Below are positions 1-55,825 of a DNA stretch of 55,825 nucleotides, piece by piece (within the stretch, counting starts at the first letter, position 1; the number at the start of each line of letters is the position of its first letter). The translations under genes and the position numbers were made by a program. The stretch is from assembly GCA_001778985.1 (NCBI GenBank), contig MFIU01000002.1, forward strand, positions 1-55,825. Reading direction: 5' to 3'. The notes below the pieces were generated by a model, which did not search any database, was not told where the DNA came from, and saw nothing but the letters and a program-made list of their open reading frames with translations. This stretch comes from Candidatus Giovannonibacteria bacterium RIFOXYD1_FULL_48_21. Lineage in GTDB: Bacteria; Patescibacteriota; Minisyncoccia; JACPKW01; UBA11713.

Positions 1-155
1 CTTCGACAAGCTCAGGATATTCCTACCGGAATACCGCTGACCATATTCATCACAAAAAAGAAGAACCCTGCCCCAATGAATTCGAAACTACTTACGCGCC
101 AGAGAGGCCGGAGATTGTTTACTGCGAGGCTTGCTATCTACGGGAGGTTGTGTAA
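1..155 (+). CDS. 3' end of a CDS running off the left window edge; Cys-rich C-terminus (...CPNEFETTYAPERPEIVYCEACYLREVV*), product unknown
   Basis: Frame 3 is open from the window edge to TAA 153-155. It is absent from the ORF track because it has no start in the window. Bases 1-16 carry a variant of the TTCGACA(A/G)GCTCAGG element, read as STSSG. Confidence 0.4.
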   Translation, partial: STSSGYSYRNTADHIHHKKEEPCPNEFETTYAPERPEIVYCEACYLREVV

Positions 156-176
156 TAATGGAAAAACTGACTTTTA

Positions 177-395
177 ATGCCTGAAAATAAAGGGAAGATA
201 ATCGTGGAGGGGCGGGTCGAAGAGGCCTTGCCCAACGCAACTTTTAGGGTTATTCTGGAGGATGGCAGAGCAATCCTCGCGCATCTCGCAGGCAAGATGC
301 GTCTTTTTTACATCAGGGTCCTGGTGGGGGACCGGGTTAGAATTGAAATTTCTCCCTACGACGCGACCAAGGGCCGCATTATTAAAAGACTATGA
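177..395 (+). CDS. infA: translation initiation factor IF-1
   Basis: The 72-aa S1-like OB protein has the motifs [15 protein letters not shown]...[24 protein letters not shown]...GRI. Its position ahead of rpmJ-rpsM fits the conserved cluster. Confidence 0.95.
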
Positions 396-505
396 AGGTT
401 AGAGCTTCCGTTAAAAAGATTTGCAATTCCTGCAAAGTTGTGCGCCGGCGCGGACGGCTCTGGGTGATTTGCTCTAATCCTAAACATAAGCAAAGACAAG
501 GATGA
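392..505 (+). CDS. rpmJ: 50S ribosomal protein L36
   Basis: Hand translation gives [37 protein letters not shown]. It is too short for the ORF track. Its ATG overlaps the infA stop (ATGA) and the order infA-rpmJ-rpsM is conserved. Confidence 0.9.
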
Positions 506-512
506 CCCTTAT

Positions 513-896
513 ATGAGAATCGCGGGTACAAATATTCCGGACCAAAAGCGCTTGGAGATCGCGCTTACTTATATTTACGGCATCGGCCGCTGGGCGGCGC
601 TGGATATTCTGTCCCGTGCCCAAGTTCCTCCGTCCAAACTTCCAAAAGAACTGAAAAGCGAAGAAATCGGAAGAATTCGCGAAGAGCTTGAAAAAAAATA
701 CAAAGTTGAGGGTGAGCTGCGGCGGGAAACCTTGTTTAACATTAAGCGCTTGAAGGACATTGGCTCTTACCGCGGGACTCGTCACCTGCGGGGCCTGCCA
801 GTCCGCGGGCAGAGAACCAAAACAAATTCTCGGACCCGGCGCGGCAACGTCCGTAAGACCATGGGTTCGGGCAAGCGCAAGCTGGAAAAGAAATAA
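513..896 (+). CDS. rpsM: 30S ribosomal protein S13
   Basis: MRIAGTNIP..K....ALTYIYGIG...A..I; YRG.RH..GLPVRGQRTKTN.RTRRG. Confidence 0.95.
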   Translation: MRIAGTNIPDQKRLEIALTYIYGIGRWAALDILSRAQVPPSKLPKELKSEEIGRIREELEKKYKVEGELRRETLFNIKRLKDIGSYRGTRHLRGLPVRGQRTKTNSRTRRGNVRKTMGSGKRKLEKK

Positions 897-897
897 A

Positions 898-1329
898 ATG
901 GGCAAGAAGCGCATTATTCAAAAAGCTGGAGGAAGCGTTGAGGCTTCAAAAGCCCGCGCCTTGGTCCGGCTCCCCAAAAAAAAGCTGGAGTCCGGGATTT
1001 TAAACATTCTCTCCACCTATAACAACACGATTATTTCCTTGAGCGACCCGGAAGGGCGGGTGGTGCTGTCTTCTTCCTCCGGGGCCATGGGATTTAAAGG
1101 AGCGAGAAAAGGAACTCCTTACGCCGCTTCTAAAGTGGCGGATTTCATGGCGGAACGGGCCAAACTTATCGGCTTGAAAGAGGTCGGCATAAAGGTCAAA
1201 GGCATCGGCGCCGGCCGGGAATCAGCCATCCGCACTTTCGCCGCCCGCGGTTTCGATATTCAATCTATCAGAGACCTGACGCCGACTCCGCATAACGGTC
1301 CTAAACCCCCTAAGCCCCGCCGGGTCTAA
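898..1329 (+). CDS. rpsK: 30S ribosomal protein S11
   Basis: The start is taken at the internal ATG 898, directly after the rpsM stop; the ORF-track start at 760 lies inside rpsM. Motifs include NNTIISLSD..G.....SSG..GFKGARKGTPYAA and a C-terminal DLTPTPHNG. Confidence 0.93.
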   Translation: MGKKRIIQKAGGSVEASKARALVRLPKKKLESGILNILSTYNNTIISLSDPEGRVVLSSSSGAMGFKGARKGTPYAASKVADFMAERAKLIGLKEVGIKVKGIGAGRESAIRTFAARGFDIQSIRDLTPTPHNGPKPPKPRRV

Positions 1330-1331
1330 CC

Positions 1332-1946
1332 ATGAGGGTCACTTGCAAAATTTGCCGGCGGCTGGGCCTGTCGGTCTGCGGCAGAGAGAAATGTGCTTTT
1401 AGACGCAAGCCCTATCCGCCGGGCGAGCACGGCCGTAGCGCTAAGTTCGCGAAAAGGCCCTCCGAGTACGGCCAGCAGCTTCGGGAGAAGCAGAAGCTGA
1501 AGTTTCTTTATAATCTTCGGGAAGTCCAGTTCCGAAATTACGTCGAGGAGGCGGAGCGCCGGAGCGGGGAGAGCGCGGAGAATCTGATTTCGCTTTTGGA
1601 AGCGCGCCTCGACAACGCGGTTTTTCGGCTGGGATTTTTCCCCTCCCGCGCCCAGGCGCGCCAAGCCGTTTCGCACGGACATTTTTTGGTGAATGGCCGG
1701 AAGGTGACGATTCCCTCTCTTCGGATACGCCGGGGCGATAAAATTTCCATCCGGCCGCAAAGCCTCGGCAAAGGGATTTTCCGGGACCTCGATATCTATC
1801 TCAAAAAATACAACCCGCCCGCCTGGCTTTCCTTGGATAAAGATAAGAAAGAAGGCGAAGTTCTCGGCGCCCCGAGTCTCGCCGCGGACCCCGCTCTCGC
1901 CAGCAATATAAATTTAAAAGCCATCGTCGAATTTTATTCGCGTTAA
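1332..1946 (+). CDS. rpsD: 30S ribosomal protein S4
   Basis: It has a Zn-finger-type N-terminus (CKICRRLG), YGQQLREKQKLKF.Y, and an S4 RNA-binding domain (RLDN.VFRLGF..SR.QARQ.V.HGH..VNG). Confidence 0.95.
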   Translation: MRVTCKICRRLGLSVCGREKCAFRRKPYPPGEHGRSAKFAKRPSEYGQQLREKQKLKFLYNLREVQFRNYVEEAERRSGESAENLISLLEARLDNAVFRLGFFPSRAQARQAVSHGHFLVNGRKVTIPSLRIRRGDKISIRPQSLGKGIFRDLDIYLKKYNPPAWLSLDKDKKEGEVLGAPSLAADPALASNINLKAIVEFYSR

Positions 1947-1963
1947 GTAAAAATGATTGAGTT

Positions 1964-2950
1964 ATGATTTACACCATTTCTCTTCCTTCTCGGATTCGCG
2001 CCGTTCTGGAAGAGGGCGATAAAGGAGTTTACGAAGTGGATGCCCTGCATCCCGGCTACGGCCACACTCTCGGCAACAGCCTCCGGCGGGTTTTGCTTTC
2101 GTCTTTGCCCGGCACGGCGATTACCAGAGTTAAAATTCAAGGCGTTTCGCATGAATTCTCGACCATCCCGGACGTTAAGGAAGACGTTATTTCGATTCTT
2201 CTGAATCTCAAGCGCCTGCGGCTTTTGATGCACACCGACGAGCCGCAGGTCATAAAACTTTCAGCGCACGGCGTCAAAAAAGTTAAGGCGGAGGATTTTG
2301 AAGTGCCGACGCAGGTGGAAGTCATCAGCAAGGATTTGCCCGTGGCCACCCTGACTTCCAAAGAAGCCAAATTGGAGCTGGAAGCGACCGTGGAAAGAGG
2401 TTTGGGCTACGTGCCGCGCGAAGTTTTAGAACAAGAAAAGGTTGAGGTCGGCACCCTGACGCTGGACGCGATTTTCACGCCCATCCGCAAGGTGAATTAC
2501 GAGGTGGAGAATATGCGGGTGGGCGACCGCACGGACTACAACCGCCTGCGTTTTTCCATTGAGACCGACGGCACGATAACGCCGCGCCAAGCCCTGGAGG
2601 AGAGCCTCTCGATTTTAATGAAACAGCTTCAGGCTTTGAGTTTTTCCGAGCCGGAAGTTTTTCCTAAAGTTGAAGCCGGCGCCGGAGCTTTGGCGCCGGA
2701 ACGAGTTTCAGAGGAACTCCCGATTGAAGCCGAGGGCGAAGACGCCGAAACGCCTTTGAAAATCAGGGTGGAGGATTTGGAACTTTCGGCCCGGACCCAG
2801 AATGCTCTCACTACCGCCGGAATCAGAACCGTGGGCGGACTCGTCAAAAAATCGAAGGGGGATTTGCTGGAACTCTCCGGAGTAGGGGCCAAGGCGGTCG
2901 CGGAGATTGAAAAGGCCCTCGCGGATTTAAATCTTTCGCTGAAAGAATAA
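1964..2950 (+). CDS. rpoA: DNA-directed RNA polymerase alpha subunit
   Basis: N-terminal motifs are GYGHTLGNSLRRVLLSSLPG.AIT and V.YEVEN.RVG.RTDYN.L. The C-terminal CTD has the helix-hairpin-helix motif (LELS.RT.NAL...GI.TVG.L). Cluster position fits. Confidence 0.95.
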   Translation: MIYTISLPSRIRAVLEEGDKGVYEVDALHPGYGHTLGNSLRRVLLSSLPGTAITRVKIQGVSHEFSTIPDVKEDVISILLNLKRLRLLMHTDEPQVIKLSAHGVKKVKAEDFEVPTQVEVISKDLPVATLTSKEAKLELEATVERGLGYVPREVLEQEKVEVGTLTLDAIFTPIRKVNYEVENMRVGDRTDYNRLRFSIETDGTITPRQALEESLSILMKQLQALSFSEPEVFPKVEAGAGALAPERVSEELPIEAEGEDAETPLKIRVEDLELSARTQNALTTAGIRTVGGLVKKSKGDLLELSGVGAKAVAEIEKALADLNLSLKE

Positions 2951-2952
2951 CG

Positions 2953-3303
2953 ATGCGGCACCGTAAGCGCGGCCGAAAATTCGGTAGAGTCAGAAAAGTC
3001 AGGCGGGCTTTGATTCATTCGCTGATTCATTCGCTGGTTTTGAAGGAAAAAATTCGAACGACCACAGCCAAGGCGAAAGAAATCCGGCCGGAAGCGGAAC
3101 GTTTGGTCACCCAAGCCAAGAGAAATACCGCCTCCTCCCGGCGCGAAGTTTTGAAGAAAGTTTCCGATAAATCTCTGGCCAAAAAACTTTTTTCGGTTTT
3201 GGGGCCCCGTTATCTTGACCGCCCCGGCGGTTATACTAGAATAATCAAACTCGGGCGGCGGAAATCCGATAACGCCCCCATGGCCATAATAGAATTTGTT
3301 TGA
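2953..3303 (+). CDS. rplQ: 50S ribosomal protein L17
   Basis: MRHRKRGRKFGR....R.AL...L...L...E.I.TT..KAKE.R; GGYTRI.KLG.R.GDNA.MA.IE. Confidence 0.95.
   Translation: MRHRKRGRKFGRVRKVRRALIHSLIHSLVLKEKIRTTTAKAKEIRPEAERLVTQAKRNTASSRREVLKKVSDKSLAKKLFSVLGPRYLDRPGGYTRIIKLGRRKSDNAPMAIIEFV
3011..3034 (+). repeat. perfect 12-bp tandem duplication (TGATTCATTCGC x2) inside rplQ, giving LIHS-LIHS
   Basis: Read directly from the sequence: 3011-3022 is identical to 3023-3034, and the duplication is in frame. Confidence 0.9.
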
Positions 3304-3305
3304 GC

Positions 3306-3650
3306 ATGAGCGAGAAGATTATTCTAGACGTCAAAGGAAAATCGCTGGGACGCGCCGCTTCCCAGGCGGTTTTACTTTTGCGCGGGAAAAACCGGCCGGA
3401 TTTCGAGCCGAGAATTCGTCCCAGCCACGAAGTCGCGATTAAAAATGTGCTTGAGCTTGGAATTCATCCCGCGAAAATGAGAACCAAAGTTTACACTCGT
3501 TATTCCGGCTACCCAGGAGGGCTTAAAGAAATCACGCTTGAAAAATTATGGGCCAAAAATCCGAAAGAAGTTTTCCGCAAGGCGGTTTGGGGCATGCTTC
3601 CCAAAAACCGCTCGAGAAAGCATATTATAAAAAATTTAAAATTTGAATGA
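3306..3650 (+). CDS. rplM: 50S ribosomal protein L13
   Basis: Motifs are GK.LGR.AS.....LRGK.RP.F.P and YTRYSGYPGG.KE. The start is either ATG 3306 or TTG 3300 (the ORF track uses 3300). Confidence 0.92.
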   Translation: MSEKIILDVKGKSLGRAASQAVLLLRGKNRPDFEPRIRPSHEVAIKNVLELGIHPAKMRTKVYTRYSGYPGGLKEITLEKLWAKNPKEVFRKAVWGMLPKNRSRKHIIKNLKFE

Positions 3651-4165
3651 AGAAGAAAGCCCCAACCAAGAAGATTATAAAGAAGGCTCGCCCCGTTAGA
3701 AGTAAGCCCCGACCTGATGTCGGGGCTGCCGCCCCGCTGGTGGCGGAGCGGACTTCTAACGGGGTGAAGAAGTCAGAGAGGTATCTGGAAGCCGTGGGCC
3801 GCAGAAAAACATCGGTGGCCAGGGTGCGCCTTTACGAGGGCGAGAAATTTTCCATTTTCATAAATCAAAAGCCGTTTGAAAATTATTTCCCAACCTACGA
3901 ACTTCGGCATATTGTCGAAGAGCCGCTCTCGAAAACGAACTTGACTCGAGATTTTTCAATCAGCGTGAAAGTCAACGGGGGAGGGATTCACTCCCAGGCT
4001 GAGGCGGTTCGGCACGGGATTTCCCGGATGCTCGAAAAACGCGAGCCCGGGCTCCGAAAAATTTTAAAGCCTCTGGGTTTTCTGAAACGCGACCCTCGGA
4101 TGAAAGAACGCCGCAAATTCGGCTTGAAAAAGGCAAGAAAAGCCCCGCAATGGGCAAAGAGGTAA
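3647..4165 (+). CDS. rpsI: 30S ribosomal protein S9 with an extended N-terminus
   Basis: The core is AVGRRKTSVARVRL..G.G...IN and the C-terminus is GGG...QA.A.RHGISR.L......R..LK..GFL.RD.R.KERRK.GLKKARKAPQ..KR. An N-terminal extension of about 45 aa includes the palindromic element at 3691-3764. Confidence 0.93.
   Translation: MKKKAPTKKIIKKARPVRSKPRPDVGAAAPLVAERTSNGVKKSERYLEAVGRRKTSVARVRLYEGEKFSIFINQKPFENYFPTYELRHIVEEPLSKTNLTRDFSISVKVNGGGIHSQAEAVRHGISRMLEKREPGLRKILKPLGFLKRDPRMKERRKFGLKKARKAPQWAKR
3691..3764 (+). repeat. palindromic element (class A) embedded in-frame in rpsI
   Basis: The 13-bp terminal inverted repeats are CCCCGTTAGAAGT (3691-3703) and ACTTCTAACGGGG (3752-3764). An inner 9-bp hairpin AGCCCCGAC/GTCGGGGCT lies at 3705-3727. 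The same termini recur at 34789-34838, and the left end recurs at 44078-44090. Confidence 0.8.
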
Positions 4166-4176
4166 GATTTTATTGA

Positions 4177-4203
4177 TTAGCACTCTTGACTGGAGAGTGC
4201 TAG
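4177..4203 (+). promoter_or_regulatory. CIRCE operator (HrcA binding site)
   Basis: The sequence TTAGCACTC-N9-GAGTGCTAG differs from the consensus TTAGCACTC-N9-GAGTGCTAA at one base. It lies directly upstream of hrcA. Confidence 0.9.
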
Positions 4204-4213
4204 TTGATATAAT
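4186..4213 (+). promoter_or_regulatory. sigma-70-type promoter overlapping CIRCE
   Basis: The -35 is TTGACT (4186-4191), the spacer is 16 bp, and the -10 is TATAAT (4208-4213). The -10 ends 6 nt before the hrcA ATG, which suggests a leaderless transcript. Confidence 0.7.
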
Positions 4214-4219
4214 GGTTTT

Positions 4220-4948
4220 ATGCCAAGGTTAGCCGAGCGGGAGGAAAATATCCTAGATTTTATTATTCGGGATTATGTTGAGAGCGCCGTTCCGGTTTCT
4301 TCCGGACGGGTTTTTGACGCCGGGCTTTTTAAGGCCTCTCCAGCCACGATTAGGAACGCCATGCTGGAATTGGACGACGAGGGATTTTTGGAACAGCCGC
4401 ATACTTCGGCCGGCCGGGTCCCCACGGACAAGGCTTACCGGTATTTCGTGGATAATTTGATGGCATATCACGAACCGGCCAGGCACGAGCGGGAAATTTT
4501 TGACGAGCTCGCCCGCCGGATAACGAAACGCCATGAGCTTTTGTTCGAGAACTTCGGGAAGATGATGGCGGAGGAGCTGGGCCTTTTTGCTTCCGTGGCT
4601 AATTTCGGCGCCAAAAAAAGAGTTCGCGGTTTTGGGTTTGAAGAGCTTTTGAGAGAACCGGAGTTTGAAAACCATGACCTGTCCGTGGAATTCGCGAGAG
4701 TCGTGGACCATCTGGACGAGGCCGCCCGGCAGTACCTCGAGAGCTCTTCGGAAGAAAAGCCGGAGGTGTTCATCGGCGAGGAAAACCCGCTTAAGGCGGC
4801 GCGCTCTTTCAGCACCGTGGCTTTTCGTTTTTCTGACGGCAAGATTGGAAAGTGCGTGGTCTTCGCGATGGGCCCCAAGCGCATGGACTATGAACGGATT
4901 TCTTCCGTTTTGGATTTCGCGACCCGGGATATAATGGAACGGATATAA
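4220..4948 (+). CDS. hrcA: heat-inducible transcription repressor HrcA (short form, 242 aa)
   Basis: Motifs are PVSSGRV.......SPATIRN.M.ELD.EGFLEQPHTSAGRVPTDKAYRYFVD.L and a C-terminal GPKRMDYER. It is preceded by CIRCE and followed by grpE-dnaK-dnaJ. Confidence 0.9.
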   Translation: MPRLAEREENILDFIIRDYVESAVPVSSGRVFDAGLFKASPATIRNAMLELDDEGFLEQPHTSAGRVPTDKAYRYFVDNLMAYHEPARHEREIFDELARRITKRHELLFENFGKMMAEELGLFASVANFGAKKRVRGFGFEELLREPEFENHDLSVEFARVVDHLDEAARQYLESSSEEKPEVFIGEENPLKAARSFSTVAFRFSDGKIGKCVVFAMGPKRMDYERISSVLDFATRDIMERI

Positions 4949-4950
4949 TT

Positions 4951-5460
4951 ATGGAAGAAGAGATTGAAGAGATTATTGAAGAAGAAGGAGAAGGGGACTT
5001 TCGCGAAAAGATAAAAAAGATTCGCGAAGAACTGAAGGTCTGCCGGAAAGAAAAAGAAGAATATCTGGCGGGGTGGCAGAGGGCCAAGGCGGATTTTATC
5101 AACGCCCGGAAAGATGAAGAGAAATTGCGGGAAAATTTTCTGAAGTTCGCCGAGGAAAATTTACTGCGGGAGTTTCTGGCGATTGCGGATTCGCTGGAAC
5201 TCGCTATTAAATTGAGGCCTTCTGAAGGGGTGGAGCAAATCTACTCGCAGTTGAGAGGGCTTTTGAAAAAATACGGGGTTAGTCCGATCGAGAGTTTGGG
5301 AAAAAAGTTTGATCCTTTGGAACATGAAGCCATTGAAAAAGTCGAAGTTTCGGAGGCGGAGAGGGAAGATGTGGTTTTAGAAGAGTTGCAAAGGGGCTGG
5401 CGGCTTCATGAGAAAGTTCTAAGGCCAGCAAAGGTCAAAGTAGGAGTTCTTAAAAAATGA
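4951..5460 (+). CDS. grpE: nucleotide exchange factor GrpE
   Basis: It has an acidic coiled-coil N-terminus, YLAGWQRAKADF.N.RK, a C-terminal G..FDP..HEA, and GY.L...VLRPA.V.V. Operon context fits. Confidence 0.9.
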   Translation: MEEEIEEIIEEEGEGDFREKIKKIREELKVCRKEKEEYLAGWQRAKADFINARKDEEKLRENFLKFAEENLLREFLAIADSLELAIKLRPSEGVEQIYSQLRGLLKKYGVSPIESLGKKFDPLEHEAIEKVEVSEAEREDVVLEELQRGWRLHEKVLRPAKVKVGVLKK

Positions 5461-5489
5461 GCCCGAAGCGCGCCTAGCGCGCCCCGGGC
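5461..5489 (+). repeat. GC-rich imperfect palindrome immediately after the grpE stop
   Basis: In GCCCGAAGCGCGC-cta-GCGCGCCCCGGGC the arms are complementary apart from AA/GG. No T-tract follows. It marks the left edge of the AT-rich insert. Confidence 0.6.
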
Positions 5490-5666
5490 GAAACTTCGAA
5501 TATAGAAAGAGAAGGCAGCCAGGTGTGGCTAACGGAGTTTATAAAAATGCGCAATTTATTTATAGACTTTCTGAAGAAGAAAAAAATTATTCATTTCAGT
5601 ACGAAGAAAGAGCCAAAGAAAAATTTAGAAAAAAAATTTTTAACATGGCGAAAGAAATAAAATAAT

Positions 5667-6368
5667 ATGGAAAATTCGAAAATCATAGAAAAAAATAAAA
5701 ATTCGATAATTTTAATTGAGGTGTTCATTCCCGAAGTTCCAGAGAGTGAAAAAGGTAAATTAAGTGTGCGCGGGACAGGATTTATAATTTCTCCAGATGG
5801 TCAGTTCATTACTTGTGCCCATGTATATAATCAGCTTAGTGAAAATGAAAAAAAACATCTCAGAGTAAATGTTCCTCATGAAATGGATTCAAAAGGCATT
5901 ACTCACTATAAGAGATACGGCGTCGAGTTGTTGAAACTTGATAATGAAAATGACGTTGCATTAATGAAGATTGTAGATAAGAATTCAGGTACCTTTTCTG
6001 TCATAAGTAAATTAGGTAATTCCGAAAGCGTTTCGGAAGGAGATGAAGTTATATTTCTTGGTTACCCGTTGGCTACCGAATTGCTTGCGTTAGGTTTTGG
6101 TATAACTATGACAACAAATAGTTGTATTATAAGTTCTGTTAAGAGACGTGGGATAGATGGATCGTTGCACTTCTTTCTGATTGATACACATACTAATAAC
6201 GGTTCTAGTGGTTCACCAGTATTTCTAAAATCTACAGGGGAGATTATCGGTATTGTTAGTGGTAGAATCTCTCAGAAGGTTGATTTACCAGACAGAAAAT
6301 TGGCAGATATACCAGCGAATCTCGGAATATGCAGACCAATAAATTATATTAAGGGGCTAATCAAATAA
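5667..6368 (+). CDS. trypsin-like (S1/S1C fold) serine peptidase with no signal peptide
   Basis: The catalytic-triad context is [18 protein letters not shown] (His), NDVALMKI (Asp) and [11 protein letters not shown] (Ser). The gene is visibly much more AT-rich than its neighbours. Confidence 0.75.
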
Positions 6369-6373
6369 AAATT

Positions 6374-8221
6374 ATGCCAAAAATTTTGGGAATTGATTTG
6401 GGAACGACTAACTCCGCCATGGCCATCGTGGAAGGCGGCGAGCCTCGCATTTTGGAAAATGAGGAAGGGGCTAGGACCACGCCTTCCATGGTCGCTATTT
6501 CCAAGGCCGGAGAGCGGGTGGTGGGGCTTTTGGCAAAGCGCCAGGCCGTTACCAACCCCGAGAATACTATTTTTTCGGTGAAACGGCTTATCGGACGCAA
6601 GTTTACGGACCAGGAAGTCGGGCGCGACCTTAAATGGCTGCCTTATAAAATCCAAGAGTCGCAAAACAAGGGGGTGGAGATGAAAATGGGTGACCCGCCA
6701 ACCGATGGCTGGTACCGGCCGGAAGAGCTCTCCGCCATGGTGCTCGGAAAGTTGAAGCGCGACGCCGAAGCCAAGCTCGGCGAGAAAATCACCGAGGCGG
6801 TGATAACTGTTCCAGCTTATTTTGACGATGCCCAGAGGGCCGCCACCAAAGCCGCGGGCGAAATCGCCGGCTTTAACGTGAAAAGAATCTTGCCGGAGCC
6901 GACCGCGGCCGCCTTGGCTTACGGGATTGGAAGGCCCGCCAAAGGAGGGTCTGCCCCTGGCAGAAAAGATGAGAAAATCGCGGTCTACGATTTCGGGGGC
7001 GGCACTTTCGACGTTTCGGTCCTGGAGGTAAGCGCGGACACCGTGGAAGTCAGGGCGATTGGCGGCGATACGCATTTGGGCGGCGATGATTTCGACCAAA
7101 TACTTATAAACCATCTGGCGGCCGAATTTAAAAAATCCCAAGGAATTGATTTGTCCAAAGACCCGTTGGCGCTCCAGCGTCTGAAAGAAGCCGCCGAGAA
7201 AGCCAAACACGAACTTTCGACCACGATGGAAACGGAGATTAATATTCCTTTCATTACCGCCGACGCCTCCGGACCTAAACATTTCTTGATGAAATTGGCG
7301 CGGGCCAAACTTGAAGATTTGGTGCGGGATTTGGTGGAGCGTTCCATTGTCCTTACCAGAGAAGCAGTCACGGCCGCTTCTCCCAAGGGCGCCGGATTTA
7401 ATCTCAACGAGATTGATGAAGTGATTTTGGTCGGGGGCCAGACCAGAATGCCCTTGATTCAGGAAGAAGTTAAAAAACTTTTCGGCAAAGAACCCAACCG
7501 CTCCATCAATCCGGACGAAGTGGTGGCAATCGGCGCTGCGGTTCAAGCCGGAATTCTGCAGGGCGACGTTAAAGACGTTTTGCTTTTGGACGTAACTCCG
7601 CTTTCTTTCGGAATCGAAACTCTGGGAGGAATTTTCACTAAAATTATTGAGAGGAACACCACGATTCCGGTTTCCAAGGCCCAAATTTTTTCCACCGCGG
7701 CCGACAATCAAACTTCGGTGGAAGTTCATATTTTACAGGGGGAGCGGGAGATGGCAGGCGACAATAAAACTCTCGGCCGCTTTATCTTGGACGGCATTCC
7801 GCCCGCGCCTCGCGGCCTGCCGCAGGTTGAGGTTTCATTTGATATCGACGCCAACGGCCTTCTCAACGTAAAGGCGCGGGAAAAAACCACCGGCAAAGAG
7901 CAGTCGGTTCGGATTGAGGCCTCCACCGGTCTTTCCAAAGAAGAAATCGCGAAGATGAAACTCGAGGCCGAGGCGCACGCCGCCGAAGACCATAAGAAAA
8001 GAGAGCTGGTTGAACTTAAGAATCAAGCCGACCAGCTGGTTTACGCCGCCGAGAAGTCTTTGCGGGAAGGCGGAGAAAAAGTTTCCGAAGAGATTAAAAA
8101 AGACATTGAAGCCAAAATTGACGAGTTGAAAAAAATAAAAGATACTGCCCAAGAGGCCGGAGAGATTAAAAAGCGCATTGAAGATTTAGCGCAGAGTCTC
8201 TCCAAGGTCTCTCAAAAATAA
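6374..8221 (+). CDS. dnaK: molecular chaperone DnaK (Hsp70)
   Basis: [49 protein letters not shown]. Confidence 0.97.
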
Positions 8222-8222
8222 T

Positions 8223-9290
8223 ATGTCCAAAGATTACTACCAGATTTTGGGAGTATCAAGAAACGCCTCCAAAGACGATATTAAAAAAGCGTTTCGTCAC
8301 CTCGCTCACAAACATCATCCGGATAAAGGCGGCGAGGAAGCGAAATTTAAGGAGCTTAACGAAGCCTATCAGGTTTTGTCTGACGAGCGAAAACGGGCCG
8401 AGTACGACCGCTACGGCCGGGTTTTTTCTGAAGGCGGCGCCGGCCCGGCTTGGGATTTTTCCGGCTTTGATTTGGGCGACATATTTGAAGATATTTTTTC
8501 CGCCCAAGGCAGTACAGCCCCGGGCTGGGAAGATCTTTTCGGCTTTCGGGAAAGGGGACGGCGCGTCAGGCGCGGCCGAGACATTTCCATTGACCTTGAA
8601 ATAAGTTTTGAAGAGGCGGTTTTCGGAACGGAGCGAAAAGTACTCCTGACCAAAGCCTCGTTCTGCGAGAATTGTCAGGGTTCCGGAGCCGCTCCCGGTT
8701 CCAAAACTAAAACCTGTCCAAGTTGCGCGGGAGCAGGCACGGTTCGCGAATCCCGGCGCTCTTTTCTAGGTTCCATCACTCGCGCGGTTGAATGCAAAAA
8801 CTGCTCGGGCCAGGGAACCTTGCCCGAGAAACATTGCGAACTTTGTTCGGGCAAAGGGGTTCGTTCCAGGAGAGAGGAGGTGGTGATTTCGATTCCGCCC
8901 GGGATACGAGCCGGTGAGATGATTAAATTATCTTCCAAGGGCGAGGCGGCGGCCTTCGGCGTGGCCGGGGACCTCTATGTGAAAATAAATGTGGCTCGCC
9001 ACCCAGTTTTTACCCGAGGGGGTGATGATTTGCTGATGGACTTGGCGATTCCGCTCTCGGAGGCGATTTTGGGTTCGGAACGGACCATAGGCGCGCTTGA
9101 CGGCAATATTAAAGTAAAGATTCCGGCCGGAGTTGATTCCGGAGAATTTTTGAAAATTCGCGGCCGCGGCGTGGTGACCGAGGACGGCCGGCGCGGCGAT
9201 TTGGTTGTCAGAATTTTGGTTAAAACTCCCAAGCGCCTTTCCAAAAAAGCCCGGGAACTAATTGAAGAATTGAAAAAAGAGGGGATTTGA
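8223..9290 (+). CDS. dnaJ: molecular chaperone DnaJ
   Basis: It has a J domain ([26 protein letters not shown]), a G/F region and four CxxCxGxG zinc motifs. Confidence 0.95.
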
Positions 9291-9307
9291 ATTAAAATAT
9301 ACGCGTT

Positions 9308-9380
9308 CCGCCCATAGCTCAATTGGCAGAGCAGCTCCCTTTTAAGGAGAAGGTTCCAGGTTCGATTCCTGGTGGGCGGA
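9308..9380 (+). tRNA. tRNA-Lys (anticodon UUU)
   Basis: Hand-folded cloverleaf: acceptor CCGCCCA/TGGGCGG, D stem GCTC/GAGC, anticodon loop CTTTTAA, T arm CCAGG-TTCGATT-CCTGG, discriminator A. CCA is not encoded. Confidence 0.85.
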
Positions 9381-9388
9381 CAATAGAA

Positions 9389-9418
9389 AAAGGGCTGACC
9401 TGAAGGTCTAAGCCCTTT
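9389..9418. terminator. hairpin between the convergent tRNA-Lys and traT-like gene (possible bidirectional terminator)
   Basis: The stem is AAAGGGCT(GACC-tgaa-GGTC)taAGCCCTTT. It is flanked by A-rich sequence on the left and TTTCT on the right. Confidence 0.6.
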
Positions 9419-9442
9419 CTCGCTCTGCTTGCCGTTATGAAG

Positions 9443-10186
9443 TTAAAGTATTCCGGCAAGACTTTTTGTTATTTTGTCGACCAAGGCTGGCTTCGCCGTT
9501 TCCAGGTCTAAGTTAACCTGGATAGCAGTGGCGTAGAGCCGGTTCCGATACAAGATGCGGTCGGCTTGATAACTTCCCGTATCCTGTTGGACTCGGCTTG
9601 CCGTGCCCTGCGCGACGCTCACGGTTTGTCTTTCTGTTATCGGTCGGTCTGACCTCTCGGAGAGTTGCGCGTCAACTATGACCGCGAACTCAACCTTTTT
9701 CACCAGCTCCCCGGCGATAAATTCAGCGGCTTGACCCAAGATTCCGCCTACTAATGCTCCGGCCGCCGTGCCATATCTCTGGTTCGACGCCATTCCTCCG
9801 ATGACCGCTCCCCCTACTCCTCCGATGATACCTCCGCCGTAGCCCGCGTGCATTGCTTCCTGAATGGCTGGCGTATTCGCCTCTCCCAAGTAGCGGACGT
9901 TGACCTGATACCAGTAATAAGCCGCTTGGGGGTCAGAGATGACGCGGTATCCCTTGGAGCTCAAAAGCCCATGCAAGGACGAGAGATTAATATTCTCTCC
10001 GGAAGTATCTTTTACCTCTACCCACACGGTTTTTTGTGCCTGCGGGACTGGCCTTAAAAAGATGGTTTCATCCGGCTTACTCTGGACCTTGAGGTCCTTG
10101 TACCGGATGGCCGTCATTGCGGCGGCGCAACCGCTCAGGGAAAACCCTGCCACCAAAATCAAACACCAAAAACCGATTTTTCTCAT
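9443..10186 (-). CDS. traT: TraT-like lipoprotein (complement-resistance / surface-exclusion protein family)
   Basis: It has a lipobox (LILVAGFSLSGC), AAYYWYQVNV, a Gly-rich core (GYGGGIIGGVGGAVIGG) and the C-terminus ...VNLDLETAKPALVDKITKSLAGIL. From my recollection of F-plasmid TraT (...KAYYWIQANV..., ...AKPVLEDQLAKSIANIL) it is collinear and of the same length (about 245 aa). Confidence 0.75.
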   Translation of the reverse strand: MRKIGFWCLILVAGFSLSGCAAAMTAIRYKDLKVQSKPDETIFLRPVPQAQKTVWVEVKDTSGENINLSSLHGLLSSKGYRVISDPQAAYYWYQVNVRYLGEANTPAIQEAMHAGYGGGIIGGVGGAVIGGMASNQRYGTAAGALVGGILGQAAEFIAGELVKKVEFAVIVDAQLSERSDRPITERQTVSVAQGTASRVQQDTGSYQADRILYRNRLYATAIQVNLDLETAKPALVDKITKSLAGIL

Positions 10187-10285
10187 CTGAAATCCCTCCC
10201 TCCGAGTTAAATAGCTTTGTTTTTAGTATAGGCAAATTTTCACAGAATTGTCAAATTTTTTCTGGTATGCTGAAAAGGTAATCAA

Positions 10286-10897
10286 ATGAGGTATTTTTAC
10301 TGGTTTGTTCAGGCCTTGATGTGGCCTCTCGCCTGGGTTTTAATCCGGATTTTTTACCGTATGGAAATTAAGGGGCGCGAGAATTTAAAAAACATTTCCG
10401 GCCCGCTCATCATAGCCTCTAACCACAAAACTCTTTTTGACGGCTGGCTTATAGGCATCGCTTTGCCGTTCGCCTCGCGTTTTTTCCCGCTTCGGTTTAT
10501 GACCGAGGAACTCCATTTTCGCGGTGCGGCGCTGGAATTTTTAAGGAAGGCGAAACTTCTGAAATTTTTCTATTTTTTAACCGGCGGCTTTCCTTCTTAT
10601 CGCGGAGAAGGAGTTGAAAAAGCGATTGAATATCCCGCGAAGCTTCTGGAGAAGGGAGGCACAGTTTTAATGTTTCCGGAAGGGAGGTTGGCCCGGGGAG
10701 ACGGCCTCGGGGCTTTTTATCACGGGACCTCTGCTCTCGCCATAAAATCCGGCGCCTTGATTCTTCCGGCCTCGATTAGATTATCATCGCCGAAAATTTT
10801 TGTTTCCTTCGGCCCGTCTTTTAAATTAAATCCCCACACCGTCCCGGAAAGCACGGAATATCTGCGTTCAAAACTTTCAGAGCTTTATTACGCTTGA
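10286..10897 (+). CDS. plsC: 1-acyl-sn-glycerol-3-phosphate (lysophospholipid) acyltransferase
   Basis: It has the HX4D motif (ASNHKTLFDGW), the FPEGR motif (MFPEGRLARG) and an N-terminal membrane helix. Confidence 0.8.
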   Translation: MRYFYWFVQALMWPLAWVLIRIFYRMEIKGRENLKNISGPLIIASNHKTLFDGWLIGIALPFASRFFPLRFMTEELHFRGAALEFLRKAKLLKFFYFLTGGFPSYRGEGVEKAIEYPAKLLEKGGTVLMFPEGRLARGDGLGAFYHGTSALAIKSGALILPASIRLSSPKIFVSFGPSFKLNPHTVPESTEYLRSKLSELYYA

Positions 10898-10961
10898 CAG
10901 GCAAAACTATTTTTAATAAGCTACATCATCTATGTCAGAATAGTTCTTTATTGGAGGAAAC

Positions 10962-11141
10962 ATGCCGAATCAGATTGATGCCAATGAAAAGAAATGTCTG
11001 GAGTGCGGAACAAAACTCGAACAGCTCCCGGTTACGGGAGGGTGGTGCTCTGAACAAAAGATAGAGCTGGTATGTCCCAACAGATGTTCCCAGGCCAAAT
11101 CAGCTCCTCTCAGGCCTTTGGGAAACAAAGGCTGGCAATAG
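10962..11141 (+). CDS. small (59 aa) Cys-rich, zinc-ribbon-like protein
   Basis: Hand translation gives MPNQIDANEKKCLECGTKLEQLPVTGGWCSEQKIELVCPNRCSQAKSAPLRPLGNKGWQ*. A GGAGG lies 5 nt upstream of the ATG, and there are CxxC ... CxxxC pairs. It is below the ORF-track size cutoff and is preferred over the antisense ORF 10970-11164. Confidence 0.5.
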   Translation: MPNQIDANEKKCLECGTKLEQLPVTGGWCSEQKIELVCPNRCSQAKSAPLRPLGNKGWQ

Positions 11142-11222
11142 CGAAAAAATAAAGGGGGCGACATAAAATTAGGGTTGGCTCAACAGAAGAGTTCGGCCTT
11201 ATTTTTTTATCACTTTTTCCGC

Positions 11223-11228
11223 TATAAT
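11223..11228 (+). promoter_or_regulatory. candidate -10 box (TATAAT) 6 nt upstream of the ATG at 11235
   Basis: It is an exact TATAAT with the same -10-to-ATG geometry as hrcA, rseP and murG. No convincing -35 was found. Confidence 0.35.
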
Positions 11229-11234
11229 TAAAGG

Positions 11235-12347
11235 ATGGTAAAACTTTTTTCGGATGCCATTCGGGATTTGTTGTCCCTTATATTGCCCGCGCGTCTGTTT
11301 GCGCATTTTTTCTTAAAACCCGTTTTTGTTTTCTTGGTACACCCGCGCGATATGCAGGATGTTTACAATAAGTATCCCTTTTTCAGCGTTCTCTCGCCAT
11401 ATGTTTTGAAGCTTTTTTTAAAGTGGTTTTGGCCGGTTGCGCTTTCCGAGATAACAGGCGTCAAACTTATTGAGAACGGGAATGCTCTTCCTGGCCACGT
11501 TTTTACTATTTCCCTTACCCCCGAACAAATGCTGGAAGATAAGGAACTTGCGCGGCGAAAAATTAAGCTCGCGGTGAGACTTGCAGAAAAGTATGGTGCT
11601 GACGTTATGGGTCTCGGAGGCTATACCTCTTCCGTCATCGGTAATGCAGCGGAGCTCGGAACGGGCCGCGATATAATAGTGACAAGCGGCAATACCCTAA
11701 CCGCGGTTTCAAGCATTGAGAACATAAAGGACATTTTTTCTCGCTTCGGCTTGAAGCCAGCCAGCGCGAAGGTCGCCATTTTGGGAGCGACGGGGTCAGT
11801 AGGGAAAATGGTTGCTCGGCTTCTTTCTGAATGGGGTATTAAGAATTTAATTCTAGTAAGTAAAACATCGGAACGCCTAAAAATTTTTTCTGACGATCTT
11901 GAATCAAAAAATACGGTATTGCGCATTGAATACTCTATTGATATTTCATCGCTCGTAAAGTCAGACTTGATCGTCGCCGCGACCAACGCCCCCTCCTCCC
12001 TTATTCGTTCCGAGCACCTGAAAAAGGGAGCGATAGTTTACGATATTTCCCAGCCTAAAAACGTTTCGCGCGAAGTGATACTTTCCCGCCCCGACTGCGC
12101 TTTCTTTGAGGGCGGGCTTGTGCACTCTCCGGAGAATATTGTTTATAATTTTAATTTCAGGCTCCCTCCCCATGTTATTTTTTCCTGCCTCGCGGAAACG
12201 ACAGTCATTGCGGCTGCAGGTTTTGAAAAAGAAGACGTGGTGGAAGGTCATCCGGATTATATTAATTTGCTAAGAATTACGGCTCCGGCGCTTGGATTCA
12301 AGCCGCATTATTACAAAATTGACTTTCCTTCTGAAGATGGAAATTAA
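11235..12347 (+). CDS. NAD(P)-binding oxidoreductase, acyl-ACP-reductase-like
   Basis: By my recollection the motifs GLGGYTSSV, TSGNTLTA and the Rossmann motif AILGATGSVGKMVARLL are collinear with cyanobacterial acyl-ACP reductase (LGGFTSII / TTGNTHTA / VVGATGDIGSAV). The specific function is not established. Confidence 0.5.
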   Translation: MVKLFSDAIRDLLSLILPARLFAHFFLKPVFVFLVHPRDMQDVYNKYPFFSVLSPYVLKLFLKWFWPVALSEITGVKLIENGNALPGHVFTISLTPEQMLEDKELARRKIKLAVRLAEKYGADVMGLGGYTSSVIGNAAELGTGRDIIVTSGNTLTAVSSIENIKDIFSRFGLKPASAKVAILGATGSVGKMVARLLSEWGIKNLILVSKTSERLKIFSDDLESKNTVLRIEYSIDISSLVKSDLIVAATNAPSSLIRSEHLKKGAIVYDISQPKNVSREVILSRPDCAFFEGGLVHSPENIVYNFNFRLPPHVIFSCLAETTVIAAAGFEKEDVVEGHPDYINLLRITAPALGFKPHYYKIDFPSEDGN

Positions 12348-13986
12348 AATCGCAGCTCTTTTGTTTCTCGCGGCCGTTGACTTATTTTTTGGACTTTTTG
12401 TTTATTTGAGCAACAAGAGAAGTCCAATTAATATCTTTTACGGCCTCGCTGTTCTTTCCGTAGGGCTCTGGAGTCTGGGAGTCTTTATGTTTTTCTTTAG
12501 CGAAGCTTCAACGTTGCGCTTTTGGAGCAATTTTACTTACCTGGCTGGGAGTCTGATCGTGGGCAATTTTTTCGCATTTTCACTTATTTTCCCGAAAGAA
12601 GAGTGGGGGCGCGGTTTTTGGCGCACCGCTTTTTTGTATCTGCCAAACATATTTTTTGTCACAGCGCTATTTTTCTCCAACCTAATTATAAAAGAGGTTC
12701 TAATATTTCCGAACGGCACTCGCGCCATCCTTTTCGGAAGTTTATATTTTTTGTATTGGCTTTATTTTCTTGTGTTTCTTTCAAGTGCCTTTATTATTCT
12801 CGCGCGAAGGTATTTTCGCGCTGGCGGAGTAGAACGTTTGCAAATAGGCTATGTCCTGGTTGGTTCTTTCATTCTTGCCGCGTTCGGAACCCTTATGAAT
12901 CTCTGGCTGCCGACAGTGGGCATTTTTGACCTTTTTTGGCTAGGCCCTTATTTTTCCATGTTTCTCGTGACCTTGTTGGCAACAGCCATATTTAAATATC
13001 GCCTTTTTAATATTCGGCTCATTTCGGCCGAGATTTTCGTTGCCCTTCTTATTATAGTTTTGTTTGTCAATTTCTTCGTTTCAGCCGGCATAACTGCCTA
13101 TCTTTTTAATGGGATAATTCTTTTGGGAGGTGTTGTTTTCGGTTATTTTCTGATTCGGGGGGTGATAAACGAAATTCAAGCGCGCGAAGAGATTTCGCGC
13201 CTAGCGGAGGGGTTGAATAAAGCGAATCAGGAATTGAAAAAACTCGACCAGTTGAAATCCGAATTTTTGTCGCTGGCGTCGCACCAGCTTCGCGCGCCGT
13301 TGACGGTGGTCAAAGGATATATCTCCATGATTCAGGAGGGGAATTACGGAGAGATTCCGGAAAAACTTCGCGAAGCCCTGCGCCGAGTTTATTTTTCAAA
13401 CGAGCGCCTGATAAATCTGGTGGGAGATTTTCTGAATATTTCCAGAATCGAATCCGGGCGCCTGCATTATGTTTTTGAACCCAGCATTATCGCGGACTTA
13501 ATCCGGAGCGTGGTTGGGGAGTTCAAAGATTTTGCCAAAGACAAAGGAATCGAGCTTTCATGCCAAGAGCCGAAAGAAACTTTGCCCCTGGCCAGAATCG
13601 ACCGCGATAAATTCCGGCAGGTAATTGTCAATCTTATTGATAATGCCATCAAGTACACTCGGCGGGGTTCAATCAAAATTGAAATAAGCTCTGACAAAGA
13701 TTCAATTTTAATTTCCACCCAGGACACCGGCATTGGCATGGCGCCTGAAGAACTCGACCTAATTTTCAAGCGCTTTTCAAGAGGGGAGGGAGCGACTAAA
13801 GTATATACAGAGGGGATGGGTTTGGGCCTGTATCTGGCGAAGCGCATTGTTCAAGACCACGGCGGCGAGATTTGGGCCGAATCCAAAGGCCGCGGCCGAG
13901 GTTCTACTTTTTATATCAAAATTCCGGCGCTAACCGCCGAAGTCAAGCGCGCCGAGCAGTTTAAGGAATTTGTGGAGAAAATATAA
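12337..13986 (+). CDS. sensor histidine kinase with a multi-pass (about 7-8 TM) N-terminal domain; no adjacent response regulator
   Basis: It has a HisKA H-box (FLSLASHQLRAPLT) and the HATPase_c N, G1 and G2 boxes (NLIDNAIKYT, DTGIGM, GMGLGLYLAK). The start is taken at ATG 12337; the ORF-track start at 12292 lies inside the previous gene. Confidence 0.85.
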   Translation: MEIKIAALLFLAAVDLFFGLFVYLSNKRSPINIFYGLAVLSVGLWSLGVFMFFFSEASTLRFWSNFTYLAGSLIVGNFFAFSLIFPKEEWGRGFWRTAFLYLPNIFFVTALFFSNLIIKEVLIFPNGTRAILFGSLYFLYWLYFLVFLSSAFIILARRYFRAGGVERLQIGYVLVGSFILAAFGTLMNLWLPTVGIFDLFWLGPYFSMFLVTLLATAIFKYRLFNIRLISAEIFVALLIIVLFVNFFVSAGITAYLFNGIILLGGVVFGYFLIRGVINEIQAREEISRLAEGLNKANQELKKLDQLKSEFLSLASHQLRAPLTVVKGYISMIQEGNYGEIPEKLREALRRVYFSNERLINLVGDFLNISRIESGRLHYVFEPSIIADLIRSVVGEFKDFAKDKGIELSCQEPKETLPLARIDRDKFRQVIVNLIDNAIKYTRRGSIKIEISSDKDSILISTQDTGIGMAPEELDLIFKRFSRGEGATKVYTEGMGLGLYLAKRIVQDHGGEIWAESKGRGRGSTFYIKIPALTAEVKRAEQFKEFVEKI

Positions 13987-13989
13987 ATT

Positions 13990-15387
13990 ATGAAAATTGA
14001 TATTGCCGATATCCCAAAACATCTGGGAAAAGAACTTGAACTTTTCGGATGGATTGACGTGAGGCGAGACCACGGCAAGCTTATTTTTTTTGACCTCCGG
14101 GACAGGAGCGGCAAAGTCCAGCTTGTGATTGCTCCGGAGCCGAAAGAAATTCACTCTCTCGCCGAAACGTTGCGTCCGGAATGGGTGATTCGCGTGAAAG
14201 GGCTGGTCGCCAAGCGGCCGGAGGCCATGAAAAACCCCAAAGAGCCGACCGGGGAAGTTGAGGTCAAAGTTTCAGAGCTCGAAATTTTAGCCAAATCAAA
14301 AACGCCTCCGTTCGACATTTCTGGAGACGGTTACGAGATAGATGAGGAGATTCGAATGAAGCATCGTTATTTAGATTTGCGCCGCCCCAGACTTCTTAAA
14401 AATTTGCTCCGGCGCGACAAGGTCATTATTTTCATTCGCGATTATCTTCACAAAAAGGATTTTATTGAAATAGAAACGCCGCTTCTCACAAAGTCAACTC
14501 CGGAAGGGGCAAGAGATTATATTGTTCCGTCCCGTCTCCAGCCAGGAAATTTTTACGCCCTTCCGCAATCTCCCCAGCAGTACAAACAGCTTTTGATGGT
14601 GGCCGGGGTGGAGAAATATTTCCAGATTGCCAGAGCTTTGCGGGACGAAGACACCCGCGGCGACCGCCAGCCGGAGCACACTCAGCTGGATATAGAAATG
14701 TCGTTTGTAAAGCCGAGCGAGGTTATGACTCTGGTTGAGGATATGATTATCGCTATGATGCGAGGACTCTATCCGGATAAAAAAATGAAAGTGCCGTGGC
14801 CGAGGATTCCCTATGCGGAGGCGATGACGAAGTATGGCAGCGACAAACCCGACACCAGAGATAATAAAAATGATCCAGATGAAATCGCTTTTGCTTGGAT
14901 TGTCGATTTCCCAAGTTTTGAGACCGATGTCAATACAAAAAAAATACAGCCGGTGCATCATATGTTCGTGCAGCCGAGAGAGGAGAGCATCGCCCTTATT
15001 GATTCTGACCCATCGAAAATGGTCAGCACGCAGTATGATTGGGTCTGCAATGGCTATGAGCTGGCAAGCGGCAGCATCAGAATTACGGATCCGAAACTGC
15101 AGATGAAAGTTTTCAAGCTTTTGGGGATGAGTGAAGAAAAAGCTCAAAAAGATTTCGGGCATTTGTTGGAGGCGTTCACGTACGGAGTCCCTCCCCACGG
15201 AGGCATCGCTCCCGGATTAGACAGGCTGGTTATGATTCTTCAGGGCGAGCCGAATATCCGCGAGGTAATCGCTTTTCCAAAAACCGGGGACGGCCGAGAT
15301 TTGATGATGGGCGCTCCGGCCGAAGTCGAAAAATCGCAGTTGGATGAACTCGGAATACAGATTAAAAAATCGAAAAATAAGAAATGA
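13990..15387 (+). CDS. aspS: aspartyl-tRNA synthetase, bacterial-type core lacking the GAD insertion domain
   Basis: Motifs are FYALPQSPQQYKQLLMV, FQIARALRDED.RGDRQPEHTQLD.EMSF, YGSDKPD.R and GGIA.GLDRL. It is 465 aa against about 590 aa for typical bacterial AspRS. Confidence 0.9.
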   Translation: MKIDIADIPKHLGKELELFGWIDVRRDHGKLIFFDLRDRSGKVQLVIAPEPKEIHSLAETLRPEWVIRVKGLVAKRPEAMKNPKEPTGEVEVKVSELEILAKSKTPPFDISGDGYEIDEEIRMKHRYLDLRRPRLLKNLLRRDKVIIFIRDYLHKKDFIEIETPLLTKSTPEGARDYIVPSRLQPGNFYALPQSPQQYKQLLMVAGVEKYFQIARALRDEDTRGDRQPEHTQLDIEMSFVKPSEVMTLVEDMIIAMMRGLYPDKKMKVPWPRIPYAEAMTKYGSDKPDTRDNKNDPDEIAFAWIVDFPSFETDVNTKKIQPVHHMFVQPREESIALIDSDPSKMVSTQYDWVCNGYELASGSIRITDPKLQMKVFKLLGMSEEKAQKDFGHLLEAFTYGVPPHGGIAPGLDRLVMILQGEPNIREVIAFPKTGDGRDLMMGAPAEVEKSQLDELGIQIKKSKNKK

Positions 15388-16079
15388 CTTACAAGGTGAA
15401 GCTCGAACAATTCGAAGGGCCGCTGGATTTACTGCTGGATTTGATTGAGGCGCGAAAACTTTCCATCTCGACCGTTTCACTCGCTAAAATCACGGGCGAA
15501 TACGCCAAGCATATCAAAGATCTTGAAGATTTGCCGTTGGAAGAAGTTTCCGATTTTCTAGTGGTGGCTGCCACGCTGATGCTGATAAAATCGCGCTCCC
15601 TCCTGCCCGGACTTGAACTTTTAGAGGAAGAAGAGAAGGATATTCAGGATTTGGAGCGGAGGCTTAAAATTCTGGCCCGGATTCGAGAATTTTCCAAAAA
15701 TATAAAAACCGGATGGCTCGCCCGTCCAGCTTTTTCGCGCGAAGCTCTTCAGGGTTTTGAGTTCGGCTTCATCGAGCCGAAAAGCGTCAGCATTAATTCT
15801 TTGGCAAAGGCCCTGGAAGCCCTGGTCCAGACTTTCCCGAAAATATCAGAACTGCCCTCCAAGACTTTGGAGAAAGTCATTTCGATTGAAGAGAAAATGC
15901 TGGAATTAGTCCAACGCATCTCCACCAAGCTTAAAGCGAGCTTTCACGAATTAGTCGGCTCTAAGAATAAGCTGGAGGTGATCGTGGGATTTTTGGCCAT
16001 ATTGGAACTCGTGAAGCAAGGCGCTTTATTGGTTAAGCAGGAGGAGCGTTTCGGACGGATTGAACTTGAGAAAAAATGA
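15384..16079 (+). CDS. scpA: segregation and condensation protein A
   Basis: The N-terminus is FEGPLDLLLDLI....L.I..V.LA.IT..Y. It is followed by scpB with overlapping stop and start. Confidence 0.85.
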   Translation: MTYKVKLEQFEGPLDLLLDLIEARKLSISTVSLAKITGEYAKHIKDLEDLPLEEVSDFLVVAATLMLIKSRSLLPGLELLEEEEKDIQDLERRLKILARIREFSKNIKTGWLARPAFSREALQGFEFGFIEPKSVSINSLAKALEALVQTFPKISELPSKTLEKVISIEEKMLELVQRISTKLKASFHELVGSKNKLEVIVGFLAILELVKQGALLVKQEERFGRIELEKK

Positions 16080-16624
16080 GCGAGCTTTCAAAAAAACTGG
16101 AGGCTATTTTGTTTATCGCCGGAGAACCATTGAGCCTGGAGCGTCTTTCTAAAATTCTGAAAAAAGATAAAGCTACTCTCGGCGAGGCGCTCTCGGAACT
16201 GGCGAAAACGCTTTCCGAGCGGGGACTGCGTCTTTCGGAAAAAGACGACGAATACCTTCTGGTCACGGCGCCGGAGCTTGGAAAATTCGTGGAAGATTTT
16301 ATGAAAGAAGAGCTCGGCGAGGAGCTGTCGCGCGCCACCCTTGAAACTTTGGCGGTCATTGTTTATAAAGGACCGCTCTCGCGTTCCGAGATTGATTATA
16401 TCCGGGGGGTCAATTCCAGCTTCACGGTGAGAAATTTGATGATTCGGGGTTTGATTGAGCGCAAGGCTCATCCCCACGACTCCAGAATCTGGCTTTACCG
16501 CCCGAGTTTTGATTTTTTGAAATTTATGGGCATTACGAAATTAGGCGAGCTTGCGGGGTATAATGAATTCATGAAAGAGATGGAAGAGTTATTAAAGCGA
16601 GAATCAGAACCAGCACAAGCATGA
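16076..16624 (+). CDS. scpB: segregation and condensation protein B
   Basis: LEAILF.AGEPLS...L; S.A.LETLA.I.YKGP..R.EI..IRGV.S...V..L..RGLI. Confidence 0.85.
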   Translation: MSELSKKLEAILFIAGEPLSLERLSKILKKDKATLGEALSELAKTLSERGLRLSEKDDEYLLVTAPELGKFVEDFMKEELGEELSRATLETLAVIVYKGPLSRSEIDYIRGVNSSFTVRNLMIRGLIERKAHPHDSRIWLYRPSFDFLKFMGITKLGELAGYNEFMKEMEELLKRESEPAQA

Positions 16625-17562
16625 TTGCTCAAATCGCGCTAAGCGTCATATTTTTTGTCTCCCTTCTGATTTTTCGTTTTCCTGGGCCAGCCCCATCTCT
16701 GCCTCCGGCGGCCGCTCTTTCTTTTAGGTCTCTCGGCGCCGCAGAGCAAAAGATTCCGAGCGAAACTGGACTGGGCGATCTCGGACTCGAGGCCGAAAGC
16801 GTCTATATTCTAGACCTTACGGAGAATAAAACCCTTTACGAGAAAAATGCCTTGGAAGTTCGTCCTTTGGCAAGCCTCACTAAACTCATGACCGCGCTTC
16901 TTTTGGAAGAAAAGGTGCCGGCCGGATTTTTTATACCCGTGTCCAGGGAAGCGATTCGCCAGGAGGGGGACGATGGTTTTCGGGCCGGAGAAAAATTTCG
17001 AAAAGAAGATTTGATAGATATAATTTTGGTGGCTTCTTCCAACGACGCCGCGTACGCGGCCGCTGAATTTGTCGGCGCGGGGCTCGAAGGGGGCGAGGAG
17101 GCGAGCGTTTCGCGTTTCGTGGCTTTGATGAACGAGCGGGCTCGCGAACTCGGGCTTTTGAAAACTTCTTTTCTAAACGCCAACGGGCTCGATACCGAGA
17201 TTAATTTTAAAAAAATTCCCGGAGCGAACGGAACCGCTTTTGAAATCGCGCGTCTTTTGGAATTTATTTTCAAAAATCAACCCGAACTTATCGAGCGGGC
17301 CCGCAGCGAAGAGTTTGAAATTGTCTCCGACCAAGGCCGGCGGCTCAAAGCCAAAAACACCAACCAGGCCTTGGCCGACATCCCTCAACTGATCGCGGCC
17401 AAAACCGGCTTTACGGATTTGGCGGGCGGCAATTTGGTTTTTATTTTCGACGCCGGCTTTTCGCGCCCGGTTTTGGTTTCGATTCTTGGTTCCTCCGAAG
17501 AAGGCCGCTTCTTAGACGCCAAAAAAATAGTCAATGCGGTATTGGCATATTATGCGCTGTAG
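16621..17562 (+). CDS. D-alanyl-D-alanine carboxypeptidase (S11 family low-MW PBP)
   Basis: It has SxxK (ASLTKLMT), SxN (SSND) and KTG (KTGFT) motifs and an N-terminal membrane anchor. Confidence 0.85.
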   Translation: MIAQIALSVIFFVSLLIFRFPGPAPSLPPAAALSFRSLGAAEQKIPSETGLGDLGLEAESVYILDLTENKTLYEKNALEVRPLASLTKLMTALLLEEKVPAGFFIPVSREAIRQEGDDGFRAGEKFRKEDLIDIILVASSNDAAYAAAEFVGAGLEGGEEASVSRFVALMNERARELGLLKTSFLNANGLDTEINFKKIPGANGTAFEIARLLEFIFKNQPELIERARSEEFEIVSDQGRRLKAKNTNQALADIPQLIAAKTGFTDLAGGNLVFIFDAGFSRPVLVSILGSSEEGRFLDAKKIVNAVLAYYAL

Positions 17563-17570
17563 CTAATATT

Positions 17571-18623
17571 ATGGTTTTGAACGTTCTAAAAGTTTTCGGG
17601 CTCTCGGCGCTCGCTTTCGGAGTGGGTGTTTTGCTTACGCCCGTCCTCACGCACTATCTTTACAAATATAAACTTTGGAGAAAAGAAGTACGGACCCAAG
17701 CGCCGGACGGGGCGGGCACTCCGATTTTTTCAGAGCTGCACCGGGAGCGGGAAACGAAAGTTCCGCGCCTGGGCGGAATTTTAATCTGGCTGGTGCCGCT
17801 TTTGATAATCTTTCTTTTCTGGTTTTTGTCTTTCACCGGCAAGCCGCTTTTTCAAAAATTGAATTTTTTCTCGAGGAGCCAGAGCTGGCTTCCGCTTTTT
17901 ACTTTGGTGGCCGCTTCTTTATTGGGTTTGGCGGATGATTTATGGCAGGTTTTGGGAAAGGGGAATTATATCGCGGGAGGGATGCGTTTTTCCTGGAGAC
18001 TTTCTTTGATAATTTTGATAGCGGCGGTCGGCGCCTGGTGGTTTTATATCCCGCTTGAGACCCAGGCGATTTACGTCCCGTTTTTCGGCGAGTTCGAGCT
18101 GGGCCGGCTTTTTCCGATTTTCTTCGTTTTGGTGATGCTTGCCACTTTTTCCGGAAGCGTGATTGACGGGCTCGACGGGCTCGCCGGCGGAGTGATGGCG
18201 ACGGCATTCGCGGCTTATGCCGGAATCGCCTTTTTTCAAAACCAGATTGACTTGGCGGCCTTCTCGGCCGTTATCGCGGGCGCCATCGCGGCTTTTTTGT
18301 GGTTTAACATTCCGCCGGCCAGATTCTATATGGGCGAAACCGGAATTCTGGGGCTGACCACGACGCTTACGGTCGTGGCCTTTCTGACGGACGCGGTTTT
18401 GGTCTTGCCGCTTATCGCCCTGCCCCTGGTTTTGGATTCAGCCTCGGTGATAATCCAGCTTTTCTCAAAAAAATTTTTCGGCCGGAAAGTTTTTCTGGTC
18501 GCCCCCCTGCATCACCACTTTGAGGCCATCGGCTGGCCGTCTTACAAAGTCACCATGCGCGCCTGGGTTCTCTCGGCGGTTTCGGCCATCGTCGGAATGG
18601 TCATCGCGCTTTTGGGAAGATAG
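17571..18623 (+). CDS. mraY: phospho-N-acetylmuramoyl-pentapeptide transferase
   Basis: It is polytopic, with the motifs K...PR.GG, GL.DD, IDGLDGLA and APLHHHFE. Confidence 0.9.
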   Translation: MVLNVLKVFGLSALAFGVGVLLTPVLTHYLYKYKLWRKEVRTQAPDGAGTPIFSELHRERETKVPRLGGILIWLVPLLIIFLFWFLSFTGKPLFQKLNFFSRSQSWLPLFTLVAASLLGLADDLWQVLGKGNYIAGGMRFSWRLSLIILIAAVGAWWFYIPLETQAIYVPFFGEFELGRLFPIFFVLVMLATFSGSVIDGLDGLAGGVMATAFAAYAGIAFFQNQIDLAAFSAVIAGAIAAFLWFNIPPARFYMGETGILGLTTTLTVVAFLTDAVLVLPLIALPLVLDSASVIIQLFSKKFFGRKVFLVAPLHHHFEAIGWPSYKVTMRAWVLSAVSAIVGMVIALLGR

Positions 18624-18632
18624 AATAATCTT

Positions 18633-20207
18633 ATGGCGAGTTATTCTATTTTAATCAAAGGCGGGGAGGTTTTGCGGGGGAGAAAATTCGAAAGGCTGGA
18701 TGTCGGGATTAAGGACGATAAAATTCAAGAGGTTGGGGACTTGTCCGGAGCGAAGGCGGAGCTCTTGATTGACGCTTCCGGAAAATACGTCGCGCCTGGT
18801 TTCATTGACCTCACCAGTCATTCCGACACCCATTGGACTTTGTTCGCTTTTCCCGGACAGGAAAGTCTTCTGGCTCAAGGCATTACCACCATTCTCGGCG
18901 GAAATTGCGGCGCCTCGCTTGCTCCTTTGGTCAAAGCCGAAGATATCGGGGGTATTTCTAAATGGGCGGACGTTCGTGAAATTAATATAAATTGGCAAAG
19001 TACTGCGGAATTTTTGCGGGAGCTTGAAAAACACTCCCTGGGAGTTAATTTTGCCGCCTTGGTCGGGCACGGCACTTTGCGCCGCGGGGTTTTAGGCCAT
19101 GAAAGCCGTAAGGCGAGCCGAGAAGAGATTTCCAAGCTCACTTTCCTTCTTGAAAAATCTTTGGAGGAAGGCGCTTTCGGGCTTTCGACTTCGCTGGCCG
19201 CGGCTCACGCCCGGAATACCACTGCCGAGGAACTTTTGTCATTGTTTCGGGAAGTCGGCCGCGCGGGCGGGCTCACCAAGCACCACCTGCGCGATGAAGG
19301 AAAAAATATTCTGCCAGCCATCGTGGAGTTAATCTCCCTCGGCCGGCAGAGCCAGGCCAAAATTCACTTCTCGCATTTCAAACTTTTGGGCCGCCAGGCC
19401 TGGGAACTTTTTCCAGAAACTTTAGCTCTGATTGAATCTGCCCGCGAGGAGGAACTTCATTTGACTCTGGACGTTTTCCCTTACGCCCGGACCGGCTCGC
19501 TTTTGTATCTGCTTCTTCCGCCCTGGGTTTTGGAAGGCGGCCTGGATAAAATTCTCCAAAGCCTCCGGGAGCCGTCTCGCCGTCAAGCTATTCTGGAATA
19601 TTTGAAATCTCTTACGCTCCACTACGACCAGATGACAATCGCTTCTTCCCTGCGGGATAAAAACATTTTGGGAAAGACGATTGAAGCCGCGGCCCAGAAC
19701 TCCGGTTTGGAACCGGAAGAATTAATCTTGAAGCTTCTGGAGGTAAACGAGCTTAAAGTTTCCATCTTCAACGAGGTTATTTCCCTGCCGCATCTGGAAA
19801 AACTTATCGCCAAAGAATACGCTGGCTTGGCTTCGGACGGCGTTGGCTACAATTTAAAGGAAAAGCCGGCTTTCGACCTGCCGCATCCGCGCTCCTTCGG
19901 CGCTTTTCCGCGAGCCCTTGAAATTTTCTGCCGTCAGAAAGAAATCCTTCCCTGGCCGGAGCTTTTGTATAAAATGAGCACTTTTCCGGCCGAGCTTTTG
20001 GGGCTTAAAGACCGCGGCCGCGTTGAGAAAGGAGCTTATGCCGACCTCGTGGTTTTGGACCCGAGCGCGATTGAGAGCCCGCCGGATTACAGCGGAGTTA
20101 TGCCAAAAACCAAAGGCATTGAGTGGGTGCTGGTCAACGGCGGCGTGGCTGTCAAAGAAGGTTTTTTGAGCCCGGAGCTTAGCGGGCGGGTTTTGCGGCG
20201 AAAATAA
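18633..20207 (+). CDS. N-acyl-D-amino-acid deacylase family amidohydrolase
   Basis: Motifs are IDASGKYVAPGFIDLTSHSD and GGNCGASLAP, with a C-terminal G.ADLVV.DP. Thr replaces the first His of the usual HxH. Confidence 0.7.
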   Translation: MASYSILIKGGEVLRGRKFERLDVGIKDDKIQEVGDLSGAKAELLIDASGKYVAPGFIDLTSHSDTHWTLFAFPGQESLLAQGITTILGGNCGASLAPLVKAEDIGGISKWADVREININWQSTAEFLRELEKHSLGVNFAALVGHGTLRRGVLGHESRKASREEISKLTFLLEKSLEEGAFGLSTSLAAAHARNTTAEELLSLFREVGRAGGLTKHHLRDEGKNILPAIVELISLGRQSQAKIHFSHFKLLGRQAWELFPETLALIESAREEELHLTLDVFPYARTGSLLYLLLPPWVLEGGLDKILQSLREPSRRQAILEYLKSLTLHYDQMTIASSLRDKNILGKTIEAAAQNSGLEPEELILKLLEVNELKVSIFNEVISLPHLEKLIAKEYAGLASDGVGYNLKEKPAFDLPHPRSFGAFPRALEIFCRQKEILPWPELLYKMSTFPAELLGLKDRGRVEKGAYADLVVLDPSAIESPPDYSGVMPKTKGIEWVLVNGGVAVKEGFLSPELSGRVLRRK

Positions 20208-20212
20208 CTCTG

Positions 20213-21397
20213 ATGAAAAAGAGAGTCGCGATTTTGGGGTTTGGGCTGGAGGGGCGGGCCCTCCTTTCTTATTTAAAAAAAGATAAGCGCTTGGAGATTT
20301 CGATTCTCGACCAAAAAAAGGACAAGAATTATTTAAAAAATCTTTCGCGCTACGATTTGATTTTTCGCAGTCCCGGCGTTCCTTATAATCTGCCGGAATT
20401 AAAACCGGTGAGGCGTAAACTCTCGAGTCTTACCAAGTTATTTTTTGATAAGGCTAGTGGGACAATTGTCGGCATCACGGGTTCTGCCGGAAAAACCACC
20501 GCCGCCACTCTTTTGTATAAGATTTTGAAAAATTCCGGACGTCCGGTTTATCTGGCGGGCAATATCGGCAAAAATCCTCTGGCGATTTTGCCCAAGCTTC
20601 AAAAAAATTCCATCGTGGTCTTCGAACTCTCCAGCTTTCAGCTCCAGGATTTAAAACGTTCTCCCAAAATCGCGATTATCCTCGATATCTACGAGGAGCA
20701 CTTGGATAAACACAAGAGCTTCAAAGAATACCTGGAGGCGAAACGCAATATAACTCGCTTCCAAAAGAAATCCGATGCCGTGATTTACGCCGAGGATAAC
20801 AAATTTTCAAATAGACTCGCCAAGCTCTCGCCAGGTAAGAAAATACCTTTTTCCCTTCCGGCCGGCGAAAAAGTTCAATATAAAAATATAATGGCCGCGG
20901 CTCTGGCCGCGCGGCTTTTCGGCGTCAGGGAAAATATCATTCAAAAAACAATCGATAGTTTTCGGGGCCTGCCGCATCGCTTGGAGTTCGTGAGAGAGTT
21001 TGCAGGAGTCAAATTCTATAATAATTCCAAGGCAACCAATGTGGGTTCGGCCATGGCTGGAATCGAGGCTTTGGATGGCAAGAAAGTGGTTCTGGCCGGC
21101 GGGTATAATAAGAATTTAAATTTAAGACCGCTCGTCAGGCGCTTGGCAAAGCCGGATGTTCGCCGCGCGATTTTCTTCGGCGCAGCGAGAAAAGAGCTTC
21201 GGAAGATTGCGGAAAGTCTAGGCTTTTCCAGATTTTCGTTAGCTCCCAAGCTTTCTCGCGCCGTAGAGCTTGCGGCAAGGTATGCCAGATGGGGAGAGGC
21301 GGTTATTCTTTCTCCGGCGGCCGCGAGTTTCGACGAATTTAAAAATTACGAAGAGCGCGGCCGAAGATTTAAGGAGCTGGTGCGGAGGTTAAAATGA
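20213..21397 (+). CDS. murD: UDP-N-acetylmuramoyl-L-alanine--D-glutamate ligase
   Basis: It has the P-loop GITGSAGKTT, NIG.P, LPHR.E and NDSKATN-like NNSKATN. Its position is mraY-murD-ftsW-murG. Confidence 0.9.
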   Translation: MKKRVAILGFGLEGRALLSYLKKDKRLEISILDQKKDKNYLKNLSRYDLIFRSPGVPYNLPELKPVRRKLSSLTKLFFDKASGTIVGITGSAGKTTAATLLYKILKNSGRPVYLAGNIGKNPLAILPKLQKNSIVVFELSSFQLQDLKRSPKIAIILDIYEEHLDKHKSFKEYLEAKRNITRFQKKSDAVIYAEDNKFSNRLAKLSPGKKIPFSLPAGEKVQYKNIMAAALAARLFGVRENIIQKTIDSFRGLPHRLEFVREFAGVKFYNNSKATNVGSAMAGIEALDGKKVVLAGGYNKNLNLRPLVRRLAKPDVRRAIFFGAARKELRKIAESLGFSRFSLAPKLSRAVELAARYARWGEAVILSPAAASFDEFKNYEERGRRFKELVRRLK

Positions 21398-22476
21398 AGT
21401 CAGACCCGATTCTCAAGGGAATCATAATAATTTTACTGCTCGCGGGATTTTTCATCCTGGCCTCGGCTTCAATCGGCATAACCACCGCCCAGAAGCTTCC
21501 CTCCAATTACTTTCTCCTGCGCCAGCTCGCCACCGGAGGTATTACCGGACTTATTTTATTTTTTATGGCTGGCCGCGTCCCTTACAAACGCTGGCGTTCC
21601 TTCTCGCTTTTTATTTTTATCCTCGGGCTGGGTTTGACGGCCGCGGTTTTTCTGCCGCGAGTCGGCTTGGAAGCCGGCGGAGCCAAGCGCTGGCTCGCGC
21701 TCGGCTCGCTCACTTTCCAGCCAGCCGAATTTTTGAAGTTCGGTTTCATTTTGTACTTGGCCGCTTACTTCAGCTCTTCCGGCCGCAAAGTAAGCTCTCT
21801 CTCCCAAGGCCTCGCGCCCTTTCTGGTCGCAGTCGGCCTGGCCGGAATTTTATTAATTTTTCAGAAGGACCTCGGGACTTTGGTCGTCATGGCCCTCTCC
21901 GGTCTTTTTCTTTTTTGGGTAGCCGGAGGGAAACTTCGGCATATTTTGATTTTAGTTTTATTGGGAGGGGTTCTTTTCGCGGCTCTGGTTTACTTCGAGC
22001 CTTATCGGCTTTCAAGAATTCGGGTTTTTGTGGATCCCGGTTATGAGCCACAGGGGGCAGGCTACCAGATAAAACAATCTTTAATCGCCATCGGCTCCGG
22101 AGGGGTGTTCGGGCGGGGCTTCGGGATGTCGAGACAAAAATTTCAGTATTTGCCTGAACCGATGGGGGATTCGATTTTTGCCGTGGCCGCGGAGGAGTTC
22201 GGTTTTGTCGGCAGTCTGATTTTGATTTTTCTGTTTCTGGCTTTTGCTTGGCGGGGTTTTTATGTCTCGCGTCACGCCCCGGACACCTTTGGAAAACTTT
22301 TCTCATCCGGTCTCGTGATTTTAATCGTCCTGCCATCGCTGGTTAACATTGCCGCCCTTTCCGGCCTCCTGCCTTTGGCCGGTATTCCTTTGATTTTCAT
22401 TTCCCAAGGCGGCTCGGCGCTCGCGATGACTCTTTTGGAAGTCGGCATCCTGCTTAACATTTCCAAAACGAGTTAG
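21394..22476 (+). CDS. ftsW: SEDS-family peptidoglycan polymerase FtsW
   Basis: It has about 10 TM segments and the motifs GA.RW...G....QP.EF.K, Q...A.GSGG..G.G and LPE..TDFIF-like LPEPMGDSIF. It lies between murD and murG. Confidence 0.85.
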   Translation: MKSDPILKGIIIILLLAGFFILASASIGITTAQKLPSNYFLLRQLATGGITGLILFFMAGRVPYKRWRSFSLFIFILGLGLTAAVFLPRVGLEAGGAKRWLALGSLTFQPAEFLKFGFILYLAAYFSSSGRKVSSLSQGLAPFLVAVGLAGILLIFQKDLGTLVVMALSGLFLFWVAGGKLRHILILVLLGGVLFAALVYFEPYRLSRIRVFVDPGYEPQGAGYQIKQSLIAIGSGGVFGRGFGMSRQKFQYLPEPMGDSIFAVAAEEFGFVGSLILIFLFLAFAWRGFYVSRHAPDTFGKLFSSGLVILIVLPSLVNIAALSGLLPLAGIPLIFISQGGSALAMTLLEVGILLNISKTS

Positions 22477-22484
22477 AGCTTTTT

Positions 22485-22493
22485 TGTTATAAT
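22485..22493 (+). promoter_or_regulatory. candidate extended -10 promoter (TGtTATAAT) 7 nt upstream of the murG ATG
   Basis: TGTTATAAT lies at 22485-22493 and the ATG is at 22501. Confidence 0.4.
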
Positions 22494-22500
22494 AATCTAT

Positions 22501-23628
22501 ATGAAAATTCTTTTGGCCGGAGGCGGGACGGGAGGACATTTTTATCCATTGATCGCGGTGGCGCGCTCGCTGAAGGATATTGCCGAGCGGGAAAAAATCG
22601 TGAAACTGGAGCTGATTTTCGCCTCGGACGAGCCGTACGACGCCAATCTTCTAAGGGAGGAGGAGATAACTTTTCTTAAAATTCCAGCAGGAAAATTCCG
22701 GCGCTATTTTTCTATTTTGAATTTTATCGACCCCTTTAAGACTTTCTGGGGGATTTTGAAAGCCCTCTTCGCCATTTATCTCAATTTTCCGGACGTTATC
22801 TTCGCCAAGGGCGGCTACGCCAGTTTTCCGGCGCTGGCGGCCGCGAAAATTTTGCGGATTCCGCTTCTGGTCCATGAGACCGATACCGTCCCCGGGAAGG
22901 TCACGCTTTGGGCTTCCGGTTTTGCCAGACGCGTCGCGATTTCTTTTCCCCAGTCGGTGAAGTATTTTCCCGCGGACAAAGTGGCTTTGACCGGAAACCC
23001 CATCCGGCGCGAGGTCTTGGGAGGTACTGCGGAAGAAGCCCGAGAACTTTTTGGACTGGAGCCTGACCTGCCTTTGATTCTGGCACTGGGCGGCTCGCAA
23101 GGCGCCCAAAAACTGAATGACATCGTCCTCGACATTTTGCCGGAACTGGTGAAATTTTCCCAAGTGGCGCACCAGGCTGGTCGAGGCAATTTCGAAGCCG
23201 TCCGGCTGCGGGCCGGGTTGATTTTGGAAAATTCCTCCTTGGCCAAGCGCTACAATCCTTATGGTTTTCTGGACGAAGAAGAATTGCGGAGCGCCTCCAG
23301 GGCCGCCAGCTTGGTGGTAGCCCGGGCCGGGGGTGGGAGTATTTTCGAAATTGCGGCCTGGGGGCTTCCTTCTATTTTAGTTCCTTTGCCGCACGCGGCC
23401 CAAGACCACCAGCGTCAGAATGCTTACGCTTACGCCCGGGAAGGCGCGGCCGAGGTCTTGGAAGAAGAAAACCTGACCCCGCACGTTCTTTTGGACCGGA
23501 TTCAAAAATTATTGGGCGATAAAGCCCGGCGGGAAAAAATGAGCCAGGCCGCCAAAGCCTTCGCCAAACCGGACGCGGCCGAGAAAATCGCCCTGGAGAT
23601 TCTTAAGCTAGCCTTAGAACATTCTTAG
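22501..23628 (+). CDS. murG: UDP-N-acetylglucosamine--N-acetylmuramyl-(pentapeptide) pyrophosphoryl-undecaprenol GlcNAc transferase
   Basis: AGGGTGGH..P, GGY.S.P, GGSQGA, RAG...I.E....G.PSILVP.P.A..DHQ..NA. Confidence 0.92.
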   Translation: MKILLAGGGTGGHFYPLIAVARSLKDIAEREKIVKLELIFASDEPYDANLLREEEITFLKIPAGKFRRYFSILNFIDPFKTFWGILKALFAIYLNFPDVIFAKGGYASFPALAAAKILRIPLLVHETDTVPGKVTLWASGFARRVAISFPQSVKYFPADKVALTGNPIRREVLGGTAEEARELFGLEPDLPLILALGGSQGAQKLNDIVLDILPELVKFSQVAHQAGRGNFEAVRLRAGLILENSSLAKRYNPYGFLDEEELRSASRAASLVVARAGGGSIFEIAAWGLPSILVPLPHAAQDHQRQNAYAYAREGAAEVLEEENLTPHVLLDRIQKLLGDKARREKMSQAAKAFAKPDAAEKIALEILKLALEHS

Positions 23629-23630
23629 CC

Positions 23631-24884
23631 ATGGAAGTTCGGACCCGGATCGCGCCCTCTCCTACTGGTTTCTTGCATTTAGGCACGGCTCGCACCGCGC
23701 TTTTCAACTGGCTTTTTGCCAGACAACATCAAGGAAAATTTATTTTAAGAATCGAGGACACCGATAAAGAACGCTCGCGCCCGGAATTTGAAAAGGACAT
23801 CGTGGAAGGCTTAAGGTGGCTTGGGGCGGATTGGGATGAGTTCCATCGCCAATCGGAGCGAATTGAGATTTATAAAAAATATTTGAAAAAACTCCTTGAT
23901 TCCGGCCAGGCTTATTTTTCGGACGTAGTTCACTTCAAAAACCCGGGCAGAAAGGTTCGTTTTCACGACTCGATTAGGGGGGAGATAGAATTCGACACGA
24001 AAGAACTCGGTGATTTTATCATCGCGAAAAGTGAAGAGGAGGTTTTGTACCATTTTGCCGTTGTCGTTGATGACTTTGAGATGAAAATAAGCCACGTCAT
24101 CAGAGGGGAGGACCATATTTCAAACACTCCGCGGCAGATTTTGATCCAGGAGGCGTTGGGTTTCCCCAGGCCGCAATACGCGCATCTTCCTCTGATTCTC
24201 GGGCCGGACCGAACAAAACTTTCCAAGCGCCACGGAGCCGAATCAGTCCGCGAATATAAGGAGGCGGGATATTTGCCGGAAGCGCTGGTCAATTTTCTTT
24301 CGCTTTTGGGCTGGCATCCTAAAGACGAAAAGGAAATATTTTCCAAAGAAGAATTAATCAAAGAATTTTCGCTCGAGCGAGCACAGAAAGGAGGCGCGGT
24401 CTTTGATATCAAGAAACTGGAATGGCTAAACGGCGAATATATCCGCGAAAAATCTCTGGAAGATCTTTTGGAGCTCAGCCGTCCTTATTTGGGCCAGACT
24501 GATGATGAAAAGCTGAAGAAAATTCTCGCCCTGGAGAAAACGAGATTGAACAAACTTTCTGATTTGAGGGAAGCCGCGCTATATTTTTTCAAAGAGCCTG
24601 AATACTCCAAAGAACTTTTGAGCCCGCCTGCGCGGGCAGGCTGGAAGGGAACTGAAGATTATCAATTGATAAAAAAGCATCTGAAAAAGATAACGGAACT
24701 CCTGCCGGATTCAGATAAAATTATGTCCTACGCCGAGAAAGAGGGCAGGGGAGAGGTTTTATGGCCGCTCCGGGTGGCGCTTTCCGGCCGGAAAAACTCT
24801 CCCGGACCTTTCGAAATTATGGAAGTTTTAGGAAAAGAAGAAAGTATAAAACGTATAAAACATGCGCTCGAGGTTCTGGATTAG
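23631..24884 (+). CDS. gltX: glutamyl-tRNA synthetase (short, 417 aa)
   Basis: It has the HIGH region (RIAPSPTGFLHLGTARTALFNW), RIEDTD and KMSKS (KLSKRHG). The C-terminal anticodon-binding region is shorter than usual. Confidence 0.9.
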   Translation: MEVRTRIAPSPTGFLHLGTARTALFNWLFARQHQGKFILRIEDTDKERSRPEFEKDIVEGLRWLGADWDEFHRQSERIEIYKKYLKKLLDSGQAYFSDVVHFKNPGRKVRFHDSIRGEIEFDTKELGDFIIAKSEEEVLYHFAVVVDDFEMKISHVIRGEDHISNTPRQILIQEALGFPRPQYAHLPLILGPDRTKLSKRHGAESVREYKEAGYLPEALVNFLSLLGWHPKDEKEIFSKEELIKEFSLERAQKGGAVFDIKKLEWLNGEYIREKSLEDLLELSRPYLGQTDDEKLKKILALEKTRLNKLSDLREAALYFFKEPEYSKELLSPPARAGWKGTEDYQLIKKHLKKITELLPDSDKIMSYAEKEGRGEVLWPLRVALSGRKNSPGPFEIMEVLGKEESIKRIKHALEVLD

Positions 24885-26100
24885 TTTGTTTGGCATTTGG
24901 ATTTTGTTATTTGGGATTTCTGGTGCGGCTACCGTTGACGAGCTGAAGGAATCTATCCAGGAGCGGGAGGGTCAAATCAGCGAAATAGAGGCGGAGATTG
25001 AAGAGTATCAGCGTCAGATTGACGTCAAGGTGGCCGAAGTGGGTACGCTTAAGAATGAAATTTTACGCCTGGAAGCGCTTTTAAAAAAATTAAACGCCGA
25101 GATCCGGCTGACCCAAAGCAAAATCCAAGCCTCCCAATTGACTCTGGAGAAGTTGAACATCGAAATCGGCGATAAATCCGAAGAGATTGAAGAGCAAAAG
25201 GAGGCCCTGGGAGAGATTCTGCGCAGTATCTACGAATCCGAGAGCGAATCCTTGGTAGAGATACTTCTGAAGCATCGCGCCCTTTCTGATTTTTTCGGCA
25301 ACCTCCGGCAGATTGAGAATCTGGAAGCGGCCGTGGGAAAAGATTTGGAAGTTTTAAAAACGCTTAAAAAAGAGCTGGAAGAACGCGAGGCCCAGGAGCT
25401 CGCGGCAAAGAAAAAACTGGATGATTTGTCTTTGGAGCTGAAAGACCGCCGCGCCATCGAAGAGGCAGGCCGCCAGAATAAAAACCAGCTTTTGAAAATT
25501 ACAAAAAATAAGGAGGCGGAATATCAAAAACTTTTGCGGGAGCGCGAGAAACAGCGAGCCTCAATCATCGAAGAAATTCGGGAGATTGAAGATGAACTTA
25601 GACTTTTGATTGACCCCTCTTCTTTGCCGGCGCCGCGTCCCGGAGTTCTGGCCTGGCCGCTCGCCGCGCCGAAAATTACCCAGGGCTTCGGGCGCACGGA
25701 TTTCGCGCTCAATACCGATGTCTACGGCGAGAAGAATCATAACGGCATTGACCTTAAAGCTTCCATCGGCACTCCAATTTTGTCGGCCGAAGACGGAGTG
25801 GTGAAGGCCGCGGGAAATTCGGATTTAATCTGCCCGGGCGGCTCTTACGGCAAATGGATTTTAATCGAACACCCTAATCGTCTGGCTACCCTTTACGCTC
25901 ACCTCTCGCATATTCGAATTTTAACGGACAGCAATGTGGCGCGGGGGGATATTATCGGTTACAGCGGCGATACTGGCTATACCACTGGCCCGCATCTTCA
26001 CTTCACGGTTTATGACGCGCGCACAGTCCAGATAAAGCCTTCTAGAGTTTGTGGTTTGTTGCCGTATGGAGGCTATCTTGACCCAATGGTTTATCTATAG
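24862..26100 (+). CDS. M23-family peptidoglycan metalloendopeptidase with an EnvC-like coiled-coil N-terminus
   Basis: It has a signal anchor, a long heptad-rich region, and the M23 motifs HNGIDL and GYSGDTGYTTGPHLHF. Confidence 0.85.
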   Translation: MRSRFWISLFGIWILLFGISGAATVDELKESIQEREGQISEIEAEIEEYQRQIDVKVAEVGTLKNEILRLEALLKKLNAEIRLTQSKIQASQLTLEKLNIEIGDKSEEIEEQKEALGEILRSIYESESESLVEILLKHRALSDFFGNLRQIENLEAAVGKDLEVLKTLKKELEEREAQELAAKKKLDDLSLELKDRRAIEEAGRQNKNQLLKITKNKEAEYQKLLREREKQRASIIEEIREIEDELRLLIDPSSLPAPRPGVLAWPLAAPKITQGFGRTDFALNTDVYGEKNHNGIDLKASIGTPILSAEDGVVKAAGNSDLICPGGSYGKWILIEHPNRLATLYAHLSHIRILTDSNVARGDIIGYSGDTGYTTGPHLHFTVYDARTVQIKPSRVCGLLPYGGYLDPMVYL

Positions 26101-26358
26101 ATATTAATGTTATTAAAGTTTATAAAAGTGAAAGGCCCCGGAATCGGAGCCTCTACTGTGGAAAAGAATCTTTTTGAAAATTTTATCTTGACAAAAGAAC
26201 TGATAAAGAGAAAAAACTGGGTCCAAAGAGCTAAAAGGAGAACTAAGGAGGAACTTTTGTTCTAAGAATAACATTTTTTGACAGCGCGTCAATATAGTTT
26301 TCCACAGCATTTGCTTCAAAAAAGTATACCGGCATACTAGACTTAAGCTAGATATCAG

Positions 26359-26387
26359 GGAAAGAGTCTTCTTTCCTTTTTTATTTT
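26359..26387 (+). terminator. intrinsic-terminator-like hairpin plus T-tract, 26 nt upstream of the giant ORF
   Basis: The stem is GGAAAGA-gtct-TCTTTCC (26359-26376), followed by TTTTTTATTTT. Confidence 0.5.
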
Positions 26388-26412
26388 GGCAAAGGGCTTA
26401 TGAATTACATCT

Positions 26413-29400
26413 TTGGAATCAAGGCAACACAACGTAGCCGACCTAATGAAGCGGCTTGGGCTTTCCAAGACCACGATTTTGCGTTGGGAAAAGGAAGGCA
26501 AGATACCGCCAGGACGCCGCGACGAGCTTGGCTGGCGCTGGTGGACCGAGGAGGAATTTGAGGGAATAGCAAAACTTACTTCTTCGGATTTTTCGAGGGA
26601 ATTTTTACCGAAACTTTCCAAAAAACCTTCAATAAAAGAAACGCCGCGTTTTACCTTTCCTGCCTTGCCGGCCTTGTCGGCAGACAGGCCGGCAGGCAGG
26701 CCTTCTTTTCGTACTTTCTTGGCGCCGGCTCTTTTGGCGGTTTTGGTTTTTAGCGCGGTCGCGGCTGATTTCGTTTCTTATTTCGAGAACGCGAGCTTCG
26801 TCGCCTCCGAGCGCCTTCAATACTCCGCTTTGTATCTGCGAAATCTAGTTCCGGCCAAACCCAGCGTCCAGTTTTCGTTCCGGCTCCCTGACGATTATTT
26901 TCTCGCCATGGGCCAGGACTTGAAGTCCTCGCTTCCGGAAATCGGCGCAGGCCTCCAAGACGGAATTTTTGAATTGCGGCGCTTGGTCGCCAATGTCGAA
27001 CCTCCAAGGTTCGACATTCGAATTTTGCGCCCAAGAAAATTTTCTCTTAGTCCCGGCTATTTTAGTCAAAGCGGCGCGCTTTTGGCAAATTTGACCGGCG
27101 AGGCCGAGAACTTTTTTTACCGCGTCGGCCAAACTTTAAACCGAATTTTTGATGAAAACAAACAATTTGTTTACTCGCTTTTTGCGCCTGCCTCGCCGGA
27201 AGGCGGGCCTCCAAATTTAACATCCGATGTTGGAGGAGAAACACCGGGCGTCGCTCCGGTTCTGTCTTCCGAGACCCAGTTTTTGCGTTTTGAGATTGAC
27301 TCTCTGCGTAAGGAGCTCGAAGCGCTTCGGGCCGCAGGAGTTCGTCTGGAAGGCGAAAAAGTAGTCGAGCGTATTTTTGAGCGGACTTTGGCCGAATTGC
27401 CTTCAGGCGACCTTGACGCGAAACTCGCTTCTTTGAATCAAGCCTTGCGCGAGGAGATTCTGACGGTCAGACGAGCCTTGGACGAAAAAACCCAGGCGAA
27501 CTTCAACGCCCTCGCGCTCACGCAGAGAATAAATACCCTGGGCCCGGTTTCAATTTCTTCTCCAACCATCTCAACTCCCACCATTACCGGTCAGGTGGAT
27601 AGTCTTACGGTGCGAACTCTGACCATTACCGGAAGCTGTTCCGGCTGCGGCGGCGGAAGTTCTAATACCAGCGGCTGGACCGATGACGGAACTATCGTCA
27701 GGCTCACTGATATCGGGGATTTGGTTGGGATCGGAACTTCAAGCCCTTACGCAAAATTGTCAGTGGTGGGAGAAGTCGTGGCAGCTTCCTTCACTGCGAC
27801 TTCCACCACCGCTACCTCAACTTTTTCCTGGGGAATTCAAACCCCGGCTTTAAATGTAACTTCGACAAGCGCGACTTCTACCTTTTCAAACGGCTTAAGA
27901 CTTTCAGGAGGCTGTTTTGAGCTTTCCAATGGCACCTGCGCTGGTTCAGGTGCTTCCATTGGCGGAGCAATTTCCGGAGGAACTTCGGGCTCTGTTCTTT
28001 TCGTGGACGCGAGCGCGAATCTGGCCCAAGACAACGCGAACCTTTTTTGGGATGACACGGGAAATATCCTAAGGGTTCTCAATGCCTCCAGCACCAATGC
28101 TTCGGTGATAGGCACTTTGACTATTGGCGGAACCGCGACCACGACCTTGTCAGGCAACACCGCCACCAGCACTTTCGCAGCCGGACTCGCTCTGACCGGC
28201 ACCTTGGATGTGAATAGCTCGACTGCCACTTCCACCTTTGCCAACGGCTTGAGGGTGGAAGGAGGCTGCGTCACTGTGGCTGGAGCATGCCTGACCAACC
28301 TGGGCCAGTCAATTGACCTGGCTTCTGAAGTCAGCGGCGTCCTGCCGATTGCGAATGGCGGCACCAACAATTCTTCAGCTTACACTTCTGGCTCTGTGAT
28401 TTTCTCAAATGGAACCTCTCTCACCCAGGACAATTCAAATTTCTTCTTTGACGACGCCAACAACCGGCTGGGAATCGGAACCACCTCTCCTTGGGGAATC
28501 CTTTCAGTGGAATCCTCTGCCGCGGCCGGAGCAACAAATCCCATCTTCGTGGTCTCTGACCAAGGGACCAGCACTCCCTTCCTGATCGTGGAAGGAAATC
28601 GAGGTTTTGTCGGGATTGGTACGACCACGCCGCAAGCCCAACTAGGTCTTAGTACTTTCTCCGGCTTCCCAAGCTTTATGGTTGGCTCTTCCACGACCCA
28701 GTTTTTGATTGACAAAAACGGCAACGTAGGCATCGGGACGACGGGGCCAGGGGCGGCACTTGATACAAAAATTACTTCTACTGCTGGACAAGGTACACTG
28801 ATTGCTCAATTTGGTTCTCAAACGTCCGCCAGAATCAGGCTGTACGATGAAACATCCACATTGGGTCCGGCAATAGATTTCAACGCTGGGAATGTTGGAC
28901 GAATCACTGGGGCAGGGAACATTGCAATAATGCCAACCAACAACGGCAACGTCGGCATCGGGACGACGAGTCCGGGGCAATTGCTCTCGGTCGCGGGGGA
29001 TATTTTGGGAAATAATATTATCGGTTCTTACTTTACAGCCACTTCGACGACCGCCACCAGCACTTTCGCAGCCGGACTCGCTCTGACCGGCACACTCGAC
29101 GTAAACAGCACTTCAGCCACGAGCACTTTCGCCAACGGCATCAGAATAGAAGGCGGGGGATTGACTGCTTCCACCCTCACTTCCTGCACAGCTCTGGAAA
29201 CGGATGCAAACGGAAATGTCCTTTGCGGTTCTGATGCCACGGGTTCAGGAGTAGGGATAGGCGACACAGTTACCTCCGGCACTACCGGCTCGATACTATT
29301 TGTCGGCTCCGGCCCCGTGTTAGCCCAGGACAACGCCAACCTTTTTTGGGATGACACCAACAACCGGCTGGGCATCGGAACGACGAGCCCGTGGGCAAAA

Positions 29401-31638
29401 CTTTCTGTAAATAATTACAGCTCCGGAGCTTCATCAGTTCCTCTGTTTACCGTAGCTTCTTCAACCGGAACTGGCGCAACTTCCACCGCGTTTATTATTA
29501 ATTCAGTCGGCAATATCGGCATCGGGACGACGAGTCCAAATGCTCTACTGCATCTTTTTTCAACAGTAGCTTCAAACAATAATCCCCAGTTGATTCTTCA
29601 AAATTATGCTGCCGGAGGTTATTTGCCCAGTATTTTATTTCAAGGCAATGAGGCCGGTTCACCAAATACTTATTCTGTTTCAAGAATAGTCGGCGGTTTT
29701 GAAGGTGGAGCAAATTGGTCAGATGCGGCTCTTGGTTTTGACGTGGGACAAACGTTGTCAAGGGTAATAACCCTTAAAGGTACCGGCAACGTCGGCATCG
29801 CTTCTACGACTCCTTTCTCTACTCTTTCCGTAAACGGTAACGTATGGCTTAACTCGAATATCCTAAACATCGCTTCTTCTTCTGCCTCCACTTTAACTGT
29901 TAATTATTTATCACGCGCGACTACCACAATTCCTTCCAATCAAATCTACGCCTGGTCAATCGCCACCTCCACCACCGCTTCTCCCTTGCTCACTTTCAAC
30001 ACCAATGGGCCCTACGCCACAACCTCAATAAACGGCGGGTTCGTAATCGATTCTGGAGCGGTTAATTATGATTCATCAAGCGGCATAATTTCCGCGGATT
30101 CAATTCAGACCGGGCCTATGGGTTTTGACACCGACGCCGGAATTGTTTCCTGGATTGACATGCCGGTCGCGACCACTTCGACTTCCAGAATTTCCATGAG
30201 CTATTCGGCGCAGATTGATTCAATTCCGATTCTGACGGTCTATGGAGAATCAACTGCGGGCGGAGGCGTTTCCACCACCACCGTGGGTATCGGCACAACT
30301 ACCCCGACCTGGCTTTTGCATCTTGCTTCCACCACGCCCTACCTCGCGCTCTCGGACACTGATGCCGGGCTCGACCAGAAGCACTGGCTCATTTCCAATC
30401 AATCCGGCTCCTTGAGATTCGGGACTTCCTCGGACGCGAATCCCTTTTCCACCAGCACCAATTTTATGCTCCAGAGGGGCGGGAACGCCGCGGTGCCGAA
30501 AGGCGCTTTCTGCGTGGATGACGATAACAGCGAGTGTCCGGTCGGTGCAATCCAGGGACGTTTGTACTCCATCAACGCCACGGTGCTTACGGACGACATC
30601 GCGGAGTTCATGCGCTCGGCAGAAAGCTTGGAGCCGGGGGATATCGTGATTCCTGATTCTGATTTCAAAAACAAGACCGCACGAAGTTACGAGCAGGAGC
30701 GAAGAAGCCGTGATTTGGGAACCACACTCGGCTTGGACGAGATTGGAGTTAAAAAATCTGTCAAACCTTACGAGTCCGCCATCCTTGGAGTTATTTCCAC
30801 CAAGCCGGGAATCTCGCTTGGAGGCTTCGAACCCACTCTGCAGGATTATGAAGTTACGCTCGCCGGACGGGTTCCGGTGAAAGTTTCGCTCGAGGGCGGC
30901 GCGATTAAAATCGGAGACAGGATTACTTCGAGTCCGATACCGGGAGTGGGCATGAAGGCAACAAGTTCCGGAATCACCATCGGAATTGCGCTTGAAGATT
31001 TCAACCCTTCGACAGGCTCAGGGCAAGCGTCCTCCACCGAGAAAATTCTGGTTTTTGTAAATCTCGGCTACTCCAAACTTGACGCCTCCATTCAAGGCGG
31101 CGAGATTGTCGAGCCCTCGGCTGTAGCCCTACGGGCGAAGCTGGACGGCGAAGGAGAATCGGCTTTCTGGGGGATTGACCAAACTTCCGGACGCATTAAA
31201 TTCATCTCGCCCTTGGACCTCAACGATTTTGATATCGTGAACGTCCGAGCGATTCTGGGCTCCGGAGGGAAATGGTCGATTGATTTCTCCGGCCGCCTCA
31301 CAGCCGAGGAAGTGTATACCAAAAAACTTTGTCTGGAAGAAGTCTGCGTGACCAAAGAGGAGCTGAAGAAACTTCTGGACTTAGCCGGTTCGGCGAGCCA
31401 GGCTTCGTCGCCTGAGGAGCAAACCTCCGATGAAGGTTTACCGGAGGAGGGGCCTCCGGAAGAGCCCCAGCCCTCCTCAACCGCACCCGGGAAAACATCC
31501 GATGTTTTAACTTCTTCAACATCGGATGTTGAGGAGGGTGCGGTTTCACCGGGCGAAGAGAGCCCGCCGCCGGAGCCGCCTCCTGAGCCCGAGCCTCCTC
31601 CAGTTTCTGATACCAGTACCACCACTCCGGCAACATGA
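26413..31638 (+). CDS. giant (1,741 aa) membrane-anchored protein: N-terminal MerR-type HTH, one TM helix, coiled coil, tail-fibre-like Thr/Ser/Gly-rich repeats, and a Pro/Glu-rich tail
   Basis: It is a single uninterrupted ORF. The HTH is LGLSKTTILRWEKEGKIPPGRRDELGWRWWTEEEF and the TM segment is FLAPALLAVLVFSAVAADFV. There are nine G(I/V)G(T/S)(T/S)xP..L(S/H)(V/L) motifs and six ATSTF(A/S)xG(L/I) motifs. The start is TTG 26413 or ATG 26446. Confidence 0.8.
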   Translation: MESRQHNVADLMKRLGLSKTTILRWEKEGKIPPGRRDELGWRWWTEEEFEGIAKLTSSDFSREFLPKLSKKPSIKETPRFTFPALPALSADRPAGRPSFRTFLAPALLAVLVFSAVAADFVSYFENASFVASERLQYSALYLRNLVPAKPSVQFSFRLPDDYFLAMGQDLKSSLPEIGAGLQDGIFELRRLVANVEPPRFDIRILRPRKFSLSPGYFSQSGALLANLTGEAENFFYRVGQTLNRIFDENKQFVYSLFAPASPEGGPPNLTSDVGGETPGVAPVLSSETQFLRFEIDSLRKELEALRAAGVRLEGEKVVERIFERTLAELPSGDLDAKLASLNQALREEILTVRRALDEKTQANFNALALTQRINTLGPVSISSPTISTPTITGQVDSLTVRTLTITGSCSGCGGGSSNTSGWTDDGTIVRLTDIGDLVGIGTSSPYAKLSVVGEVVAASFTATSTTATSTFSWGIQTPALNVTSTSATSTFSNGLRLSGGCFELSNGTCAGSGASIGGAISGGTSGSVLFVDASANLAQDNANLFWDDTGNILRVLNASSTNASVIGTLTIGGTATTTLSGNTATSTFAAGLALTGTLDVNSSTATSTFANGLRVEGGCVTVAGACLTNLGQSIDLASEVSGVLPIANGGTNNSSAYTSGSVIFSNGTSLTQDNSNFFFDDANNRLGIGTTSPWGILSVESSAAAGATNPIFVVSDQGTSTPFLIVEGNRGFVGIGTTTPQAQLGLSTFSGFPSFMVGSSTTQFLIDKNGNVGIGTTGPGAALDTKITSTAGQGTLIAQFGSQTSARIRLYDETSTLGPAIDFNAGNVGRITGAGNIAIMPTNNGNVGIGTTSPGQLLSVAGDILGNNIIGSYFTATSTTATSTFAAGLALTGTLDVNSTSATSTFANGIRIEGGGLTASTLTSCTALETDANGNVLCGSDATGSGVGIGDTVTSGTTGSILFVGSGPVLAQDNANLFWDDTNNRLGIGTTSPWAKLSVNNYSSGASSVPLFTVASSTGTGATSTAFIINSVGNIGIGTTSPNALLHLFSTVASNNNPQLILQNYAAGGYLPSILFQGNEAGSPNTYSVSRIVGGFEGGANWSDAALGFDVGQTLSRVITLKGTGNVGIASTTPFSTLSVNGNVWLNSNILNIASSSASTLTVNYLSRATTTIPSNQIYAWSIATSTTASPLLTFNTNGPYATTSINGGFVIDSGAVNYDSSSGIISADSIQTGPMGFDTDAGIVSWIDMPVATTSTSRISMSYSAQIDSIPILTVYGESTAGGGVSTTTVGIGTTTPTWLLHLASTTPYLALSDTDAGLDQKHWLISNQSGSLRFGTSSDANPFSTSTNFMLQRGGNAAVPKGAFCVDDDNSECPVGAIQGRLYSINATVLTDDIAEFMRSAESLEPGDIVIPDSDFKNKTARSYEQERRSRDLGTTLGLDEIGVKKSVKPYESAILGVISTKPGISLGGFEPTLQDYEVTLAGRVPVKVSLEGGAIKIGDRITSSPIPGVGMKATSSGITIGIALEDFNPSTGSGQASSTEKILVFVNLGYSKLDASIQGGEIVEPSAVALRAKLDGEGESAFWGIDQTSGRIKFISPLDLNDFDIVNVRAILGSGGKWSIDFSGRLTAEEVYTKKLCLEEVCVTKEELKKLLDLAGSASQASSPEEQTSDEGLPEEGPPEEPQPSSTAPGKTSDVLTSSTSDVEEGAVSPGEESPPPEPPPEPEPPPVSDTSTTTPAT
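26659..26700 (+). repeat. GC-rich palindromic element (class B) in-frame in the giant ORF
   Basis: The arms CCTGCCTTGCCGGCC (26659-26673) and GGCCGGCAGGCAGG (26687-26700) are inverted repeats with one indel. The loop contains TGTC..GACA. The element encodes PALPALSADRPAGR, between the HTH and the TM helix. Confidence 0.7.
28159..28202 (+). repeat. 44-bp exact intragenic direct repeat (second copy at 29050-29093)
   Basis: ACCGCCACCAGCACTTTCGCAGCCGGACTCGCTCTGACCGGCAC is identical at both positions. It encodes TATSTFAAGLALTGT. Confidence 0.9.
31005..31029 (+). repeat. 25-bp interspersed element CCCTTCGACAGGCTCAGGGCAAGCG (copy 1, in the giant ORF, read as PSTGSGQA)
   Basis: It is identical to 31961-31985 and sits in the same reading frame in both genes. 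Variants occur at 1-16 and 47449-47465. Confidence 0.9.
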
Positions 31639-32153
31639 GCGTAAAAATCAAAATAATAATTTTAGTTTCAATCCTCATCGCGGCTGGCGCCACGGCTTTT
31701 TGGCTCTGGCCGGAGAAAACGGCGCCGGAGGCAGGAGGAGCGGATAAAAATGAATATAAATCCGAATTGTTCAATTTTTCTTTTACGCCTCCCAACTCTA
31801 ATCTCCAGGAATTTGACGACGAAAACGGGCACGTGATTTTGGGAAGTTCTTTTCAGATTTTCATAACTCCGTTTGACGAAACAGGGCCGATTACTCCGGA
31901 ACGGATTAAAAAAGATCTGCCGAACGCGGTTGTTGAAAATCCAACTCCGACAAAAGTAGGCCCTTCGACAGGCTCAGGGCAAGCGGACGCCTTGAGCTTT
32001 ATCGGGCAGGGAGACGGATTTAAAACCGCCGAAGTCTGGTTTGTCTGGCCGCCCGAACCCTACCCGAATGGGAATTACCTGTATCAGATAACGGCGAAGG
32101 TGGAAGACGCAAAATTGCTGGAAGGGATTATTTCAACATGGAGCTTCCAATAA
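31635..32153 (+). CDS. small membrane-anchored hypothetical protein (172 aa)
   Basis: Its ATG overlaps the giant ORF's stop (ATGA), which suggests translational coupling. The N-terminal TM segment is IIILVSILIAAGATAFWLW. No recognisable domain was found. Confidence 0.7.
   Translation: MSVKIKIIILVSILIAAGATAFWLWPEKTAPEAGGADKNEYKSELFNFSFTPPNSNLQEFDDENGHVILGSSFQIFITPFDETGPITPERIKKDLPNAVVENPTPTKVGPSTGSGQADALSFIGQGDGFKTAEVWFVWPPEPYPNGNYLYQITAKVEDAKLLEGIISTWSFQ
31961..31985 (+). repeat. 25-bp interspersed element, copy 2 (read as PSTGSGQA in the 172-aa ORF)
   Basis: It matches 31005-31029 exactly, while the flanks are unrelated. Confidence 0.9.
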
Positions 32154-32154
32154 A

Positions 32155-32183
32155 TTTTCAATTTTGCAATTTATAATTTTCAA
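32155..32183. repeat. left AT-rich inverted repeat flanking the four-helix-bundle gene
   Basis: TTTTCAATTTTGCAATTTATAATTTTCAA matches the reverse complement of 32586-32613 (TTATCAATTTACAATTTACAATTTTCAG) at about 24 of 28 positions by hand alignment. Confidence 0.55.
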
Positions 32184-32193
32184 TCAATTTTTA

Positions 32194-32562
32194 ATGAACC
32201 AATTTTCAAATCAGAAATACGATTTAGAAGAAAGAACAGCGCAATTCGGTGAAGCTATAATTAAGCTTTGTCGAAGCGTCAATCAAGATGTTATTGCGAA
32301 ACCGATTGTTTCCCAATTGATTCGTTCGGCTACCAGTATCGGCGCGAACTACATGGAAGCAAATGGCGCAAGTTCCAAAAAGGACTTTATCAATAAAATA
32401 TTTATTTGCAAAAAAGAAGCGCAAGAGACAAAGCACTGGCTACGCATGTTGGTCGTTTGTGCGCCTGATAAAAACTTAGAGGCAAGAAAGCTGTGGCAAG
32501 AATGCCAAGAGCTGACTTTGATATTCCAAAAAATCGCTTCGTCAGCGCGAAATAAAGTTTGA
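32194..32562 (+). CDS. four-helix-bundle protein (23S rRNA intervening-sequence protein / DGR Avd-like family)
   Basis: YDLEERT..F...I......V........SQLIRSATSIGANYMEANGA.SKKDF..K...C.KEA.ET.HWL is typical of the TIGR02436/PF05635 family. The start is taken at ATG 32194; the ORF track uses TTG 32164. Confidence 0.8.
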   Translation: MNQFSNQKYDLEERTAQFGEAIIKLCRSVNQDVIAKPIVSQLIRSATSIGANYMEANGASSKKDFINKIFICKKEAQETKHWLRMLVVCAPDKNLEARKLWQECQELTLIFQKIASSARNKV

Positions 32563-34766
32563 AAATTATTATGTTTGAGAATTCACTGAAAATTGTAAAT
32601 TGTAAATTGATAATTCCGCTTTTGGTTGTTTTGGTTTTTGTATTGTCGCCAAAAGCGGTTGATGCCGCCTTACTCATAAACCGCCCTCTTTACATCGGTC
32701 TAACCTCCGGCCTCGTCGGCTACTGGTCTTTTGACGGGCCGGATGTTGCCGGGATTCCCAGCACAGCAACCACACCTGGGACAGTTTACGATCGCTCTGG
32801 CAACGGAAATAACGGGCTATACTGGAATGCCACTGGCACGCCTCCCGCCATCGGCCGCATCGGCCAGGCGCTGGAATTCAAAGGAGCGCCCACTCGTACG
32901 TACGTAAAAGTTTCCAATTTCTGTTCACAGATTTCTAATAATGCGGGCGCTATCTCGGTTTGGATAAAAGCTGCAGTAATTACAACTGTTGTGAATGACA
33001 ACCATTATATTTTCAATTGCGGTTCGGGCCACAGCCCCTCCTTAGTGATTATAGGCGGGAGCACCCCAGCGCTTAGGTTTATAAAAAGTACTAGCAATAG
33101 TAACGTAATGTCGTCACCCGCCGCTAATCGTTGGTATTATATAGTTGCTACATGGGATACAAACGTACAACGCGTTTATGTTGATTCGGTTCAAACAGAT
33201 TCTGATGCTATAGCTTCAATATCTCCTTCTGGAGATGCAGCGATAGGCACTTTTGCTACCATTCCTCAAAATAACAATTATTTCAACGGCATCATTGACG
33301 ACTTCCGCGTCTACAACCGCGCGCTAACGGCCGACGAAATCAAGCGGCTATACAAAATCGGGGCGACGCTGAAAGTCAATAAACCCAGCTATACCGGTCT
33401 TGATTCCGGCCTCGTCGGATACTGGTCTTTTGACGGGCCGGATATGTACAACAACACTGCGCTTGACCGCTCCGGGCAGGGCAACAACGGCACCCTCACC
33501 AACGGCCCCAAACGCGCTATCGGCAAAATCGGCCAGGCGCTGGAGTTTGACGCCTTTTCTGGGACGCATTCTCATGTACAAGTAGGAGATAAAGCGAGTT
33601 TAGACTTTGGAACAAGCGACTTTACGCTTTCTGCGTGGATAAAAGCCAAAGCCACTCAGGATTCATTTCCATCAATAATACATAAAGGGGCGACCGCAGG
33701 AAGTGGTTCTCCAGGTTATTGGTGGATCCTCTCTTCTGGCATATCAAAATTTTTTATGAGCAACAGTACGAATAGAGTAGAAAGTATAGCGATTACAAAT
33801 CTTAGAGACAATAGCTGGCATCATGTTTCTGTAGTGGTTGACCGCGACGGCATGACAACTCATTACATCGATGGAATAGTTGATGACGCAGATAATTTAA
33901 GCTCTTACAGTGCCAGCGATATAAATGCAACAGAAGAGTTTAGTATAGGTGGAAGAGATACCGGAGGCTCGTTGGAATTTACCGGCCTCATTGATGACGT
34001 CCGCATCTACAACCGCGAGCTTTCTCCGGACGAAATCAAGCGGCTCTACCGCATCGGGGCGACGCTGAAGGTTAATAAACCCCTTGCCACCGGCTCTCTG
34101 ACCTCCGGCCTCGTCGGCTATTGGTCTTTTGACGGGCCGGATATGGCGGGAAACACGGCTTTTGACCGAAGCGGGCAGGGCAACAACGGTACGCTCACCA
34201 ACGGCCCTGTTCGCACTCTCGGCAAAATCGGCCAGGCGCTGGATTTTGATGGGAGTAATGATTATGTGGGTATGGGCGATCCTACAAGCGGCATTTTGGA
34301 TTTTTCTGATACTCAAAGCTTTACAATTTCTGTGTGGTCATATCGTACCGGTCCAAATACTATTGCTCAGCGATTAGTTGCTAAAAATCAAACTGGAGCA
34401 GCACAAAACGGTTATCGTTTGATTTATGAGACAGATGATAAGTACACGATGCGTGTTGATGACTCCGTTAATGGGGTTCAGGTTACCTCATCAGCTATGA
34501 ACACATTAAATATCTGGCACCATGTCGTTGGCGTCATTGATAGAGCAAATCAAATTTTGCGGCTATATGTTGACGGTGTGGAAAATGGAACCCCTCTTGA
34601 TATTTCAGCCGTAGGAAGCCTAGCAAATGCACTAAACTTCGATATAGGAGTTGCTAGCAACTTAACGGCTGGTAGTTTTGTGGTTGGTAAAATTGACGAT
34701 GTCCGCGTCTATAACAGGGTATTAACTAGCGATGAAATAAAACGTTTATATAATCTTGGCCGATGA
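32559..34766 (+). CDS. secreted or anchored protein with three tandem LamG (concanavalin-A-like lectin) modules
   Basis: It has an N-terminal hydrophobic anchor. The junction LVGYWSFDGPD...DRSG.GNNG......IGKIGQAL.FDG occurs three times and IDD.R.YNR.L...EIKRLY occurs three times. The start is TTG 32559 or ATG 32571. Confidence 0.8.
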   Translation: MKIIMFENSLKIVNCKLIIPLLVVLVFVLSPKAVDAALLINRPLYIGLTSGLVGYWSFDGPDVAGIPSTATTPGTVYDRSGNGNNGLYWNATGTPPAIGRIGQALEFKGAPTRTYVKVSNFCSQISNNAGAISVWIKAAVITTVVNDNHYIFNCGSGHSPSLVIIGGSTPALRFIKSTSNSNVMSSPAANRWYYIVATWDTNVQRVYVDSVQTDSDAIASISPSGDAAIGTFATIPQNNNYFNGIIDDFRVYNRALTADEIKRLYKIGATLKVNKPSYTGLDSGLVGYWSFDGPDMYNNTALDRSGQGNNGTLTNGPKRAIGKIGQALEFDAFSGTHSHVQVGDKASLDFGTSDFTLSAWIKAKATQDSFPSIIHKGATAGSGSPGYWWILSSGISKFFMSNSTNRVESIAITNLRDNSWHHVSVVVDRDGMTTHYIDGIVDDADNLSSYSASDINATEEFSIGGRDTGGSLEFTGLIDDVRIYNRELSPDEIKRLYRIGATLKVNKPLATGSLTSGLVGYWSFDGPDMAGNTAFDRSGQGNNGTLTNGPVRTLGKIGQALDFDGSNDYVGMGDPTSGILDFSDTQSFTISVWSYRTGPNTIAQRLVAKNQTGAAQNGYRLIYETDDKYTMRVDDSVNGVQVTSSAMNTLNIWHHVVGVIDRANQILRLYVDGVENGTPLDISAVGSLANALNFDIGVASNLTAGSFVVGKIDDVRVYNRVLTSDEIKRLYNLGR
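32586..32613. repeat. right AT-rich inverted repeat flanking the four-helix-bundle gene
   Basis: CTGAAAATTGTAAATTGTAAATTGATAA lies within the 5' end of the LamG ORF. See 32155-32183. Confidence 0.55.
32706..34142 (+). repeat. LamG module junction blocks recurring with a 699-bp period
   Basis: TCCGGCCTCGTCGG(C/A)TA(C/T)TGGTCTTTTGACGGGCCGGAT occurs at 32706, 33405 and 34104, a spacing of 699 and 699 bp. ATCGGCCAGGCGCTGGA is also present three times. Confidence 0.9.
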
Positions 34767-34773
34767 GCAAATT

Positions 34774-34894
34774 GTTCGCATCTATTTACCCCGTTAGAAA
34801 TAGGACGCGCACGCAAGCGTCCGCGACTTCTAACGGGGCAAGCCGCGCGCTTTCGGCGGATGAAATCAAGCGGCTATACAACCTTGGGAGATAG
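34774..34894 (+). pseudogene. relic 3' end of a LamG module (VRIY / SRALSADEIKRLYNLGR*) interrupted by a palindromic element
   Basis: GTTCGCATCTAT (VRIY) lies at 34774-34785 and AGC CGC GCG CTT TCG GCG GAT GAA ATC AAG CGG CTA TAC AAC CTT GGG AGA TAG at 34841-34894. It is GC-rich and shares 20 nt exactly with module 1 (GAAATCAAGCGGCTATACAA). The two parts are separated by a 55-nt insert. Confidence 0.7.
34789..34838 (+). repeat. palindromic element (class A), copy 2
   Basis: The termini are CCCCGTTAGAAAT ... ACTTCTAACGGGG, with an inner hairpin GGACGC-N8-GCGTCC. The termini match the rpsI copy (3691-3764). Confidence 0.8.
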
Positions 34895-34926
34895 TAATAA
34901 GGACTAAAATATGCTATGATTAAAAA

Positions 34927-35175
34927 ATGGGAGCTCATAAAACCAAAGAAGCAATCCCATTTCGCCCAAGCCTTTTTTGGGACGCGGATCCGGCCACAAT
35001 AGACCCGGATAAAAATGCCAAGTATATTATTGAGCGGATAATGGATTTTGGTAATGATCAGGAAGCCCGCTGGATATATAGGCGATATCCTCGCCCGTTT
35101 CTTCGTGATGTTGTAAAAAAATCGCGGAGTCTTCATCCGCAATCCAGAGTATTGTGGGAAGCTCTGACGAAGTAA
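34927..35175 (+). CDS. small protein partnered with an AbiEii-type nucleotidyltransferase (putative antitoxin)
   Basis: The 82-aa product has the motif LFWDADPATIDPDKNAKYIIERIMDFG. It overlaps the downstream toxin-like gene by 22 nt. By my recollection this family commonly precedes AbiEii/DUF1814 genes. Confidence 0.6.
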   Translation: MGAHKTKEAIPFRPSLFWDADPATIDPDKNAKYIIERIMDFGNDQEARWIYRRYPRPFLRDVVKKSRSLHPQSRVLWEALTK

Positions 35176-35831
35176 CAAAAGAGTGGCATACGGATGCCCT
35201 TCCGGCGGAAACAAAACGCGCGCTGGATTTTTTGTCTCGTGCGGAATGGTTGCGCCAATCTTCGTGGTATCTTGCCGGCGGCACTGCTTTAGCATTGCAT
35301 GTTGGCCATCGGGAATCGCTTGATCTTGATTTTTTTACACAAGATAAGTCTGTAGAAGTTTCTCTTATTTCTGGTCATTTTTCAAACGATGTATGGCAAA
35401 CGGAGATTCTTCGTGAGGGAACGTTGTACGGGAAGTTCCTCGGCGCAAAAATAAGCTTTATTTTGTATCCATTTTTTCACCGAAGATCAGCGCCCCGTGA
35501 ATATGGAGCAATTCGGGTGCTCGCGCCTTCTGATGTGGCAGTTATGAAAATAATAGCCATTAGCCAGCGCGGCAAGAAACGCGATTTTGTAGATCTCTAC
35601 TGGTATGCGCTTCATCAAGAGCCAATACTAGATGTGATTCGCCGTTTGCCGGACCAATATCCAACTGTTGCTCATGATTTCCACCATATTCTAAAAAGCA
35701 TGATGTATTTTGCAGATGCGGAAGCCGATCCTATGCCTACCTTATTTTTCAAGGCAGATTGGAAAACGATTAAAGCATATTTTCAAAAAGTGGTTCCTGA
35801 AATTACAAAAGAATTGCTCCGGTTAAAATAA
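35154..35831 (+). CDS. nucleotidyltransferase AbiEii/AbiGii toxin family protein
   Basis: WYLAGGTALALHVGHRESLDLDFF is the NTase signature of the family. The start is GTG 35154. Confidence 0.75.
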   Translation: MGSSDEVTKEWHTDALPAETKRALDFLSRAEWLRQSSWYLAGGTALALHVGHRESLDLDFFTQDKSVEVSLISGHFSNDVWQTEILREGTLYGKFLGAKISFILYPFFHRRSAPREYGAIRVLAPSDVAVMKIIAISQRGKKRDFVDLYWYALHQEPILDVIRRLPDQYPTVAHDFHHILKSMMYFADAEADPMPTLFFKADWKTIKAYFQKVVPEITKELLRLK

Positions 35832-35845
35832 TTGCGCACCGACTT

Positions 35846-36625
35846 TTACGATAATACTGCTCCGATAATTTCAGAGTGGCCGTTGAGAAAACTTTCGGGG
35901 GTGGTTTCTTTTTTGCCCTCGAGTTTTATTTTTAGTGGAATGAGGAAACCGTCCTCGGTCGCAATTTTAAAATCTTTCGCGACCTCTCCGAATTTAAAAT
36001 TGTGTTTTATCGTTTCAATTTTTGCCTCAAGAATCAAAAGTCTTTTATCATTCCAGAAGGCAAATGTTCCCGGCTCGGGATTTAAAGCTCGAATCTTTCT
36101 CGAAATTTCCTCGCCTGATTTTGACCAATCAATATGGCCGTCTTCGGTTTTAATGAAACGGGAATACGTGGCTTCGCTTTCATTTTGTTCCCTGAGAGTG
36201 ATTTCTCCCTTGAGCCATTTTGGGATAGTCTCGATTAAGAGCGGAACACCTATGGCAATGAGTTTTTCTTCGAGCGAAAGATAGGTGTCGTCCGGTTCAA
36301 TTCGCAATTCTTTTTGCGCGAGAATCGGACCGGCGTCCACTTTTGGGGCGGCAAGATGGATGGTAACGCCGGTCATGGCGTCGCCGGCTAGAATCGCCGC
36401 CTGCACTGGCGCGGGCCCGCGCCAGTGCGGCAAGAGCGAGTGGTGCACGTTTAAGATTCCATTTTTGGGGGCGGCGAGGACTTCTTTGGGAATAATCTTC
36501 CCATAATAGGCGATAATCCCCAGGTCTGGTTCGGAAGAAGAGATTTCAAATCCGGCAGATATCAGCGCTTGCCGGTAGCGCTGAGAAAACTTCGCGGTTC
36601 CAAAAAAAATTATTTTAATTTTCAT
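35846..36625 (-). CDS. fmt: methionyl-tRNA formyltransferase (short form)
   Basis: Motifs are MKIKIIFFGT, NVHHSLLPHWRGPAPVQAAILAGD..TGVTI and VDAGPILAQ. The start is taken at the MKIKIIFFGT Met; the ORF track extends to 36652. Confidence 0.88.
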   Translation of the reverse strand: MKIKIIFFGTAKFSQRYRQALISAGFEISSSEPDLGIIAYYGKIIPKEVLAAPKNGILNVHHSLLPHWRGPAPVQAAILAGDAMTGVTIHLAAPKVDAGPILAQKELRIEPDDTYLSLEEKLIAIGVPLLIETIPKWLKGEITLREQNESEATYSRFIKTEDGHIDWSKSGEEISRKIRALNPEPGTFAFWNDKRLLILEAKIETIKHNFKFGEVAKDFKIATEDGFLIPLKIKLEGKKETTPESFLNGHSEIIGAVLS

Positions 36626-37154
36626 CGGCTCCATTTTCCGCTTTCTCGTCAAGGCGTTTTAAATTTTTTGCCTTGTCTATGAAGAGAATTCCGTTAAGAT
36701 GGTCAGTCTCGTGCTGGATTACCTGCGCGAAAAGTCCAGAGGCCGAACGCCGAAATTTTTTGCCCTCTTCGTTATAGGCCTGTACCACCACTCTTTTGGC
36801 GCGCTCAATCCGGCCGTAGAGTTTGTCAGCGGAAAGACAACCCTCGGACAAAAGTTCTTTCTCTCTGGAGCGGCGGGTTATTTCAGGATTTATAAAAACA
36901 AGATGCTTCCAGTTTTTTTGGGTTTGCCTTTTATCTCGTTTCGCCGCCAAAGCCTCCTCTGACACTAAAAAAATTCTTAGCGGTTTCCCGACCTGCGGGG
37001 CGGCAAGACCAACGCCGATGTCGATTGCCGCCAGAGTCTGAGACATATCTTTGAGCAAGTCTTGCAGGCCTTTTGATTTTATCTCCTCCGGCTTGATTTC
37101 TTGGGCGGTCTCGCGGAGAATTTTATGCGGTTCCTGGAGAATTTTGAGTATCAT
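36615..37154 (-). CDS. def: peptide deformylase
   Basis: GVGLAAPQVG, EGCLS, HETDHLNG. Confidence 0.93.
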   Translation of the reverse strand: MILKILQEPHKILRETAQEIKPEEIKSKGLQDLLKDMSQTLAAIDIGVGLAAPQVGKPLRIFLVSEEALAAKRDKRQTQKNWKHLVFINPEITRRSREKELLSEGCLSADKLYGRIERAKRVVVQAYNEEGKKFRRSASGLFAQVIQHETDHLNGILFIDKAKNLKRLDEKAENGADEN

Positions 37155-37164
37155 CTTTTTCAGT

Positions 37165-38970
37165 TTAGATTATTGATTCCGGGTCGACAACAATTTCCCA
37201 TCCGGTTGAGGCGAGATTTTTGAGCAAACTCTCGAGCTTTTCCTCCGGCGGCCAGCTCCCCGGAGGTATTTTTAAAACAATATTCCAGCGGTAGCGGTTT
37301 TTTATTCGCTCGAGAAAAGCCGGGAAGGAGAGTGGTTTGTACTCTTTAAGCAGCCTTAAAGCTTCTTCTTGATTTTTCTCTAAGGCGGCGTAGTTTTTGT
37401 CTTCTTTGGTCAGCTTTACCAGCTTCACGAACGGCGGATAGCGAAAATTCTCCCGCCCCTTGATTTCCTCTTGATAGAAACCGGAAATGCTCCCGGCCAG
37501 AGCGTCTTGAAAAAGTTTATTTTCGGAAATTCTGGTCTGGAGAATCAATTTTCGCCTGGTGCGGGCTTTCAGCTCGCTGATTAGCCGGAAGATTCTTTCG
37601 TTGATTCGAAAATCCGGAATTGAAAAAAGATGGTCCAGAGAGACGATGGCGGTAAGGTCGAAAGTAAACTCCGGATGATAGAGGATAGACTCGGTCGCGA
37701 AGAGGGCGTTTTCGCTTTTGGGGAAAAGTTTCTGGAATTCTTCCTGAATTTTTTCAACGCCAAGCCCGAACTCTTTTAATTTCCAGGAAAGGCAGTGCGG
37801 GCAGCGTTCCGGCACGGCGAGGCTCTGAAGACAATGATGGCAAAAGAATTTTCGCTCCTCACGTTTCAGGCCGTGGAGGACCAAGGGAACGGAACAGGCC
37901 GGACACAAGAGGGCGCGATTGCAGTCTTGGCAGACGGTAAATGAGCCGTAGCCTTTGCGGTTTGCAAAAAGAAGTATTTTCTCATTTTTGAAAATACTTT
38001 CTTCCAGTTCACTCCGCAGTTCTTTGCTGAGCCAGGAAAAGCCGTCCTGGGCCGGGCCGATTTCCAGCAGTTTGGTTTCGACCGGGCTCTGAATTCTGGT
38101 TAGGAGGGGGTTTAGAGCTTCCAGAAGTCCAGCTTCGGACTGCCAGAAAGTCTCAAGCCGCAGAATTTCGTCCGCGAAAATCAATTTTAGTCCTTTTACC
38201 TCGGCGATAATCCGGGCGGCCTCGCGTAAGTCAAAAGGCGTTCCTTCCCATTCTCGCCAGGGCCGGGAGCCCTCTTCGTCAATGATTAGGGTTTCCAAAT
38301 CCGGCCGGTCCAAAGAGAGAACTTGGCCGGTGCCTAGAATCAGAACGGGGTGGGGGATGGTGAGCGCCCGATTCCAGCTCTCCAAATATTTTCCGGCCGG
38401 GATTTCGGAGTGGAAAATAAAACTATAATGCTCGATGCCGCGGCCGAGCTCGGCTCCCAGGCGTTTCAGAGTTTCTATTCCCGGAAATAACAGCATCAGA
38501 CTTTTTTGTCGGGCCAGGTGTTCGCGGATTAGGCCGCGGTAATGCCCCAGCCGTTCTTCGGCCGAACCCCGAAAGGCCGATTTTTGGTGCGTTCTTTTCG
38601 GATTTTTTTGAGAAGGGACTGGAATTTTAAGTTTTTTTGAGAAAATTGGCTTCGGCAAAAGCCGCGAGAGAATCAAGCCCTCCGGCAGAAGAAGTTCCCG
38701 GGAGAGCCGGCGAAGGATTTCAAAAAAATCTTCCGGCAGAAAATCCGCCCGCCAGAGAGATTTCAAGGGCTTCAGTTTGAAAACTCCCTTTTTTAATTCC
38801 GCCTTCCGGCCGGAAAGTTCGCTCGCGGTTTTTATTACGGCGAAAATTTCCCGGCCGCGAAAGTTTGCCTTAACCAGGTCGCCCCGCGCGAATTTTTTCG
38901 TGCTAAAATATGAAAGGGTTTCCGGCGCGGCTCTCGTCCGCGCGACCGGAATCACTTCATAAACTTCCAT
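37165..38970 (-). CDS. priA: primosomal protein N' (PriA)-like, with degenerate helicase motifs
   Basis: It has PriA architecture and a Cys-rich zinc region (CQDCNRALLCPACSVPLVLH...FFCHHC...CPHC). No GxxxxGK[ST] Walker A is present in any position. The DExH box reads IIDEEG. Confidence 0.75.
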   Translation of the reverse strand: MEVYEVIPVARTRAAPETLSYFSTKKFARGDLVKANFRGREIFAVIKTASELSGRKAELKKGVFKLKPLKSLWRADFLPEDFFEILRRLSRELLLPEGLILSRLLPKPIFSKKLKIPVPSQKNPKRTHQKSAFRGSAEERLGHYRGLIREHLARQKSLMLLFPGIETLKRLGAELGRGIEHYSFIFHSEIPAGKYLESWNRALTIPHPVLILGTGQVLSLDRPDLETLIIDEEGSRPWREWEGTPFDLREAARIIAEVKGLKLIFADEILRLETFWQSEAGLLEALNPLLTRIQSPVETKLLEIGPAQDGFSWLSKELRSELEESIFKNEKILLFANRKGYGSFTVCQDCNRALLCPACSVPLVLHGLKREERKFFCHHCLQSLAVPERCPHCLSWKLKEFGLGVEKIQEEFQKLFPKSENALFATESILYHPEFTFDLTAIVSLDHLFSIPDFRINERIFRLISELKARTRRKLILQTRISENKLFQDALAGSISGFYQEEIKGRENFRYPPFVKLVKLTKEDKNYAALEKNQEEALRLLKEYKPLSFPAFLERIKNRYRWNIVLKIPPGSWPPEEKLESLLKNLASTGWEIVVDPESII

Positions 38971-38986
38971 ATAGAATTAAGTATAG

Positions 38987-40222
38987 ATGAATTGGCGCGG
39001 TAAAAAAATATATTTTATCGGCATTAAGGGCACGGGGATTTCGGGCCTCGCGATTTTGCTTAAAAAAGAAGGGGCTTTTGTCTCCGGCTCGGATACGGCG
39101 GAGGAGTTTCCGTCAGAGCTCGCTCTCGCGCGGGAGAATATTGAGATAAGGAATTTTGATGAAAATAATATTACTCCGGAACTGGACTTAATTATTTACT
39201 CTTCGGCCTACGATGAAAATCATCCGGAAAGGAAAAGGGCGCGCCAGCTGGAGGTGGCGGAGTTAAGCTACGCCGAGGCGCTTGCCAGATACGCCGAAAA
39301 TATAAAAGTTATCGTGGTCACCGGAACCCACGGCAAAACCACGACCACTGCTCTTTTGGGGACTATTTTCGAAACCGCCGGGCTCGACCCGAAAGTTTTG
39401 GCCGGGGACATCGTCAGAAGCTGGGGAAGTTCGGCGCGCTGGGGAAGGGGAGAATATTTTATTGTCGAAGGCGACGAATATCAGGAAAAATTCCGGCTTT
39501 TCAGACCGGTCGGAATTTTAATCCCTTCTCTGGATTATGACCATCCTGATTATTTCAAAACCCGCGAAGATTATTTAAATTCTTTCGAGTCCTGGCTTCG
39601 GGAAAATAAGGACGCGAAAGTGGTCAGAGATTTTGAAAAAGCTGATGAAAAAATTTTTGAAAAAGCTAATTTCATACTGCCGGGGAAGCATTATCGCCGA
39701 AATTGCCTTTTGGCCATCCGTCTTTCACGGCTCTTCGGAATCCCGGACGACATGATAATTCGCGGCATAAATAATTTTCAGGGGGTCGCGCGGCGGCTGG
39801 AGTATTACGCCGACCGGATTGTTTATGACTACGCGCATCATCCGGAAGAAATTAAAGCTACCCTCGCCGCGCTTAAAGAGCGCCATCCTGATAAAACTTT
39901 GGTTGCCGTTTTTCAGCCTCATACTTTCAGCCGCACCGAGGCCTTTCTGGAAGATTTCGCGAAATCTTTTGCCCTGGCTGAAGCGGTATTTTTTGAAGAG
40001 ATTTATACTTCGGCTCGCGAAAAAAAGGGCAGAGTTTCGCTGGAAGACCTTATGCGGGAAACAAAAAAATATCATCCTAACGTCCATCATATTCGCGAAT
40101 TGAAAATTGAAAATTCTAAATTGAAAATTCTATATGTTTTCATGGGCGCGGGCGACATCTGGCAGAAAGCCCGTTCCCTCGCAGAGTCTATTTCTAACCC
40201 TGGGAGAAAAGGGAAGCCTTGA
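38987..40222 (+). CDS. murC: UDP-N-acetylmuramate--L-alanine ligase (MurC/Mpl-type Mur ligase)
   Basis: Motifs are GIKGTGISGLA, VTGTHGKTTTT, EGDEY and DYAHHP. It is 411 aa long. Confidence 0.85.
   Translation: MNWRGKKIYFIGIKGTGISGLAILLKKEGAFVSGSDTAEEFPSELALARENIEIRNFDENNITPELDLIIYSSAYDENHPERKRARQLEVAELSYAEALARYAENIKVIVVTGTHGKTTTTALLGTIFETAGLDPKVLAGDIVRSWGSSARWGRGEYFIVEGDEYQEKFRLFRPVGILIPSLDYDHPDYFKTREDYLNSFESWLRENKDAKVVRDFEKADEKIFEKANFILPGKHYRRNCLLAIRLSRLFGIPDDMIIRGINNFQGVARRLEYYADRIVYDYAHHPEEIKATLAALKERHPDKTLVAVFQPHTFSRTEAFLEDFAKSFALAEAVFFEEIYTSAREKKGRVSLEDLMRETKKYHPNVHHIRELKIENSKLKILYVFMGAGDIWQKARSLAESISNPGRKGKP
40097..40130 (+). repeat. AT-rich TTGAAAATT-type repeat tract inside the murC 3' region
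   Basis: GAATTGAAAATTGAAAATTCTAAATTGAAAATTC encodes ELKIENSKLKI. The motif family is the same as in the repeats flanking the four-helix-bundle gene. Confidence 0.6.
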
Positions 40223-41084
40223 TTAAAATTCCGTCGTCGAGGATATAGAGCTGGTTCTCTCCCGGGAAAAGGACAAAATCCGGAGATTTACCTTTGTAAA
40301 TTGGCTGGATTATTCTTCCGCCGCGGGAATCAAATTCAACCGTCCAAATTCCGTTGTCAAAAGCAGCGATGGCGACATCCCGCCTTTTGGGGAAATATTC
40401 AAAGTTTCTGACCTCCTTGCCGGCGAGGAGTGTTTCTTCCGGAGCGGGAAAGTAGTAGGGGAATGGAGTTTCTTTAAGCCAGGAGGCCTTGAGAGTCTTG
40501 GCCGCGCCGTCCCAGACAATTTTACTTGATTCCCGGCTGTCCAGACGTTCGCGGAGAATCTCCTCCTCGGTTTCTTGTTTCAGCTCGGACTTAAGGATTT
40601 TTTCTTCCAACGGCGAATAGGAATGGACAAACGTTCTTTTTTCGCGCACTTCGGTCAAAAGAATAAGTCCTTCGCCGAAAGAAGCTTTAATTTCTTTAAA
40701 AGGCCCCTTAAGAACGACTTTGCCGTTGGTGCTTCTCGGCACCAAGAGAGCCCTCGCTTCGCTGACGAGTTGTGAAAAAACTTTGAGCTCTTTGGTCCAG
40801 GGGAGATAATTTTCGTGAAGGACCGCGACCCGATATTTTCCGGGCGCTAAATTGTCCACGAAAGTGCCTGATTGGAGAAGATTGGTCCGCTTTTGAAGCT
40901 CGCCGTCCATGAAGATTTCTGTTCCGGAAATATCGGCGGCGACATAGAGTCCCCCGGTGCGTTTCAAGTTCCAGGCGTCATCCAGCCGCCAGCCCAAGGA
41001 GTAGAGGATGGTCACCGGCACTAAGGCCAAAAAAATCAGCACTGAAAGCCAAAATAGAATTTTTCTTTTCAGGGGGTTAAGCAT
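40194..41084 (-). CDS. membrane-anchored PEGA-domain protein
   Basis: The N-terminal TM segment is ILFWLSVLIFLALVPVTILY. The PEGA-like segment is GTEIFMDGELQ........NLAPGKYRVAV. Its 3' end overlaps the murC 3' end by 29 nt (convergent). Confidence 0.6.
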   Translation of the reverse strand: MLNPLKRKILFWLSVLIFLALVPVTILYSLGWRLDDAWNLKRTGGLYVAADISGTEIFMDGELQKRTNLLQSGTFVDNLAPGKYRVAVLHENYLPWTKELKVFSQLVSEARALLVPRSTNGKVVLKGPFKEIKASFGEGLILLTEVREKRTFVHSYSPLEEKILKSELKQETEEEILRERLDSRESSKIVWDGAAKTLKASWLKETPFPYYFPAPEETLLAGKEVRNFEYFPKRRDVAIAAFDNGIWTVEFDSRGGRIIQPIYKGKSPDFVLFPGENQLYILDDGILIKASLFSQG

Positions 41085-41130
41085 TATACTTAAGATTTAC
41101 TAATGATACCAGTTGCGCTAAATTAATTAA

Positions 41131-42390
41131 ATGGCAGAGTTGGTAATCCGGGGCGGGAAAAAACTCAAGGGCGCGATCGAGGTGGGCGGCGGCAAAAACT
41201 CCGTCTTGAAAGGCATTGCCGCGAGCCTCTTGTTTGCCGGCCCGATCAGGATTTCGAACATTCCCCTCATTGAGGATGTCCGTCGGATGACCGAACTTCT
41301 GGAAGGCCTGGGAGCCGGAGTTACGGAAAACAGCCGGATTTTAAAAATTGACCCCGGCGCCCTTAAAGGCCACAAGCTGGATAACAACATTGCGAAAAGC
41401 ATCCGGGCTTCAATTGTGCTGGCCGGGCCGCTTTTGGCCAGGGAAAGGAGGGCCGTTTTTCCGCATCCCGGCGGAGACGTAATCGGTAAAAGGCCGATTG
41501 ACCTTTTTCTGGAAGGCCTTGAGGCCATGGGCGCTAAAATTCGCGCGAACAAAAACGGATATGAGGCCCGAGCCGAAAGGTTGAAAGGGGCGGATTTCAC
41601 TTTTCGAACCATCAGCGTTACCGGAACTGAAACTTTAATGATGAGCGCGGTTTTGGCCAAAGGCCGGACTATTTTAAGAAACGCAGCCATGGAGCCGGAA
41701 GTGGAGCATCTGGCGAGCTTTCTCAATAAATGCGGCGCCAGGATTAAAGGAGCAGGCACCTCCACCATTGAGATTGCTGGCAGGGCCGGCAGATTACTCA
41801 ACAAAAGAGGTACTTTCGTAACTCTTCCGGACCGAATTGATGCCGGCGGCTTCTTGATTTTAGGCGCGGCTTTAGGAAGAAATATTAAGGTTAATAAATG
41901 TGTTCCTGGCCATATGCACGCGTTATTGCAGCTTTTCAAGGCCGCGAGTATTCCATATAAAATAGGCCAAGATTGGATTTCTGTTTCCAGGCCCAGAACA
42001 ATTTATGCCACGGACGTTAAAACTCAAGAATATCCCGGCTTCGCGACCGACCTGCAGCCTCTTTTCGCGGTTTTAATGACCCAAGCCAAGGGGCAAAGTC
42101 TGATTTTCGAGACGGTCCATGACGGCCGCTTGAACTATATTGAAGAGCTTAATCGGATGGGTGCTAAAATTTTCCCGGCAGACCCCCATCGAATTTTAGT
42201 GAGCGGACCGACTTTTTTGCACGGCCGGGAGATTCAAAGTCCGGATATCCGGGCGGGGATGGCTTTTATTATCGCGGCCCTTGTCGCCAAAGGCGAGAGC
42301 CGCATCAAGAATATTTATCAGATCGACCGCGGTTATGAAAAGATAGAGGAGCGGCTCACAAAATTAGGAGCGGATATCAGAAGAATTTAA
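41131..42390 (+). CDS. murA: UDP-N-acetylglucosamine 1-carboxyvinyltransferase
   Basis: Motifs are GGKNS.L, PGGD.IG.RPID.. (Asp replaces the usual catalytic Cys), YPGF.TD.Q and RGYE....L..LGA.I. Confidence 0.92.
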   Translation: MAELVIRGGKKLKGAIEVGGGKNSVLKGIAASLLFAGPIRISNIPLIEDVRRMTELLEGLGAGVTENSRILKIDPGALKGHKLDNNIAKSIRASIVLAGPLLARERRAVFPHPGGDVIGKRPIDLFLEGLEAMGAKIRANKNGYEARAERLKGADFTFRTISVTGTETLMMSAVLAKGRTILRNAAMEPEVEHLASFLNKCGARIKGAGTSTIEIAGRAGRLLNKRGTFVTLPDRIDAGGFLILGAALGRNIKVNKCVPGHMHALLQLFKAASIPYKIGQDWISVSRPRTIYATDVKTQEYPGFATDLQPLFAVLMTQAKGQSLIFETVHDGRLNYIEELNRMGAKIFPADPHRILVSGPTFLHGREIQSPDIRAGMAFIIAALVAKGESRIKNIYQIDRGYEKIEERLTKLGADIRRI

Positions 42391-42391
42391 G

Positions 42392-43405
42392 ATGGCTTTA
42401 TTCATAAAAAAACTTGGAATTGATTTGGGCACCGCGAACACGCTGGTGTTTGTTCCCAATGAAGGCGTGGTTTTGAATGAACCTTCGGTGGTGGCGGTTT
42501 CAGTGCCGGACAATAAAATTTTGGCGGTGGGGGTTGAGGCTAAAGTTATGGTCGGCAAAACTCCGGATACCATCGTGGCTTATCGTCCCATGAAGGACGG
42601 AGTAATCGCCGACTATCGCGTGACCGAAGCGATGCTGCGCTACTATATTAATAAAGCGCTCGGCCGCTGGAATCTTTTCAAACCGGAAGTGATGGTTTCG
42701 GTTCCGGCCGGAGTCACTTCCACCGAGCGGCGTTCCGTGGTGGAGGCGGCCATCAAAGCCGGAGCCAGAGCCGCCTATGTGATGAAAGAGCCGATTCTGG
42801 CCGCCATCGGAGCCGGCATTCCTATTTATGAACCCACGGGACACATGGTGGTGGATATCGGCGGCGGCACCACTGATTCGGCGGTAATATCGCTTGGCGG
42901 CATCGTGGCTTCCGCTTCCCTGAAAGTCGCCGGCAATCGCATTGACCAGGCGATCGCCGACTACATCAAAAAGACTTTCAACCTCGCCATCGGAGAACGG
43001 AGCGCCGAGGAGATTAAAATCGCTATCGGCTCCGCCATTCCGGTGGAAAAGGAAGACAGCTGGGAGGTTAAAGGGCGGGACTTCTTGACCGGCCTGCCGC
43101 GAGCAACCAAGGTGAGTTCCAATGAAATTGTGAAAGCCATTGACGGCGAATTGAAAGAAATAATGAAAACGATTAAGGGAGTTCTGCAGGAAACTCCGCC
43201 GGAGCTCGCGTCGGACATTATTGACCAGGGAATCGTCATGACCGGCGGCACCTCCCTTCTAAGAAATATCGACGAGCTGGTTTATCGTTCTACCGGGGTT
43301 AAGGCGCGAATCGCGGAAGAACCTCTTTTGTGCGTGGCCAAAGGAACCGGGATTGCGCTCGAGCATCTGGAGGTTTATAAAAAGAGTATTCTCGCCAAGC
43401 GATGA
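42392..43405 (+). CDS. mreB: rod-shape-determining protein MreB (paralog 1)
   Basis: GIDLGTANTLV, RPMKDGVIAD, VDIGGGTTD.AVISLGGIV, G.V.TGGTSLL. Confidence 0.92.
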   Translation: MALFIKKLGIDLGTANTLVFVPNEGVVLNEPSVVAVSVPDNKILAVGVEAKVMVGKTPDTIVAYRPMKDGVIADYRVTEAMLRYYINKALGRWNLFKPEVMVSVPAGVTSTERRSVVEAAIKAGARAAYVMKEPILAAIGAGIPIYEPTGHMVVDIGGGTTDSAVISLGGIVASASLKVAGNRIDQAIADYIKKTFNLAIGERSAEEIKIAIGSAIPVEKEDSWEVKGRDFLTGLPRATKVSSNEIVKAIDGELKEIMKTIKGVLQETPPELASDIIDQGIVMTGGTSLLRNIDELVYRSTGVKARIAEEPLLCVAKGTGIALEHLEVYKKSILAKR

Positions 43406-44076
43406 TTTTAGGGAAAAATCCGGAAAAATTTCTAAAAAAGTTTTTCTCCGCCGCCTCGGCCCAGGCCTTTCTTTTGGTCGGCGGCGACGAAGGCCTGGAG
43501 AATCTTTTGATTCGGTTCTTGAGCCGCGGAGCCCAGACTGAATTTGACCTTCGGGTTTACGGAGGAGATTCGCTCAAGATTGACGAAGCCCGCGAAATCC
43601 ATCGGGCCGCGGGCCAAAGCGCTCTGGCCGGAGCGAAAATATTTCTGCTTAAAAATAATTTTATCGCGCCGGAAGCCGAGGCCACGCTTTTGAAGACTTT
43701 GGAGGAACCCTACCCTGATACCTATTTCATCATCTCGCTCGCTTCCGAGGCCGCGCTCTCGCCCCCGCTTCTCTCCCGGCTTACCGTTTTTAAAACCTCT
43801 CCGCCCGAGCTTGAAAAAAACAAAAAAGCTTGGAAGCCTGGTTTGGGCGAAGCCGCCTCGCTCGCCAAGGACCGAAGGGAAACCGAGGATTTTTTCAGGC
43901 GGCTCGAATGGTGGCTCGAGGAAAAACTTCAGGCCGCACCGCGGGAAAAGTTTCGGCTCTTGAGAAATTTTTTGGAAGACCTGCTCCAGACCAAAAAACT
44001 TTTTCTTGAAAAAACTTATTCCAGCCGCATGCTCTTGGAGCATCTGATTATCTCTAAATTCTACCTGGAGCCATGA
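43402..44076 (+). CDS. holB: DNA polymerase III delta'-like subunit (no Walker A)
   Basis: Motifs are AFLLVGGDE, K.D..REI and A.A.LLKTLEEPYPDTYFI....... ..LLSRLTVF. Confidence 0.6.
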   Translation: MILGKNPEKFLKKFFSAASAQAFLLVGGDEGLENLLIRFLSRGAQTEFDLRVYGGDSLKIDEAREIHRAAGQSALAGAKIFLLKNNFIAPEAEATLLKTLEEPYPDTYFIISLASEAALSPPLLSRLTVFKTSPPELEKNKKAWKPGLGEAASLAKDRRETEDFFRRLEWWLEEKLQAAPREKFRLLRNFLEDLLQTKKLFLEKTYSSRMLLEHLIISKFYLEP

Positions 44077-45155
44077 GCCCCGTTAGAAATAAATCCCGCG
44101 GGGCGATAACGCTGGGAATGGTGATCGCGGTCGTGATTATCGCCGTGATTCTGATAGTGACTTTGATTGTCTTGTGGCCGGTTTTTAAAGGAGAGAAAGG
44201 GGTGAGCCCCAGCCAGAGCGTCTTATTCCGGAGCGAAGACGGCGCGAACACCTGGAAACCCTTGGAGAAGTTCCCGGGCGGAGAAATTTTGACTTTAGAT
44301 TTTGACGCCCGCGACCCGTCTACTCTTTTGGTCGGGACGAGGCGCCGAGGCCTGTGGCAGGGTAAAACCTCCGGCGAAGAGTGGCGGCAATTTCCCGGAG
44401 GGCTCGGCGAGAACTCCCAAATTTTCGACTTACTGGATTTGCCCACCGCCGAAAAGCTCATCGCTTTGGTTTTATTTTCAAATCGCGGCCGGGTCATCAA
44501 GCTTGAGGAAGATACCAGGACCGAGCTCTTGTTCACGCCGCTTGAGCGCTTTGCTTATTTCCAGGGAGACCTGACGCCGGACGGAAAATTGAGGGTGATT
44601 GGTTCGGACGGCGGTTTTTATGAATCGCGAAATCAAGGCGCCACTTGGCGCTCCCTGGCTCGTTTTCAAGAAGGTTTGGCGCTGATGGCGGTAAACTCCG
44701 CCAATGCTGGCGAAATTTGGGTGTTGGATTCCAGGGGTTCACTCTTTTACAGCCAGAGTGGGGGAATTTCCTGGAAAGATTTGACCGACGGCTTAAAAAA
44801 TTTTCAGGGCGCCATGGAGGCAGAAGTTATTTTATTCGAACCGAGAGCCGGCCTTCTTTATCACGGCTCCAGGCACGGACTTTTGAAGTCGTCTGACCGC
44901 GGCCGGAGCTGGGAGAGGGTTAATCTTACTTTGGCTCCGGAGGTGCTTCCGGTTTCGGCTTTGGCGGCGGATCCTTCCGACCCGAATAAGCTCATCGTCG
45001 GCGCTCAAGGCCAGCTTTATATTTCTCAAGACGGCGGGATAAGCTGGCGAGGGATTCAGCTGGCTTCAAGCGGCAGTATCGCCGCGATTTTATTCGACCC
45101 TAAAAATTCGAACAATGTTTTCATCGGCCTTAAGACCGGCCAGCGCTTGAGATGA
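44073..45155 (+). CDS. membrane-anchored BNR/Asp-box repeat beta-propeller protein
   Basis: It has an N-terminal TM segment and five SxDxGxxW boxes (SEDGANTW, SRNQGATW, SQSGGISW, SSDRGRSW, SQDGGISW). Codons 2-6 are encoded by a partial class A element (44078-44090). Confidence 0.7.
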   Translation: MSPVRNKSRGAITLGMVIAVVIIAVILIVTLIVLWPVFKGEKGVSPSQSVLFRSEDGANTWKPLEKFPGGEILTLDFDARDPSTLLVGTRRRGLWQGKTSGEEWRQFPGGLGENSQIFDLLDLPTAEKLIALVLFSNRGRVIKLEEDTRTELLFTPLERFAYFQGDLTPDGKLRVIGSDGGFYESRNQGATWRSLARFQEGLALMAVNSANAGEIWVLDSRGSLFYSQSGGISWKDLTDGLKNFQGAMEAEVILFEPRAGLLYHGSRHGLLKSSDRGRSWERVNLTLAPEVLPVSALAADPSDPNKLIVGAQGQLYISQDGGISWRGIQLASSGSIAAILFDPKNSNNVFIGLKTGQRLR

Positions 45156-45703
45156 CTTACGATTTCAAAAAACTCGAAGAACGTTTCTTAAATCTCGCCA
45201 AGCATTTTGAGTCGGAGATCGCTTCTTTGAGAACCGGACGAGCGAGTTCGGCCTTGTTGGAGAACATTAAAGTCGAAGCGTACGGAGTTTCTAATCTGTT
45301 GAAGAACGTCGCCTCGATTATCGCGGAGGACCCCAAAACGCTTTTGGTTGAGCCTTGGGATAAATCCCTTCTGGAAGTAATCGGAAAAGCGCTGGAGGCC
45401 TCGAATCTGGGCGCGAAGCCCATCGCGGTAAAAGATTCCATCCGAATCGCTCTGCCGTCCCTTACCGAAGAGCGGCGCGGAGCCCTTCTCAAAATATTGA
45501 AAGAAAAATTGGAAGAAACCAGAATTTCTCTCCGCAAAGCCCGGGACGAAGTCTGGAAAGAAATTCAGGATAAAGAGCGCAAAAAAGAAATAAGCGAAGA
45601 CGAAAAATTCCGTCTGAAAGGACAAATGGAAGAGAGGGTCAAGAAAGGCGGCGAGAAGCTCGAGGAGCTTTCCAGGAAAAAAGAACGCGAAATAATGGAA
45701 TGA
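45152..45703 (+). CDS. frr: ribosome recycling factor
   Basis: L.TGRAS..LLE.I.VE.YG; P.LTEERR..L.K..K...E..R...R..R. Confidence 0.92.
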   Translation: MTYDFKKLEERFLNLAKHFESEIASLRTGRASSALLENIKVEAYGVSNLLKNVASIIAEDPKTLLVEPWDKSLLEVIGKALEASNLGAKPIAVKDSIRIALPSLTEERRGALLKILKEKLEETRISLRKARDEVWKEIQDKERKKEISEDEKFRLKGQMEERVKKGGEKLEELSRKKEREIME

Positions 45704-45726
45704 GTAGTTAAATGGTAGTTTTTTCA

Positions 45727-45757
45727 AAATTCCTATACTATAGCGATCGCAAAAGTA
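45727..45757 (+). repeat. 31-bp direct repeat, copy 1 (AAATTCCTATACTATAGCGATCGCAAAAGTA), abutting the ATG of the PaaX-like gene
   Basis: It matches 46314-46344 at 30 of 31 positions and contains the palindrome GCGATCGC and a TATACT box. Confidence 0.9.
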
Positions 45758-46315
45758 ATGGCAAAATATTACTATAGCCCGGCTAAGCAAAAAGCGTTAC
45801 TGCTGCTCGCCAGCGGAATTATTTTAGGATTGTCTCGTTCTCCCAAGGTACATTGGCGTATATTGAAGAATATTCCGAAAGCATGGAGGGAAATTGACCG
45901 CAAGACGCTGCGCCGGATTGTCCAGGAATTGAAGTATGACCGTCTGGTAGATTTTAAGGAAGAACCCGACGGAACAATTTCTGTAGTGCTCAATGAGAAG
46001 GGGAAAAAGATACGACTAAATTATGATTTAGAGAATATGACAATCAAACAGCCCAGCCGCTGGGATAGAAAGTGGCGGATAGTTGTTTTCGATATTCCAG
46101 AGAAGAAAAAAGCCGCGCGCGAAGCATTGCGAAAAAAACTTCTCGATCTAGAATTTTATCAGCTGCAGCGCAGTGTTTTGGTGCATCCATATGAATGCAA
46201 AAGTGAAATCGCCTTTATCTCCGAGTTTTTTGAAATACGGAGTAACCTCCGATATATAGCCGCCGAGCATATAGATAACGAGGCGGAATTGAAATTGCAT
46301 TTTGGTTTGAACTAA
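45758..46315 (+). CDS. winged-helix / PaaX-C-terminal-like (Cas2-fold-like) putative transcription regulator
   Basis: WDRKWRIVVFDIPEKKKAAREALRKKLLDLEFYQLQRSVLVHP resembles the PaaX C-terminal pattern W.G.W..V.FDIPE..R..R..LR..L...GF..L..SVW..P. The family assignment comes from recollection of the motif only. Confidence 0.45.
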   Translation: MAKYYYSPAKQKALLLLASGIILGLSRSPKVHWRILKNIPKAWREIDRKTLRRIVQELKYDRLVDFKEEPDGTISVVLNEKGKKIRLNYDLENMTIKQPSRWDRKWRIVVFDIPEKKKAAREALRKKLLDLEFYQLQRSVLVHPYECKSEIAFISEFFEIRSNLRYIAAEHIDNEAELKLHFGLN

Positions 46316-46344
46316 ATTCTTATACTATAGCGATCGCAAAAGTA
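46314..46344 (+). repeat. 31-bp direct repeat, copy 2, immediately after the stop of the PaaX-like gene
   Basis: AAATTCTTATACTATAGCGATCGCAAAAGTA lies 587 bp downstream of copy 1. Confidence 0.9.
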
Positions 46345-46357
46345 CGGGAATAAAGAC

Positions 46358-46386
46358 TTTGCAAAACGAATAATGTAGGCTAGAAT
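46358..46386 (+). promoter_or_regulatory. candidate promoter of rseP (leaderless geometry)
   Basis: The -35 is TTTGCA (46358-46363), the spacer is 17 bp, and the -10 is TAGAAT (46381-46386). The ATG follows 6 nt downstream. Confidence 0.5.
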
Positions 46387-46392
46387 TTACTC

Positions 46393-47445
46393 ATGTTTCT
46401 TACGATTTTGACTTTTTTAGTTATCCTGCTGGTTTTGGTGCTGGCGCATGAATTCGGGCATTTTATATTTGCGAAATTCTACGGCGTAAAAGTGGAGGAA
46501 TTCGCGTTTGGATTTCCTCCGAGAATCGCGAGTTTTCAAAAAGGAGAAACAAAATATTCGCTGAATCTCCTGCCTTTAGGCGGGTTCGTGAAGATTAAGG
46601 GAGAGGAGGGAGAAGAGGATTTTGACCCGAGAAGTTTTTCTTCGCAAAGATTTCTTACCAAAATTTTAATCGTGGCGGCTGGGGTGGTTTTTAATCTGCT
46701 CCTGGCTTATTTTCTTTTCGCCGGAGGTTTTATTTTAGGAACGCCAGTGCCGCTCGAGGATAATGACCAAAATCCGACAGCCGAGATTAGAATCAGCGAG
46801 GTGCAAAAAGATTCGCCCGCCCAGGAGGCGGGGCTTTTGCCCGGAGATGAAATTTTATCCTTCTCCAAGATCGCGGACGTTCAGAATTTTATCCAGGCCC
46901 ATCGGGGCGAGAAAGTCACGGTTCGGATTGGGCGTGGCAAGGAAATTTTGGAGCGAGAAATTCTTCTTCGAAAGGAGGTTCGGCCCGGGGAAGGCGCTTT
47001 GGGCATCGCCATGGTCAGAATTGGGGTCGAGAGATTAGGAATTTTTCAGGCGCTGGGAAAAGGTTTTTACACCACTGCGAGTCTGACCCGGCTTACCGCC
47101 CAAGCGCTTTTTGGTTTTTTCGGTGAAATTTTTACCGGCCGGGCTTCGTTCGAAGGGGTTTCGGGTCCGGTTGGGATTGTGAACCTCGTGGGTGATTTCT
47201 CCCGCTTCGGCCTCAATTTTTTAATTCAGCTGACCGCGCTTTTATCCATAAACTTGGCCCTAATTAACCTCATTCCTTTCCCGGGTCTGGACGGCGGAAG
47301 AATTTTATTATTAGCGCTTGAGAAAATGAAAGGCTCGCCTTTTCACTGGAAATTCACCCGCCTCGTCCATGCTGCTGGATTTGTCCTGCTCTTGCTCCTG
47401 ATGATTTTGGTAACCTACCATGATATACTCAAACTTAATTCATGA
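46393..47445 (+). CDS. rseP: RIP (site-2) zinc metalloprotease RseP
   Basis: It has HEFGHF, a central PDZ domain (SPA.EAGL.PGD.I), and a C-terminal NL.P.P.LDGG. Confidence 0.9.
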   Translation: MFLTILTFLVILLVLVLAHEFGHFIFAKFYGVKVEEFAFGFPPRIASFQKGETKYSLNLLPLGGFVKIKGEEGEEDFDPRSFSSQRFLTKILIVAAGVVFNLLLAYFLFAGGFILGTPVPLEDNDQNPTAEIRISEVQKDSPAQEAGLLPGDEILSFSKIADVQNFIQAHRGEKVTVRIGRGKEILEREILLRKEVRPGEGALGIAMVRIGVERLGIFQALGKGFYTTASLTRLTAQALFGFFGEIFTGRASFEGVSGPVGIVNLVGDFSRFGLNFLIQLTALLSINLALINLIPFPGLDGGRILLLALEKMKGSPFHWKFTRLVHAAGFVLLLLLMILVTYHDILKLNS

Positions 47446-47470
47446 CCCGTTCGGCAAGCTCAGGGTCATG
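47441..47470 (+). other. 8-bp-stem hairpin overlapping the rseP stop; the loop resembles the TTCGACAGGCTCAGGG element
   Basis: In CATGACCC-N14-GGGTCATG the loop plus stem read GTTCGGCAAGCTCAGGG. No T-tract follows. Confidence 0.5.
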
Positions 47471-47487
47471 TTGAGTCATATCGAAAC

Positions 47488-48708
47488 ATGAGATTTTCCG
47501 ATTTTTTTGCAAAGACATTGCGAACGCCTCCGAGAGATGAGGAGAGCGTAAATTCGAAACTTTTGATTCAGGCCGGATTTGTAAATAAGCTCGCGGCCGG
47601 CGTCTATACTTTTTTGCCACTGGGTCTTCGAGTTTTGGATAAAATCGAGAATATTGTTCGAGAAGAGATGAATGCCGCGGGCGGAGCTGAGCTTTTAATG
47701 CCGGCTTTGCATCCAGCGGAGAACTGGTCAAAAACCGGACGCTGGCAGTCTTTTGACGCCCTTTTCAAAACAAAAGGAAAGAACGGAAGCGAATACGCCC
47801 TAGGCCCGACCCATGAAGAAGTCATCTATCCGCTACTGAAGCATTTTGTCTCCTCTTACAAAGACCTGCCGCTCGCACTTTATCAGATTCAGACCAAGTT
47901 CAGGGACGAGCCGCGCGCCAAATCAGGGCTTTTGCGCTCTCGGGAGTTTCGGATGAAGGATTTATACAGCTTCCATGCGGACGTCAAAGACCGGGACCGC
48001 TACTACGAGGTGATGCGAAAAGCTTATCTCAAAATTTTTAAGCGCTTGGACCTCGGGGCCGTCCAAACCAAGGCTTCGGGCGGAACTTTTTCAGAGTTTT
48101 CTGCGGAGTTTCAGGTGGTCTCTGAAGCCGGAGAAGATATTATTTATTACTGCCAGTCTTGTCGGAAAGCTGTCAATAAAGAGATTACTTCACAGAAAGC
48201 TCCAAAATGCTATGATTGCGGCGGAGAAACCGAGGAGAAGCGGGCCATTGAAGTTGGGAATATTTTTCCGCTCAAGAAAAAATTCGCGGAGGATTTTAAT
48301 TTGACTTTCAAGGATAAAGAAGGTAGGGATAGATTGGTTGAGGCTGGTTGCTATGGATTGGGAACTTCGCGCGCGATGGGAACGATTGTCGAGACGCATC
48401 ATGACAAGAAGGGAATTGTCTGGCCCGAGAGTGCGGCCCCGTTTCGAGTACATTTGGTCGAAATTCAGGTGAAGGCTGAAAAAGTATATCAAGCGCTTGT
48501 GGAGGAGGGAGTCGAGGTGCTCTACGATGACCGGAAGGAGGCGACGGCAGGAGAGAAATTTGCGGATGCAGATTTGATAGGGATTCCGTGGAGGGCGGTG
48601 ATTTCGGAGAAGACCGGCGATGAGATTGAACTTAAGCGCAGGGATTTGGAAGACACTAAACTAGTTTCAGTTAGGGAACTGATAAAAAAGTTTAAACATG
48701 CTGGATAA
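47488..48708 (+). CDS. proS: prolyl-tRNA synthetase lacking the INS editing domain (406 aa)
   Basis: Motifs are GPTHEEVI, QIQTKFRDEPR.K.GLLR.REF.MKD.YSFH and GCYG.G.SR. A short CxxC-N13-CxxC segment occupies the position where the bacterial INS domain normally sits. Confidence 0.88.
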   Translation: MRFSDFFAKTLRTPPRDEESVNSKLLIQAGFVNKLAAGVYTFLPLGLRVLDKIENIVREEMNAAGGAELLMPALHPAENWSKTGRWQSFDALFKTKGKNGSEYALGPTHEEVIYPLLKHFVSSYKDLPLALYQIQTKFRDEPRAKSGLLRSREFRMKDLYSFHADVKDRDRYYEVMRKAYLKIFKRLDLGAVQTKASGGTFSEFSAEFQVVSEAGEDIIYYCQSCRKAVNKEITSQKAPKCYDCGGETEEKRAIEVGNIFPLKKKFAEDFNLTFKDKEGRDRLVEAGCYGLGTSRAMGTIVETHHDKKGIVWPESAAPFRVHLVEIQVKAEKVYQALVEEGVEVLYDDRKEATAGEKFADADLIGIPWRAVISEKTGDEIELKRRDLEDTKLVSVRELIKKFKHAG

Positions 48709-49750
48709 AATTTTTGGATATTTTTCGCACGACATCGGCATTGACCTGGGTACGGCCAATACCCTCGTGTATCTGCGGGGCCGGGGGATTATTATCAATG
48801 AACCTTCCGTGGTCGCGGTGAATCAAAAAACCGGGCAGGTGGTGGCCATCGGCGAGGAGGCGCGGCGCATGGTGGGCCGAACCCCGGGCCATATTGTTGC
48901 GATTAGACCGCTGGTGGAGGGGGTAATTTCGGATTTTGAGATTACGGAAGAAATGCTCTCTTATTTCATCAAGAAGGCTCATCCGGACAAGCCGCAGTTT
49001 TTTTCCCGGCCCCGAATAGTAATCGGGATTCCTTCCGGAATTACCGAAGTGGAGCGCCGGGCGGTGCACGACGCCGCCAAGAATGCCGGAGCTCGGGAAG
49101 TTTATCTGGTGGAAGAGCCGATGGCCGCGGCGATCGGCGTGAAACTGCTCATTCAAGAGCCGGTCGGGAACATGGTGATTGATATCGGCGGCGGCACCAC
49201 CGACATCGCGGTAATATCGCTCGGCGGCATCGTTTCTTCCAAAAATTTGAGAGTGGCCGGCGACCGCTTCAACCAGGACATCATTAATTACGTGCGGGAT
49301 GAATTTAAACTGCTCTTGGGCGAGCGGACGGCAGAGGATGTGAAAATCGCCATCGGTTCGGCCTGGAAGAATCCCCAGACTTTGGAGTCCACGGTGCGGG
49401 GCCGGGATCTCGTCACCGGACTTCCGCGCGAAGTTATCGTCACCGACGCCGACATCCGGGAGGCGCTTTCCAAATCAATCCGCACCATAGTCGAAGCCAG
49501 CAAAGAAGTAATTGAGAAGACTCCGCCGGAGTTGGTCTCTGACATCATGCATCGCGGAATTCTCTTGGTGGGAGGAGGTTCGTATCTGAAGGGGATCGAG
49601 AAGCTTTTGGAAGTGGAGACCAAGATTCCAGTTCGCGTGGCCGAGGACCCCATGACGGCGGTGGTGCGGGGTTGCGGCATAATCCTGGAAGAGCTTGAGC
49701 TTCTTCGGGAATCCTTGGTGCAACATGAAGAAGAACTTCCGCCTACTTAG
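48698..49750 (+). CDS. mreB: rod-shape-determining protein MreB (paralog 2, linked to mreCD-PBP2)
   Basis: GIDLGTANTLVY, RPL..GVISDF, IDIGGGTTDIAVISLGGIV, GILLVGGGS.L.G. Confidence 0.92.
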   Translation: MLDKIFGYFSHDIGIDLGTANTLVYLRGRGIIINEPSVVAVNQKTGQVVAIGEEARRMVGRTPGHIVAIRPLVEGVISDFEITEEMLSYFIKKAHPDKPQFFSRPRIVIGIPSGITEVERRAVHDAAKNAGAREVYLVEEPMAAAIGVKLLIQEPVGNMVIDIGGGTTDIAVISLGGIVSSKNLRVAGDRFNQDIINYVRDEFKLLLGERTAEDVKIAIGSAWKNPQTLESTVRGRDLVTGLPREVIVTDADIREALSKSIRTIVEASKEVIEKTPPELVSDIMHRGILLVGGGSYLKGIEKLLEVETKIPVRVAEDPMTAVVRGCGIILEELELLRESLVQHEEELPPT

Positions 49751-50447
49751 AATTATTTTAGTCGGGATTTTTCTCTTGGCTTTAGCGTGGCTGGTTCGAG
49801 AGAATTGGAAGAGCGAGAGCCGCGAAGCCGGAGCGCCTTTCTTTAGGATGGCCGGAAGTTTTAGAAATTTTTTCGGGTTAAACGAACGGAGCGCCGAGCT
49901 TGAAGCCCAGAAGGAAGAACTCCGGATAAAACTTGAGAGCCTGGAGGCCCGGGAAAGCGAGTTTAAGGACTTGGAGAAATTTTTAGTCGCCGAACGTCCT
50001 TCTGGAAAAATCGCGCTCATTTTAAGCCAAGCGCCGAGTTCGCCTTACGACACGCTTTTGCTCTCGGCCGGCCGGGAAGACGGAGTTACGGCCGGATTTA
50101 AAGCTTTAGCCTATGGCGGGATATTTTTGGGGAAAGTGGAAGAGAGCGGCGAGAGGACCTCGCTCGTAAAATTGATTTCTTTCCCGGGGCTTCAGAGCGA
50201 AGCCTGGCTGGAACGCCTGGCTCTTAACGTAACCCTGGAGGGGCAAGGCGGCTACAATCTTCGTTTTTTCCTGCCCAAGAGCGCGGTCGTTCAAATAGGC
50301 GAGCGCGTTCTTTCCAACACCCGGCCGAGTTTCATAATCGGACAGGTGGAGAGGATAAATGAAAAAACATCCGAGCCTCTCGCGGAGATTATTCTTCGTC
50401 TCCCTCTGAATATCAGAAACTTGCGCTATGTGGAACTTCTTCCTTAG
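49725..50447 (+). CDS. mreC: rod-shape-determining protein MreC
   Basis: It has an N-terminal TM segment, a coiled coil (ELEAQKEELRIKLESLEARESE) and a beta-rich C-terminus. It lies between mreB and mreD. The start is taken at ATG 49725. Confidence 0.75.
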   Translation: MKKNFRLLRIILVGIFLLALAWLVRENWKSESREAGAPFFRMAGSFRNFFGLNERSAELEAQKEELRIKLESLEARESEFKDLEKFLVAERPSGKIALILSQAPSSPYDTLLLSAGREDGVTAGFKALAYGGIFLGKVEESGERTSLVKLISFPGLQSEAWLERLALNVTLEGQGGYNLRFFLPKSAVVQIGERVLSNTRPSFIIGQVERINEKTSEPLAEIILRLPLNIRNLRYVELLP

Positions 50448-50889
50448 AAGTTTAATTTTTTTCCTTCTTTTTTTTCTGGGACTCGCCTGGGGCTGGGAGT
50501 TTATGTTCGCGGGTTTGATTTTCGCGTTAATGCTGGCTCCGCCGCGCCCCGAATATTTATTTTTAGGCCTAGGTTATGACCTTTTGTTTTCTTTTCCAAC
50601 CGGTTTCTTTACCGTCATCCTTCTTTCGGTCGTACTCGTTGCTCTGACGCTCGCGCGGTTTTTTAAAGAAGACAGCTTCTCGAGCCTTTTGGTGGGGCTC
50701 ACCGCGGCCGCTTTTACGGCGAGCCTAGCCGCTTTCCTTTTCTTTCTTAAAAGTTTTTGGCCCGGCTTCCCGACGGCTCTGAAATTTGCGGGCCTTTCTT
50801 TCGTCAAGATTTTCTTGCCGCTTCTCGTTTTGGCGGTTTTATTTAAAGTTATAGAATTAAGCCGTGGCCAGAAAATTTTTTCAAAATAA
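50428..50889 (+). CDS. mreD: MreD-like integral membrane protein
   Basis: The 153-aa product has about 5 TM segments. The call rests on position and topology (mreC-[this]-PBP2) only. Confidence 0.55.
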   Translation: MWNFFLRSLIFFLLFFLGLAWGWEFMFAGLIFALMLAPPRPEYLFLGLGYDLLFSFPTGFFTVILLSVVLVALTLARFFKEDSFSSLLVGLTAAAFTASLAAFLFFLKSFWPGFPTALKFAGLSFVKIFLPLLVLAVLFKVIELSRGQKIFSK

Positions 50890-52684
50890 GGAACTGGAGC
50901 CGGATGAGATTTTTCTCGATTCCAAAAATCTTCCCGGCTTTGAACAGGAACGCTTCGAGGGGCGGCTGGAGTTTCCAATTTCGGTTCGGACTTTCTGGTA
51001 TTTGGGACTGGTCCTGGCAATGGTTTTCGGTCTTTTTTTCTACCGCCTCTTTGATTTACAGGTCAGCCGCGCCCCTGTTCTTAAAGCCCGGGCAGAGGCC
51101 AATCATCTTAAGATTTTGCCGCTTTGGCCGAAGCGGGGCAGAATTTTGGACCGGAGAGGAGTAGTGCTGGCGGACAATGATTCGGCTTTTCGGCTGGTTA
51201 GAGATAACGGAGAGGTGTTGGAGGATTTTTCTGATTGGCAGACTCTGGAGGAGTCGCGTAAAAAATATCAGGAGCCCTTGTTGAGAGTCGAAGCCTATTC
51301 TTCCCGGCGCTATCCTGAAGGGGAAAGCTTTGCTCACGTCCTTGGCTATTTGGGCTACCTTTCTCCGGAAGAGGTCGGACAGGTGGCGAGTTTTGAGGTC
51401 AGTAAACTTGTCGGCCGCAGCGGCTTGGAGGAGGTCTATGAAAAATACCTGACCGGAAGGGTCGGTTCGAAGCTGACGGAAGTAAATTCCGAGGGCGAGA
51501 TTTTTTCTGAAGCGGTCGAGCGCCTGCCCGAAGCCGGGGATGACATCTATCTTTCGGTTGACGCCCGTCTGCAGAAAAGGGTTTTGGAAGAGGTGAAAGA
51601 TTTGGTCGAGAGCCGCGGTTTCAAGGGCGGGGCAGCGGTTTTGCTGGACGTGCAAACCGGCGAGATTTTAAGTTTGGTTAGTTATCCCAGCTTTAATCCG
51701 AATATCCTGACCCGAGGCGGCCCAGAAAAGGAAGTTGAAGAATTGCTAACTTCTCCCAAAAAGCCGCTTTTCAACCGCGCCGTCTCCGGTCTTTACTCTT
51801 CCGGTTCGGTCATTAAACCGCTCTTGGCGCTCGCGGCTTTGGAGGAAAGGGTGATAGTTCCGGAAAAGGAAATTTTATCTACCGGCAGTCTGACTCTTCC
51901 TAATCCCTTTCAACCCGACCAGCCGAGTGTCTTTTACGATTGGAAAGCGCACGGCTGGGTGGATATGAGGCATGCCATCGCTGTTTCCTCCAACGTTTAT
52001 TTTTTCACCATCGGCGGAGGCTTTGGCGATGTTTCCGGACTCGGCGTCAGAAAGATTCAAAACTGGCTTGAGAAATTCGGCTTCGGCCAGATAACCGGAA
52101 TCGATCTTGGCAGCGAGAAAGCGGGGTTTATTCCCTCGCCGGAATGGAAAGCCCAGACCCAAAAGGACGACCCTATCTGGCGGATTGGCGATACCTACAA
52201 CCTTTCCATCGGGCAAGGCAATTTTCAGGTAACGCCTCTGCAGATGGCGGTGTTTGTCGCGAGTTTGGCCAATGGCGGGAAAATTCTGGAACCACATGTC
52301 TTAAAACAGGTAAAATCAGAAGCAAGGTTGGTTGATGAGGTTAAACCAGTGATAAAAAAGACTCTCGAGTTTAAAGAGGAAAATCTCAAAGTGGTCCAAG
52401 AGGGGATGCGCCTCGCGGCCGAGGTAGGGACGGCCCAGGCTTTATCCGGTCTTAAGGTAAAAGTCGCGGCTAAAACCGGCACGGCGGAAATAGGCTCCGG
52501 AAAAAGCGTCAATTCCTGGTTCATCGGCTACTTTCCTTACGAAACCCCCAGGTTGTCGCTGGCGGTGGTGCTGGAGGGAGGTAACGCCTCCAACCTGGTG
52601 GGAGCCACCGCGGCCAGCCGCCAAATTATTGAGTGGATTTCGATTTATCGGCCGGAACTTTTAGAAACTTTGCAGAGTTATTAA
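50864..52684 (+). CDS. mrdA: penicillin-binding protein 2 (class B transpeptidase)
   Basis: It has an N-terminal TM segment, a dimerisation domain (R.Y.....A.H.LGY), SxxK (SGSVIKP), SxN (SSN) and KTG (KTGTAE). Confidence 0.88.
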   Translation: MARKFFQNKELEPDEIFLDSKNLPGFEQERFEGRLEFPISVRTFWYLGLVLAMVFGLFFYRLFDLQVSRAPVLKARAEANHLKILPLWPKRGRILDRRGVVLADNDSAFRLVRDNGEVLEDFSDWQTLEESRKKYQEPLLRVEAYSSRRYPEGESFAHVLGYLGYLSPEEVGQVASFEVSKLVGRSGLEEVYEKYLTGRVGSKLTEVNSEGEIFSEAVERLPEAGDDIYLSVDARLQKRVLEEVKDLVESRGFKGGAAVLLDVQTGEILSLVSYPSFNPNILTRGGPEKEVEELLTSPKKPLFNRAVSGLYSSGSVIKPLLALAALEERVIVPEKEILSTGSLTLPNPFQPDQPSVFYDWKAHGWVDMRHAIAVSSNVYFFTIGGGFGDVSGLGVRKIQNWLEKFGFGQITGIDLGSEKAGFIPSPEWKAQTQKDDPIWRIGDTYNLSIGQGNFQVTPLQMAVFVASLANGGKILEPHVLKQVKSEARLVDEVKPVIKKTLEFKEENLKVVQEGMRLAAEVGTAQALSGLKVKVAAKTGTAEIGSGKSVNSWFIGYFPYETPRLSLAVVLEGGNASNLVGATAASRQIIEWISIYRPELLETLQSY

Positions 52685-52706
52685 AATAGTTTATAGTTTA
52701 GCCCAT

Positions 52707-53186
52707 ATGGAAAATCGTCCCGAGAACGCGGAATATTTGAGCGAGGAGGGTTTTTCGCGTTTGAAAGAAGAATTGGCGCACCTGAAAGAAAAACGGCGCA
52801 AAGAAATAGCCGAACGGCTTGAATACGCAAAAAGCCTTGGCGACCTCAGCGAGAACGCCGAGTATCAGGAGGCCAAGGAAGAACAGCAGGTTCTGGAAGC
52901 TCGGATTGCCGACCTCGAAGACATTTTGGGGCGCGCGGTTTTAATTTCACATCAGACCCCGGCCTCCTTCGTCGACGTCGGCTCCGTCGTTATCGCCCAA
53001 AAAGAAGGCAATCTCAAAGAAGATTGTTATTTCATCGTGGGCCGGGAAGAGGCAGACCCTGACCAAAACCGGATTTCCAACGAATCTCCGCTTGGCCGGG
53101 CTCTTTTGGGAAAAAAGAAATGGGAGATAGCGGTAGTGCTTACTCCCAAAGGAGAGGTTCGTTATCAGATTTTAGAGATTAAATAG
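52707..53186 (+). CDS. greA: transcription elongation factor GreA
   Basis: LS.EG...L..EL..L....R.EI.....A...GDLSENAEY..AKE.Q; C-terminal SPLG.AL.GKK. Confidence 0.92.
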   Translation: MENRPENAEYLSEEGFSRLKEELAHLKEKRRKEIAERLEYAKSLGDLSENAEYQEAKEEQQVLEARIADLEDILGRAVLISHQTPASFVDVGSVVIAQKEGNLKEDCYFIVGREEADPDQNRISNESPLGRALLGKKKWEIAVVLTPKGEVRYQILEIK

Positions 53187-54656
53187 ATGGCTTTCGAGGA
53201 GCTTAGGAAAGTTAGACTGGAAAAGCTGGAACGCCTGAAGAAGGCCGGCTTGAATGTTTTTCCGGAGAAGGCCGCCTTCCCGCTGTCTGAAATCGCGGGG
53301 ATAAAAAAAGATTTTAGGCGCTATGCCCGAAGCAAGAAATCTCCGGGGGCGGGAGGCAGGATTTTGGCGAAGCGCGAACACGGCGGCTCGATTTTCGCCG
53401 ATTTATTCGATGGCTCTGGGAAAATCCAGATTTTTTTCGCCAAAGATAAAGTAGGCGGCGAGTCTTTCCAGCTGTTTTCCGAGAATATCGATATCGGAGA
53501 TTTTATTTCGGTTTCGGGCCGAGCTTTTTATACCAAGAAAAAAGAGCCGACGCTCGAAGTTTCCCGCTGGCAGATTTTGGCTAAGGCCCTCCGGCCGCTT
53601 CCGGAAAAATGGCACGGCCTCTCGGATGTGGAAGAGCGCTTCCGAAAACGCTATTTGGATTTGTTGATGAATGAGAAAGTGCGGGCTAAATTTGTCTTGC
53701 GCTCAAAAATCATTCAAGAGACGCGGATTATCTTGGATAAAGAGGGTTATATCGAGGTGGAGACTCCAATTCTCCAGCCGCTCTACGGCGGCGCCTTGGC
53801 CGAACCCTTTAAAACTCATCACCGCAGACTGGACAGCGATATGTATTTGCGTATTGCCCCAGAACTTTATCTAAAGCGCCTGCTCGTCGGCGGCTTCCCT
53901 AAGGTTTACGAATTGGGCAAGAGTTTTCGAAATGAAGGGATTGACCTGACCCATAATCCGGAATTTACAACAATTGAACTTTACGAAGCATATCGCGATG
54001 CGGAATATCTGAAGGATTTTATCGGCAGAGTGCTCTACGCATTGATTAAGAAAGTAATTAAAAAGGACTCATTTGAATTCAATGGTCATAAAATAAAGTT
54101 TCTAAAAAAAATCCCGAGCATAACATTCTGGCAGGTCTTAGAACGCCATGCCCTGATTACGCATCCTGAAAAATTATCACAGGATGATTTTCGCCTTCGG
54201 GCGAAACAGTTTGGACTTAATCCAGATTCCCAAGACAACAAAGCGAAAATCGCCAATGAGATTTTCAGTAAAATTTGCCGACCAAAACTGATTCAGCCTG
54301 TTTTCGTCGTGAATCATCCGATTGAGATTTCGCCTCTCGCCAAAAATCTTTCAGAGAATCAGAAATTGGTGGACCGCTTCCAGTTGATTATCGGCGGGAT
54401 AGAATTGGTGAATGGTTTCTCTGAATTAAATGACCCGCAGGAGCAACGCGTCCGCTTTGAGATGCAGGAAGATTTAAGAAAGAAAGAAGACAGAGAGGCC
54501 CATCCCATGGATGAAGAATTTATTGAAGCGCTTGAGTACGGCATGCCTCCGGCCGCAGGTCTTGCGGTTAGTATTGACCGTCTCTCCATGCTTTTGACTG
54601 ACACGTCCAATATCAAAGAAGTGATTCTGTTTCCGATTCTGAAGCCGAAAGAATAG
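53187..54656 (+). CDS. lysS: lysyl-tRNA synthetase, class II
   Basis: It has an OB anticodon-binding N-terminus, RYLDL, FRNEG.D..HNPEFT..E.Y.AY, and motif 3 (G.PP..G...SIDRL.MLL). Confidence 0.93.
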   Translation: MAFEELRKVRLEKLERLKKAGLNVFPEKAAFPLSEIAGIKKDFRRYARSKKSPGAGGRILAKREHGGSIFADLFDGSGKIQIFFAKDKVGGESFQLFSENIDIGDFISVSGRAFYTKKKEPTLEVSRWQILAKALRPLPEKWHGLSDVEERFRKRYLDLLMNEKVRAKFVLRSKIIQETRIILDKEGYIEVETPILQPLYGGALAEPFKTHHRRLDSDMYLRIAPELYLKRLLVGGFPKVYELGKSFRNEGIDLTHNPEFTTIELYEAYRDAEYLKDFIGRVLYALIKKVIKKDSFEFNGHKIKFLKKIPSITFWQVLERHALITHPEKLSQDDFRLRAKQFGLNPDSQDNKAKIANEIFSKICRPKLIQPVFVVNHPIEISPLAKNLSENQKLVDRFQLIIGGIELVNGFSELNDPQEQRVRFEMQEDLRKKEDREAHPMDEEFIEALEYGMPPAAGLAVSIDRLSMLLTDTSNIKEVILFPILKPKE

Positions 54657-54679
54657 GGCAAAAAACTGATTTATTTTTT

Positions 54680-54706
54680 CCGCAGTTGTCCACAACTGCG
54701 GTTTTT
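54680..54706 (+). terminator. rho-independent terminator downstream of lysS
   Basis: The perfect 10-bp stem CCGCAGTTGT-cc-ACAACTGCGG is followed by TTTTT and preceded by TTTTTT. Confidence 0.85.
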
Positions 54707-54720
54707 GCTAATGTTAATAA

Positions 54721-54777
54721 GTGGGCTATTATGTGAACAAAGTGGGGAATTGTGGATAATTCTGTGGATAGTGTGAA
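54721..54777 (+). promoter_or_regulatory. array of GTG(G/A)-type direct repeats upstream of mraZ (candidate MraZ operator)
   Basis: GTGGG occurs at 54721, GTGAA at 54733, GTGGG at 54742, GTGGA at 54752, GTGGA at 54764 and GTGAA at 54773. The spacings of 9-12 bp are about one helical turn. Confidence 0.55.
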
Positions 54778-54803
54778 TTACTCAATTTTCCTTGAAAAAT
54801 AAG

Positions 54804-55238
54804 ATGTTTATAGGTGAATATATCCATAATCTTGATCCGAAGCGGCGTTTATCCATACCGGCCAAGTTTCGAAAGGAATTAGGAAGGCGGGCAGTTGTAA
54901 CTCGAGGCCTTGATAACTGTCTCTTTCTTTATCCGATGGACGAGTGGAAAAAGTTTGCGGCTAAACTGGCCGAACTTCCTACCGGCCCAAAAGACACCAG
55001 AAGCCTTGTGAGACTTTTTTTGTCCGGCGCGGCCGAGGTGGAACTGGATAGTCTGGGGCGAATACTTCTTCCCGATTTCCTCGGGCACTACTCCGGAATA
55101 ATAGGGGAGGCGGCAATCATAGGAGTTTTCAAGCGGATTGAGATTTGGAACAAAGACCGCTGGGAGAGCTACAAGCGAGAGGCAGAACGTTCCACGGACC
55201 AAATCGCGGAAAAATTGGGAGAGATAGGAACGTATTAA
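54804..55238 (+). CDS. mraZ: transcriptional regulator MraZ
   Basis: It has MFIGEY...D.K.R...PAKFR and a second SpoVT/AbrB-like half (LD..GRI.LP..L). The start is taken at ATG 54804. Confidence 0.9.
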   Translation: MFIGEYIHNLDPKRRLSIPAKFRKELGRRAVVTRGLDNCLFLYPMDEWKKFAAKLAELPTGPKDTRSLVRLFLSGAAEVELDSLGRILLPDFLGHYSGIIGEAAIIGVFKRIEIWNKDRWESYKREAERSTDQIAEKLGEIGTY

Positions 55239-55242
55239 AGAG

Positions 55243-55825
55243 ATGGTGAATCACATCCCGGCGCTTTTAGGGGAAACACTTCGCGGCTTGAATTTTAAAA
55301 AAAATTCTCTGGTGATTGACGCCACGGCGGACGGCGGCGGACACGCCAGAGCGATTTTAGATAATCTCGGCCCAGCCGGAAGGCTGATAGGAACCGATTG
55401 GGATTTGGGAATGATAGAAAGGCTTCAAGAAGAGCTGAAAGGGGAGAAGCGCTTAAAACTTTTTCACTTGAACTTCTCTGAAATAGAGAAGGTTGCGGGA
55501 TCCCGGAGGCCGGATGCGATTTTATTTGACCTTGGGCTAAGTTCTTTACAACTTTCAGCATCCGGTCGGGGATTCTCGTTTAGAGCCTCGGAGCCGCTCG
55601 AGATGACTTTTAATGCCGAGACTCACCCCAACGTCCGGGAGCTCCTGCGGAAAATTTCCGAACGGGAACTCGAGGAGATTATCCGGACTTACGGCGAAGA
55701 GCCCTTTGCCAAAAGAATCAGCCGGGCGATTGTCGCGGCTCGAAGGCAAAAAGAGATTGGGACCGCGAAGGAATTGGCGGAAATTATTGCCAAAGTCAGG
55801 CCGCGGCTGGGCCGAATTCACCCGG
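55243..55825 (+). CDS. rsmH: 16S rRNA (cytosine1402-N4)-methyltransferase RsmH, 3'-truncated by the window edge
   Basis: Hand translation gives MVNHIPALLGETL..L......VIDAT.DGGGHA..IL, FDLG.SS.QL....RGFSF and YGEE.FAKRI. The frame is open to the window end. It is not in the ORF track because it has no stop. Confidence 0.88.
   Translation, partial: MVNHIPALLGETLRGLNFKKNSLVIDATADGGGHARAILDNLGPAGRLIGTDWDLGMIERLQEELKGEKRLKLFHLNFSEIEKVAGSRRPDAILFDLGLSSLQLSASGRGFSFRASEPLEMTFNAETHPNVRELLRKISERELEEIIRTYGEEPFAKRISRAIVAARRQKEIGTAKELAEIIAKVRPRLGRIHP

Follow-up and report, generated by a model that had tools for sequence, protein, structure and literature searches.

In-frame selfish palindromes have so far been treated as a curiosity of Rickettsia. 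The Rickettsia palindromic elements (RPE; Ogata et al. 2000, as reviewed in PMC10969869) are about 100–150 bp long, are known from Rickettsia only, and have no mobilising enzyme assigned to them. The known bacterial MITEs, which are non-autonomous DNA transposons, each belong with an IS family that has a DDE transposase; they lie mostly between genes, and their range does not go beyond a genus or family (PMC10969869, PMC5896051).

We analysed a contig of 55,825 nt from Candidatus Giovannonibacteria bacterium RIFOXYD1_FULL_48_21 (MFIU01000002.1); this whole stretch of DNA is called the window, and its source is a groundwater bacterium of the CPR (Parcubacteria). A first-pass annotation, made from the sequence alone, had described a palindromic element inside the ribosomal protein gene rpsI and had proposed that the genome carries a selfish, RPE-like family that tolerates translation. 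In-frame palindromes of this kind are now seen in many uncultivated phyla. The relevant features of the window are as follows.

1333..1336, + strand: target site TGAG, empty, at the start codon of rpsD (ATGAG); in sequence L004 a 117-nt family member fills it
3647..4165, + strand: rpsI, ribosomal protein S9, 172 aa, with a PF00380 (Ribosomal_S9) match; host gene of copy 1
3691..3764, no strand assigned: copy 1 of the putative MITE, 74 nt, with perfect 13-bp terminal inverted repeats, inside rpsI
3691–3703: left end of copy 1, CCCCGTTAGAAGT
3705–3727: hairpin 1 of copy 1, a 9-bp stem with arms 3705–3713 and 3719–3727
3729–3751: hairpin 2 of copy 1, GC-rich
3752–3764: right end of copy 1, ACTTCTAACGGGG
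34789..34838, no strand assigned: copy 2 of the putative MITE, 50 nt, with the same 11-bp ends as copy 1
43288..43298, + strand: TTCTACCGGGG, a match with one mismatch to the right end, inside mreB and without a partner; not counted as a copy
44076..44099, + strand: truncated copy 3, consisting of the left end plus about 10 nt and no right end; codons 2–9 (SPVRNKSR) of a BNR/Sortilin-type protein

The element in rpsI and the other copies in the window

The rpsI gene is found in the usual gene order, rpsM-rpsK-rpsD-rpoA-rplQ-rplM-rpsI, and its ATG overlaps the stop codon of rplM (ATGA). Copy 1 provides codons 16–39 of S9, which belong to the lysine-rich N-terminal extension of the protein. Its length, its perfect terminal repeats and its in-frame position in ORF 3647..4165, all reported by the first-pass annotation, agree with the sequence; the conceptual reading is PVRSKPRPDVGAAAPLVAERTSNGV (frame 2, PVRSK...TSNG). 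Judging from this reading, copy 1 is probably translated as part of S9, and the predicted tryptic peptides of the insert region are PDVGAAAPLVAER and TSNGVK. Gene callers have also proposed alternative rpsI starts within or after copy 1 (P0123, P0124), and the GTG at position 3765 is a possible alternative start that would give an S9 of 133 aa.

The 9-bp-stem hairpin and the further GC pairing that had been noticed before correspond to hairpins 1 and 2, respectively. Folded as RNA, copy 1 has a minimum free energy of −53.9 kcal/mol (z = −8.25), a value equalled by none of 200 shuffled controls, which bears out the strong structure suspected earlier. Each of the two strands reaches about −54 kcal/mol when folded as RNA, with z = −8.3 and −8.7.

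Copy 1 is identical in five other assemblies. Comparison with rpsI orthologues indicated that the segment is lineage-specific, as had been supposed. The PVRS...SNG segment occurred in 0 of 40 S9 relatives, all of which have the lysine-rich start and the core in common. At the DNA level, the closest real contigs (L006, L007 and L133) contain neither inverted repeat in rpsI. In P0002 the S9 core is 100% identical and the native extension ..KLVPKVETKVLKPELPPETKG.. is present instead of the element; this sequence, presumably the product of a protein-level assembly and possibly chimeric, is given low weight.

The rpsI gene of the window is only 15–24 nt longer than that of its relatives, versus the 78 nt that a clean insertion would add, and the flanks of copy 1 (CTCG and TGAA) do not form a target duplication. 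From these two observations, copy 1 appears to have replaced about 54–63 nt of the native N-terminal extension, and not to represent a single clean insertion. When metagenome contigs were scanned with a degenerate pattern of the native extension, the matches were two known contigs, and no near-identical empty rpsI allele was recovered as DNA. Since copy 1 has neither a duplication nor a DNA-level empty allele, its history has to be read from that of the family. An insertion may have come first; the present flanks would then result either from recombination between it and a second copy close by or from a deletion next to the element. We also considered the interior of copy 1 as retained native sequence (about 47% in a MAFFT alignment); this was rejected, because the element is wholly extra in all other hosts.

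Two side observations concern the same locus. The right flank of copy 1, TGAAGAAG, is a repeat of ATGAAGAAG, with which rpsI itself begins. Logan contigs of sequencing runs with a partial word share break at the rpsI palindrome.

Copy 2 has the same 11-bp ends as copy 1, as the first-pass annotation had noted for a 50-nt element at this position. Its inner hairpin is unlike that of copy 1 (folding z = −7.0), and its flanks, TTTA and CAAG, give no target duplication. The copy lies downstream of ORF 32559..34766 in a dead LamG C-terminal relic (IVRIY / element / RALSADEIKRLYNLGR*). The earlier view that it disrupts this relic needs qualifying, as by our reading the two halves of the relic are in different frames across copy 2 and the relic is dead with or without the element. 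The inner ends of copy 2 match those of the 117-nt element of L004, so that copy 2 can be regarded as a short derivative of that subfamily.

In the BNR/Sortilin-type ORF (44073..45155), CCCCGTTAGAAATA at 44078–44091, made up of the left end and three more bases, forms codons 2–6, as first described. The orthologue (P0126, L132; 88% identical, with flanking DNA 91% identical) is without copy 3. It starts with MKAGGAITLG, versus MSPVRNKSRGAITLG in the window, where the additional DNA corresponds to the element's left end. All three copies in the window are lineage-specific, in that they are absent from the relatives examined. In total, the 11-mer with at most one mismatch has six matches in the window, versus 1.17 expected, and none of 100 shuffles reached six. 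The match inside mreB is most likely due to chance.

A dispersed family with a target duplication and a frame rule

We scanned one genome per species (GTDB) for the pattern CCCCGTTAGAA-N25-55-TTCTAACGGGG with exact ends. At least 120 loci in these species-representative genomes contained an exact-end copy, versus about one locus expected by chance (596 Gb × 31 gap lengths / 4^22), so that the copies go well beyond chance. The matches listed come from Patescibacteria (many classes), Planctomycetota (Pirellulales and Phycisphaerae), Omnitrophota, Elusimicrobiota, Nitrospirota, Desulfobacterota, Riflebacteria, Ratteibacteria and a few others, at least eight phyla overall. Their host genomes are MAGs and single-cell genomes. 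Viral contigs contributed two copies in 2.9 million.

The family consensus consists of 11–13-bp terminal inverted repeats, CCCCGTTAGAA(R)(N), around a free interior of about 25–55 nt; conservation of the inverted repeats looks higher than it is, owing to the requirement of exact ends in the scan. Copies are about 40–90 nt long, with a maximum of 117 nt, and have no coding capacity of their own. Several loci and genomes contain 2–5 copies, and nested and tandem copies are found among those listed. End variants show compensated changes in both arms, and several of these variants have perfect duplications.

Identical 4-nt flanks were found in 74 of the 126 copies listed, versus 0–3 copies at the control flank lengths of 3, 5 and 6 nt. 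Hence, the family is mobile and makes a 4-bp duplication at a staggered target. The duplicated site reads Y-N-N-R in all 74 cases, with T or C at position 1 and A or G at position 4. Furthermore, G is favoured before the site and C after it, which yields a two-fold symmetric target, G|YNNR|C. TTAA was the duplicated sequence in none of the 74.

The site at rpsD offers a comparison between a filled and an empty state. The start of L004, whose strain of origin shows about 95% identity with the window, contains a 117-nt element, TCCCGTTAGAA...TTCTAACGGGA, between two TGAG and exactly on the rpsD start codon. The same site is empty, with one TGAG, in the window, in other assemblies and in four sequencing runs. 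Moreover, six copies are located at the prepilin G/FT motif, in the arrangement ..RGFT[element]GFTLVELL.. (e.g., MDKRRGFT[PLETKISDGASKRFLT]GFTLVELLVV). Since the motif is repeated around the element, the state before insertion is evident, and the prepilin codons GGN-TTT-ACC agree with a target G|TTTA|C.

With terminal inverted repeats at both ends and short, non-coding, multiple and dispersed copies, the element is very probably a non-autonomous DNA transposon, i.e. a MITE. The fixed-length duplication that belongs to this class is seen in the family and in the filled/empty pair, not in copies 1 and 2.

The interiors of the elements are unrelated between subfamilies. Only 31 of the 128 copies listed have an interior that is more structured than its shuffles, and therefore the two inner hairpins of copy 1 are a subfamily trait. 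This result bears on a different explanation, according to which the palindrome is not mobile DNA but an RNA structure that acts in cis in the rplM-rpsI operon, for instance a translational attenuator or autoregulatory site. The rplM-rpsI operon of E. coli is autoregulated, and the very stable hairpin of copy 1 lies 45 nt into rpsI. Yet, none of the relatives examined has the palindrome in rpsI, its ends recur with target duplications in genes and phyla that are unrelated, and most interiors listed do not exceed their shuffles in structure. Rfam gave no family match either (best score 18 bits, versus thresholds of 49.5–90). The cis-regulatory reading is thus largely refuted, and we consider it very improbable.

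The family follows a simple rule in its residence inside genes. Length is 2 mod 3 (3n+2) in 94 of the 128 copies listed, and a length of 3n+2 together with a 4-bp duplication adds whole codons. Each inverted repeat has a stop codon in one frame of three; because of the 3n+2 length, the stop frames of both repeats coincide, which leaves two open frames per strand. Among 112 evaluable copies, 33 were in frame inside long ORFs (29–33, depending on the count used) and five disrupted an ORF, while 71% of random positions were inside ORFs. All 33 in-ORF copies had a length of 2 mod 3. We interpret this as the outcome of selection, which removes most insertions into genes and leaves those that are frame-neutral. 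The bias in reading frame that the first-pass annotation had proposed to check is present as well: copies in ORFs are read as PVR..SNG in 37 cases and as PLE..LTG in 12, and never in the stop frame. Mobility, the frame rule and the in-frame copies thus uphold the idea of a selfish, RPE-like family that tolerates translation, and the family extends far beyond this one genome.

In-frame hosts supported by Pfam are DnaE, SecA, UvrA, CarB, PolA, HypF, a sulfatase and a class II aminoacyl-tRNA synthetase; additional in-frame hosts are Mfd and prepilin leaders. In DnaE, UvrA, PolA and HypF, the Pfam match exceeds the profile length by approximately the length of the insert. Relative to internal positions, the first 25 codons of genes are enriched in copies about five-fold, and the copies in rpsI and the BNR gene fit this pattern. 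The proteins that recur near copies are housekeeping proteins (GspE/F, RarA, RimO, SerRS, Mfd, GuaA and BipA), and the recurrence of GspE/F is explained by the prepilin hot spot. In proteins such as DnaE, SecA, UvrA, Mfd and S9 the inserts add 17–27 residues. In CPR and other MAGs, such inserts have consequences for the calling of genes, the alignment of protein families, phylogenomic marker sets (rpsI is among the markers) and the prediction of structures.

Residence in essential genes might also be understood if the element were an intervening sequence, either cut from the mRNA as a mini-intron or skipped by the ribosome. Many copies are indeed located in essential genes, and a perfect stem joins both flanks. 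Removal at the RNA level, however, would make length and stop codons irrelevant, which is at odds with the 3n+2 majority and with the empty stop frame. There was also no match to a ribozyme or intron family, and this explanation is highly unlikely. For the MITEs, the 3n+2 length and the restriction of the stop to one frame of three imply that a gene stays functional when the insertion hits a region of the protein that tolerates it. Such regions would be extensions at the N-terminus, prepilin leaders that are cleaved off, and loops within large enzymes, and copy 1 would be a survivor in the tolerant N-terminal extension of S9.

Units with a GIY-YIG gene and a possible source of mobility

Ends related to those of the MITEs also enclose a small gene, in units of the following kind.

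L120:1616-1892: GIY-YIG unit, 277 nt, with compensated ends TCCCGTTAGAGAA and TTCTCTAACGGGA, a CTCA duplication and a single ORF of 86 aa

Five independent contexts (L120, L134, L144, L145 and L149) share one architecture of 277–278 nt. The unit ends and the MITE ends of the window have the core CCCGTTAGA in common and show two differences (T for C at the tip, and G for A at position 11). There are 4666 homologues of the ORF, and the best 120 among them are 78–99% identical and 86 or 94 aa long. The GIY-YIG domain (PF01541) is recorded for all of these best 120 homologues, with the catalytic Tyr, Arg and Glu positions judged by eye. The closest solved structure is the UPF0213 protein BH0048 (PDB 1ZG2, E = 8e-7).

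The inverted repeats are part of the coding sequence. Among the best 120 homologues, 81 end exactly in KRFLSLTG, which is the right repeat in frame, and most others have a one-residue variant of it. The 94-aa form (53 of the best 120) starts with M(N/S)PVRE.., which is the left repeat in frame. A subfamily of 87 aa, about 50% divergent, ends in ..NYLTG and is bounded by CCCCGTGAGATA and TATCTCACGGGG. An LTG tail was found in 33 of 150 diverse representatives of 7217 clusters, and E. coli yhbQ, which served as a negative control, has no such ends. Furthermore, P0165 and P0284 are GIY-YIG ORFs with nested in-frame MITEs, and the MITE of P0165 is of the window's subfamily.

All five units examined were positioned on a host start codon and in the orientation of the host gene. 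Their flanks read TGAx, identical in three units and near-identical in the others, and the left flank reads ATGAx. Downstream, the host ATG is rebuilt from the last A of the unit and the duplicated TG, and it overlaps the stop codon of the nuclease gene. From this arrangement, the unit appears to borrow the translation signals of its host and to restore the host start.

Several longer end pairs with a TTTA/TAAA 'duplication' (L030, L032 and L091) were set aside, as they were separate small copies paired by coincidence or spanned ordinary genes. In open-access papers and preprints, searched by sequence and by concept, we found no published description of the family or of GIY-YIG units bounded by terminal inverted repeats.

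With respect to the enzyme and the chemistry of movement, we infer the following from the architecture of the units. The 86-aa GIY-YIG nuclease of the 277-nt relatives is the most likely, if still uncertain, candidate for the source of mobility. It would recognise the ends and cut, the element would be inserted with a 4-bp staggered target duplication at symmetric sites, and host repair would fill the 4-nt gaps. The 277-bp unit would dock on host start codons, where it would use the ribosome-binding site and ATG of the host and would rebuild the host ATG from its own last base and the duplication. Such a parasite would neutralise its own cost. Because the repeats are the nuclease's own first and last codons (MxPVRE at the start, FLSLTG at the end), the ends of MITEs derived from this parent could be translated. 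The frame-neutral MITEs spawned by the unit would then colonise essential genes across bacterial phyla. We tentatively suggest that the 277-bp unit, with two 13-bp repeats and a GIY-YIG gene, might be a previously undescribed minimal class of transposon and the parent of these MITEs.

Alternatively, the same MITE family may be moved in trans by a DDE transposase, for example one that is IS1380/piggyBac-like, in which case the GIY-YIG gene would just be carried along, or would be another parasite within the same ends. Features such as 13-bp inverted repeats and a symmetric target duplicated over 4 bp are typical of DDE transposition. GIY-YIG nucleases cut DNA and are not known to join it or to have strand-transfer activity. 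We found no GIY-YIG gene in the window, and none near the copies outside the CPR. The ends of piggyBac begin with CCC and produce a 4-bp duplication (TTAA), and IS1380 is a prokaryotic relative (PMC10813416). Yet, the 0.93 Mb of sequence around 120 copies and the window contained no transposase gene or other cargo between such ends, nor a longer element with these ends. A search for end pairs 150–4000 nt apart, together with a generic search for inverted repeats with duplications, did not yield a full-length IS with the same ends. The sole cargo seen between the ends is the GIY-YIG ORF, which fills the unit exactly and uses the repeats as codons in thousands of homologues and across subfamilies that are about 50% divergent. 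TTAA, moreover, is never the duplicated target. On this evidence we consider transposition by a DDE enzyme rather unlikely.

The link with a GIY-YIG nuclease provides a testable enzyme candidate, for which a small protein and a 13-bp site suffice. If confirmed, the unit would be the smallest autonomous transposon architecture, with a new catalytic class for elements with terminal inverted repeats. A cut-and-paste-like element would then be driven by a GIY-YIG nuclease and not by an enzyme of the DDE, HUH, serine or tyrosine type.

Comparison with known systems

Integron core sites have the sequences GTTRRRY and RYYYAAC, and the GTTAGAA and TTCTAAC of the element ends resemble them. An attC site has the order 5'-RYYYAAC ... 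GTTRRRY-3', comes with a linked integrase and makes no duplication. In the family the order is inverted (GTTAGAA ... TTCTAAC), the target is duplicated, and no integrase gene was seen near the copies. The REP/BIME palindromes, which are spread by RAYT (Y1 HUH) enzymes, share with the family a short GC-rich palindromic form and a high copy number (PMC3733652). REPs lie outside genes, bear a GTAG or CGTC tag, and show neither a duplication nor a frame rule (PMC3733652), whereas the family resides in genes, is untagged and duplicates 4 bp; no RAYT gene was found near the copies. It is extremely improbable that the element is a REP/BIME-type palindrome or an attC-like site.

With piggyBac and IS1380 the family shares 13-bp repeats that start with CCC, a 4-bp duplication of the form T..A, and potentially seamless excision (PMC10813416, PMC7351741). 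It differs from them in its target, which is YNNR and never TTAA, and no DDE/DDD transposase was found in the 0.93 Mb around the copies. The resemblance between the ends (CCC..TAGAA) may hint at a relationship, and is only a lead.

The GIY-YIG units resemble free-standing GIY-YIG homing genes, such as seg of phage T4, in that both consist of a small selfish nuclease gene between host genes. Homing genes have no inverted repeats or duplications and use one cognate site, whereas the 277-nt units have both and use many start codons. Their ORF is similar to the UPF0213/YhbQ-type GIY-YIG proteins, with which it shares the PF01541 domain (cf. PDB 1ZG2).

The bacterial MITEs (Correia/NEMIS, ERIC and QMITE of Coxiella; PMC10969869, PMC5896051) have several traits in common with the family, namely inverted repeats, a target duplication, a non-coding interior, many copies and occasional in-frame fusions. 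The family differs from these known MITEs in its near-free interior, in the dominance of the 3n+2 length rule, and in the occurrence of the same 11-bp end across phyla.

The RPEs are likewise short selfish palindromes that occur in frame in unrelated, often essential genes and are tolerated there, and RPEs are translated with the host protein. In contrast to the RPEs, members of the family are 47–77 nt long (up to 117 nt), differ in sequence, make a 4-bp duplication, are distributed over at least eight phyla, and can be linked to a candidate autonomous partner. The family is set apart from RPE-1 to RPE-10 by the host of the window copies, a Parcubacteria/Giovannonibacteria-type CPR bacterium, by element size and by the duplication. 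Hence, its members appear to stand outside the RPE families of Rickettsia, and it is behaviour alone that the two have in common.

Start of ribosomal protein S9 and the related contig

In the window, the rpsI gene's own start ATGAAGAAG (3647-3655) recurs as the right flank TGAAGAAG (3765-3780) of the MITE in this gene. Initiation at GTG 3765 would give an S9 protein of normal length (MKKSERYLEAVG..). On this side the rpsI element seems to be docked on a start codon, a reading with which the left flank is at odds.

L004 is a contig whose beginning, from a related strain, has an element at the start of rpsD. Contig and window are 99.97% identical from position 191 on, but identity is only ~95% over the 74 nt at the start of the contig and again over the ~65 nt that directly follow the element. 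The stretch L004:1-260 is probably an assembly join, at the repeat, of two co-occurring strains.

Surroundings of the second copy in the window

The genes around the second MITE copy (50 nt) and the largest ORF of the window are as follows.

26413-31638, largest ORF of the window, 1741 aa
32559..34766, LamG-domain protein gene
34789-34838, MITE copy 2
35154-35831, nucleotidyltransferase toxin of the AbiEii type (PF08843), from a type IV toxin-antitoxin class, a short way downstream of MITE copy 2

DEIKRLYNLGR*, the motif at the C-terminus of the LamG-domain protein, is present twice (34733-34895). The first occurrence ends the intact gene, while the second, 95 nt downstream, belongs to a relic with the layout ..IVRIY / MITE / ..RALSADEIKRLYNLGR*, the two halves of which lie in different frames.

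GIY-YIG units, nested copies and host genes

Nested MITEs were found in frame within three GIY-YIG ORFs (P0284, P0165 and P0289; e.g. ..ELIY[PVRGRSPRGGRSCAFGEVASNGV]YYEAC...). Other inverted repeats also enclose such genes: locus L066 carries a second small GIY-YIG ORF (4465-4768) within a different 19-bp repeat (CCCCGCACCTATTAAGCAC / GTGCTTGATAGGTGCGGGG), with the stop codon again falling in the right repeat, and a third GIY-YIG gene (4075-4308) with a 12-bp repeat (ACTCTTCACCCC / GGGGTGAAGAGT).

In loci L134 and L149, which differ in gene neighbourhood, a TspO/MBR gene has a GIY-YIG unit on its start codon; the cause is either one old insertion common to both or a hot spot. Upstream of the unit in L154, an ftsY-like gene ends in ..EMFTP* (975-990). 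Its stop codon (TGA) lies within the left inverted repeat, and hence the last residues of the host protein come from the element.

Target choice and prepilin genes

None of the 4-nt duplications that flank 74 copies (L008-L127) is TTAA or TATA, both of them self-complementary, despite the predominance of T-N-N-A. Either of them, as a target, would lengthen the palindrome.

Six loci (L050, L065, L068, L106, L121 and L123) have a copy at the G/FT site of a prepilin gene. A typical FTLIE coding sequence shares 12 of its 15 bases with TTTA plus the left end of the element (TTTACCCCGTTAGAA). On the right side, the insertion restores GFTLVE; on the left side it creates GFTPLE, a mimic of the pilin motif GFTxxE.

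Follow-up and report, generated by a model that had tools for sequence, protein, structure and literature searches.

A recurrent probable operon encoding a predicted membrane-anchored, tail-fibre-like giant protein in Candidatus Giovannonibacteria

We examined positions 26101-35831 (9.7 kb) of a 55,825-nt window (the whole stretch of DNA that was analysed) from a tiny groundwater bacterium, Candidatus Giovannonibacteria; the genes and domains described below lie on the forward strand unless otherwise indicated. The original prediction had placed this stretch between housekeeping blocks, and we found gltX (23631-24884) and an M23 peptidase gene (24862-26100) on the left and fmt (35846-36652, reverse strand), def and priA on the right. 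All of the genes listed for the interval were located at the positions given, and several short repeat families were seen. The locus lies immediately 3' of cell-wall and division genes (ftsW, murG and the M23 peptidase gene). The stretch showed no integrase, transposase, flanking tRNA or direct repeats, and neither it nor its vicinity contained genes for a capsid, portal, terminase, tail-tube, baseplate or integrase.

The 312-bp regulatory leader between the M23 and giant genes (26101..26412) is AT-rich as had been described (GC 0.37-0.44), and the expected terminator-like hairpin lies directly after the M23 stop codon (26131-26154). Alignment of six orthologous leaders covers a TTTTCCACA box (26298-26306), the 14-bp palindrome GTATACCGGCATAC (26324-26337) between -35-like and -10-like hexamers, a second hairpin with a T-run (26357-26388) and an ATGAAT (26400-26405) 13 nt upstream of the TTG start. 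Leader hairpins of -9.7 to -23.7 kcal/mol were present in every orthologue, with different stem sequences. The palindrome (GTATACCGGyATAC) occurred in all orthologues and, in unrelated contexts, upstream of MerR-type members at two further loci (L114 and L116), while other matches numbered only three in 1.57 Mb. A TTATCCACA box is common to the MerR-like and HTH_17-like types and also to unrelated genes, and TTATCCACA-like boxes were found upstream of mraZ. Because the palindrome and the TTATCCACA box together precede MerR-type helix-turn-helix (HTH)–transmembrane (TM) genes in four independent genomic contexts, these genes may be under autoregulation, as the sequences suggest.

The giant open reading frame (26413-31638) encodes 1741 aa and has the anticipated HTH-TM-fibre layout. 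A winged HTH of the MerR type comes first, followed by the only TM helix, a stalk predicted to be a coiled coil, a repeat-built beta-fibre and a gp12-type autochaperone. The HTH (aa 1-55; 26413..26577), predicted to be cytoplasmic, matched PF00376 over aa 8-43 (30.6 bits against a cutoff of 28.2) and aligned with the winged HTH domains of CueR and HI_0186, wing included. The TTG start and N-terminal residues are conserved in L001-L005, and the wing residues R-D-x-x-G-W-R-Y/W, which in MerR proteins contact DNA, are strongly conserved. A hydropathy scan located the sole TM helix at aa 98-125 (26704..26787); its N-terminal flank is Arg-rich, with 19 Lys and Arg residues within aa 1-99, and the protein would insert with its N terminus inside and its C terminus outside. 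The charged, heptad-like stalk (aa 290-375; 27280..27537), assigned as a coiled coil from sequence composition, falls within a region (aa 250-420) that was matched in P0002, P0153 and other giants, the coiled coil being common to CPR giants at varying positions. The HTH-TM module was present in 41 of the approximately 81 N-terminally complete giant homologues (39 HTH_17-like and two MerR-like), about half of which have the HTH-TM-fibre layout, and also in shorter proteins.

The outer part of the giant is an S/T/G-rich beta-fibre (aa 400-1394; 27610..30594, from motif positions) in which the unit 'GIGTTSP' occurs nine times and 'ATSTF' six times, along with paired cysteines, encoded by DNA of the repeat families D3, D4, D7 and D9; the distal part (approximately aa 1130-1394) is the presumed tip. 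At the nvGIGTttP unit, the fibre profile matched structures of Bdellovibrio mosaic adhesive trimer (MAT) fibres (8ol4, 8ond and 8ojn), and all 191 homologues were giant Patescibacteria proteins. The fibre is followed by a phi29 gp12-type (Peptidase_G2) intramolecular chaperone (aa 1395-1660; 30595..31392), in which an invariant D-x-A-E (D1395-I-A-E1398) falls at the gp12 cleavage position, aligned with residue 1 of the C-terminal fragment that gp12 releases. The AF2 model of this domain was of moderate confidence overall (mean pLDDT 61) with a better core (pLDDT 85-92), and Foldseek retrieved 3suc and 3gqh (E 8e-4 to 1e-3) and, in BFVD, a 'preneck appendage protein' (E 1.8e-11); the profile aligned to residues 1-52 of 3gqh_A with an E of 5.9e-4. 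PF11962 was detected in 6 of 22 aligned homologues (best 9.3e-8) and not, by Pfam, in the giant of the window itself. Relatives were found on at least 77 viral contigs, with 27-52% identity over the chaperone core, and the chaperone type differs between orthologues (G2 in the window, S74 in L113). A Pro/Glu/Ser/Thr-rich tail (aa 1661-1741; 31393..31638) completes the protein and contains the inverted repeat I1 (31479-31545), whose 28-nt arms are built from the AACATCCGATGTT element. The gp12 match, in both fold and profile, and the MAT match in repeat units bear out the prediction of a fibre.

The 172-aa membrane protein (p172; 31635..32153) has an N-terminal TM helix, and its ATG overlaps the stop codon of the giant gene (ATGA), as predicted; from this overlap p172 is probably translationally coupled to the giant. 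In the AF2 model (pLDDT 79, pTM 0.71), p172 models as a membrane-anchored PsbP/DcrB-like domain, an alpha-beta sandwich of the PsbP/DcrB/Eag type. A Foldseek search, which the original prediction had proposed, retrieved PsbP, SciW, DcrB and LpqN (E 3e-4 to 2e-2), with TM scores of 0.45-0.56 to PsbP. Homologues of p172 lie 3' of a fibre gene in 10 loci and 5' of a LamG gene in 11.

Further downstream, a predicted secreted protein (32559..34766; probable start ATG 32571) with a signal peptide and a hydrophobic N-terminus (aa 8-41) carries three Laminin_G_3 domains of the concanavalin-like lectin fold, in accordance with the predicted 3 x LamG protein (Pfam 4.5e-73, in three stretches); its PHROG matches were virion structural and tail-fibre proteins. 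The reported alternation of GC-rich and AT-rich DNA was seen in the LamG units (GC 0.54-0.65 at their ends and 0.36-0.45 in their cores), but no special meaning was confirmed for the 'conserved blocks', which are generic Laminin_G_3 motifs where nucleotide identity approximates amino-acid identity. The relic of an older LamG 3' end was likewise confirmed: in frame 3 translation, 34844..34900 encodes RALSADEIKRLYNLGR (34844-34891) followed by three stops, and it is the fourth copy of repeat family D1. Comparable relic pieces adjoin AbiEii in L098-L100. The relic indicates that recombination within the conserved block encoding the C terminus has replaced LamG cassettes.

Two further elements accompany these genes. 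Between p172 and LamG lies a gene for a 132-aa four-helix-bundle protein of the 23S rRNA IVP/TIGR02436 family (32164..32562; probable start ATG 32194; PF05635 2.7e-16, TIGR02436 1.6e-22). As described before, it is bracketed by inverted AT-rich repeats, namely heptamer arrays and 20-nt arms (I7). This gene was found in L004, L005 and L096 and is absent from L097, L103 and L113, in which LamG directly adjoins or overlaps p172. Its GC3 of 0.39 is low beside the window mean of 0.55±0.06. The predicted two-gene AbiEii-type module was also recovered as a DUF6922 gene (34927-35175; 82 aa; PF21956 9e-18) overlapping a gene for an AbiEii-family nucleotidyltransferase (35154-35831; PF08843 1.8e-17; GC3 0.376). 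An AbiEii model of PADLOC matched at 7e-9, the PADLOC AbiEii matches being weak and partial. AbiEii recurs at the 3' flank of the LamG gene (L098-L100), and a DUF6922-AbiEii pair adjoins a p172 homologue in L112. Because of low GC3 and patchy distribution, only the IVP gene and the DUF6922–AbiEii pair, which from its sequence looks like a toxin-antitoxin-like passenger, have the appearance of passengers.

Synteny comparison revealed ftsW-murG-gltX-M23 followed by the HTH-giant gene in L001-L005, L103 and L113, whose M23 proteins are 58-66% identical to that of the window; p172, the IVP gene where present, and LamG continue after the giant in L004, L005, L103 and L113. The core order of giant, 172-aa protein and 3×LamG was also found at other genome positions in further Parcubacteria. 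Fibre/IMC, p172 and LamG follow one another in L096-L100, L104, L106, L107 and L109, and the giant is followed by LamG×3 in a different genomic context in L081. Giant, p172 and LamG adjoin in most p172 homologue loci, and the trio recurs across species and genome positions. The link is not obligatory: in L082 a homologous giant stands without neighbouring p172 or LamG, and in L092 a p172 homologue occurs with no giant. The original prediction had regarded the stretch as an accessory island. This status is unsupported, because the order from M23 to the HTH-giant is kept at the same position in at least seven species-level relatives, and the gene order of the stretch is shared by the nearest relatives. 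Gene order conserved across distant relatives had been named in the original prediction itself as pointing to a core rather than an accessory locus. Nor is the composition foreign, as the GC3 of the giant (0.545) and p172 (0.503) is ordinary for the window (0.548±0.064). The proposed variable cell-surface module proved to be a real and recurrent surface ensemble, but the variation was not seen: nine assemblies of the same population were at least 99.9% identical to the window, with about six SNPs in the compared stretch. Between species the giant diverges rapidly, at 28-39% identity where neighbouring genes keep 55-68%. The stretch is best read as an inherited operon rather than a foreign island.

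Taking these results together, we consider it fairly probable that a Giovannonibacteria-like lineage has inherited this locus vertically as an operon encoding a membrane-anchored, phage-tail-fibre-like surface fibre, to which two small selfish passengers, the IVP gene and the DUF6922-AbiEii pair, would have been added by later insertion. The coiled coil and C-terminal chaperone would drive trimerisation outside the cell, and the chaperone would then cut itself off before D1395, exposing the fibre tip. From a position at its base, p172 would help to assemble or anchor the fibre, and the LamG protein would supply or extend glycan binding. The fibre would act in attachment, whether to a surface or to another cell, in the manner of the Bdellovibrio MAT fibres. 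With a DNA-binding domain at its inner end, the giant may be an adhesin for other cells and at the same time a regulator of its own gene: the cytoplasmic HTH would bind the conserved palindrome in its own promoter, through which the state of the fibre could feed back on expression.

A horizontally acquired, strain-variable island, inserted between housekeeping blocks and retained by the toxin-antitoxin pair, is improbable. In its favour are the low GC3 of the IVP and AbiEii genes (0.39 and 0.38), the repeated occurrence of AbiEii at the module, the fast divergence of the giant, and the synteny breakpoint indicated by more distant Giovannonibacteria (L006-L017), which have another conserved block after M23. 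However, the conserved position, the native composition of giant and p172, the clonality of the population at this locus and the lack of integrase, transposase, flanking tRNA or direct repeats at the stretch largely refute it for the core genes. Phage fibre and virion proteins commonly contain G2 chaperones and LamG domains, and AbiEii is a phage-defence/toxin-antitoxin family, so that the locus might instead be a prophage or tailocin-like remnant reduced to tail-fibre genes and a defence gene. This is hardly credible, given that the stretch and its vicinity lack the virion and integrase genes listed above, that the viral relatives are only 27-52% identical over the chaperone core, that the locus is conserved across species beside the same housekeeping genes, and that a virion fibre needs neither a membrane anchor nor a cytoplasmic HTH.

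A role for the HTH as a cytoplasmic docking domain rather than a transcription factor is a possibility that we hold tentatively. The HTH of RodZ binds MreB, and the fibre base could similarly be tied to a cytoskeletal or secretion component while another regulator reads the palindrome. Homologous giants carry either a MerR-like or an HTH_17-like HTH at the same position, which fits a generic anchoring role, and the presence of the TTATCCACA box with both types and unrelated genes indicates that at least this element belongs to another factor. On the other hand, the palindrome accompanies only MerR-type members, in four independent contexts, and the DNA-contact wing residues are strongly conserved. 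Some points also count against the favoured reading of the locus: a terminator-like hairpin lies between the putative promoter and the start codon, another factor could read the palindrome, and MerR proteins act on palindromic sites as dimers, while a trimer is expected for the fibre. Finally, it is unlikely that the fibre serves the envelope in a structural or defensive capacity (as an S-layer spacer or anchor, a self-self adhesion fibre for aggregates, or a phage decoy or shield), with the LamG protein binding the cell's own glycans. In favour of it, nothing in the sequence points to the ligand, the locus directly follows ftsW, murG and M23, the p172 homologue of L092 lies inside a dcw cluster, TTATCCACA-like boxes precede mraZ, and PsbP/DcrB/LpqN-like folds occur in envelope-biogenesis lipoproteins. 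Against this, the distal part and chaperone diverge fast and are swapped between orthologues, the pattern expected of a part that recognises a changing partner, and the closest characterised cellular analogues, the MAT fibres of Bdellovibrio bacteriovorus, recognise prey surfaces (Caulton et al. 2024, PMC10769870; PDB 8ol4, 8ond, 8ojn).

Of the known systems, the passengers resemble two. Avd of diversity-generating retroelements and the 132-aa protein are members of one four-helix-bundle family (PF05635/TIGR02436), and the 132-aa protein adjoins a gene for a variable surface-binding protein, but the earlier label 'Avd-like' finds no support in the retroelement sense: there is no reverse transcriptase within the stretch and no template/variable repeat pair, repeat mismatches show no adenine bias, and no variation was seen among the nine assemblies. 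As in AbiE type IV toxin-antitoxin/abortive infection systems, the AbiEii nucleotidyltransferase (PF08843) follows a small overlapping gene, which here is DUF6922 (82 aa) and not an AbiEi-type antitoxin.

The giant is laid out like ToxR, CadC, TcpP and RodZ, in which a cytoplasmic domain of DNA-binding type at the N terminus is joined through one TM helix to an extracytoplasmic domain, and it shares with membrane-tethered one-component regulators a candidate operator in its own promoter. However, its HTH is of the MerR type, not OmpR/winged-helix or Xre, in place of a small sensor domain it has a fibre exceeding 1600 aa and bearing an autochaperone, and regulation by it is putative; a transmembrane regulatory role is possible. 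MyRF, a eukaryotic membrane-bound transcription factor cited in the MAT fibre paper (PMC10769870), also unites in one polypeptide a domain that binds DNA, a membrane span and a chaperone of the phage-tailspike type that trimerises and cleaves itself. Its S74/ICA-type chaperone is cytoplasmic and lies between the DNA-binding domain and the membrane, so that cleavage frees the factor, whereas the G2 chaperone of the giant is at the far extracellular end and its cleavage cannot free the HTH.

In the phi29 gp12 pre-neck appendage (tailspike; PF11962 Peptidase_G2; 3SUC, 3GQH), a C-terminal domain is required for trimer assembly and is then cleaved off (PMC3357383). The chaperone of the giant matches its fold and is likewise C-terminal to a beta-structured shaft, and DIAEF...EPGDIV...GViStKPG was profile-aligned to residues 1-52 of the released gp12 fragment. 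By contrast, the giant is a 1741-aa membrane-anchored cellular protein with a longer domain (approximately 265 aa plus an 80-aa Pro/Glu-rich tail) and an in-frame 'PSTGSGQA' insertion, and its cleavage is putative. The MAT fibres differ in that the giant begins with a cytoplasmic MerR HTH and TM helix, has a G2 (phi29 gp12) rather than S74 chaperone, lies in a conserved operon with PsbP-like and LamG proteins, and is predicted from the sequence of a monoderm-like CPR bacterium. Both are cellular, not viral, phage-tail-fibre-like beta-fibres built from repeats, with an 'n-v-G-I-G-T-t-t-P' unit in common (profile E ~1e-3) and variable distal parts, and many MAT members, which are made by a bacterium living on other bacteria, end with an autocleaving intramolecular chaperone. 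The best reading of the locus is a domesticated tail-fibre-like adhesin operon that would be functionally closest to the MAT fibres of Bdellovibrio.

The stretch at 26101-35831 lies, as originally predicted, between gltX and an M23 peptidase gene on the left and fmt-def-priA, on the opposite strand, on the right. Its listed contents were also confirmed: a 312-bp AT-rich leader (26101-26412), a 1741-aa giant ORF (26413-31638) whose sole Pfam match is a MerR HTH (aa 8-43), a 172-aa ORF (p172, 31635-32153) whose ATG overlaps the TGA of the giant gene, a protein with three Laminin_G_3 domains (LamG, 32559-34766), and a two-gene AbiEii-type module in which a DUF6922 gene (34927-35175) overlaps the AbiEii gene (35154-35831). 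The proposal that this ensemble is an accessory island, however, failed for its core. The M23 peptidase has its best relatives in Candidatus Giovannonibacteria MAGs (Parcubacteria, CPR/Patescibacteria; 65-66% identity), and the ftsW-murG-gltX-M23 block is kept across 80 Parcubacteria loci. In the five nearest loci (L001-L005), an orthologue of the HTH-headed giant comes next after M23; L004 and L005 then continue with p172, the four-helix-bundle gene IVP, and LamG in the order of the window, and in two further loci (L103 and L113) M23, giant, p172, and LamG follow one another with overlapping stops and starts. Because the more distant Giovannonibacteria loci L006-L017 carry a different conserved block after M23, we regard this site as a lineage-level synteny breakpoint and not as a strain-level insertion. 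In the nearest relatives the right-hand boundary is not readable, since their contigs stop within the giant or LamG genes.

The association extends beyond this site. Among 17 metagenome loci with a p172 homologue, a LamG gene lies directly downstream in 11, and a fibre gene with the same C-terminal domain lies directly upstream in all 10 that reach at least 1 kb upstream. Two named p172 homologues led to four further contigs, three of which (L092-L094) represent one locus with a Mur ligase gene followed by p172 and the convergent def-fmt genes, while L095 has two LamG genes ahead of p172. In another locus (L081), a homologous giant follows gatB in a different neighbourhood, and three genes with three LamG domains each come after it with NYN, GIY-YIG, and PemK genes in between; a Y1 transposase gene follows this tandem array (16389-26375 of L081). 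It seems that LamG arrays draw in small selfish genes, IVP and AbiEii being the counterparts in the window. An apparently split LamG gene in L083 was discarded as a sequence variant, since the split is a scaffold gap with a run of Ns.

The GC3 values of the giant (0.545) and p172 (0.503) are within the window distribution (0.548±0.064), those of LamG, IVP, and AbiEii are 0.454, 0.391, and 0.376, and only IVP and AbiEii are compositionally atypical within the stretch. A horizontally acquired genomic island was therefore rejected for the core, which has native GC3 in giant and p172 and occupies the same site in L001-L005, L103, and L113; a search of the stretch for an integrase, an adjacent tRNA, and flanking direct repeats found none. 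An Rfam scan of the window returned one tRNA and no other family. Given the conserved order, the native GC3 of giant and p172, and the absence of IVP from some loci, we conclude that the stretch is a native operon of giant, p172, and LamG in which IVP and the DUF6922-AbiEii pair are two passengers. Nor was the predicted variability seen in the population: nine public contigs (GCA_001778665.1 and GCA_003510385.1 among them), most of which come from groundwater metagenomes, were 99.9-100% identical to the window across 10-20 kb with unchanged gene order. They differ from it by about six SNPs in total, so at the consensus level neither hypervariation nor phase variation is apparent.

The IVP gene (32164-32562) had been described as Avd-like. 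It does encode a four-helix bundle (PF05635/TIGR02436), but the diversity-generating retroelement that the name evokes was rejected, because no RT domain was found among the genes at 26.1-35.8 kb, no adenine bias was found in the repeat pairs D1, D2, D4, D6, and D9 of the window, and the nine assemblies are near-identical. In L097, L103, and L113, p172 and LamG have no IVP between them, and the loci that do have IVP carry AT-rich heptamers in inverted arrays on either side of it. In the window, AATTTTC and AAATTGT occur in tandem and inverted on both sides (32153-32184 and 32590-32609), with the downstream array running into the first LamG codons; L005 and L096 are similar. The second passenger includes an AbiEii nucleotidyltransferase (PF08843, 1.8e-17, 64.5 bits; cutoff 22.5). 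Whereas a canonical AbiE pair has an AbiEi antitoxin upstream, Pfam and PADLOC searches gave no AbiEi match there, and this position is occupied by DUF6922 (PF21956, 9e-18).

We then analyzed the layout of the giant protein. A MerR-type winged HTH (aa 1-55) is followed by a basic, Lys/Arg/Pro-rich linker (aa 56-97), the only TM helix (aa 98-125), a juxtamembrane region (aa 126-290), a charged heptad stalk (aa 290-375), an S/T/G-rich region with nine GIGTTSP units, six ATSTF units, and paired cysteines (aa 400-1394), a conserved C-terminal domain (aa 1395-1660), and a Pro/Glu/Ser/Thr tail (aa 1661-1741). Since the positive charge sits N-terminal of the TM helix, the N-terminus is probably inside. 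The HTH matches PF00376 at 30.6 bits (cutoff 28.2), and aa 6-55 align to CueR and HI_0186; neither the long dimerization helix nor a C-terminal effector domain of MerR was detected in the giant, in which linker and TM helix follow aa 55. A single-sequence search against PDB gave weak HTH matches only, and NCBIfam had no match for either the giant or p172.

An exhaustive HMMER search with aa 1-420 placed the HTH consensus L.RWE.EGKIP.A.RD..GWRYYT at the head both of giants and of many 280-950-aa proteins, with a single TM helix 30-140 residues after the HTH in those examined. In total, 191 giant homologues were found, all of about 1000-3000 aa and, where the source is named, all from Patescibacteria; many carry Peptidase_S74, DUF5011/Ig-like, or YadA-head domains and bear names such as 'tail fiber domain-containing protein'. 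Among the 120 giant homologues in the matches listed, 39 have an HTH of a second, HTH_17-like type at their N-terminus (Y..YL..L.R.GKI.A.RIGR.W.V, residues 5-62), followed by a TM helix in 35; two have the MerR-type HTH, 41 begin with a plain signal or anchor, and about 39 are N-terminally truncated. Counting the two HTH types among the untruncated matches listed, roughly half of the complete giants have the HTH-TM-fibre layout. A literature search for HTH-TM giant proteins in CPR found no paper describing it.

The leader was compared among the orthologues. The hairpin directly after the M23 stop differs in sequence in each species and is consistent with an M23 terminator. It is followed by a box, TTATCCACA, common to the orthologous leaders (in the window TTTTCCACA, 26298-26306), and by a 14-bp palindrome, GTATACCGGyATAC (26324-26337), which lies between hexamers that we read as -35-like and -10-like with a 17-nt spacer. 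A second hairpin with a T-run (26357-26388) is present in every orthologue with differing stems. As the leader sequences cannot be aligned between the boxes, RNAalifold was uninformative, and single-sequence folds were used instead. Further downstream, an invariant ATGAAW stands 13 nt upstream of an invariant TTG start, in a different frame (26400-26415; also in L001-L005 and L103), and no Shine-Dalgarno-like sequence was found between the two in these loci. A programmed frameshift from the upstream ATG into the TTG frame is unlikely, as the slippery or stall context is absent. Gene callers choose a downstream ATG (26446) and thereby cut into the conserved HTH.

The palindrome is conserved in all orthologues and in two distant loci, L114 and L116, and its position in the promoter spacer makes it a candidate MerR-type operator. 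It is single-copy in the window, and in 1.57 Mb of fetched loci it has three matches elsewhere with up to two mismatches, all within coding sequence. Three distant MerR-type HTH-TM genes in unrelated neighbourhoods have related upstream elements, in each case with the TTATCCACA box: L114 has a perfect 20-bp palindrome, GTGGTATACCGGTATACCAC, L116 the palindrome or related element GTATATCGGTATAC, and L115 three AGTAT half-site-like repeats. The HTH_17-type giants of L081 and L082 have the TTATCCACA or TTTTCCACA box and lack the MerR-type palindrome. The strongest evidence so far that the HTH may bind DNA at its own promoter is this specific association of the palindrome with the MerR type. The box is less specific. 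Of 43 perfect TTATCCACA boxes, 22 are intergenic, though intergenic DNA makes up 9% of the sequence, and of these 22 half lie ahead of HTH-TM or giant genes, in a sample of loci that is biased towards such genes. The 9-mer is identical to the DnaA-box consensus; it was rejected as evidence for a replication origin, because there is a single box here and the motif is generally intergenic in these genomes. A cluster of TTATCCACA-like boxes upstream of mraZ (54792-55238) is located at 54686-54771, with TGTGGATAA and TGTGGATAG repeated directly at a distance of 12 nt, together with GTGGG repeats, and is conserved in a relative (L092, 5034-5154); these boxes may be MraZ operator repeats. The 9-mer is also found ahead of the giant fibre genes.

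At the other end of the giant, the conserved domain occurs near the C-terminus of at least 36 homologues. We built an AlphaFold model of it on a 22-sequence alignment (core pLDDT 85-92, mean 61). In a Foldseek search against PDB, the best matches were 3suc (E 7.6e-4) and 3gqh (E 1.1e-3, TM(target) 0.57), structures of the precursor of the phi29 pre-neck appendage gp12 and of the C-terminal fragment released from it, and the best viral-model matches in BFVD were 'preneck appendage protein' (E 1.8e-11, 21-25% identity). The model thus points to a gp12-type C-terminal autochaperone fold. The alignment profile also matched 3gqh_A residues 1-52 (E 5.9e-4), and the match therefore starts at the first residue of the released gp12 piece; the invariant D1395 and E1398 of D1395-I-A-E1398 align to D1 and E4 of that fragment, and the following EPGDIV...GVISTKPG is aligned within the same 52 residues. 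PF11962 (Peptidase_G2, an intramolecular chaperone autoproteolytic cleavage domain) was matched by 6 of the 22 aligned homologues, at best with 9.3e-8, and gave no match with the window giant alone. In phi29, the C-terminal domain of gp12 is needed for trimer assembly and is then cleaved off (PMC3357383). Autocleavage at D1395 and chaperone-dependent trimerization are candidate activities of the giant. Relatives of the domain are carried by at least 77 IMG/VR contigs (27-52% identity), and the profile also matches the GIGTTTP unit of the Bdellovibrio MAT structures 8ol4, 8ond, and 8ojn (E 1.3e-3 to 5e-2).

The chaperone type varies among giant orthologues, with G2 in the window and S74 in L113, whose post-M23 HTH-TM giant ends in Peptidase_S74 instead of G2 (6001-10152). 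In L004, the post-M23 orthologue (11605-12717) is just 370 aa long, comprising HTH, TM helix, and stalk without a fibre, and p172-IVP-LamG still comes next. The S74 swap and the fibreless orthologue indicate that the distal half of the giant evolves by module swapping, the pattern described for MAT proteins (PMC10769870). Small repeats were observed as well. An exact 25-nt repeat, CCCTTCGACAGGCTCAGGGCAAGCG, occurs in frame in the chaperone domain of the giant (31005-31029) and in p172 (31961-31985), encoding PSTGSGQA; its 21-nt core is identical in the p172 genes of L096 and L098-L100, although the p172 proteins are only 55-67% identical, and is missing from other p172 homologues. In its distribution, CCCTTCGACAGGCTCAGGGCAAGCG resembles a small mobile or converted element that keeps the reading frame. 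A near-palindromic 13-mer, AACATCCGATGTT, encoding TSDV, is confined in the window to the giant gene (27219-27231, 31494-31506, and 31518-31530), and in L096 and L098-L100 it is also found in p172 homologues, as KTSDVESPKTSDVEE insertions. Two of its copies form a long hairpin, a 28-nt-arm inverted repeat at 31479-31545, about 100 nt before the giant stop and p172 start.

The 18 p172 homologues found have a common N-terminal helix and a conserved domain. A Foldseek search with the p172 model (pLDDT 79, pTM 0.71), a check that the original prediction had proposed, matched PsbP (1v2b and 2xb3; TM 0.45-0.56), Eag/SciW, DcrB, and LpqN at E 3e-4 to 2e-2, and p172 is accordingly modelled as an alpha-beta-alpha sandwich of the PsbP/DcrB/DUF1795 (Eag)-like fold. 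This fold occurs in envelope-associated binding and chaperone proteins. As p172 has no family match in Pfam or NCBIfam and nothing in a single-sequence PDB search, the likeness is a fold resemblance only. LamG has a signal-peptide-like N-terminus and no anchor; its domains also match phage virion and tail-fibre PHROGs, and the protein matches the fimbrial model TafC below the TafC cutoff. The GC alternation noted earlier is real inside its units (ends 0.54-0.65, cores 0.36-0.45), but the GC-rich ends are ordinary Laminin_G_3 motifs (LVGYWSFDG... and IDDVRIYNRALSADEIKRLY). Nucleotide identity there tracks amino-acid identity, so the blocks need only protein constraint, and a DNA-level recombination signal was rejected. 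The predicted relic was borne out: 80 nt past the functional stop, 34844-34891 encodes a second copy of the LamG C-terminus, RALSADEIKRLYNLGR, and then runs into three stops.

Three other genes of the window deserve mention. A TraT-family lipoprotein gene (PF05818, E 2.7e-55; 9443-10186, minus strand) adjoins tRNA-Lys (9308-9381). TraT is a surface-exclusion and complement-resistance family known from enterobacterial plasmids and is therefore unexpected in a CPR genome. A trypsin-like peptidase gene (5667-6368, plus strand) is probably foreign, having a GC of 0.349 and GC3 of 0.278 against a window GC of 0.493. A small protein with a PaaX-central/Cas2-like domain (PF20803, 2.3e-20) is encoded at 45758-46315 (plus strand), and no CRISPR array was seen within the window.

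A speculative reading, to which we give less credence than doubt, is that the giant fibre is both an adhesin and the sensor arm of a one-component transmembrane regulator, with MerR-type HTHs binding GTATACCGGTATAC in their own promoters. Many giant fibres of Patescibacteria would then be the outer parts of single-pass proteins with a cytoplasmic DNA-binding HTH, and contact with a host or surface might be relayed straight to transcription. If true, these organisms, poor in classical signalling systems, would have a contact-sensing device that is not known from any bacterium. CPR bacteria in culture live on other microbes, to which they attach, and work on their attachment structures has so far centred on type IV pili (e.g. 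bioRxiv 10.1101/2024.11.25.624915). The locus offers a concrete second candidate, a predicted trimeric fibre of phage origin, found widely among Parcubacteria giants, with defined, expressible parts: the tip, a chaperone with a predicted cleavage site, a PsbP-like partner, and a LamG lectin. The HTH-TM layout in about half of the complete homologues and the operator-like palindrome likewise provide a testable route to contact-dependent gene control, a possible new signalling design where regulatory repertoires are minimal. There is also an annotation gap, as the giants bear no family name other than 'hypothetical' or 'tail fiber domain-containing', and Pfam misses the G2 chaperone of the window giant.

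Functionally, the nearest known system is the Bdellovibrio MAT fibre set. Like the MAT fibres, in which an autocleaving chaperone is optional, the giant has a tail-fibre-like repeat shaft and a presumed variable tip. MAT proteins are defined by a signal peptide followed by a conserved beta-rich N-terminal domain of about 130 aa (PMC10769870), whereas the giant starts with a MerR HTH, a linker, and a TM helix; because of this different N-terminus, it falls outside the MAT family as defined. Nor is it a canonical MerR regulator, since it lacks the dimerization and effector domains of such proteins. Its chaperone is of the phi29 gp12 type, and its overall topology resembles that of ToxR-like tethered regulators.

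What the first reader, a model, noticed from the sequence alone, without database searches (positions are those of the whole stretch)
26413..31638. Giant ORF fusing a cytoplasmic MerR-type HTH to a TM helix and a ~1,600-aa tail-fibre-like ectodomain
Seen in the sequence: one uninterrupted 5.2-kb frame.
- The first ~55 residues (…VADLMKRLGLSKTTILRWEKEGKIPPGRRDELGWRWWTEEEFEGI) fit the MerR-family HTH pattern (T-[LI]-x-x-[WY]-E-x-x-G-x-[IL]-x-P…G-x-R-x-[YW]-[ST]-x-E-[ED]-[LF]).
- About 50 residues later there is a single strongly hydrophobic helix (FLAPALLAVLVFSAVAADFV).
- A coiled coil follows (LRFEIDSLRKELEALRAAG…).
- Next come about 900 aa of Thr/Ser/Gly-rich repeats, with nine G(I/V)G(T/S)(T/S)xP…L(S/H)V motifs, six ATSTF(A/S)xG(L/I) motifs, three (A/T)QDN(A/S)N(L/F)F(W/F)DD motifs, and a 44-bp exact internal repeat.
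- A block ILGVISTKPGISLGG…LAGRVPVKVSLEGGAIKIGDRITSS follows. From recollection only, it resembles the C-terminal intramolecular-chaperone/auto-cleavage domain of phage tail spikes and fibres.
- The protein ends in a Pro/Glu/Ser/Thr tail.

Inference: the predicted topology places a DNA-binding domain inside the cell and a huge fibre outside. This would be a membrane-tethered one-component regulator whose output could be coupled to contact or tension on a surface fibre, or released by regulated intramembrane proteolysis. An RseP site-2 protease is encoded at 46393-47445. I know of no characterised MerR-HTH/fibre fusion.
Basis: partly seen in the sequence, partly recalled or inferred. Interest (0 to 1): 0.78.

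Follow-up and report, generated by a model that had tools for sequence, protein, structure and literature searches.

The report
Giant surface fibre fused to DNA-binding domain
A candidate-phyla-radiation (CPR) bacterium encodes a 1,741-residue membrane-anchored surface fibre whose short intracellular end is a MerR-type DNA-binding domain; this fusion recurs in many related bacteria and probably lets the fibre protein bind a conserved DNA palindrome in front of its own gene.

Summary
ORF 26413-31638 is one uninterrupted 1,741-aa frame. An independent assembly, 99.8% identical with no indels, carries the same HTH-to-fibre join.

**Architecture**
- aa 1-63: MerR-type winged HTH. It passes Pfam's cut-off, models at pLDDT above 90, and its best fold matches are RacA, NmlR and BldC.
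- aa 102-121: a single TM helix.
- Helical stalk, then about 1,000 aa of trimeric beta-helix fibre. Its nine VGIGTTSP...L repeats match only Bdellovibrio MAT fibre structures (E=5e-14).
- C-terminal domain: remotely homologous to the phi29 gp12 auto-chaperone, not to S74.

**Distribution**
- HTH-TM-stalk-fibre is a recurrent CPR family with two HTH flavours (MerR-like and HTH_17-like).
- Variants exist with a plain signal peptide, with no fibre, and as a split pair of adjacent HTH and fibre genes.

**New evidence**
A 14-bp palindrome (GTATACCGGTATAC) lies 80-133 nt upstream of these HTH genes in several lineages. In the 55.8-kb window it occurs once (26324-26337).

**Verdict**
- This is most likely a self-anchored adhesion fibre whose cytoplasmic HTH binds its own promoter.
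- Release by tension or by intramembrane proteolysis has no specific support. RseP is present, but in a housekeeping context 15 kb away.
- I rate it a new variant of known kinds, of real interest.

The parts
26298..26306 (+). TTTTCCACA box (one mismatch from TTATCCACA). It lies about 18 nt upstream of the palindrome in the window, and about 16-21 nt upstream in the related loci.
   Evidence: Conserved as TTATCCACA in the orthologous intergenic regions. The same box precedes HTH_17-type fibre genes in L002 and L005-L007. The window holds 15 such boxes against 7 expected. What binds it is unknown.
26324..26337 (.). Candidate operator: 14-bp palindrome GTATACCGGCATAC (consensus GTATACCGGTATAC), 89 nt before the TTG start.
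   Evidence: It is the only site with 3 or fewer mismatches in the 55.8-kb window and the longest conserved block of the orthologous intergenic alignment. It is perfect in L014 and in L008, whose genomic context is unrelated. It has one mismatch in L010/L024 (split HTH plus fibre) and in L026. Binding by the HTH is inferred, not shown.
26357..26388 (+). Hairpin followed by a T-run in the 5' leader (terminator- or attenuator-like).
   Evidence: Found. Every orthologue has a hairpin plus T-run at the same position, with different stem sequences. There is no Rfam match, and the fold energy of the whole leader is not unusual (z=-0.49).
26413..31638 (+). Complete ORF, 1,741 aa, TTG start.
   Evidence: The independent ENA contig L004 is 99.82% identical over 25162-29623 with no gaps.
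26413..26601 (+). Cytoplasmic MerR-type winged helix-turn-helix, aa 1-63.
   Evidence: Pfam MerR scores above its cut-off. Model pLDDT is 90-97, with strand 5-7, helices 8-15 and 19-27, a modelled strand at 42-45 in the wing region (aa 34-45), and helix 46-63. Best Foldseek matches are the RacA DNA-binding domain 5i44 (rmsd 2.0 A over 52 aa, 29% identity), NmlR, BldC and CarH. The invariant residues K19, T21, R24, W25, E26, G29, D37 and R42 lie on the recognition helix and wing.
26602..26715 (+). Disordered cytoplasmic linker, aa 64-101, carrying the conserved FLPKLSK motif (26602-26622).
   Evidence: pLDDT is below 50. The motif FLPxLSK recurs in P0122, P0125, P0129, L013-L015 and L022.
26716..26775 (+). 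Single transmembrane helix, aa 102-121 (signal anchor, N-terminus inside).
   Evidence: Kyte-Doolittle mean 2.24, and the only hydrophobic segment in the protein. It is modelled as a helix from aa 99.
26776..27267 (+). Juxtamembrane extracytoplasmic region, aa 122-285, predicted helical at low confidence.
   Evidence: It is homologous (35% identity over aa 1-190) to the 371-aa fibre-less orthologue in L017-L020.
27268..27597 (+). Helical stalk, probably a coiled coil, aa 286-395, with the family motif TQANFNALALTQRINTLG (27490-27543).
   Evidence: Helices with pLDDT mostly 67-92. The module is conserved in 25 aligned family members of both HTH flavours and gave exhaustive-search hits down to E=3e-17.
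27598..30591 (+). Thr/Ser/Gly-rich fibre body, aa 396-1393, with nine VGIGTTSPxxxL 'capping-loop' repeats and five of the six Cys pairs.
   Evidence: A profile built from the window's own nine repeats hits, at E up to 1e-4, only Bdellovibrio MAT fibre structures: 8ond E=4.6e-14, and 8ol4, 8oml and 8ojn at about 5e-5. The motif equals the MAT capping-loop consensus in PMC10769870. Internal duplications are shown.
30592..30609 (+). DDIAEF, aa 1394-1399: predicted auto-cleavage site motif.
   Evidence: The family motif D[LIV]AE.Y aligns with residue 1 (DFAEYF) of the phi29 gp12 C-terminal fragment 3gqh. Mature gp12* ends at residue 691 (PMC6542822). Cleavage in this protein is inferred only.
30592..31389 (+). 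C-terminal auto-chaperone-like domain, aa 1394-1659: a beta-rich core (aa about 1395-1570) plus a small beta/alpha unit (aa about 1600-1659).
   Evidence: 117 homologues. In the AlphaFold model, most of the core (aa about 1390-1530) has pLDDT of about 80-97, with one loop near 60; mean pLDDT is 74.8. Foldseek matches phi29 pre-mature gp12 3suc and phage capsid decoration proteins. The profile hits 3gqh at E=5.4e-4.
31390..31635 (+). Pro/Glu/Ser/Thr low-complexity tail, aa 1660-1741.
   Evidence: The same ...PPxSDTSTTTPAT ending occurs in the syntenic relative P0004/L001.
31635..32153 (+). Overlapping downstream ORF, 172 aa: N-terminal TM helix or signal peptide plus a small ectodomain.
   Evidence: Its ATG overlaps the fibre gene's stop by 4 nt. 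It is conserved in L001 and L019 (35% identity, E=2e-15) even where the fibre is absent. Function unknown.

Best explanation
The gene encodes a type-II (N-in, C-out) membrane-anchored surface fibre of a Parcubacteria/CPR bacterium.

**Outside the cell**
- A helical stalk carries about 1,000 aa of trimeric beta-helix fibre of the Bdellovibrio MAT / phage tail-fibre kind.
- Folding and trimerisation are assisted by a phi29-gp12-like C-terminal auto-chaperone.
- That chaperone is probably cut off at the DDIAEF motif (aa 1394-1399).
- The fibre most likely serves attachment to a host or a surface.

**Inside the cell**
- The first 63 residues form a minimal MerR/RacA/BldC-type winged HTH on a flexible linker of about 40 residues.
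- This domain stays tethered to the membrane.
- It binds the 14-bp palindrome GTATACCGGYATAC in the gene's own promoter region, so the fibre protein feeds back on its own synthesis.
- The arrangement looks like a gene fusion (Rosetta stone) of a small autoregulator with the surface-protein gene it controls.

**Shown**
- The domain architecture and its recurrence across lineages.
- The homologies to MerR-type HTHs, MAT fibres and phi29 gp12.
- The conservation, uniqueness and position of the palindrome.

**Inferred**
- DNA binding to that site, and the sign of the regulation.
- Trimerisation, auto-cleavage and adhesion.
For: **The fusion is real**
- The frame is uninterrupted.
- Independent contig L004 is 99.82% identical with no indel across the HTH/TM join.
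- Orthologous loci L013-L015, L022 and L023 keep one ORF from the HTH into the fibre: at least 1,393 aa in L014 and at least 1,205 aa in L015.
- Of 46 MerR-flavour hits in the exhaustive search, 19 have a TM helix after the HTH.
- About 20 further large proteins carry an HTH_17-like domain in the same place, for example P0187 (2,352 aa) and P0123 (2,124 aa).

**HTH**
- Pfam MerR scores above its cut-off.
- The model has pLDDT above 90, and every top fold match is a DNA-bound MerR-type domain.
- The invariant residues sit on the recognition helix and the wing.
- The best 120 of the 742 profile hits are all stand-alone proteins of 64-121 aa; 16 of them carry the source name 'DNA-binding transcriptional MerR regulator'.

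**Operator candidate**
- The palindrome is the only match with 3 or fewer mismatches in the window.
- It is conserved in the orthologous intergenic alignment.
- It is present 80-133 nt upstream of HTH genes in L008, L010/L024, L014 and L026, across different genomic contexts.

**Split form**
- In L010/L024 a 79-aa HTH gene directly precedes a gene for a signal peptide plus the same ectodomain that is fused to HTH plus TM in P0134 and P0197.

**Fibre**
-.

**Auto-chaperone**
-.

**Topology**
-.
Against: - No experiment or transcript data exist, so binding of the HTH to the palindrome rests on inference from co-occurrence.
- A trimeric fibre would present three HTHs, whereas a palindrome suits two.
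- The -10-like element beside the palindrome is weak in the window itself (TAGACT).
- A hairpin plus T-run lies between the palindrome and the start codon. The promoter layout is therefore unclear, and the conserved block could belong to another regulator or to a small transcript.
- A TTATCCACA box is also conserved, and it is shared with the HTH_17-type genes. This points to at least one other factor acting there.
- Orthologues of 371 aa lack the fibre altogether (L017-L020). The N-terminal module therefore has a role that does not depend on the fibre.
- Pfam's Peptidase_G2 and Peptidase_S74 models do not match the C-terminal domain.
Confidence: 0.55

Rival explanations
1. The protein would be a contact or tension sensor. 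Pulling on, or ligand binding by, the fibre would trigger site-1 cleavage and then RseP (site-2) cleavage within the membrane. That would release the HTH to act on distant promoters, as in Notch, RsgI or MyRF.
For: - The N-in HTH / TM / ectodomain topology fits.
- An M50 site-2 protease with a PDZ domain is encoded at 46393-47445.
- The TM segment contains a helix-breaking Pro.
- HTH-TM modules are combined with several different ectodomains, as expected of sensors.
- MyRF shows that tail-spike chaperone domains can drive the release of a transcription factor (PMC10769870).
Against: - RseP lies 15 kb away beside proS, in a housekeeping setting. Such proteases are near-universal, so its presence says nothing specific.
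- No neighbour is conserved among the family loci.
- The juxtamembrane region is modelled as helices with no SEA-like or other cleavage fold (low confidence).
- The auto-chaperone sits at the far extracellular end. Its cleavage would free the chaperone, not the HTH.
- The only candidate binding site in 55.8 kb lies at the gene's own promoter.
Confidence: 0.12
2. The HTH would act as a structural DNA-membrane tether in the manner of RacA. It would anchor the nucleoid, or incoming DNA, to the base of the fibre rather than regulate transcription.
For: - The best structural match of the HTH is the RacA DNA-binding domain.
- NCBIfam's weak top hit is also RacA.
- By my recollection, the RacA site is likewise a 14-bp inverted repeat centred on CCGG.
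- In L005 the fibre gene lies next to a VirD4-like coupling protein.
Against: - RacA-type anchoring uses many sites, whereas the window has a single site, at the gene's own promoter.
- NCBIfam RacA scores reach 18 bits against a cut-off of 265.
- Stand-alone 70-aa homologues lie directly upstream of surface-protein genes, which is the layout of a local regulator.
Confidence: 0.1
3. The N-terminal domain would not bind DNA at all. It would be a protein-interaction or localisation module, as the HTH of RodZ binds MreB, or an evolutionary relic.
For: - RodZ has the same HTH-TM-ectodomain layout.
- The window encodes two MreB paralogues, MreC and PBP2.
- Conserved short cytoplasmic motifs (FLPxLSK in one flavour, [DE]xW[DE]xxLLG in the other) suggest protein partners.
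- Fibre-less 371-aa orthologues lie beside a cell-wall gene cluster.
Against: - The invariant positions are those of the recognition helix and wing.
- The closest relatives are 64-121-aa proteins with no room for any other function.
- A specific palindrome travels with the gene across genomic contexts.
- Xre-type HTH models score only weakly (E 0.01-0.2), and there is no RodZ C-terminal domain.
Confidence: 0.1
4. The fusion would be an artefact: a chimeric assembly, an undetected frameshift, or two genes read as one.
For: - One contig (L025) has a frameshift between the HTH and the TM helix.
- L016 and L002 have frame changes inside the fibre.
- L010/L024 carry a true split version.
Against: - Independent assembly L004 has the same join, with 8 SNPs and no indel.
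- More than ten orthologous contigs and dozens of distant family members keep the HTH and TM helix in a single ORF.
- GC content shows no break at the join.
Confidence: 0.03

Closest known systems
Bdellovibrio bacteriovorus MAT (mosaic adhesive trimer) fibres, e.g. Bd2133 and Bd3182 (Caulton et al. 2024, PMC10769870; PDB 8ond, 8oml, 8ojn, 8ol4)
   Same: - Long surface fibre built from trimeric beta-helix segments, punctuated by the capping-loop motif VG(I)G/N..P...L.
- A profile of the window's own repeats hits only these structures at E up to 1e-4 (E=4.6e-14).
- Modular, exchangeable C-terminal ends, including chaperone domains.
- A presumed role in cell-to-cell recognition by a bacterium that lives on other bacteria.
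   Different: - MAT proteins start with a signal peptide and an invariant beta-rich N-domain of about 130 aa, thought to bind a surface element.
- This protein instead has a cytoplasmic HTH, a TM helix and a helical stalk.
- Its chaperone is gp12-like, not S74.
- The host is a monoderm-like CPR bacterium, not a diderm predator.
Bacteriophage phi29 gp12 tail spike (pre-neck appendage; PDB 3gqh, 3suc; MEROPS/Pfam Peptidase_G2)
   Same: - The same order of parts: attachment end, three-helix coiled-coil stem, beta-helix, then a C-terminal auto-chaperone that is removed (PMC6542822).
- The family profile aligns D[LIV]AE.Y...G[VI][VI]S..PG with the first 50 residues of the released gp12 fragment.
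- Foldseek match to 3suc, prob 1.0.
   Different: - Only remote similarity (E about 5e-4), and the Pfam model does not match.
- Cellular rather than viral, and anchored in a membrane rather than on a phage collar.
- Cleavage is untested.
ToxR/CadC-type membrane-bound one-component regulators
   Same: - N-terminal cytoplasmic DNA-binding domain, one TM helix, and an extracytoplasmic C-terminal domain.
- They can act on promoters while membrane-bound.
   Different: - Those use an OmpR/PhoB-type winged helix and a small periplasmic sensor.
- Here the DNA-binding domain is MerR-type and the outside part is a 1,600-aa structural fibre.
Minimal MerR-type DNA binders RacA (B. subtilis) and BldC (Streptomyces)
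   Same: - A winged HTH of about 60 aa without the MerR effector domain.
- They are the best structural matches.
- RacA links DNA to a membrane-associated structure.
   Different: - RacA and BldC are soluble.
- RacA has a C-terminal coiled coil and reaches the pole through DivIVA.
- Sequence scores are far below the NCBIfam RacA cut-off.
MyRF (eukaryotic myelin regulatory factor)
   Same: - A membrane-tethered transcription factor that contains phage tail-spike parts.
- It shares the capping-loop motif noted in PMC10769870.
   Different: - From my own knowledge: in MyRF the S74 chaperone lies on the same side of the membrane as the DNA-binding domain, and its self-cleavage releases that domain.
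- Here the chaperone is at the far extracellular end, and the DNA-binding domain is of another fold.
RodZ
   Same: Cytoplasmic HTH, one TM helix and an extracytoplasmic domain. The HTH has a non-transcriptional role, which offers a precedent for one of the rival explanations.
   Different: RodZ has an Xre-type HTH and a RodZ C-terminal domain. Neither is detected here.

Membership tests
MerR superfamily winged HTH (Pfam PF00376/PF13411) | Sequence match to the family model above the curated cut-off | tested here: met
   PF00376 scores 30.6 bits on the whole protein and 34.7 bits on the first 130 aa (cut-off 28.2). PF13411 scores 25.0 bits (cut-off 21.6) on the N-terminal 130 aa.
MerR superfamily winged HTH (Pfam PF00376/PF13411) | Fold: helix-turn-helix, beta-hairpin wing, then a third helix | tested here: met
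   AlphaFold pLDDT is 90-97 for aa 1-55. The top Foldseek matches are RacA, NmlR, BldC, CarH, CadR, MtaN and GlnR, at rmsd 1.5-2.4 A over about 50 aa.
Canonical MerR-family regulators (MerR, CueR, BmrR) | Long dimerisation helix and C-terminal effector-binding domain after the wHTH | tested here: not met
   A disordered linker follows aa 63, and then the TM helix. NCBIfam CueR, ZntR and CadR models score 12-17 bits against cut-offs of 143-244.
Canonical MerR-family regulators (MerR, CueR, BmrR) | Dyad operator inside an over-long (19-20 bp) -35/-10 spacer | tested here: inconclusive
   The conserved 14-bp palindrome lies directly upstream of a -10-like TATAAT in 5 of 6 orthologues. No clear -35 element was found and no transcription start is known.
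MAT fibre family (Caulton et al. 2024) | Repeated capping-loop motif within beta-helix fibre segments | tested here: met
   Nine copies. The repeat profile hits 8ond at E=4.6e-14, and 8ol4, 8oml and 8ojn at about 5e-5.
MAT fibre family (Caulton et al. 2024) | Signal peptide followed by the conserved beta-rich N-terminal domain of about 130 aa | tested here: not met
   The N-terminus is an HTH, a linker, a TM helix and helical regions. The paper's definition is quoted.
MAT fibre family (Caulton et al. 2024) | Homotrimeric assembly | not testable with these tools
   Only monomer models could be made.
Peptidase_S74 (endosialidase-type intramolecular chaperone) | Match to PF13884, with the Ser-Lys (SDxxxK) catalytic motif | tested here: not met
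   The window protein has no hit at E up to 1. S74 is present in relatives: P0074 at 26.6 bits (cut-off 22) and P0138 at 20.1 bits.
Peptidase_G2 / phi29 gp12 C-terminal auto-chaperone | Sequence or structure similarity to the gp12 C-terminal domain | tested here: inconclusive
   There is no Pfam hit. However, the family profile hits 3gqh at E=5.4e-4, and Foldseek matches 3suc at E=1.1e-3, prob 1.0, TM 0.29/0.14.
Peptidase_G2 / phi29 gp12 C-terminal auto-chaperone | Conserved residues at the cleavage site (gp12 Ser691 | Asp692-Phe-Ala-Glu) | tested here: met
   The window's T-D-D-I-A-E-F (aa 1393-1399) and the family motif D[LIV]AE align with chain residue 1 of 3gqh. Actual cleavage could not be tested.
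ToxR-like membrane-bound one-component regulators | Cytoplasmic DNA-binding domain, one TM helix, extracytoplasmic domain | tested here: met
   The topology is inferred from the sequence.
ToxR-like membrane-bound one-component regulators | OmpR/PhoB-type (Trans_reg_C) DNA-binding domain | tested here: not met
   Only MerR and HTH_17 models match.
Substrates of regulated intramembrane proteolysis by RseP/RasP | Known site-1 cleavage module or a genetic link to the protease | tested here: not met
   No such fold appears in the model. RseP lies in a housekeeping context 15 kb away, and the family loci share no conserved neighbour. Cleavage itself cannot be tested here.
RodZ | Xre-type HTH plus RodZ C-terminal domain | tested here: not met
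   Xre-type HTH models (HTH_3, HTH_26, HTH_31) reach only E 0.01-0.2, and there is no C-terminal match.
RacA | NCBIfam equivalog score; C-terminal coiled coil that binds DivIVA | tested here: not met
   18.3 bits against a cut-off of 265. The similarity is confined to the wHTH.

The most novel reading that the evidence does not exclude
The fibre would act as a contact sensor for an episymbiotic CPR cell. Engagement or mechanical load on the extracellular trimer would change the oligomeric state or the integrity of the membrane-tethered HTH. The route could be clustering, or stepwise proteolysis ending with RseP. Attachment to a host would then directly switch transcription. That would be a bacterial analogue of Notch or MyRF, built from phage tail-fibre parts and a MerR domain.
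Probability: 0.12. Interest if true: 0.9.

Novelty: new variant of a known kind. Interest (0 to 1): 0.66.

Why it matters
- **Open question it addresses.** CPR/Patescibacteria are a large share of bacterial diversity, and all cultivated members live attached to other microbes. How they recognise hosts, and how they sense attachment, is largely unknown.
- **What the family offers.** It places a sequence-specific DNA-binding domain and a host-facing fibre on one polypeptide. A candidate operator is already in hand.
- **Why it is testable.** The link between surface structure and gene control can be tested with a short DNA fragment and a 65-residue peptide.
- **Wider points.**
  - It extends the Bdellovibrio MAT / tail-fibre fibre type to monoderm-like ultrasmall bacteria, with a new anchoring mode.
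  - It shows a phi29-type auto-chaperone in cellular proteins.
  - It gives a clear Rosetta-stone case of a regulator and its target gene found split or fused.
- **Practical consequence.** Public annotations call these proteins 'hypothetical', and at least one (P0118) starts the gene 11 codons late.

Tried and rejected
- **Word-indexed search with aa 1-420** found nothing. The exhaustive HMMER search was needed instead.
- **Pfam, NCBIfam and PHROGs on the C-terminal 412 aa** gave nothing significant.
- **Single-sequence phmmer of the whole protein against PDB** gave only weak CueR/MerR hits (E 0.4-0.8). Profiles were required.
- **Alignments A1 and A4** were too diverse for locus scanning.
- **The genome-contig scan with A2** returned only two loci, one cut by the contig end and one interrupted by a frame change.
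- **P0129** is not on record for a contig look-up.
- **Phage collection search with the ectodomain** gave three weak hits: a 'tail fiber protein' of Synechococcus phage S-B28 (33.6% identity over about 115 aa) and a hypothetical protein of a Pelagibacter phage. There is thus no close phage relative and no sign of a prophage.
- **Rfam on the window and on the leader** found only a tRNA and sub-threshold noise.
- **Leader RNA fold energy** is not unusual (z=-0.49), so I make no riboswitch claim.
- **Conserved neighbours that might explain signalling** were sought in L005-L008. None was shared, apart from LamG-domain proteins in the window, L001, L007 and L019.
- **Literature searches** for a described HTH-TM-fibre family in CPR, or for a membrane-tethered MerR, found nothing.
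- **Origin-of-replication reading of the TTATCCACA boxes** was considered and dropped. GC skew rises monotonically, and the main cluster of boxes lies upstream of mraZ.

Full report

Window 26413-31638 (+) is one open frame of 1,741 codons. The in-frame codon at 26401-26403 is TGA. The only start that keeps the whole first helix of the HTH is TTG at 26413. Close relatives also begin with Leu (P0122, P0127). A public gene call (P0118) begins at Met12 and so clips the domain.

- **HTH.** Pfam MerR (PF00376) matches aa 8-43 at 30.6 bits on the whole protein and 34.7 bits on the first 130 aa, against a cut-off of 28.2.
- **TM helix.** There is exactly one strongly hydrophobic segment, aa 102-121 (Kyte-Doolittle mean 2.24). 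It has more K/R on its N-side.
- **Motifs.** The three motif families occur 8 (+1 variant), 6 and 3 times.
- **Repeat.** The 44-bp exact repeat lies at 28159 and 29050.
- **RseP.** A Peptidase_M50 plus PDZ gene lies at 46393-47445.

**2. Is the fusion an artefact?**

No.
- An independent ENA assembly (L004) matches window 25162-29623 at 99.82% identity, with 8 substitutions and no gap. It therefore spans the M23 peptidase gene, the intergenic region, the HTH, the TM helix and 1 kb of fibre.
- A metagenome scan with the HTH found the orthologous locus in many contigs. The gene order is M23 peptidase, HTH/TM gene, small TM protein, 23S-rRNA-IVP protein, LamG-domain protein.
- In those contigs a single ORF runs from the HTH into the fibre: at least 1,393 aa in L014, at least 1,205 aa in L015 and at least 793 aa in L022. 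Each is cut only by the contig end.
- One contig (L025) has a frameshift between the HTH and the TM helix. L016 has frame changes inside the repeats. Four sister contigs of L025 (L017-L020) are intact there, so these look like errors or decay.

**3. What each part is**

*N-terminus.*
- The model of aa 1-420 gives pLDDT 90-97 for aa 1-55. It has the MerR layout: strand, helix 8-15, helix 19-27, a wing region (aa 34-45) with a modelled strand at 42-45, and helix 46-63.
- The best Foldseek matches in PDB are all DNA-binding MerR-type domains. They are the RacA-DNA complex 5i44 (rmsd 2.0 A over 52 aa, 29% identity), then NmlR, BldC, CarH, CadR, MtaN and GlnR.
- After aa 63 the chain is disordered up to the TM helix. 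It lacks the MerR dimerisation helix and effector domain, so it is a minimal wHTH like RacA or BldC, not a canonical MerR regulator.
- A profile of this HTH subfamily finds 742 proteins. The best 120 are all stand-alone CPR proteins of 64-121 aa; 16 of them carry the source name 'DNA-binding transcriptional MerR regulator'.
- The invariant positions (K19, T21, R24, W25, E26, G29, D37, R42) lie on the recognition helix and the wing.

*Topology.*
- A folded domain with no preceding signal peptide, one signal-anchor helix and a positive-inside charge bias all point to N-in, C-out.
- All 12 Cys lie beyond aa 400, as six pairs 3-13 residues apart. This is typical of an extracytoplasmic protein.

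*Stalk.*
- Helices at aa 286-375 reach pLDDT of up to 92.
- They carry the most conserved module of the whole family (VVERxIERxxSGL..DLD..L..LN..LL..I..LK......ANFxAIALTQRIDxL).

*Fibre.*
- A profile built only from the window's nine VGIGTTSPxxxL repeats hits, at E up to 1e-4, only Bdellovibrio MAT fibres in the whole PDB. Bd2133 (8ond) scores E=4.6e-14 over three stretches, and 8ol4, 8oml and 8ojn score about 5e-5.
- Caulton et al. describe this motif as the 'capping loop' of trimeric beta-helix fibre segments (PMC10769870).

*C-terminal domain.*
- It has 117 homologues. All those named by a source are CPR, except one from a deltaproteobacterium, one from a Planctomycetota bacterium and one from a Woesearchaeota archaeon.
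- In the AlphaFold model, most of the core (aa about 1390-1530) has pLDDT of about 80-97, with one loop near 60.
- Foldseek matches pre-mature phi29 gp12 (3suc, E=1.1e-3, prob 1.0) and phage capsid decoration proteins.
- The family profile hits the released gp12 C-terminal fragment 3gqh (E=5.4e-4).
- In that alignment the family's conserved D[LIV]AE.Y aligns with the fragment's very first residues, DFAEYF.
- Mature gp12* ends at residue 691 (PMC6542822). The window's T-D-D-I-A-E-F (aa 1393-1399) is therefore the predicted cleavage site.
- Pfam's S74 and G2 models do not match the window protein. S74 does occur in family members P0074 and P0138.
- From stalk to end, the order of parts (coiled-coil stem, beta-helix, auto-chaperone) is that of a phage tail spike.

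**4. The family**

- The exhaustive search with aa 1-420 returned 139 cluster representatives.
- Of the 46 with the MerR-like HTH, 19 have a TM helix after it, and 16 of those are 200 aa or longer. P0119 has two HTHs in tandem.
- A second set shares the stalk and fibre but begins with a different wHTH (SLKxASxxSGYxxDYIGQLCRxGKIxxxRIGRxWFV). It matches Pfam HTH_17: 27.3 bits against a cut-off of 27 in P0132, and 22-26 bits in others.
- Full-length examples of that set are P0187 (2,352 aa), P0123 (2,124 aa) and P0138 (1,840 aa). They sit in housekeeping contexts (gatB, secA, glycolysis).
- Other members have only a signal peptide or anchor (L003, P0147, P0166).
- The named organisms are Parcubacteria lineages: Giovannonibacteria, Yonathbacteria, Liptonbacteria, Colwellbacteria, Falkowbacteria and Buchananbacteria.

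Two variants are informative:
- **Fibre-less orthologue.** In L017-L020 the orthologue, in the same synteny, is only 371 aa: HTH, TM helix and juxtamembrane region. The small TM protein follows directly. The N-terminal module is therefore a unit in its own right.
- **Split form.**
  - In L010/L024 the closest stand-alone HTH (P0127, 79 aa, 57% identical) ends a few bases before an ATG.
  - The ORF that starts there encodes a signal peptide plus the same ectodomain that P0134 and P0197 carry fused to HTH plus TM.
  - In L011/L012 another stand-alone HTH directly precedes two secreted Thr/Ser-rich proteins.
  - HTH and surface protein are thus linked whether split or fused. This is a Rosetta-stone relation that argues for a functional tie.

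**5. A candidate operator**

- Aligning the intergenic region of six orthologues shows poor overall conservation, apart from a few blocks.
- The longest block is GGTATACCGGTAT.
- The full element is a 14-bp palindrome, GTATACCGGTATAC.
  - Window: 26324-26337, one mismatch, 89 nt before the start.
  - Perfect in L014.
  - Two to three mismatches, all at one end, in L009, L013, L015, L019, L021 and L022.
- The same element also occurs outside the orthologous locus:
  - perfect 133 nt upstream of P0130 (L008), a distant family member in an unrelated context;
  - one mismatch upstream of the split pair in L010/L024;
  - one mismatch upstream of another HTH-TM gene in L026.
- In the 55.8-kb window it is the only site with three or fewer mismatches.
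- My estimate of the chance of one site with one mismatch or fewer in a 300-nt upstream region is about 5e-5. It occurs in at least four independent lineages.
- HTH genes of the other sequence group (DRDKTT...GLIP) lack it and show other palindromes, such as GTACTATAGTAC in L011. This is what one expects if the recognition helix and its site change together.
- This is the best available evidence that the tethered HTH is a sequence-specific DNA binder acting on its own promoter. It remains circumstantial.

The region also holds other conserved features:
- a TTATCCACA box about 16-21 nt upstream of the palindrome in the related loci (about 18 nt in the window);
- a -10-like TATAAT just downstream of it in five of six orthologues;
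- a hairpin plus T-run (window 26357-26388);
- an out-of-frame ATGAAWT 13 nt before the TTG.

I cannot explain these last features. Because the TTATCCACA box also precedes HTH_17-type fibre genes, a second factor is implied.

**6. Mechanism**

*Most likely (confidence about 0.55).* This is a self-anchored, probably trimeric adhesion fibre.
- Its C-terminal auto-chaperone is removed after assembly.
- Its cytoplasmic wHTH, held at the membrane on a linker of about 40 residues, binds the palindrome in its own promoter.
- That binding sets the level of fibre synthesis.

Shown:
- the architecture and its recurrence;
- the homologies;
- the site's conservation and uniqueness.

Inferred:
- DNA binding;
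- the direction of control;
- trimerisation;
- cleavage;
- adhesion.

- RseP lies 15 kb away next to proS.
- No cleavage fold is seen next to the membrane.
- Cleavage of the auto-chaperone would not free the HTH.

*Other rivals.*
- A RacA-like tether is disfavoured by the single site.
- A RodZ-like protein-binding role is disfavoured by the pattern of invariant residues.

**7. Comparison and novelty**

- Each part is of a known kind: MerR-type wHTH, MAT/tail-fibre beta-helix, gp12-type auto-chaperone, and the ToxR-like topology.
- The protein fails defining features of each family as a whole; see the membership table.
- I found no description of the combination in the literature searched.
- MyRF is an instructive eukaryotic analogue with a different arrangement.
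- I rate it a new variant of known kinds. It is well supported as a real and widespread family, and it yields a directly testable prediction.

Noticed in passing
window 31005-31029 and 31961-31985: An exact 25-nt repeat, CCCTTCGACAGGCTCAGGGCAAGCG, lies in frame in two adjacent genes. It encodes PSTGSGQA in a loop of the fibre's C-terminal domain and again in the downstream 172-aa ORF. The L019 orthologue of the small ORF has a gap exactly there, so it looks like a short inserted element. Similar 'TGQA' strings occur in P0004 and P0008.
   Followed up: partly
window 54686-54857; also 26157-26165 (-) and 26298-26306 (+): TTATCCACA-like (DnaA-box-like) 9-mers are enriched: 15 against about 7 expected, with 0 of 100 shuffles reaching 15. 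Four lie around the start of mraZ (54792): three within about 110 nt upstream and one just inside the gene. Two lie in the intergenic region before the fibre gene. The same box precedes the fibre genes in L002 and L005-L007. Whether DnaA, MraZ or another factor binds it is unknown.
   Followed up: partly
window 26357-26388: A hairpin plus T-run lies between the candidate operator and the start codon. It is kept at the same position in all orthologues, with different stem sequences. It may be an attenuator, or the end of a small transcript. There is no Rfam match.
   Followed up: partly
window 26400-26406: A conserved ATGAAWT lies exactly 13 nt upstream of the TTG start, so out of frame, in the window and in all five orthologous loci aligned with it (L013-L015, L019, L022). 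Its role is unexplained; a ribosome-binding signal, a -10 element or an upstream ORF are possibilities.
   Followed up: no
L017-L020 (e.g. L019 3998-5110): In the same synteny, the orthologue is only 371 aa: HTH, TM helix and juxtamembrane region, with no stalk, fibre or chaperone. It occurs in four separate metagenome contigs.
   Followed up: yes
window 32559-34766; L001 2634-4112; L007 12782-15004; L019 6054-8168: A large secreted protein with Laminin_G_3 / pentaxin-like domains lies downstream of the fibre gene, both in the window and in distant family loci. This hints at a surface-protein gene neighbourhood.
   Followed up: no
L002 11671-12257: In the Giovannonibacteria genome the HTH_17-TM-fibre ORF (P0126, 787 aa) stops, and fibre-like sequence continues in another frame. 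The cause may be a frameshift, a pseudogene or an assembly error in the repeats.
   Followed up: no
P0167 (aa about 500-790): One family member appears to carry an intein-like insertion (CVTGDSVL ... VAHNT) inside its fibre. This rests on reading the sequence only.
   Followed up: no
L005 3731-5659: A VirD4/TraG-like coupling protein and a sigma-70 region-4 protein lie just upstream of the 2,352-aa family member P0187, and a Y1 transposase lies downstream. This copy may sit on a mobile element.
   Followed up: no
window 42392-43405, 48698-49750, 49695-50447, 50864-52684: The window encodes two MreB paralogues, MreC and a PBP2-type transpeptidase. It also holds two separate mur/ftsW/murG stretches and mraZ. 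That is a full rod-shape and division toolkit in what appears to be a CPR genome.
   Followed up: no
window 35154-35831 and 32164-32562: An AbiEii-type toxin nucleotidyltransferase gene and a 23S-rRNA-intervening-sequence protein gene flank the surface-protein genes.
   Followed up: no
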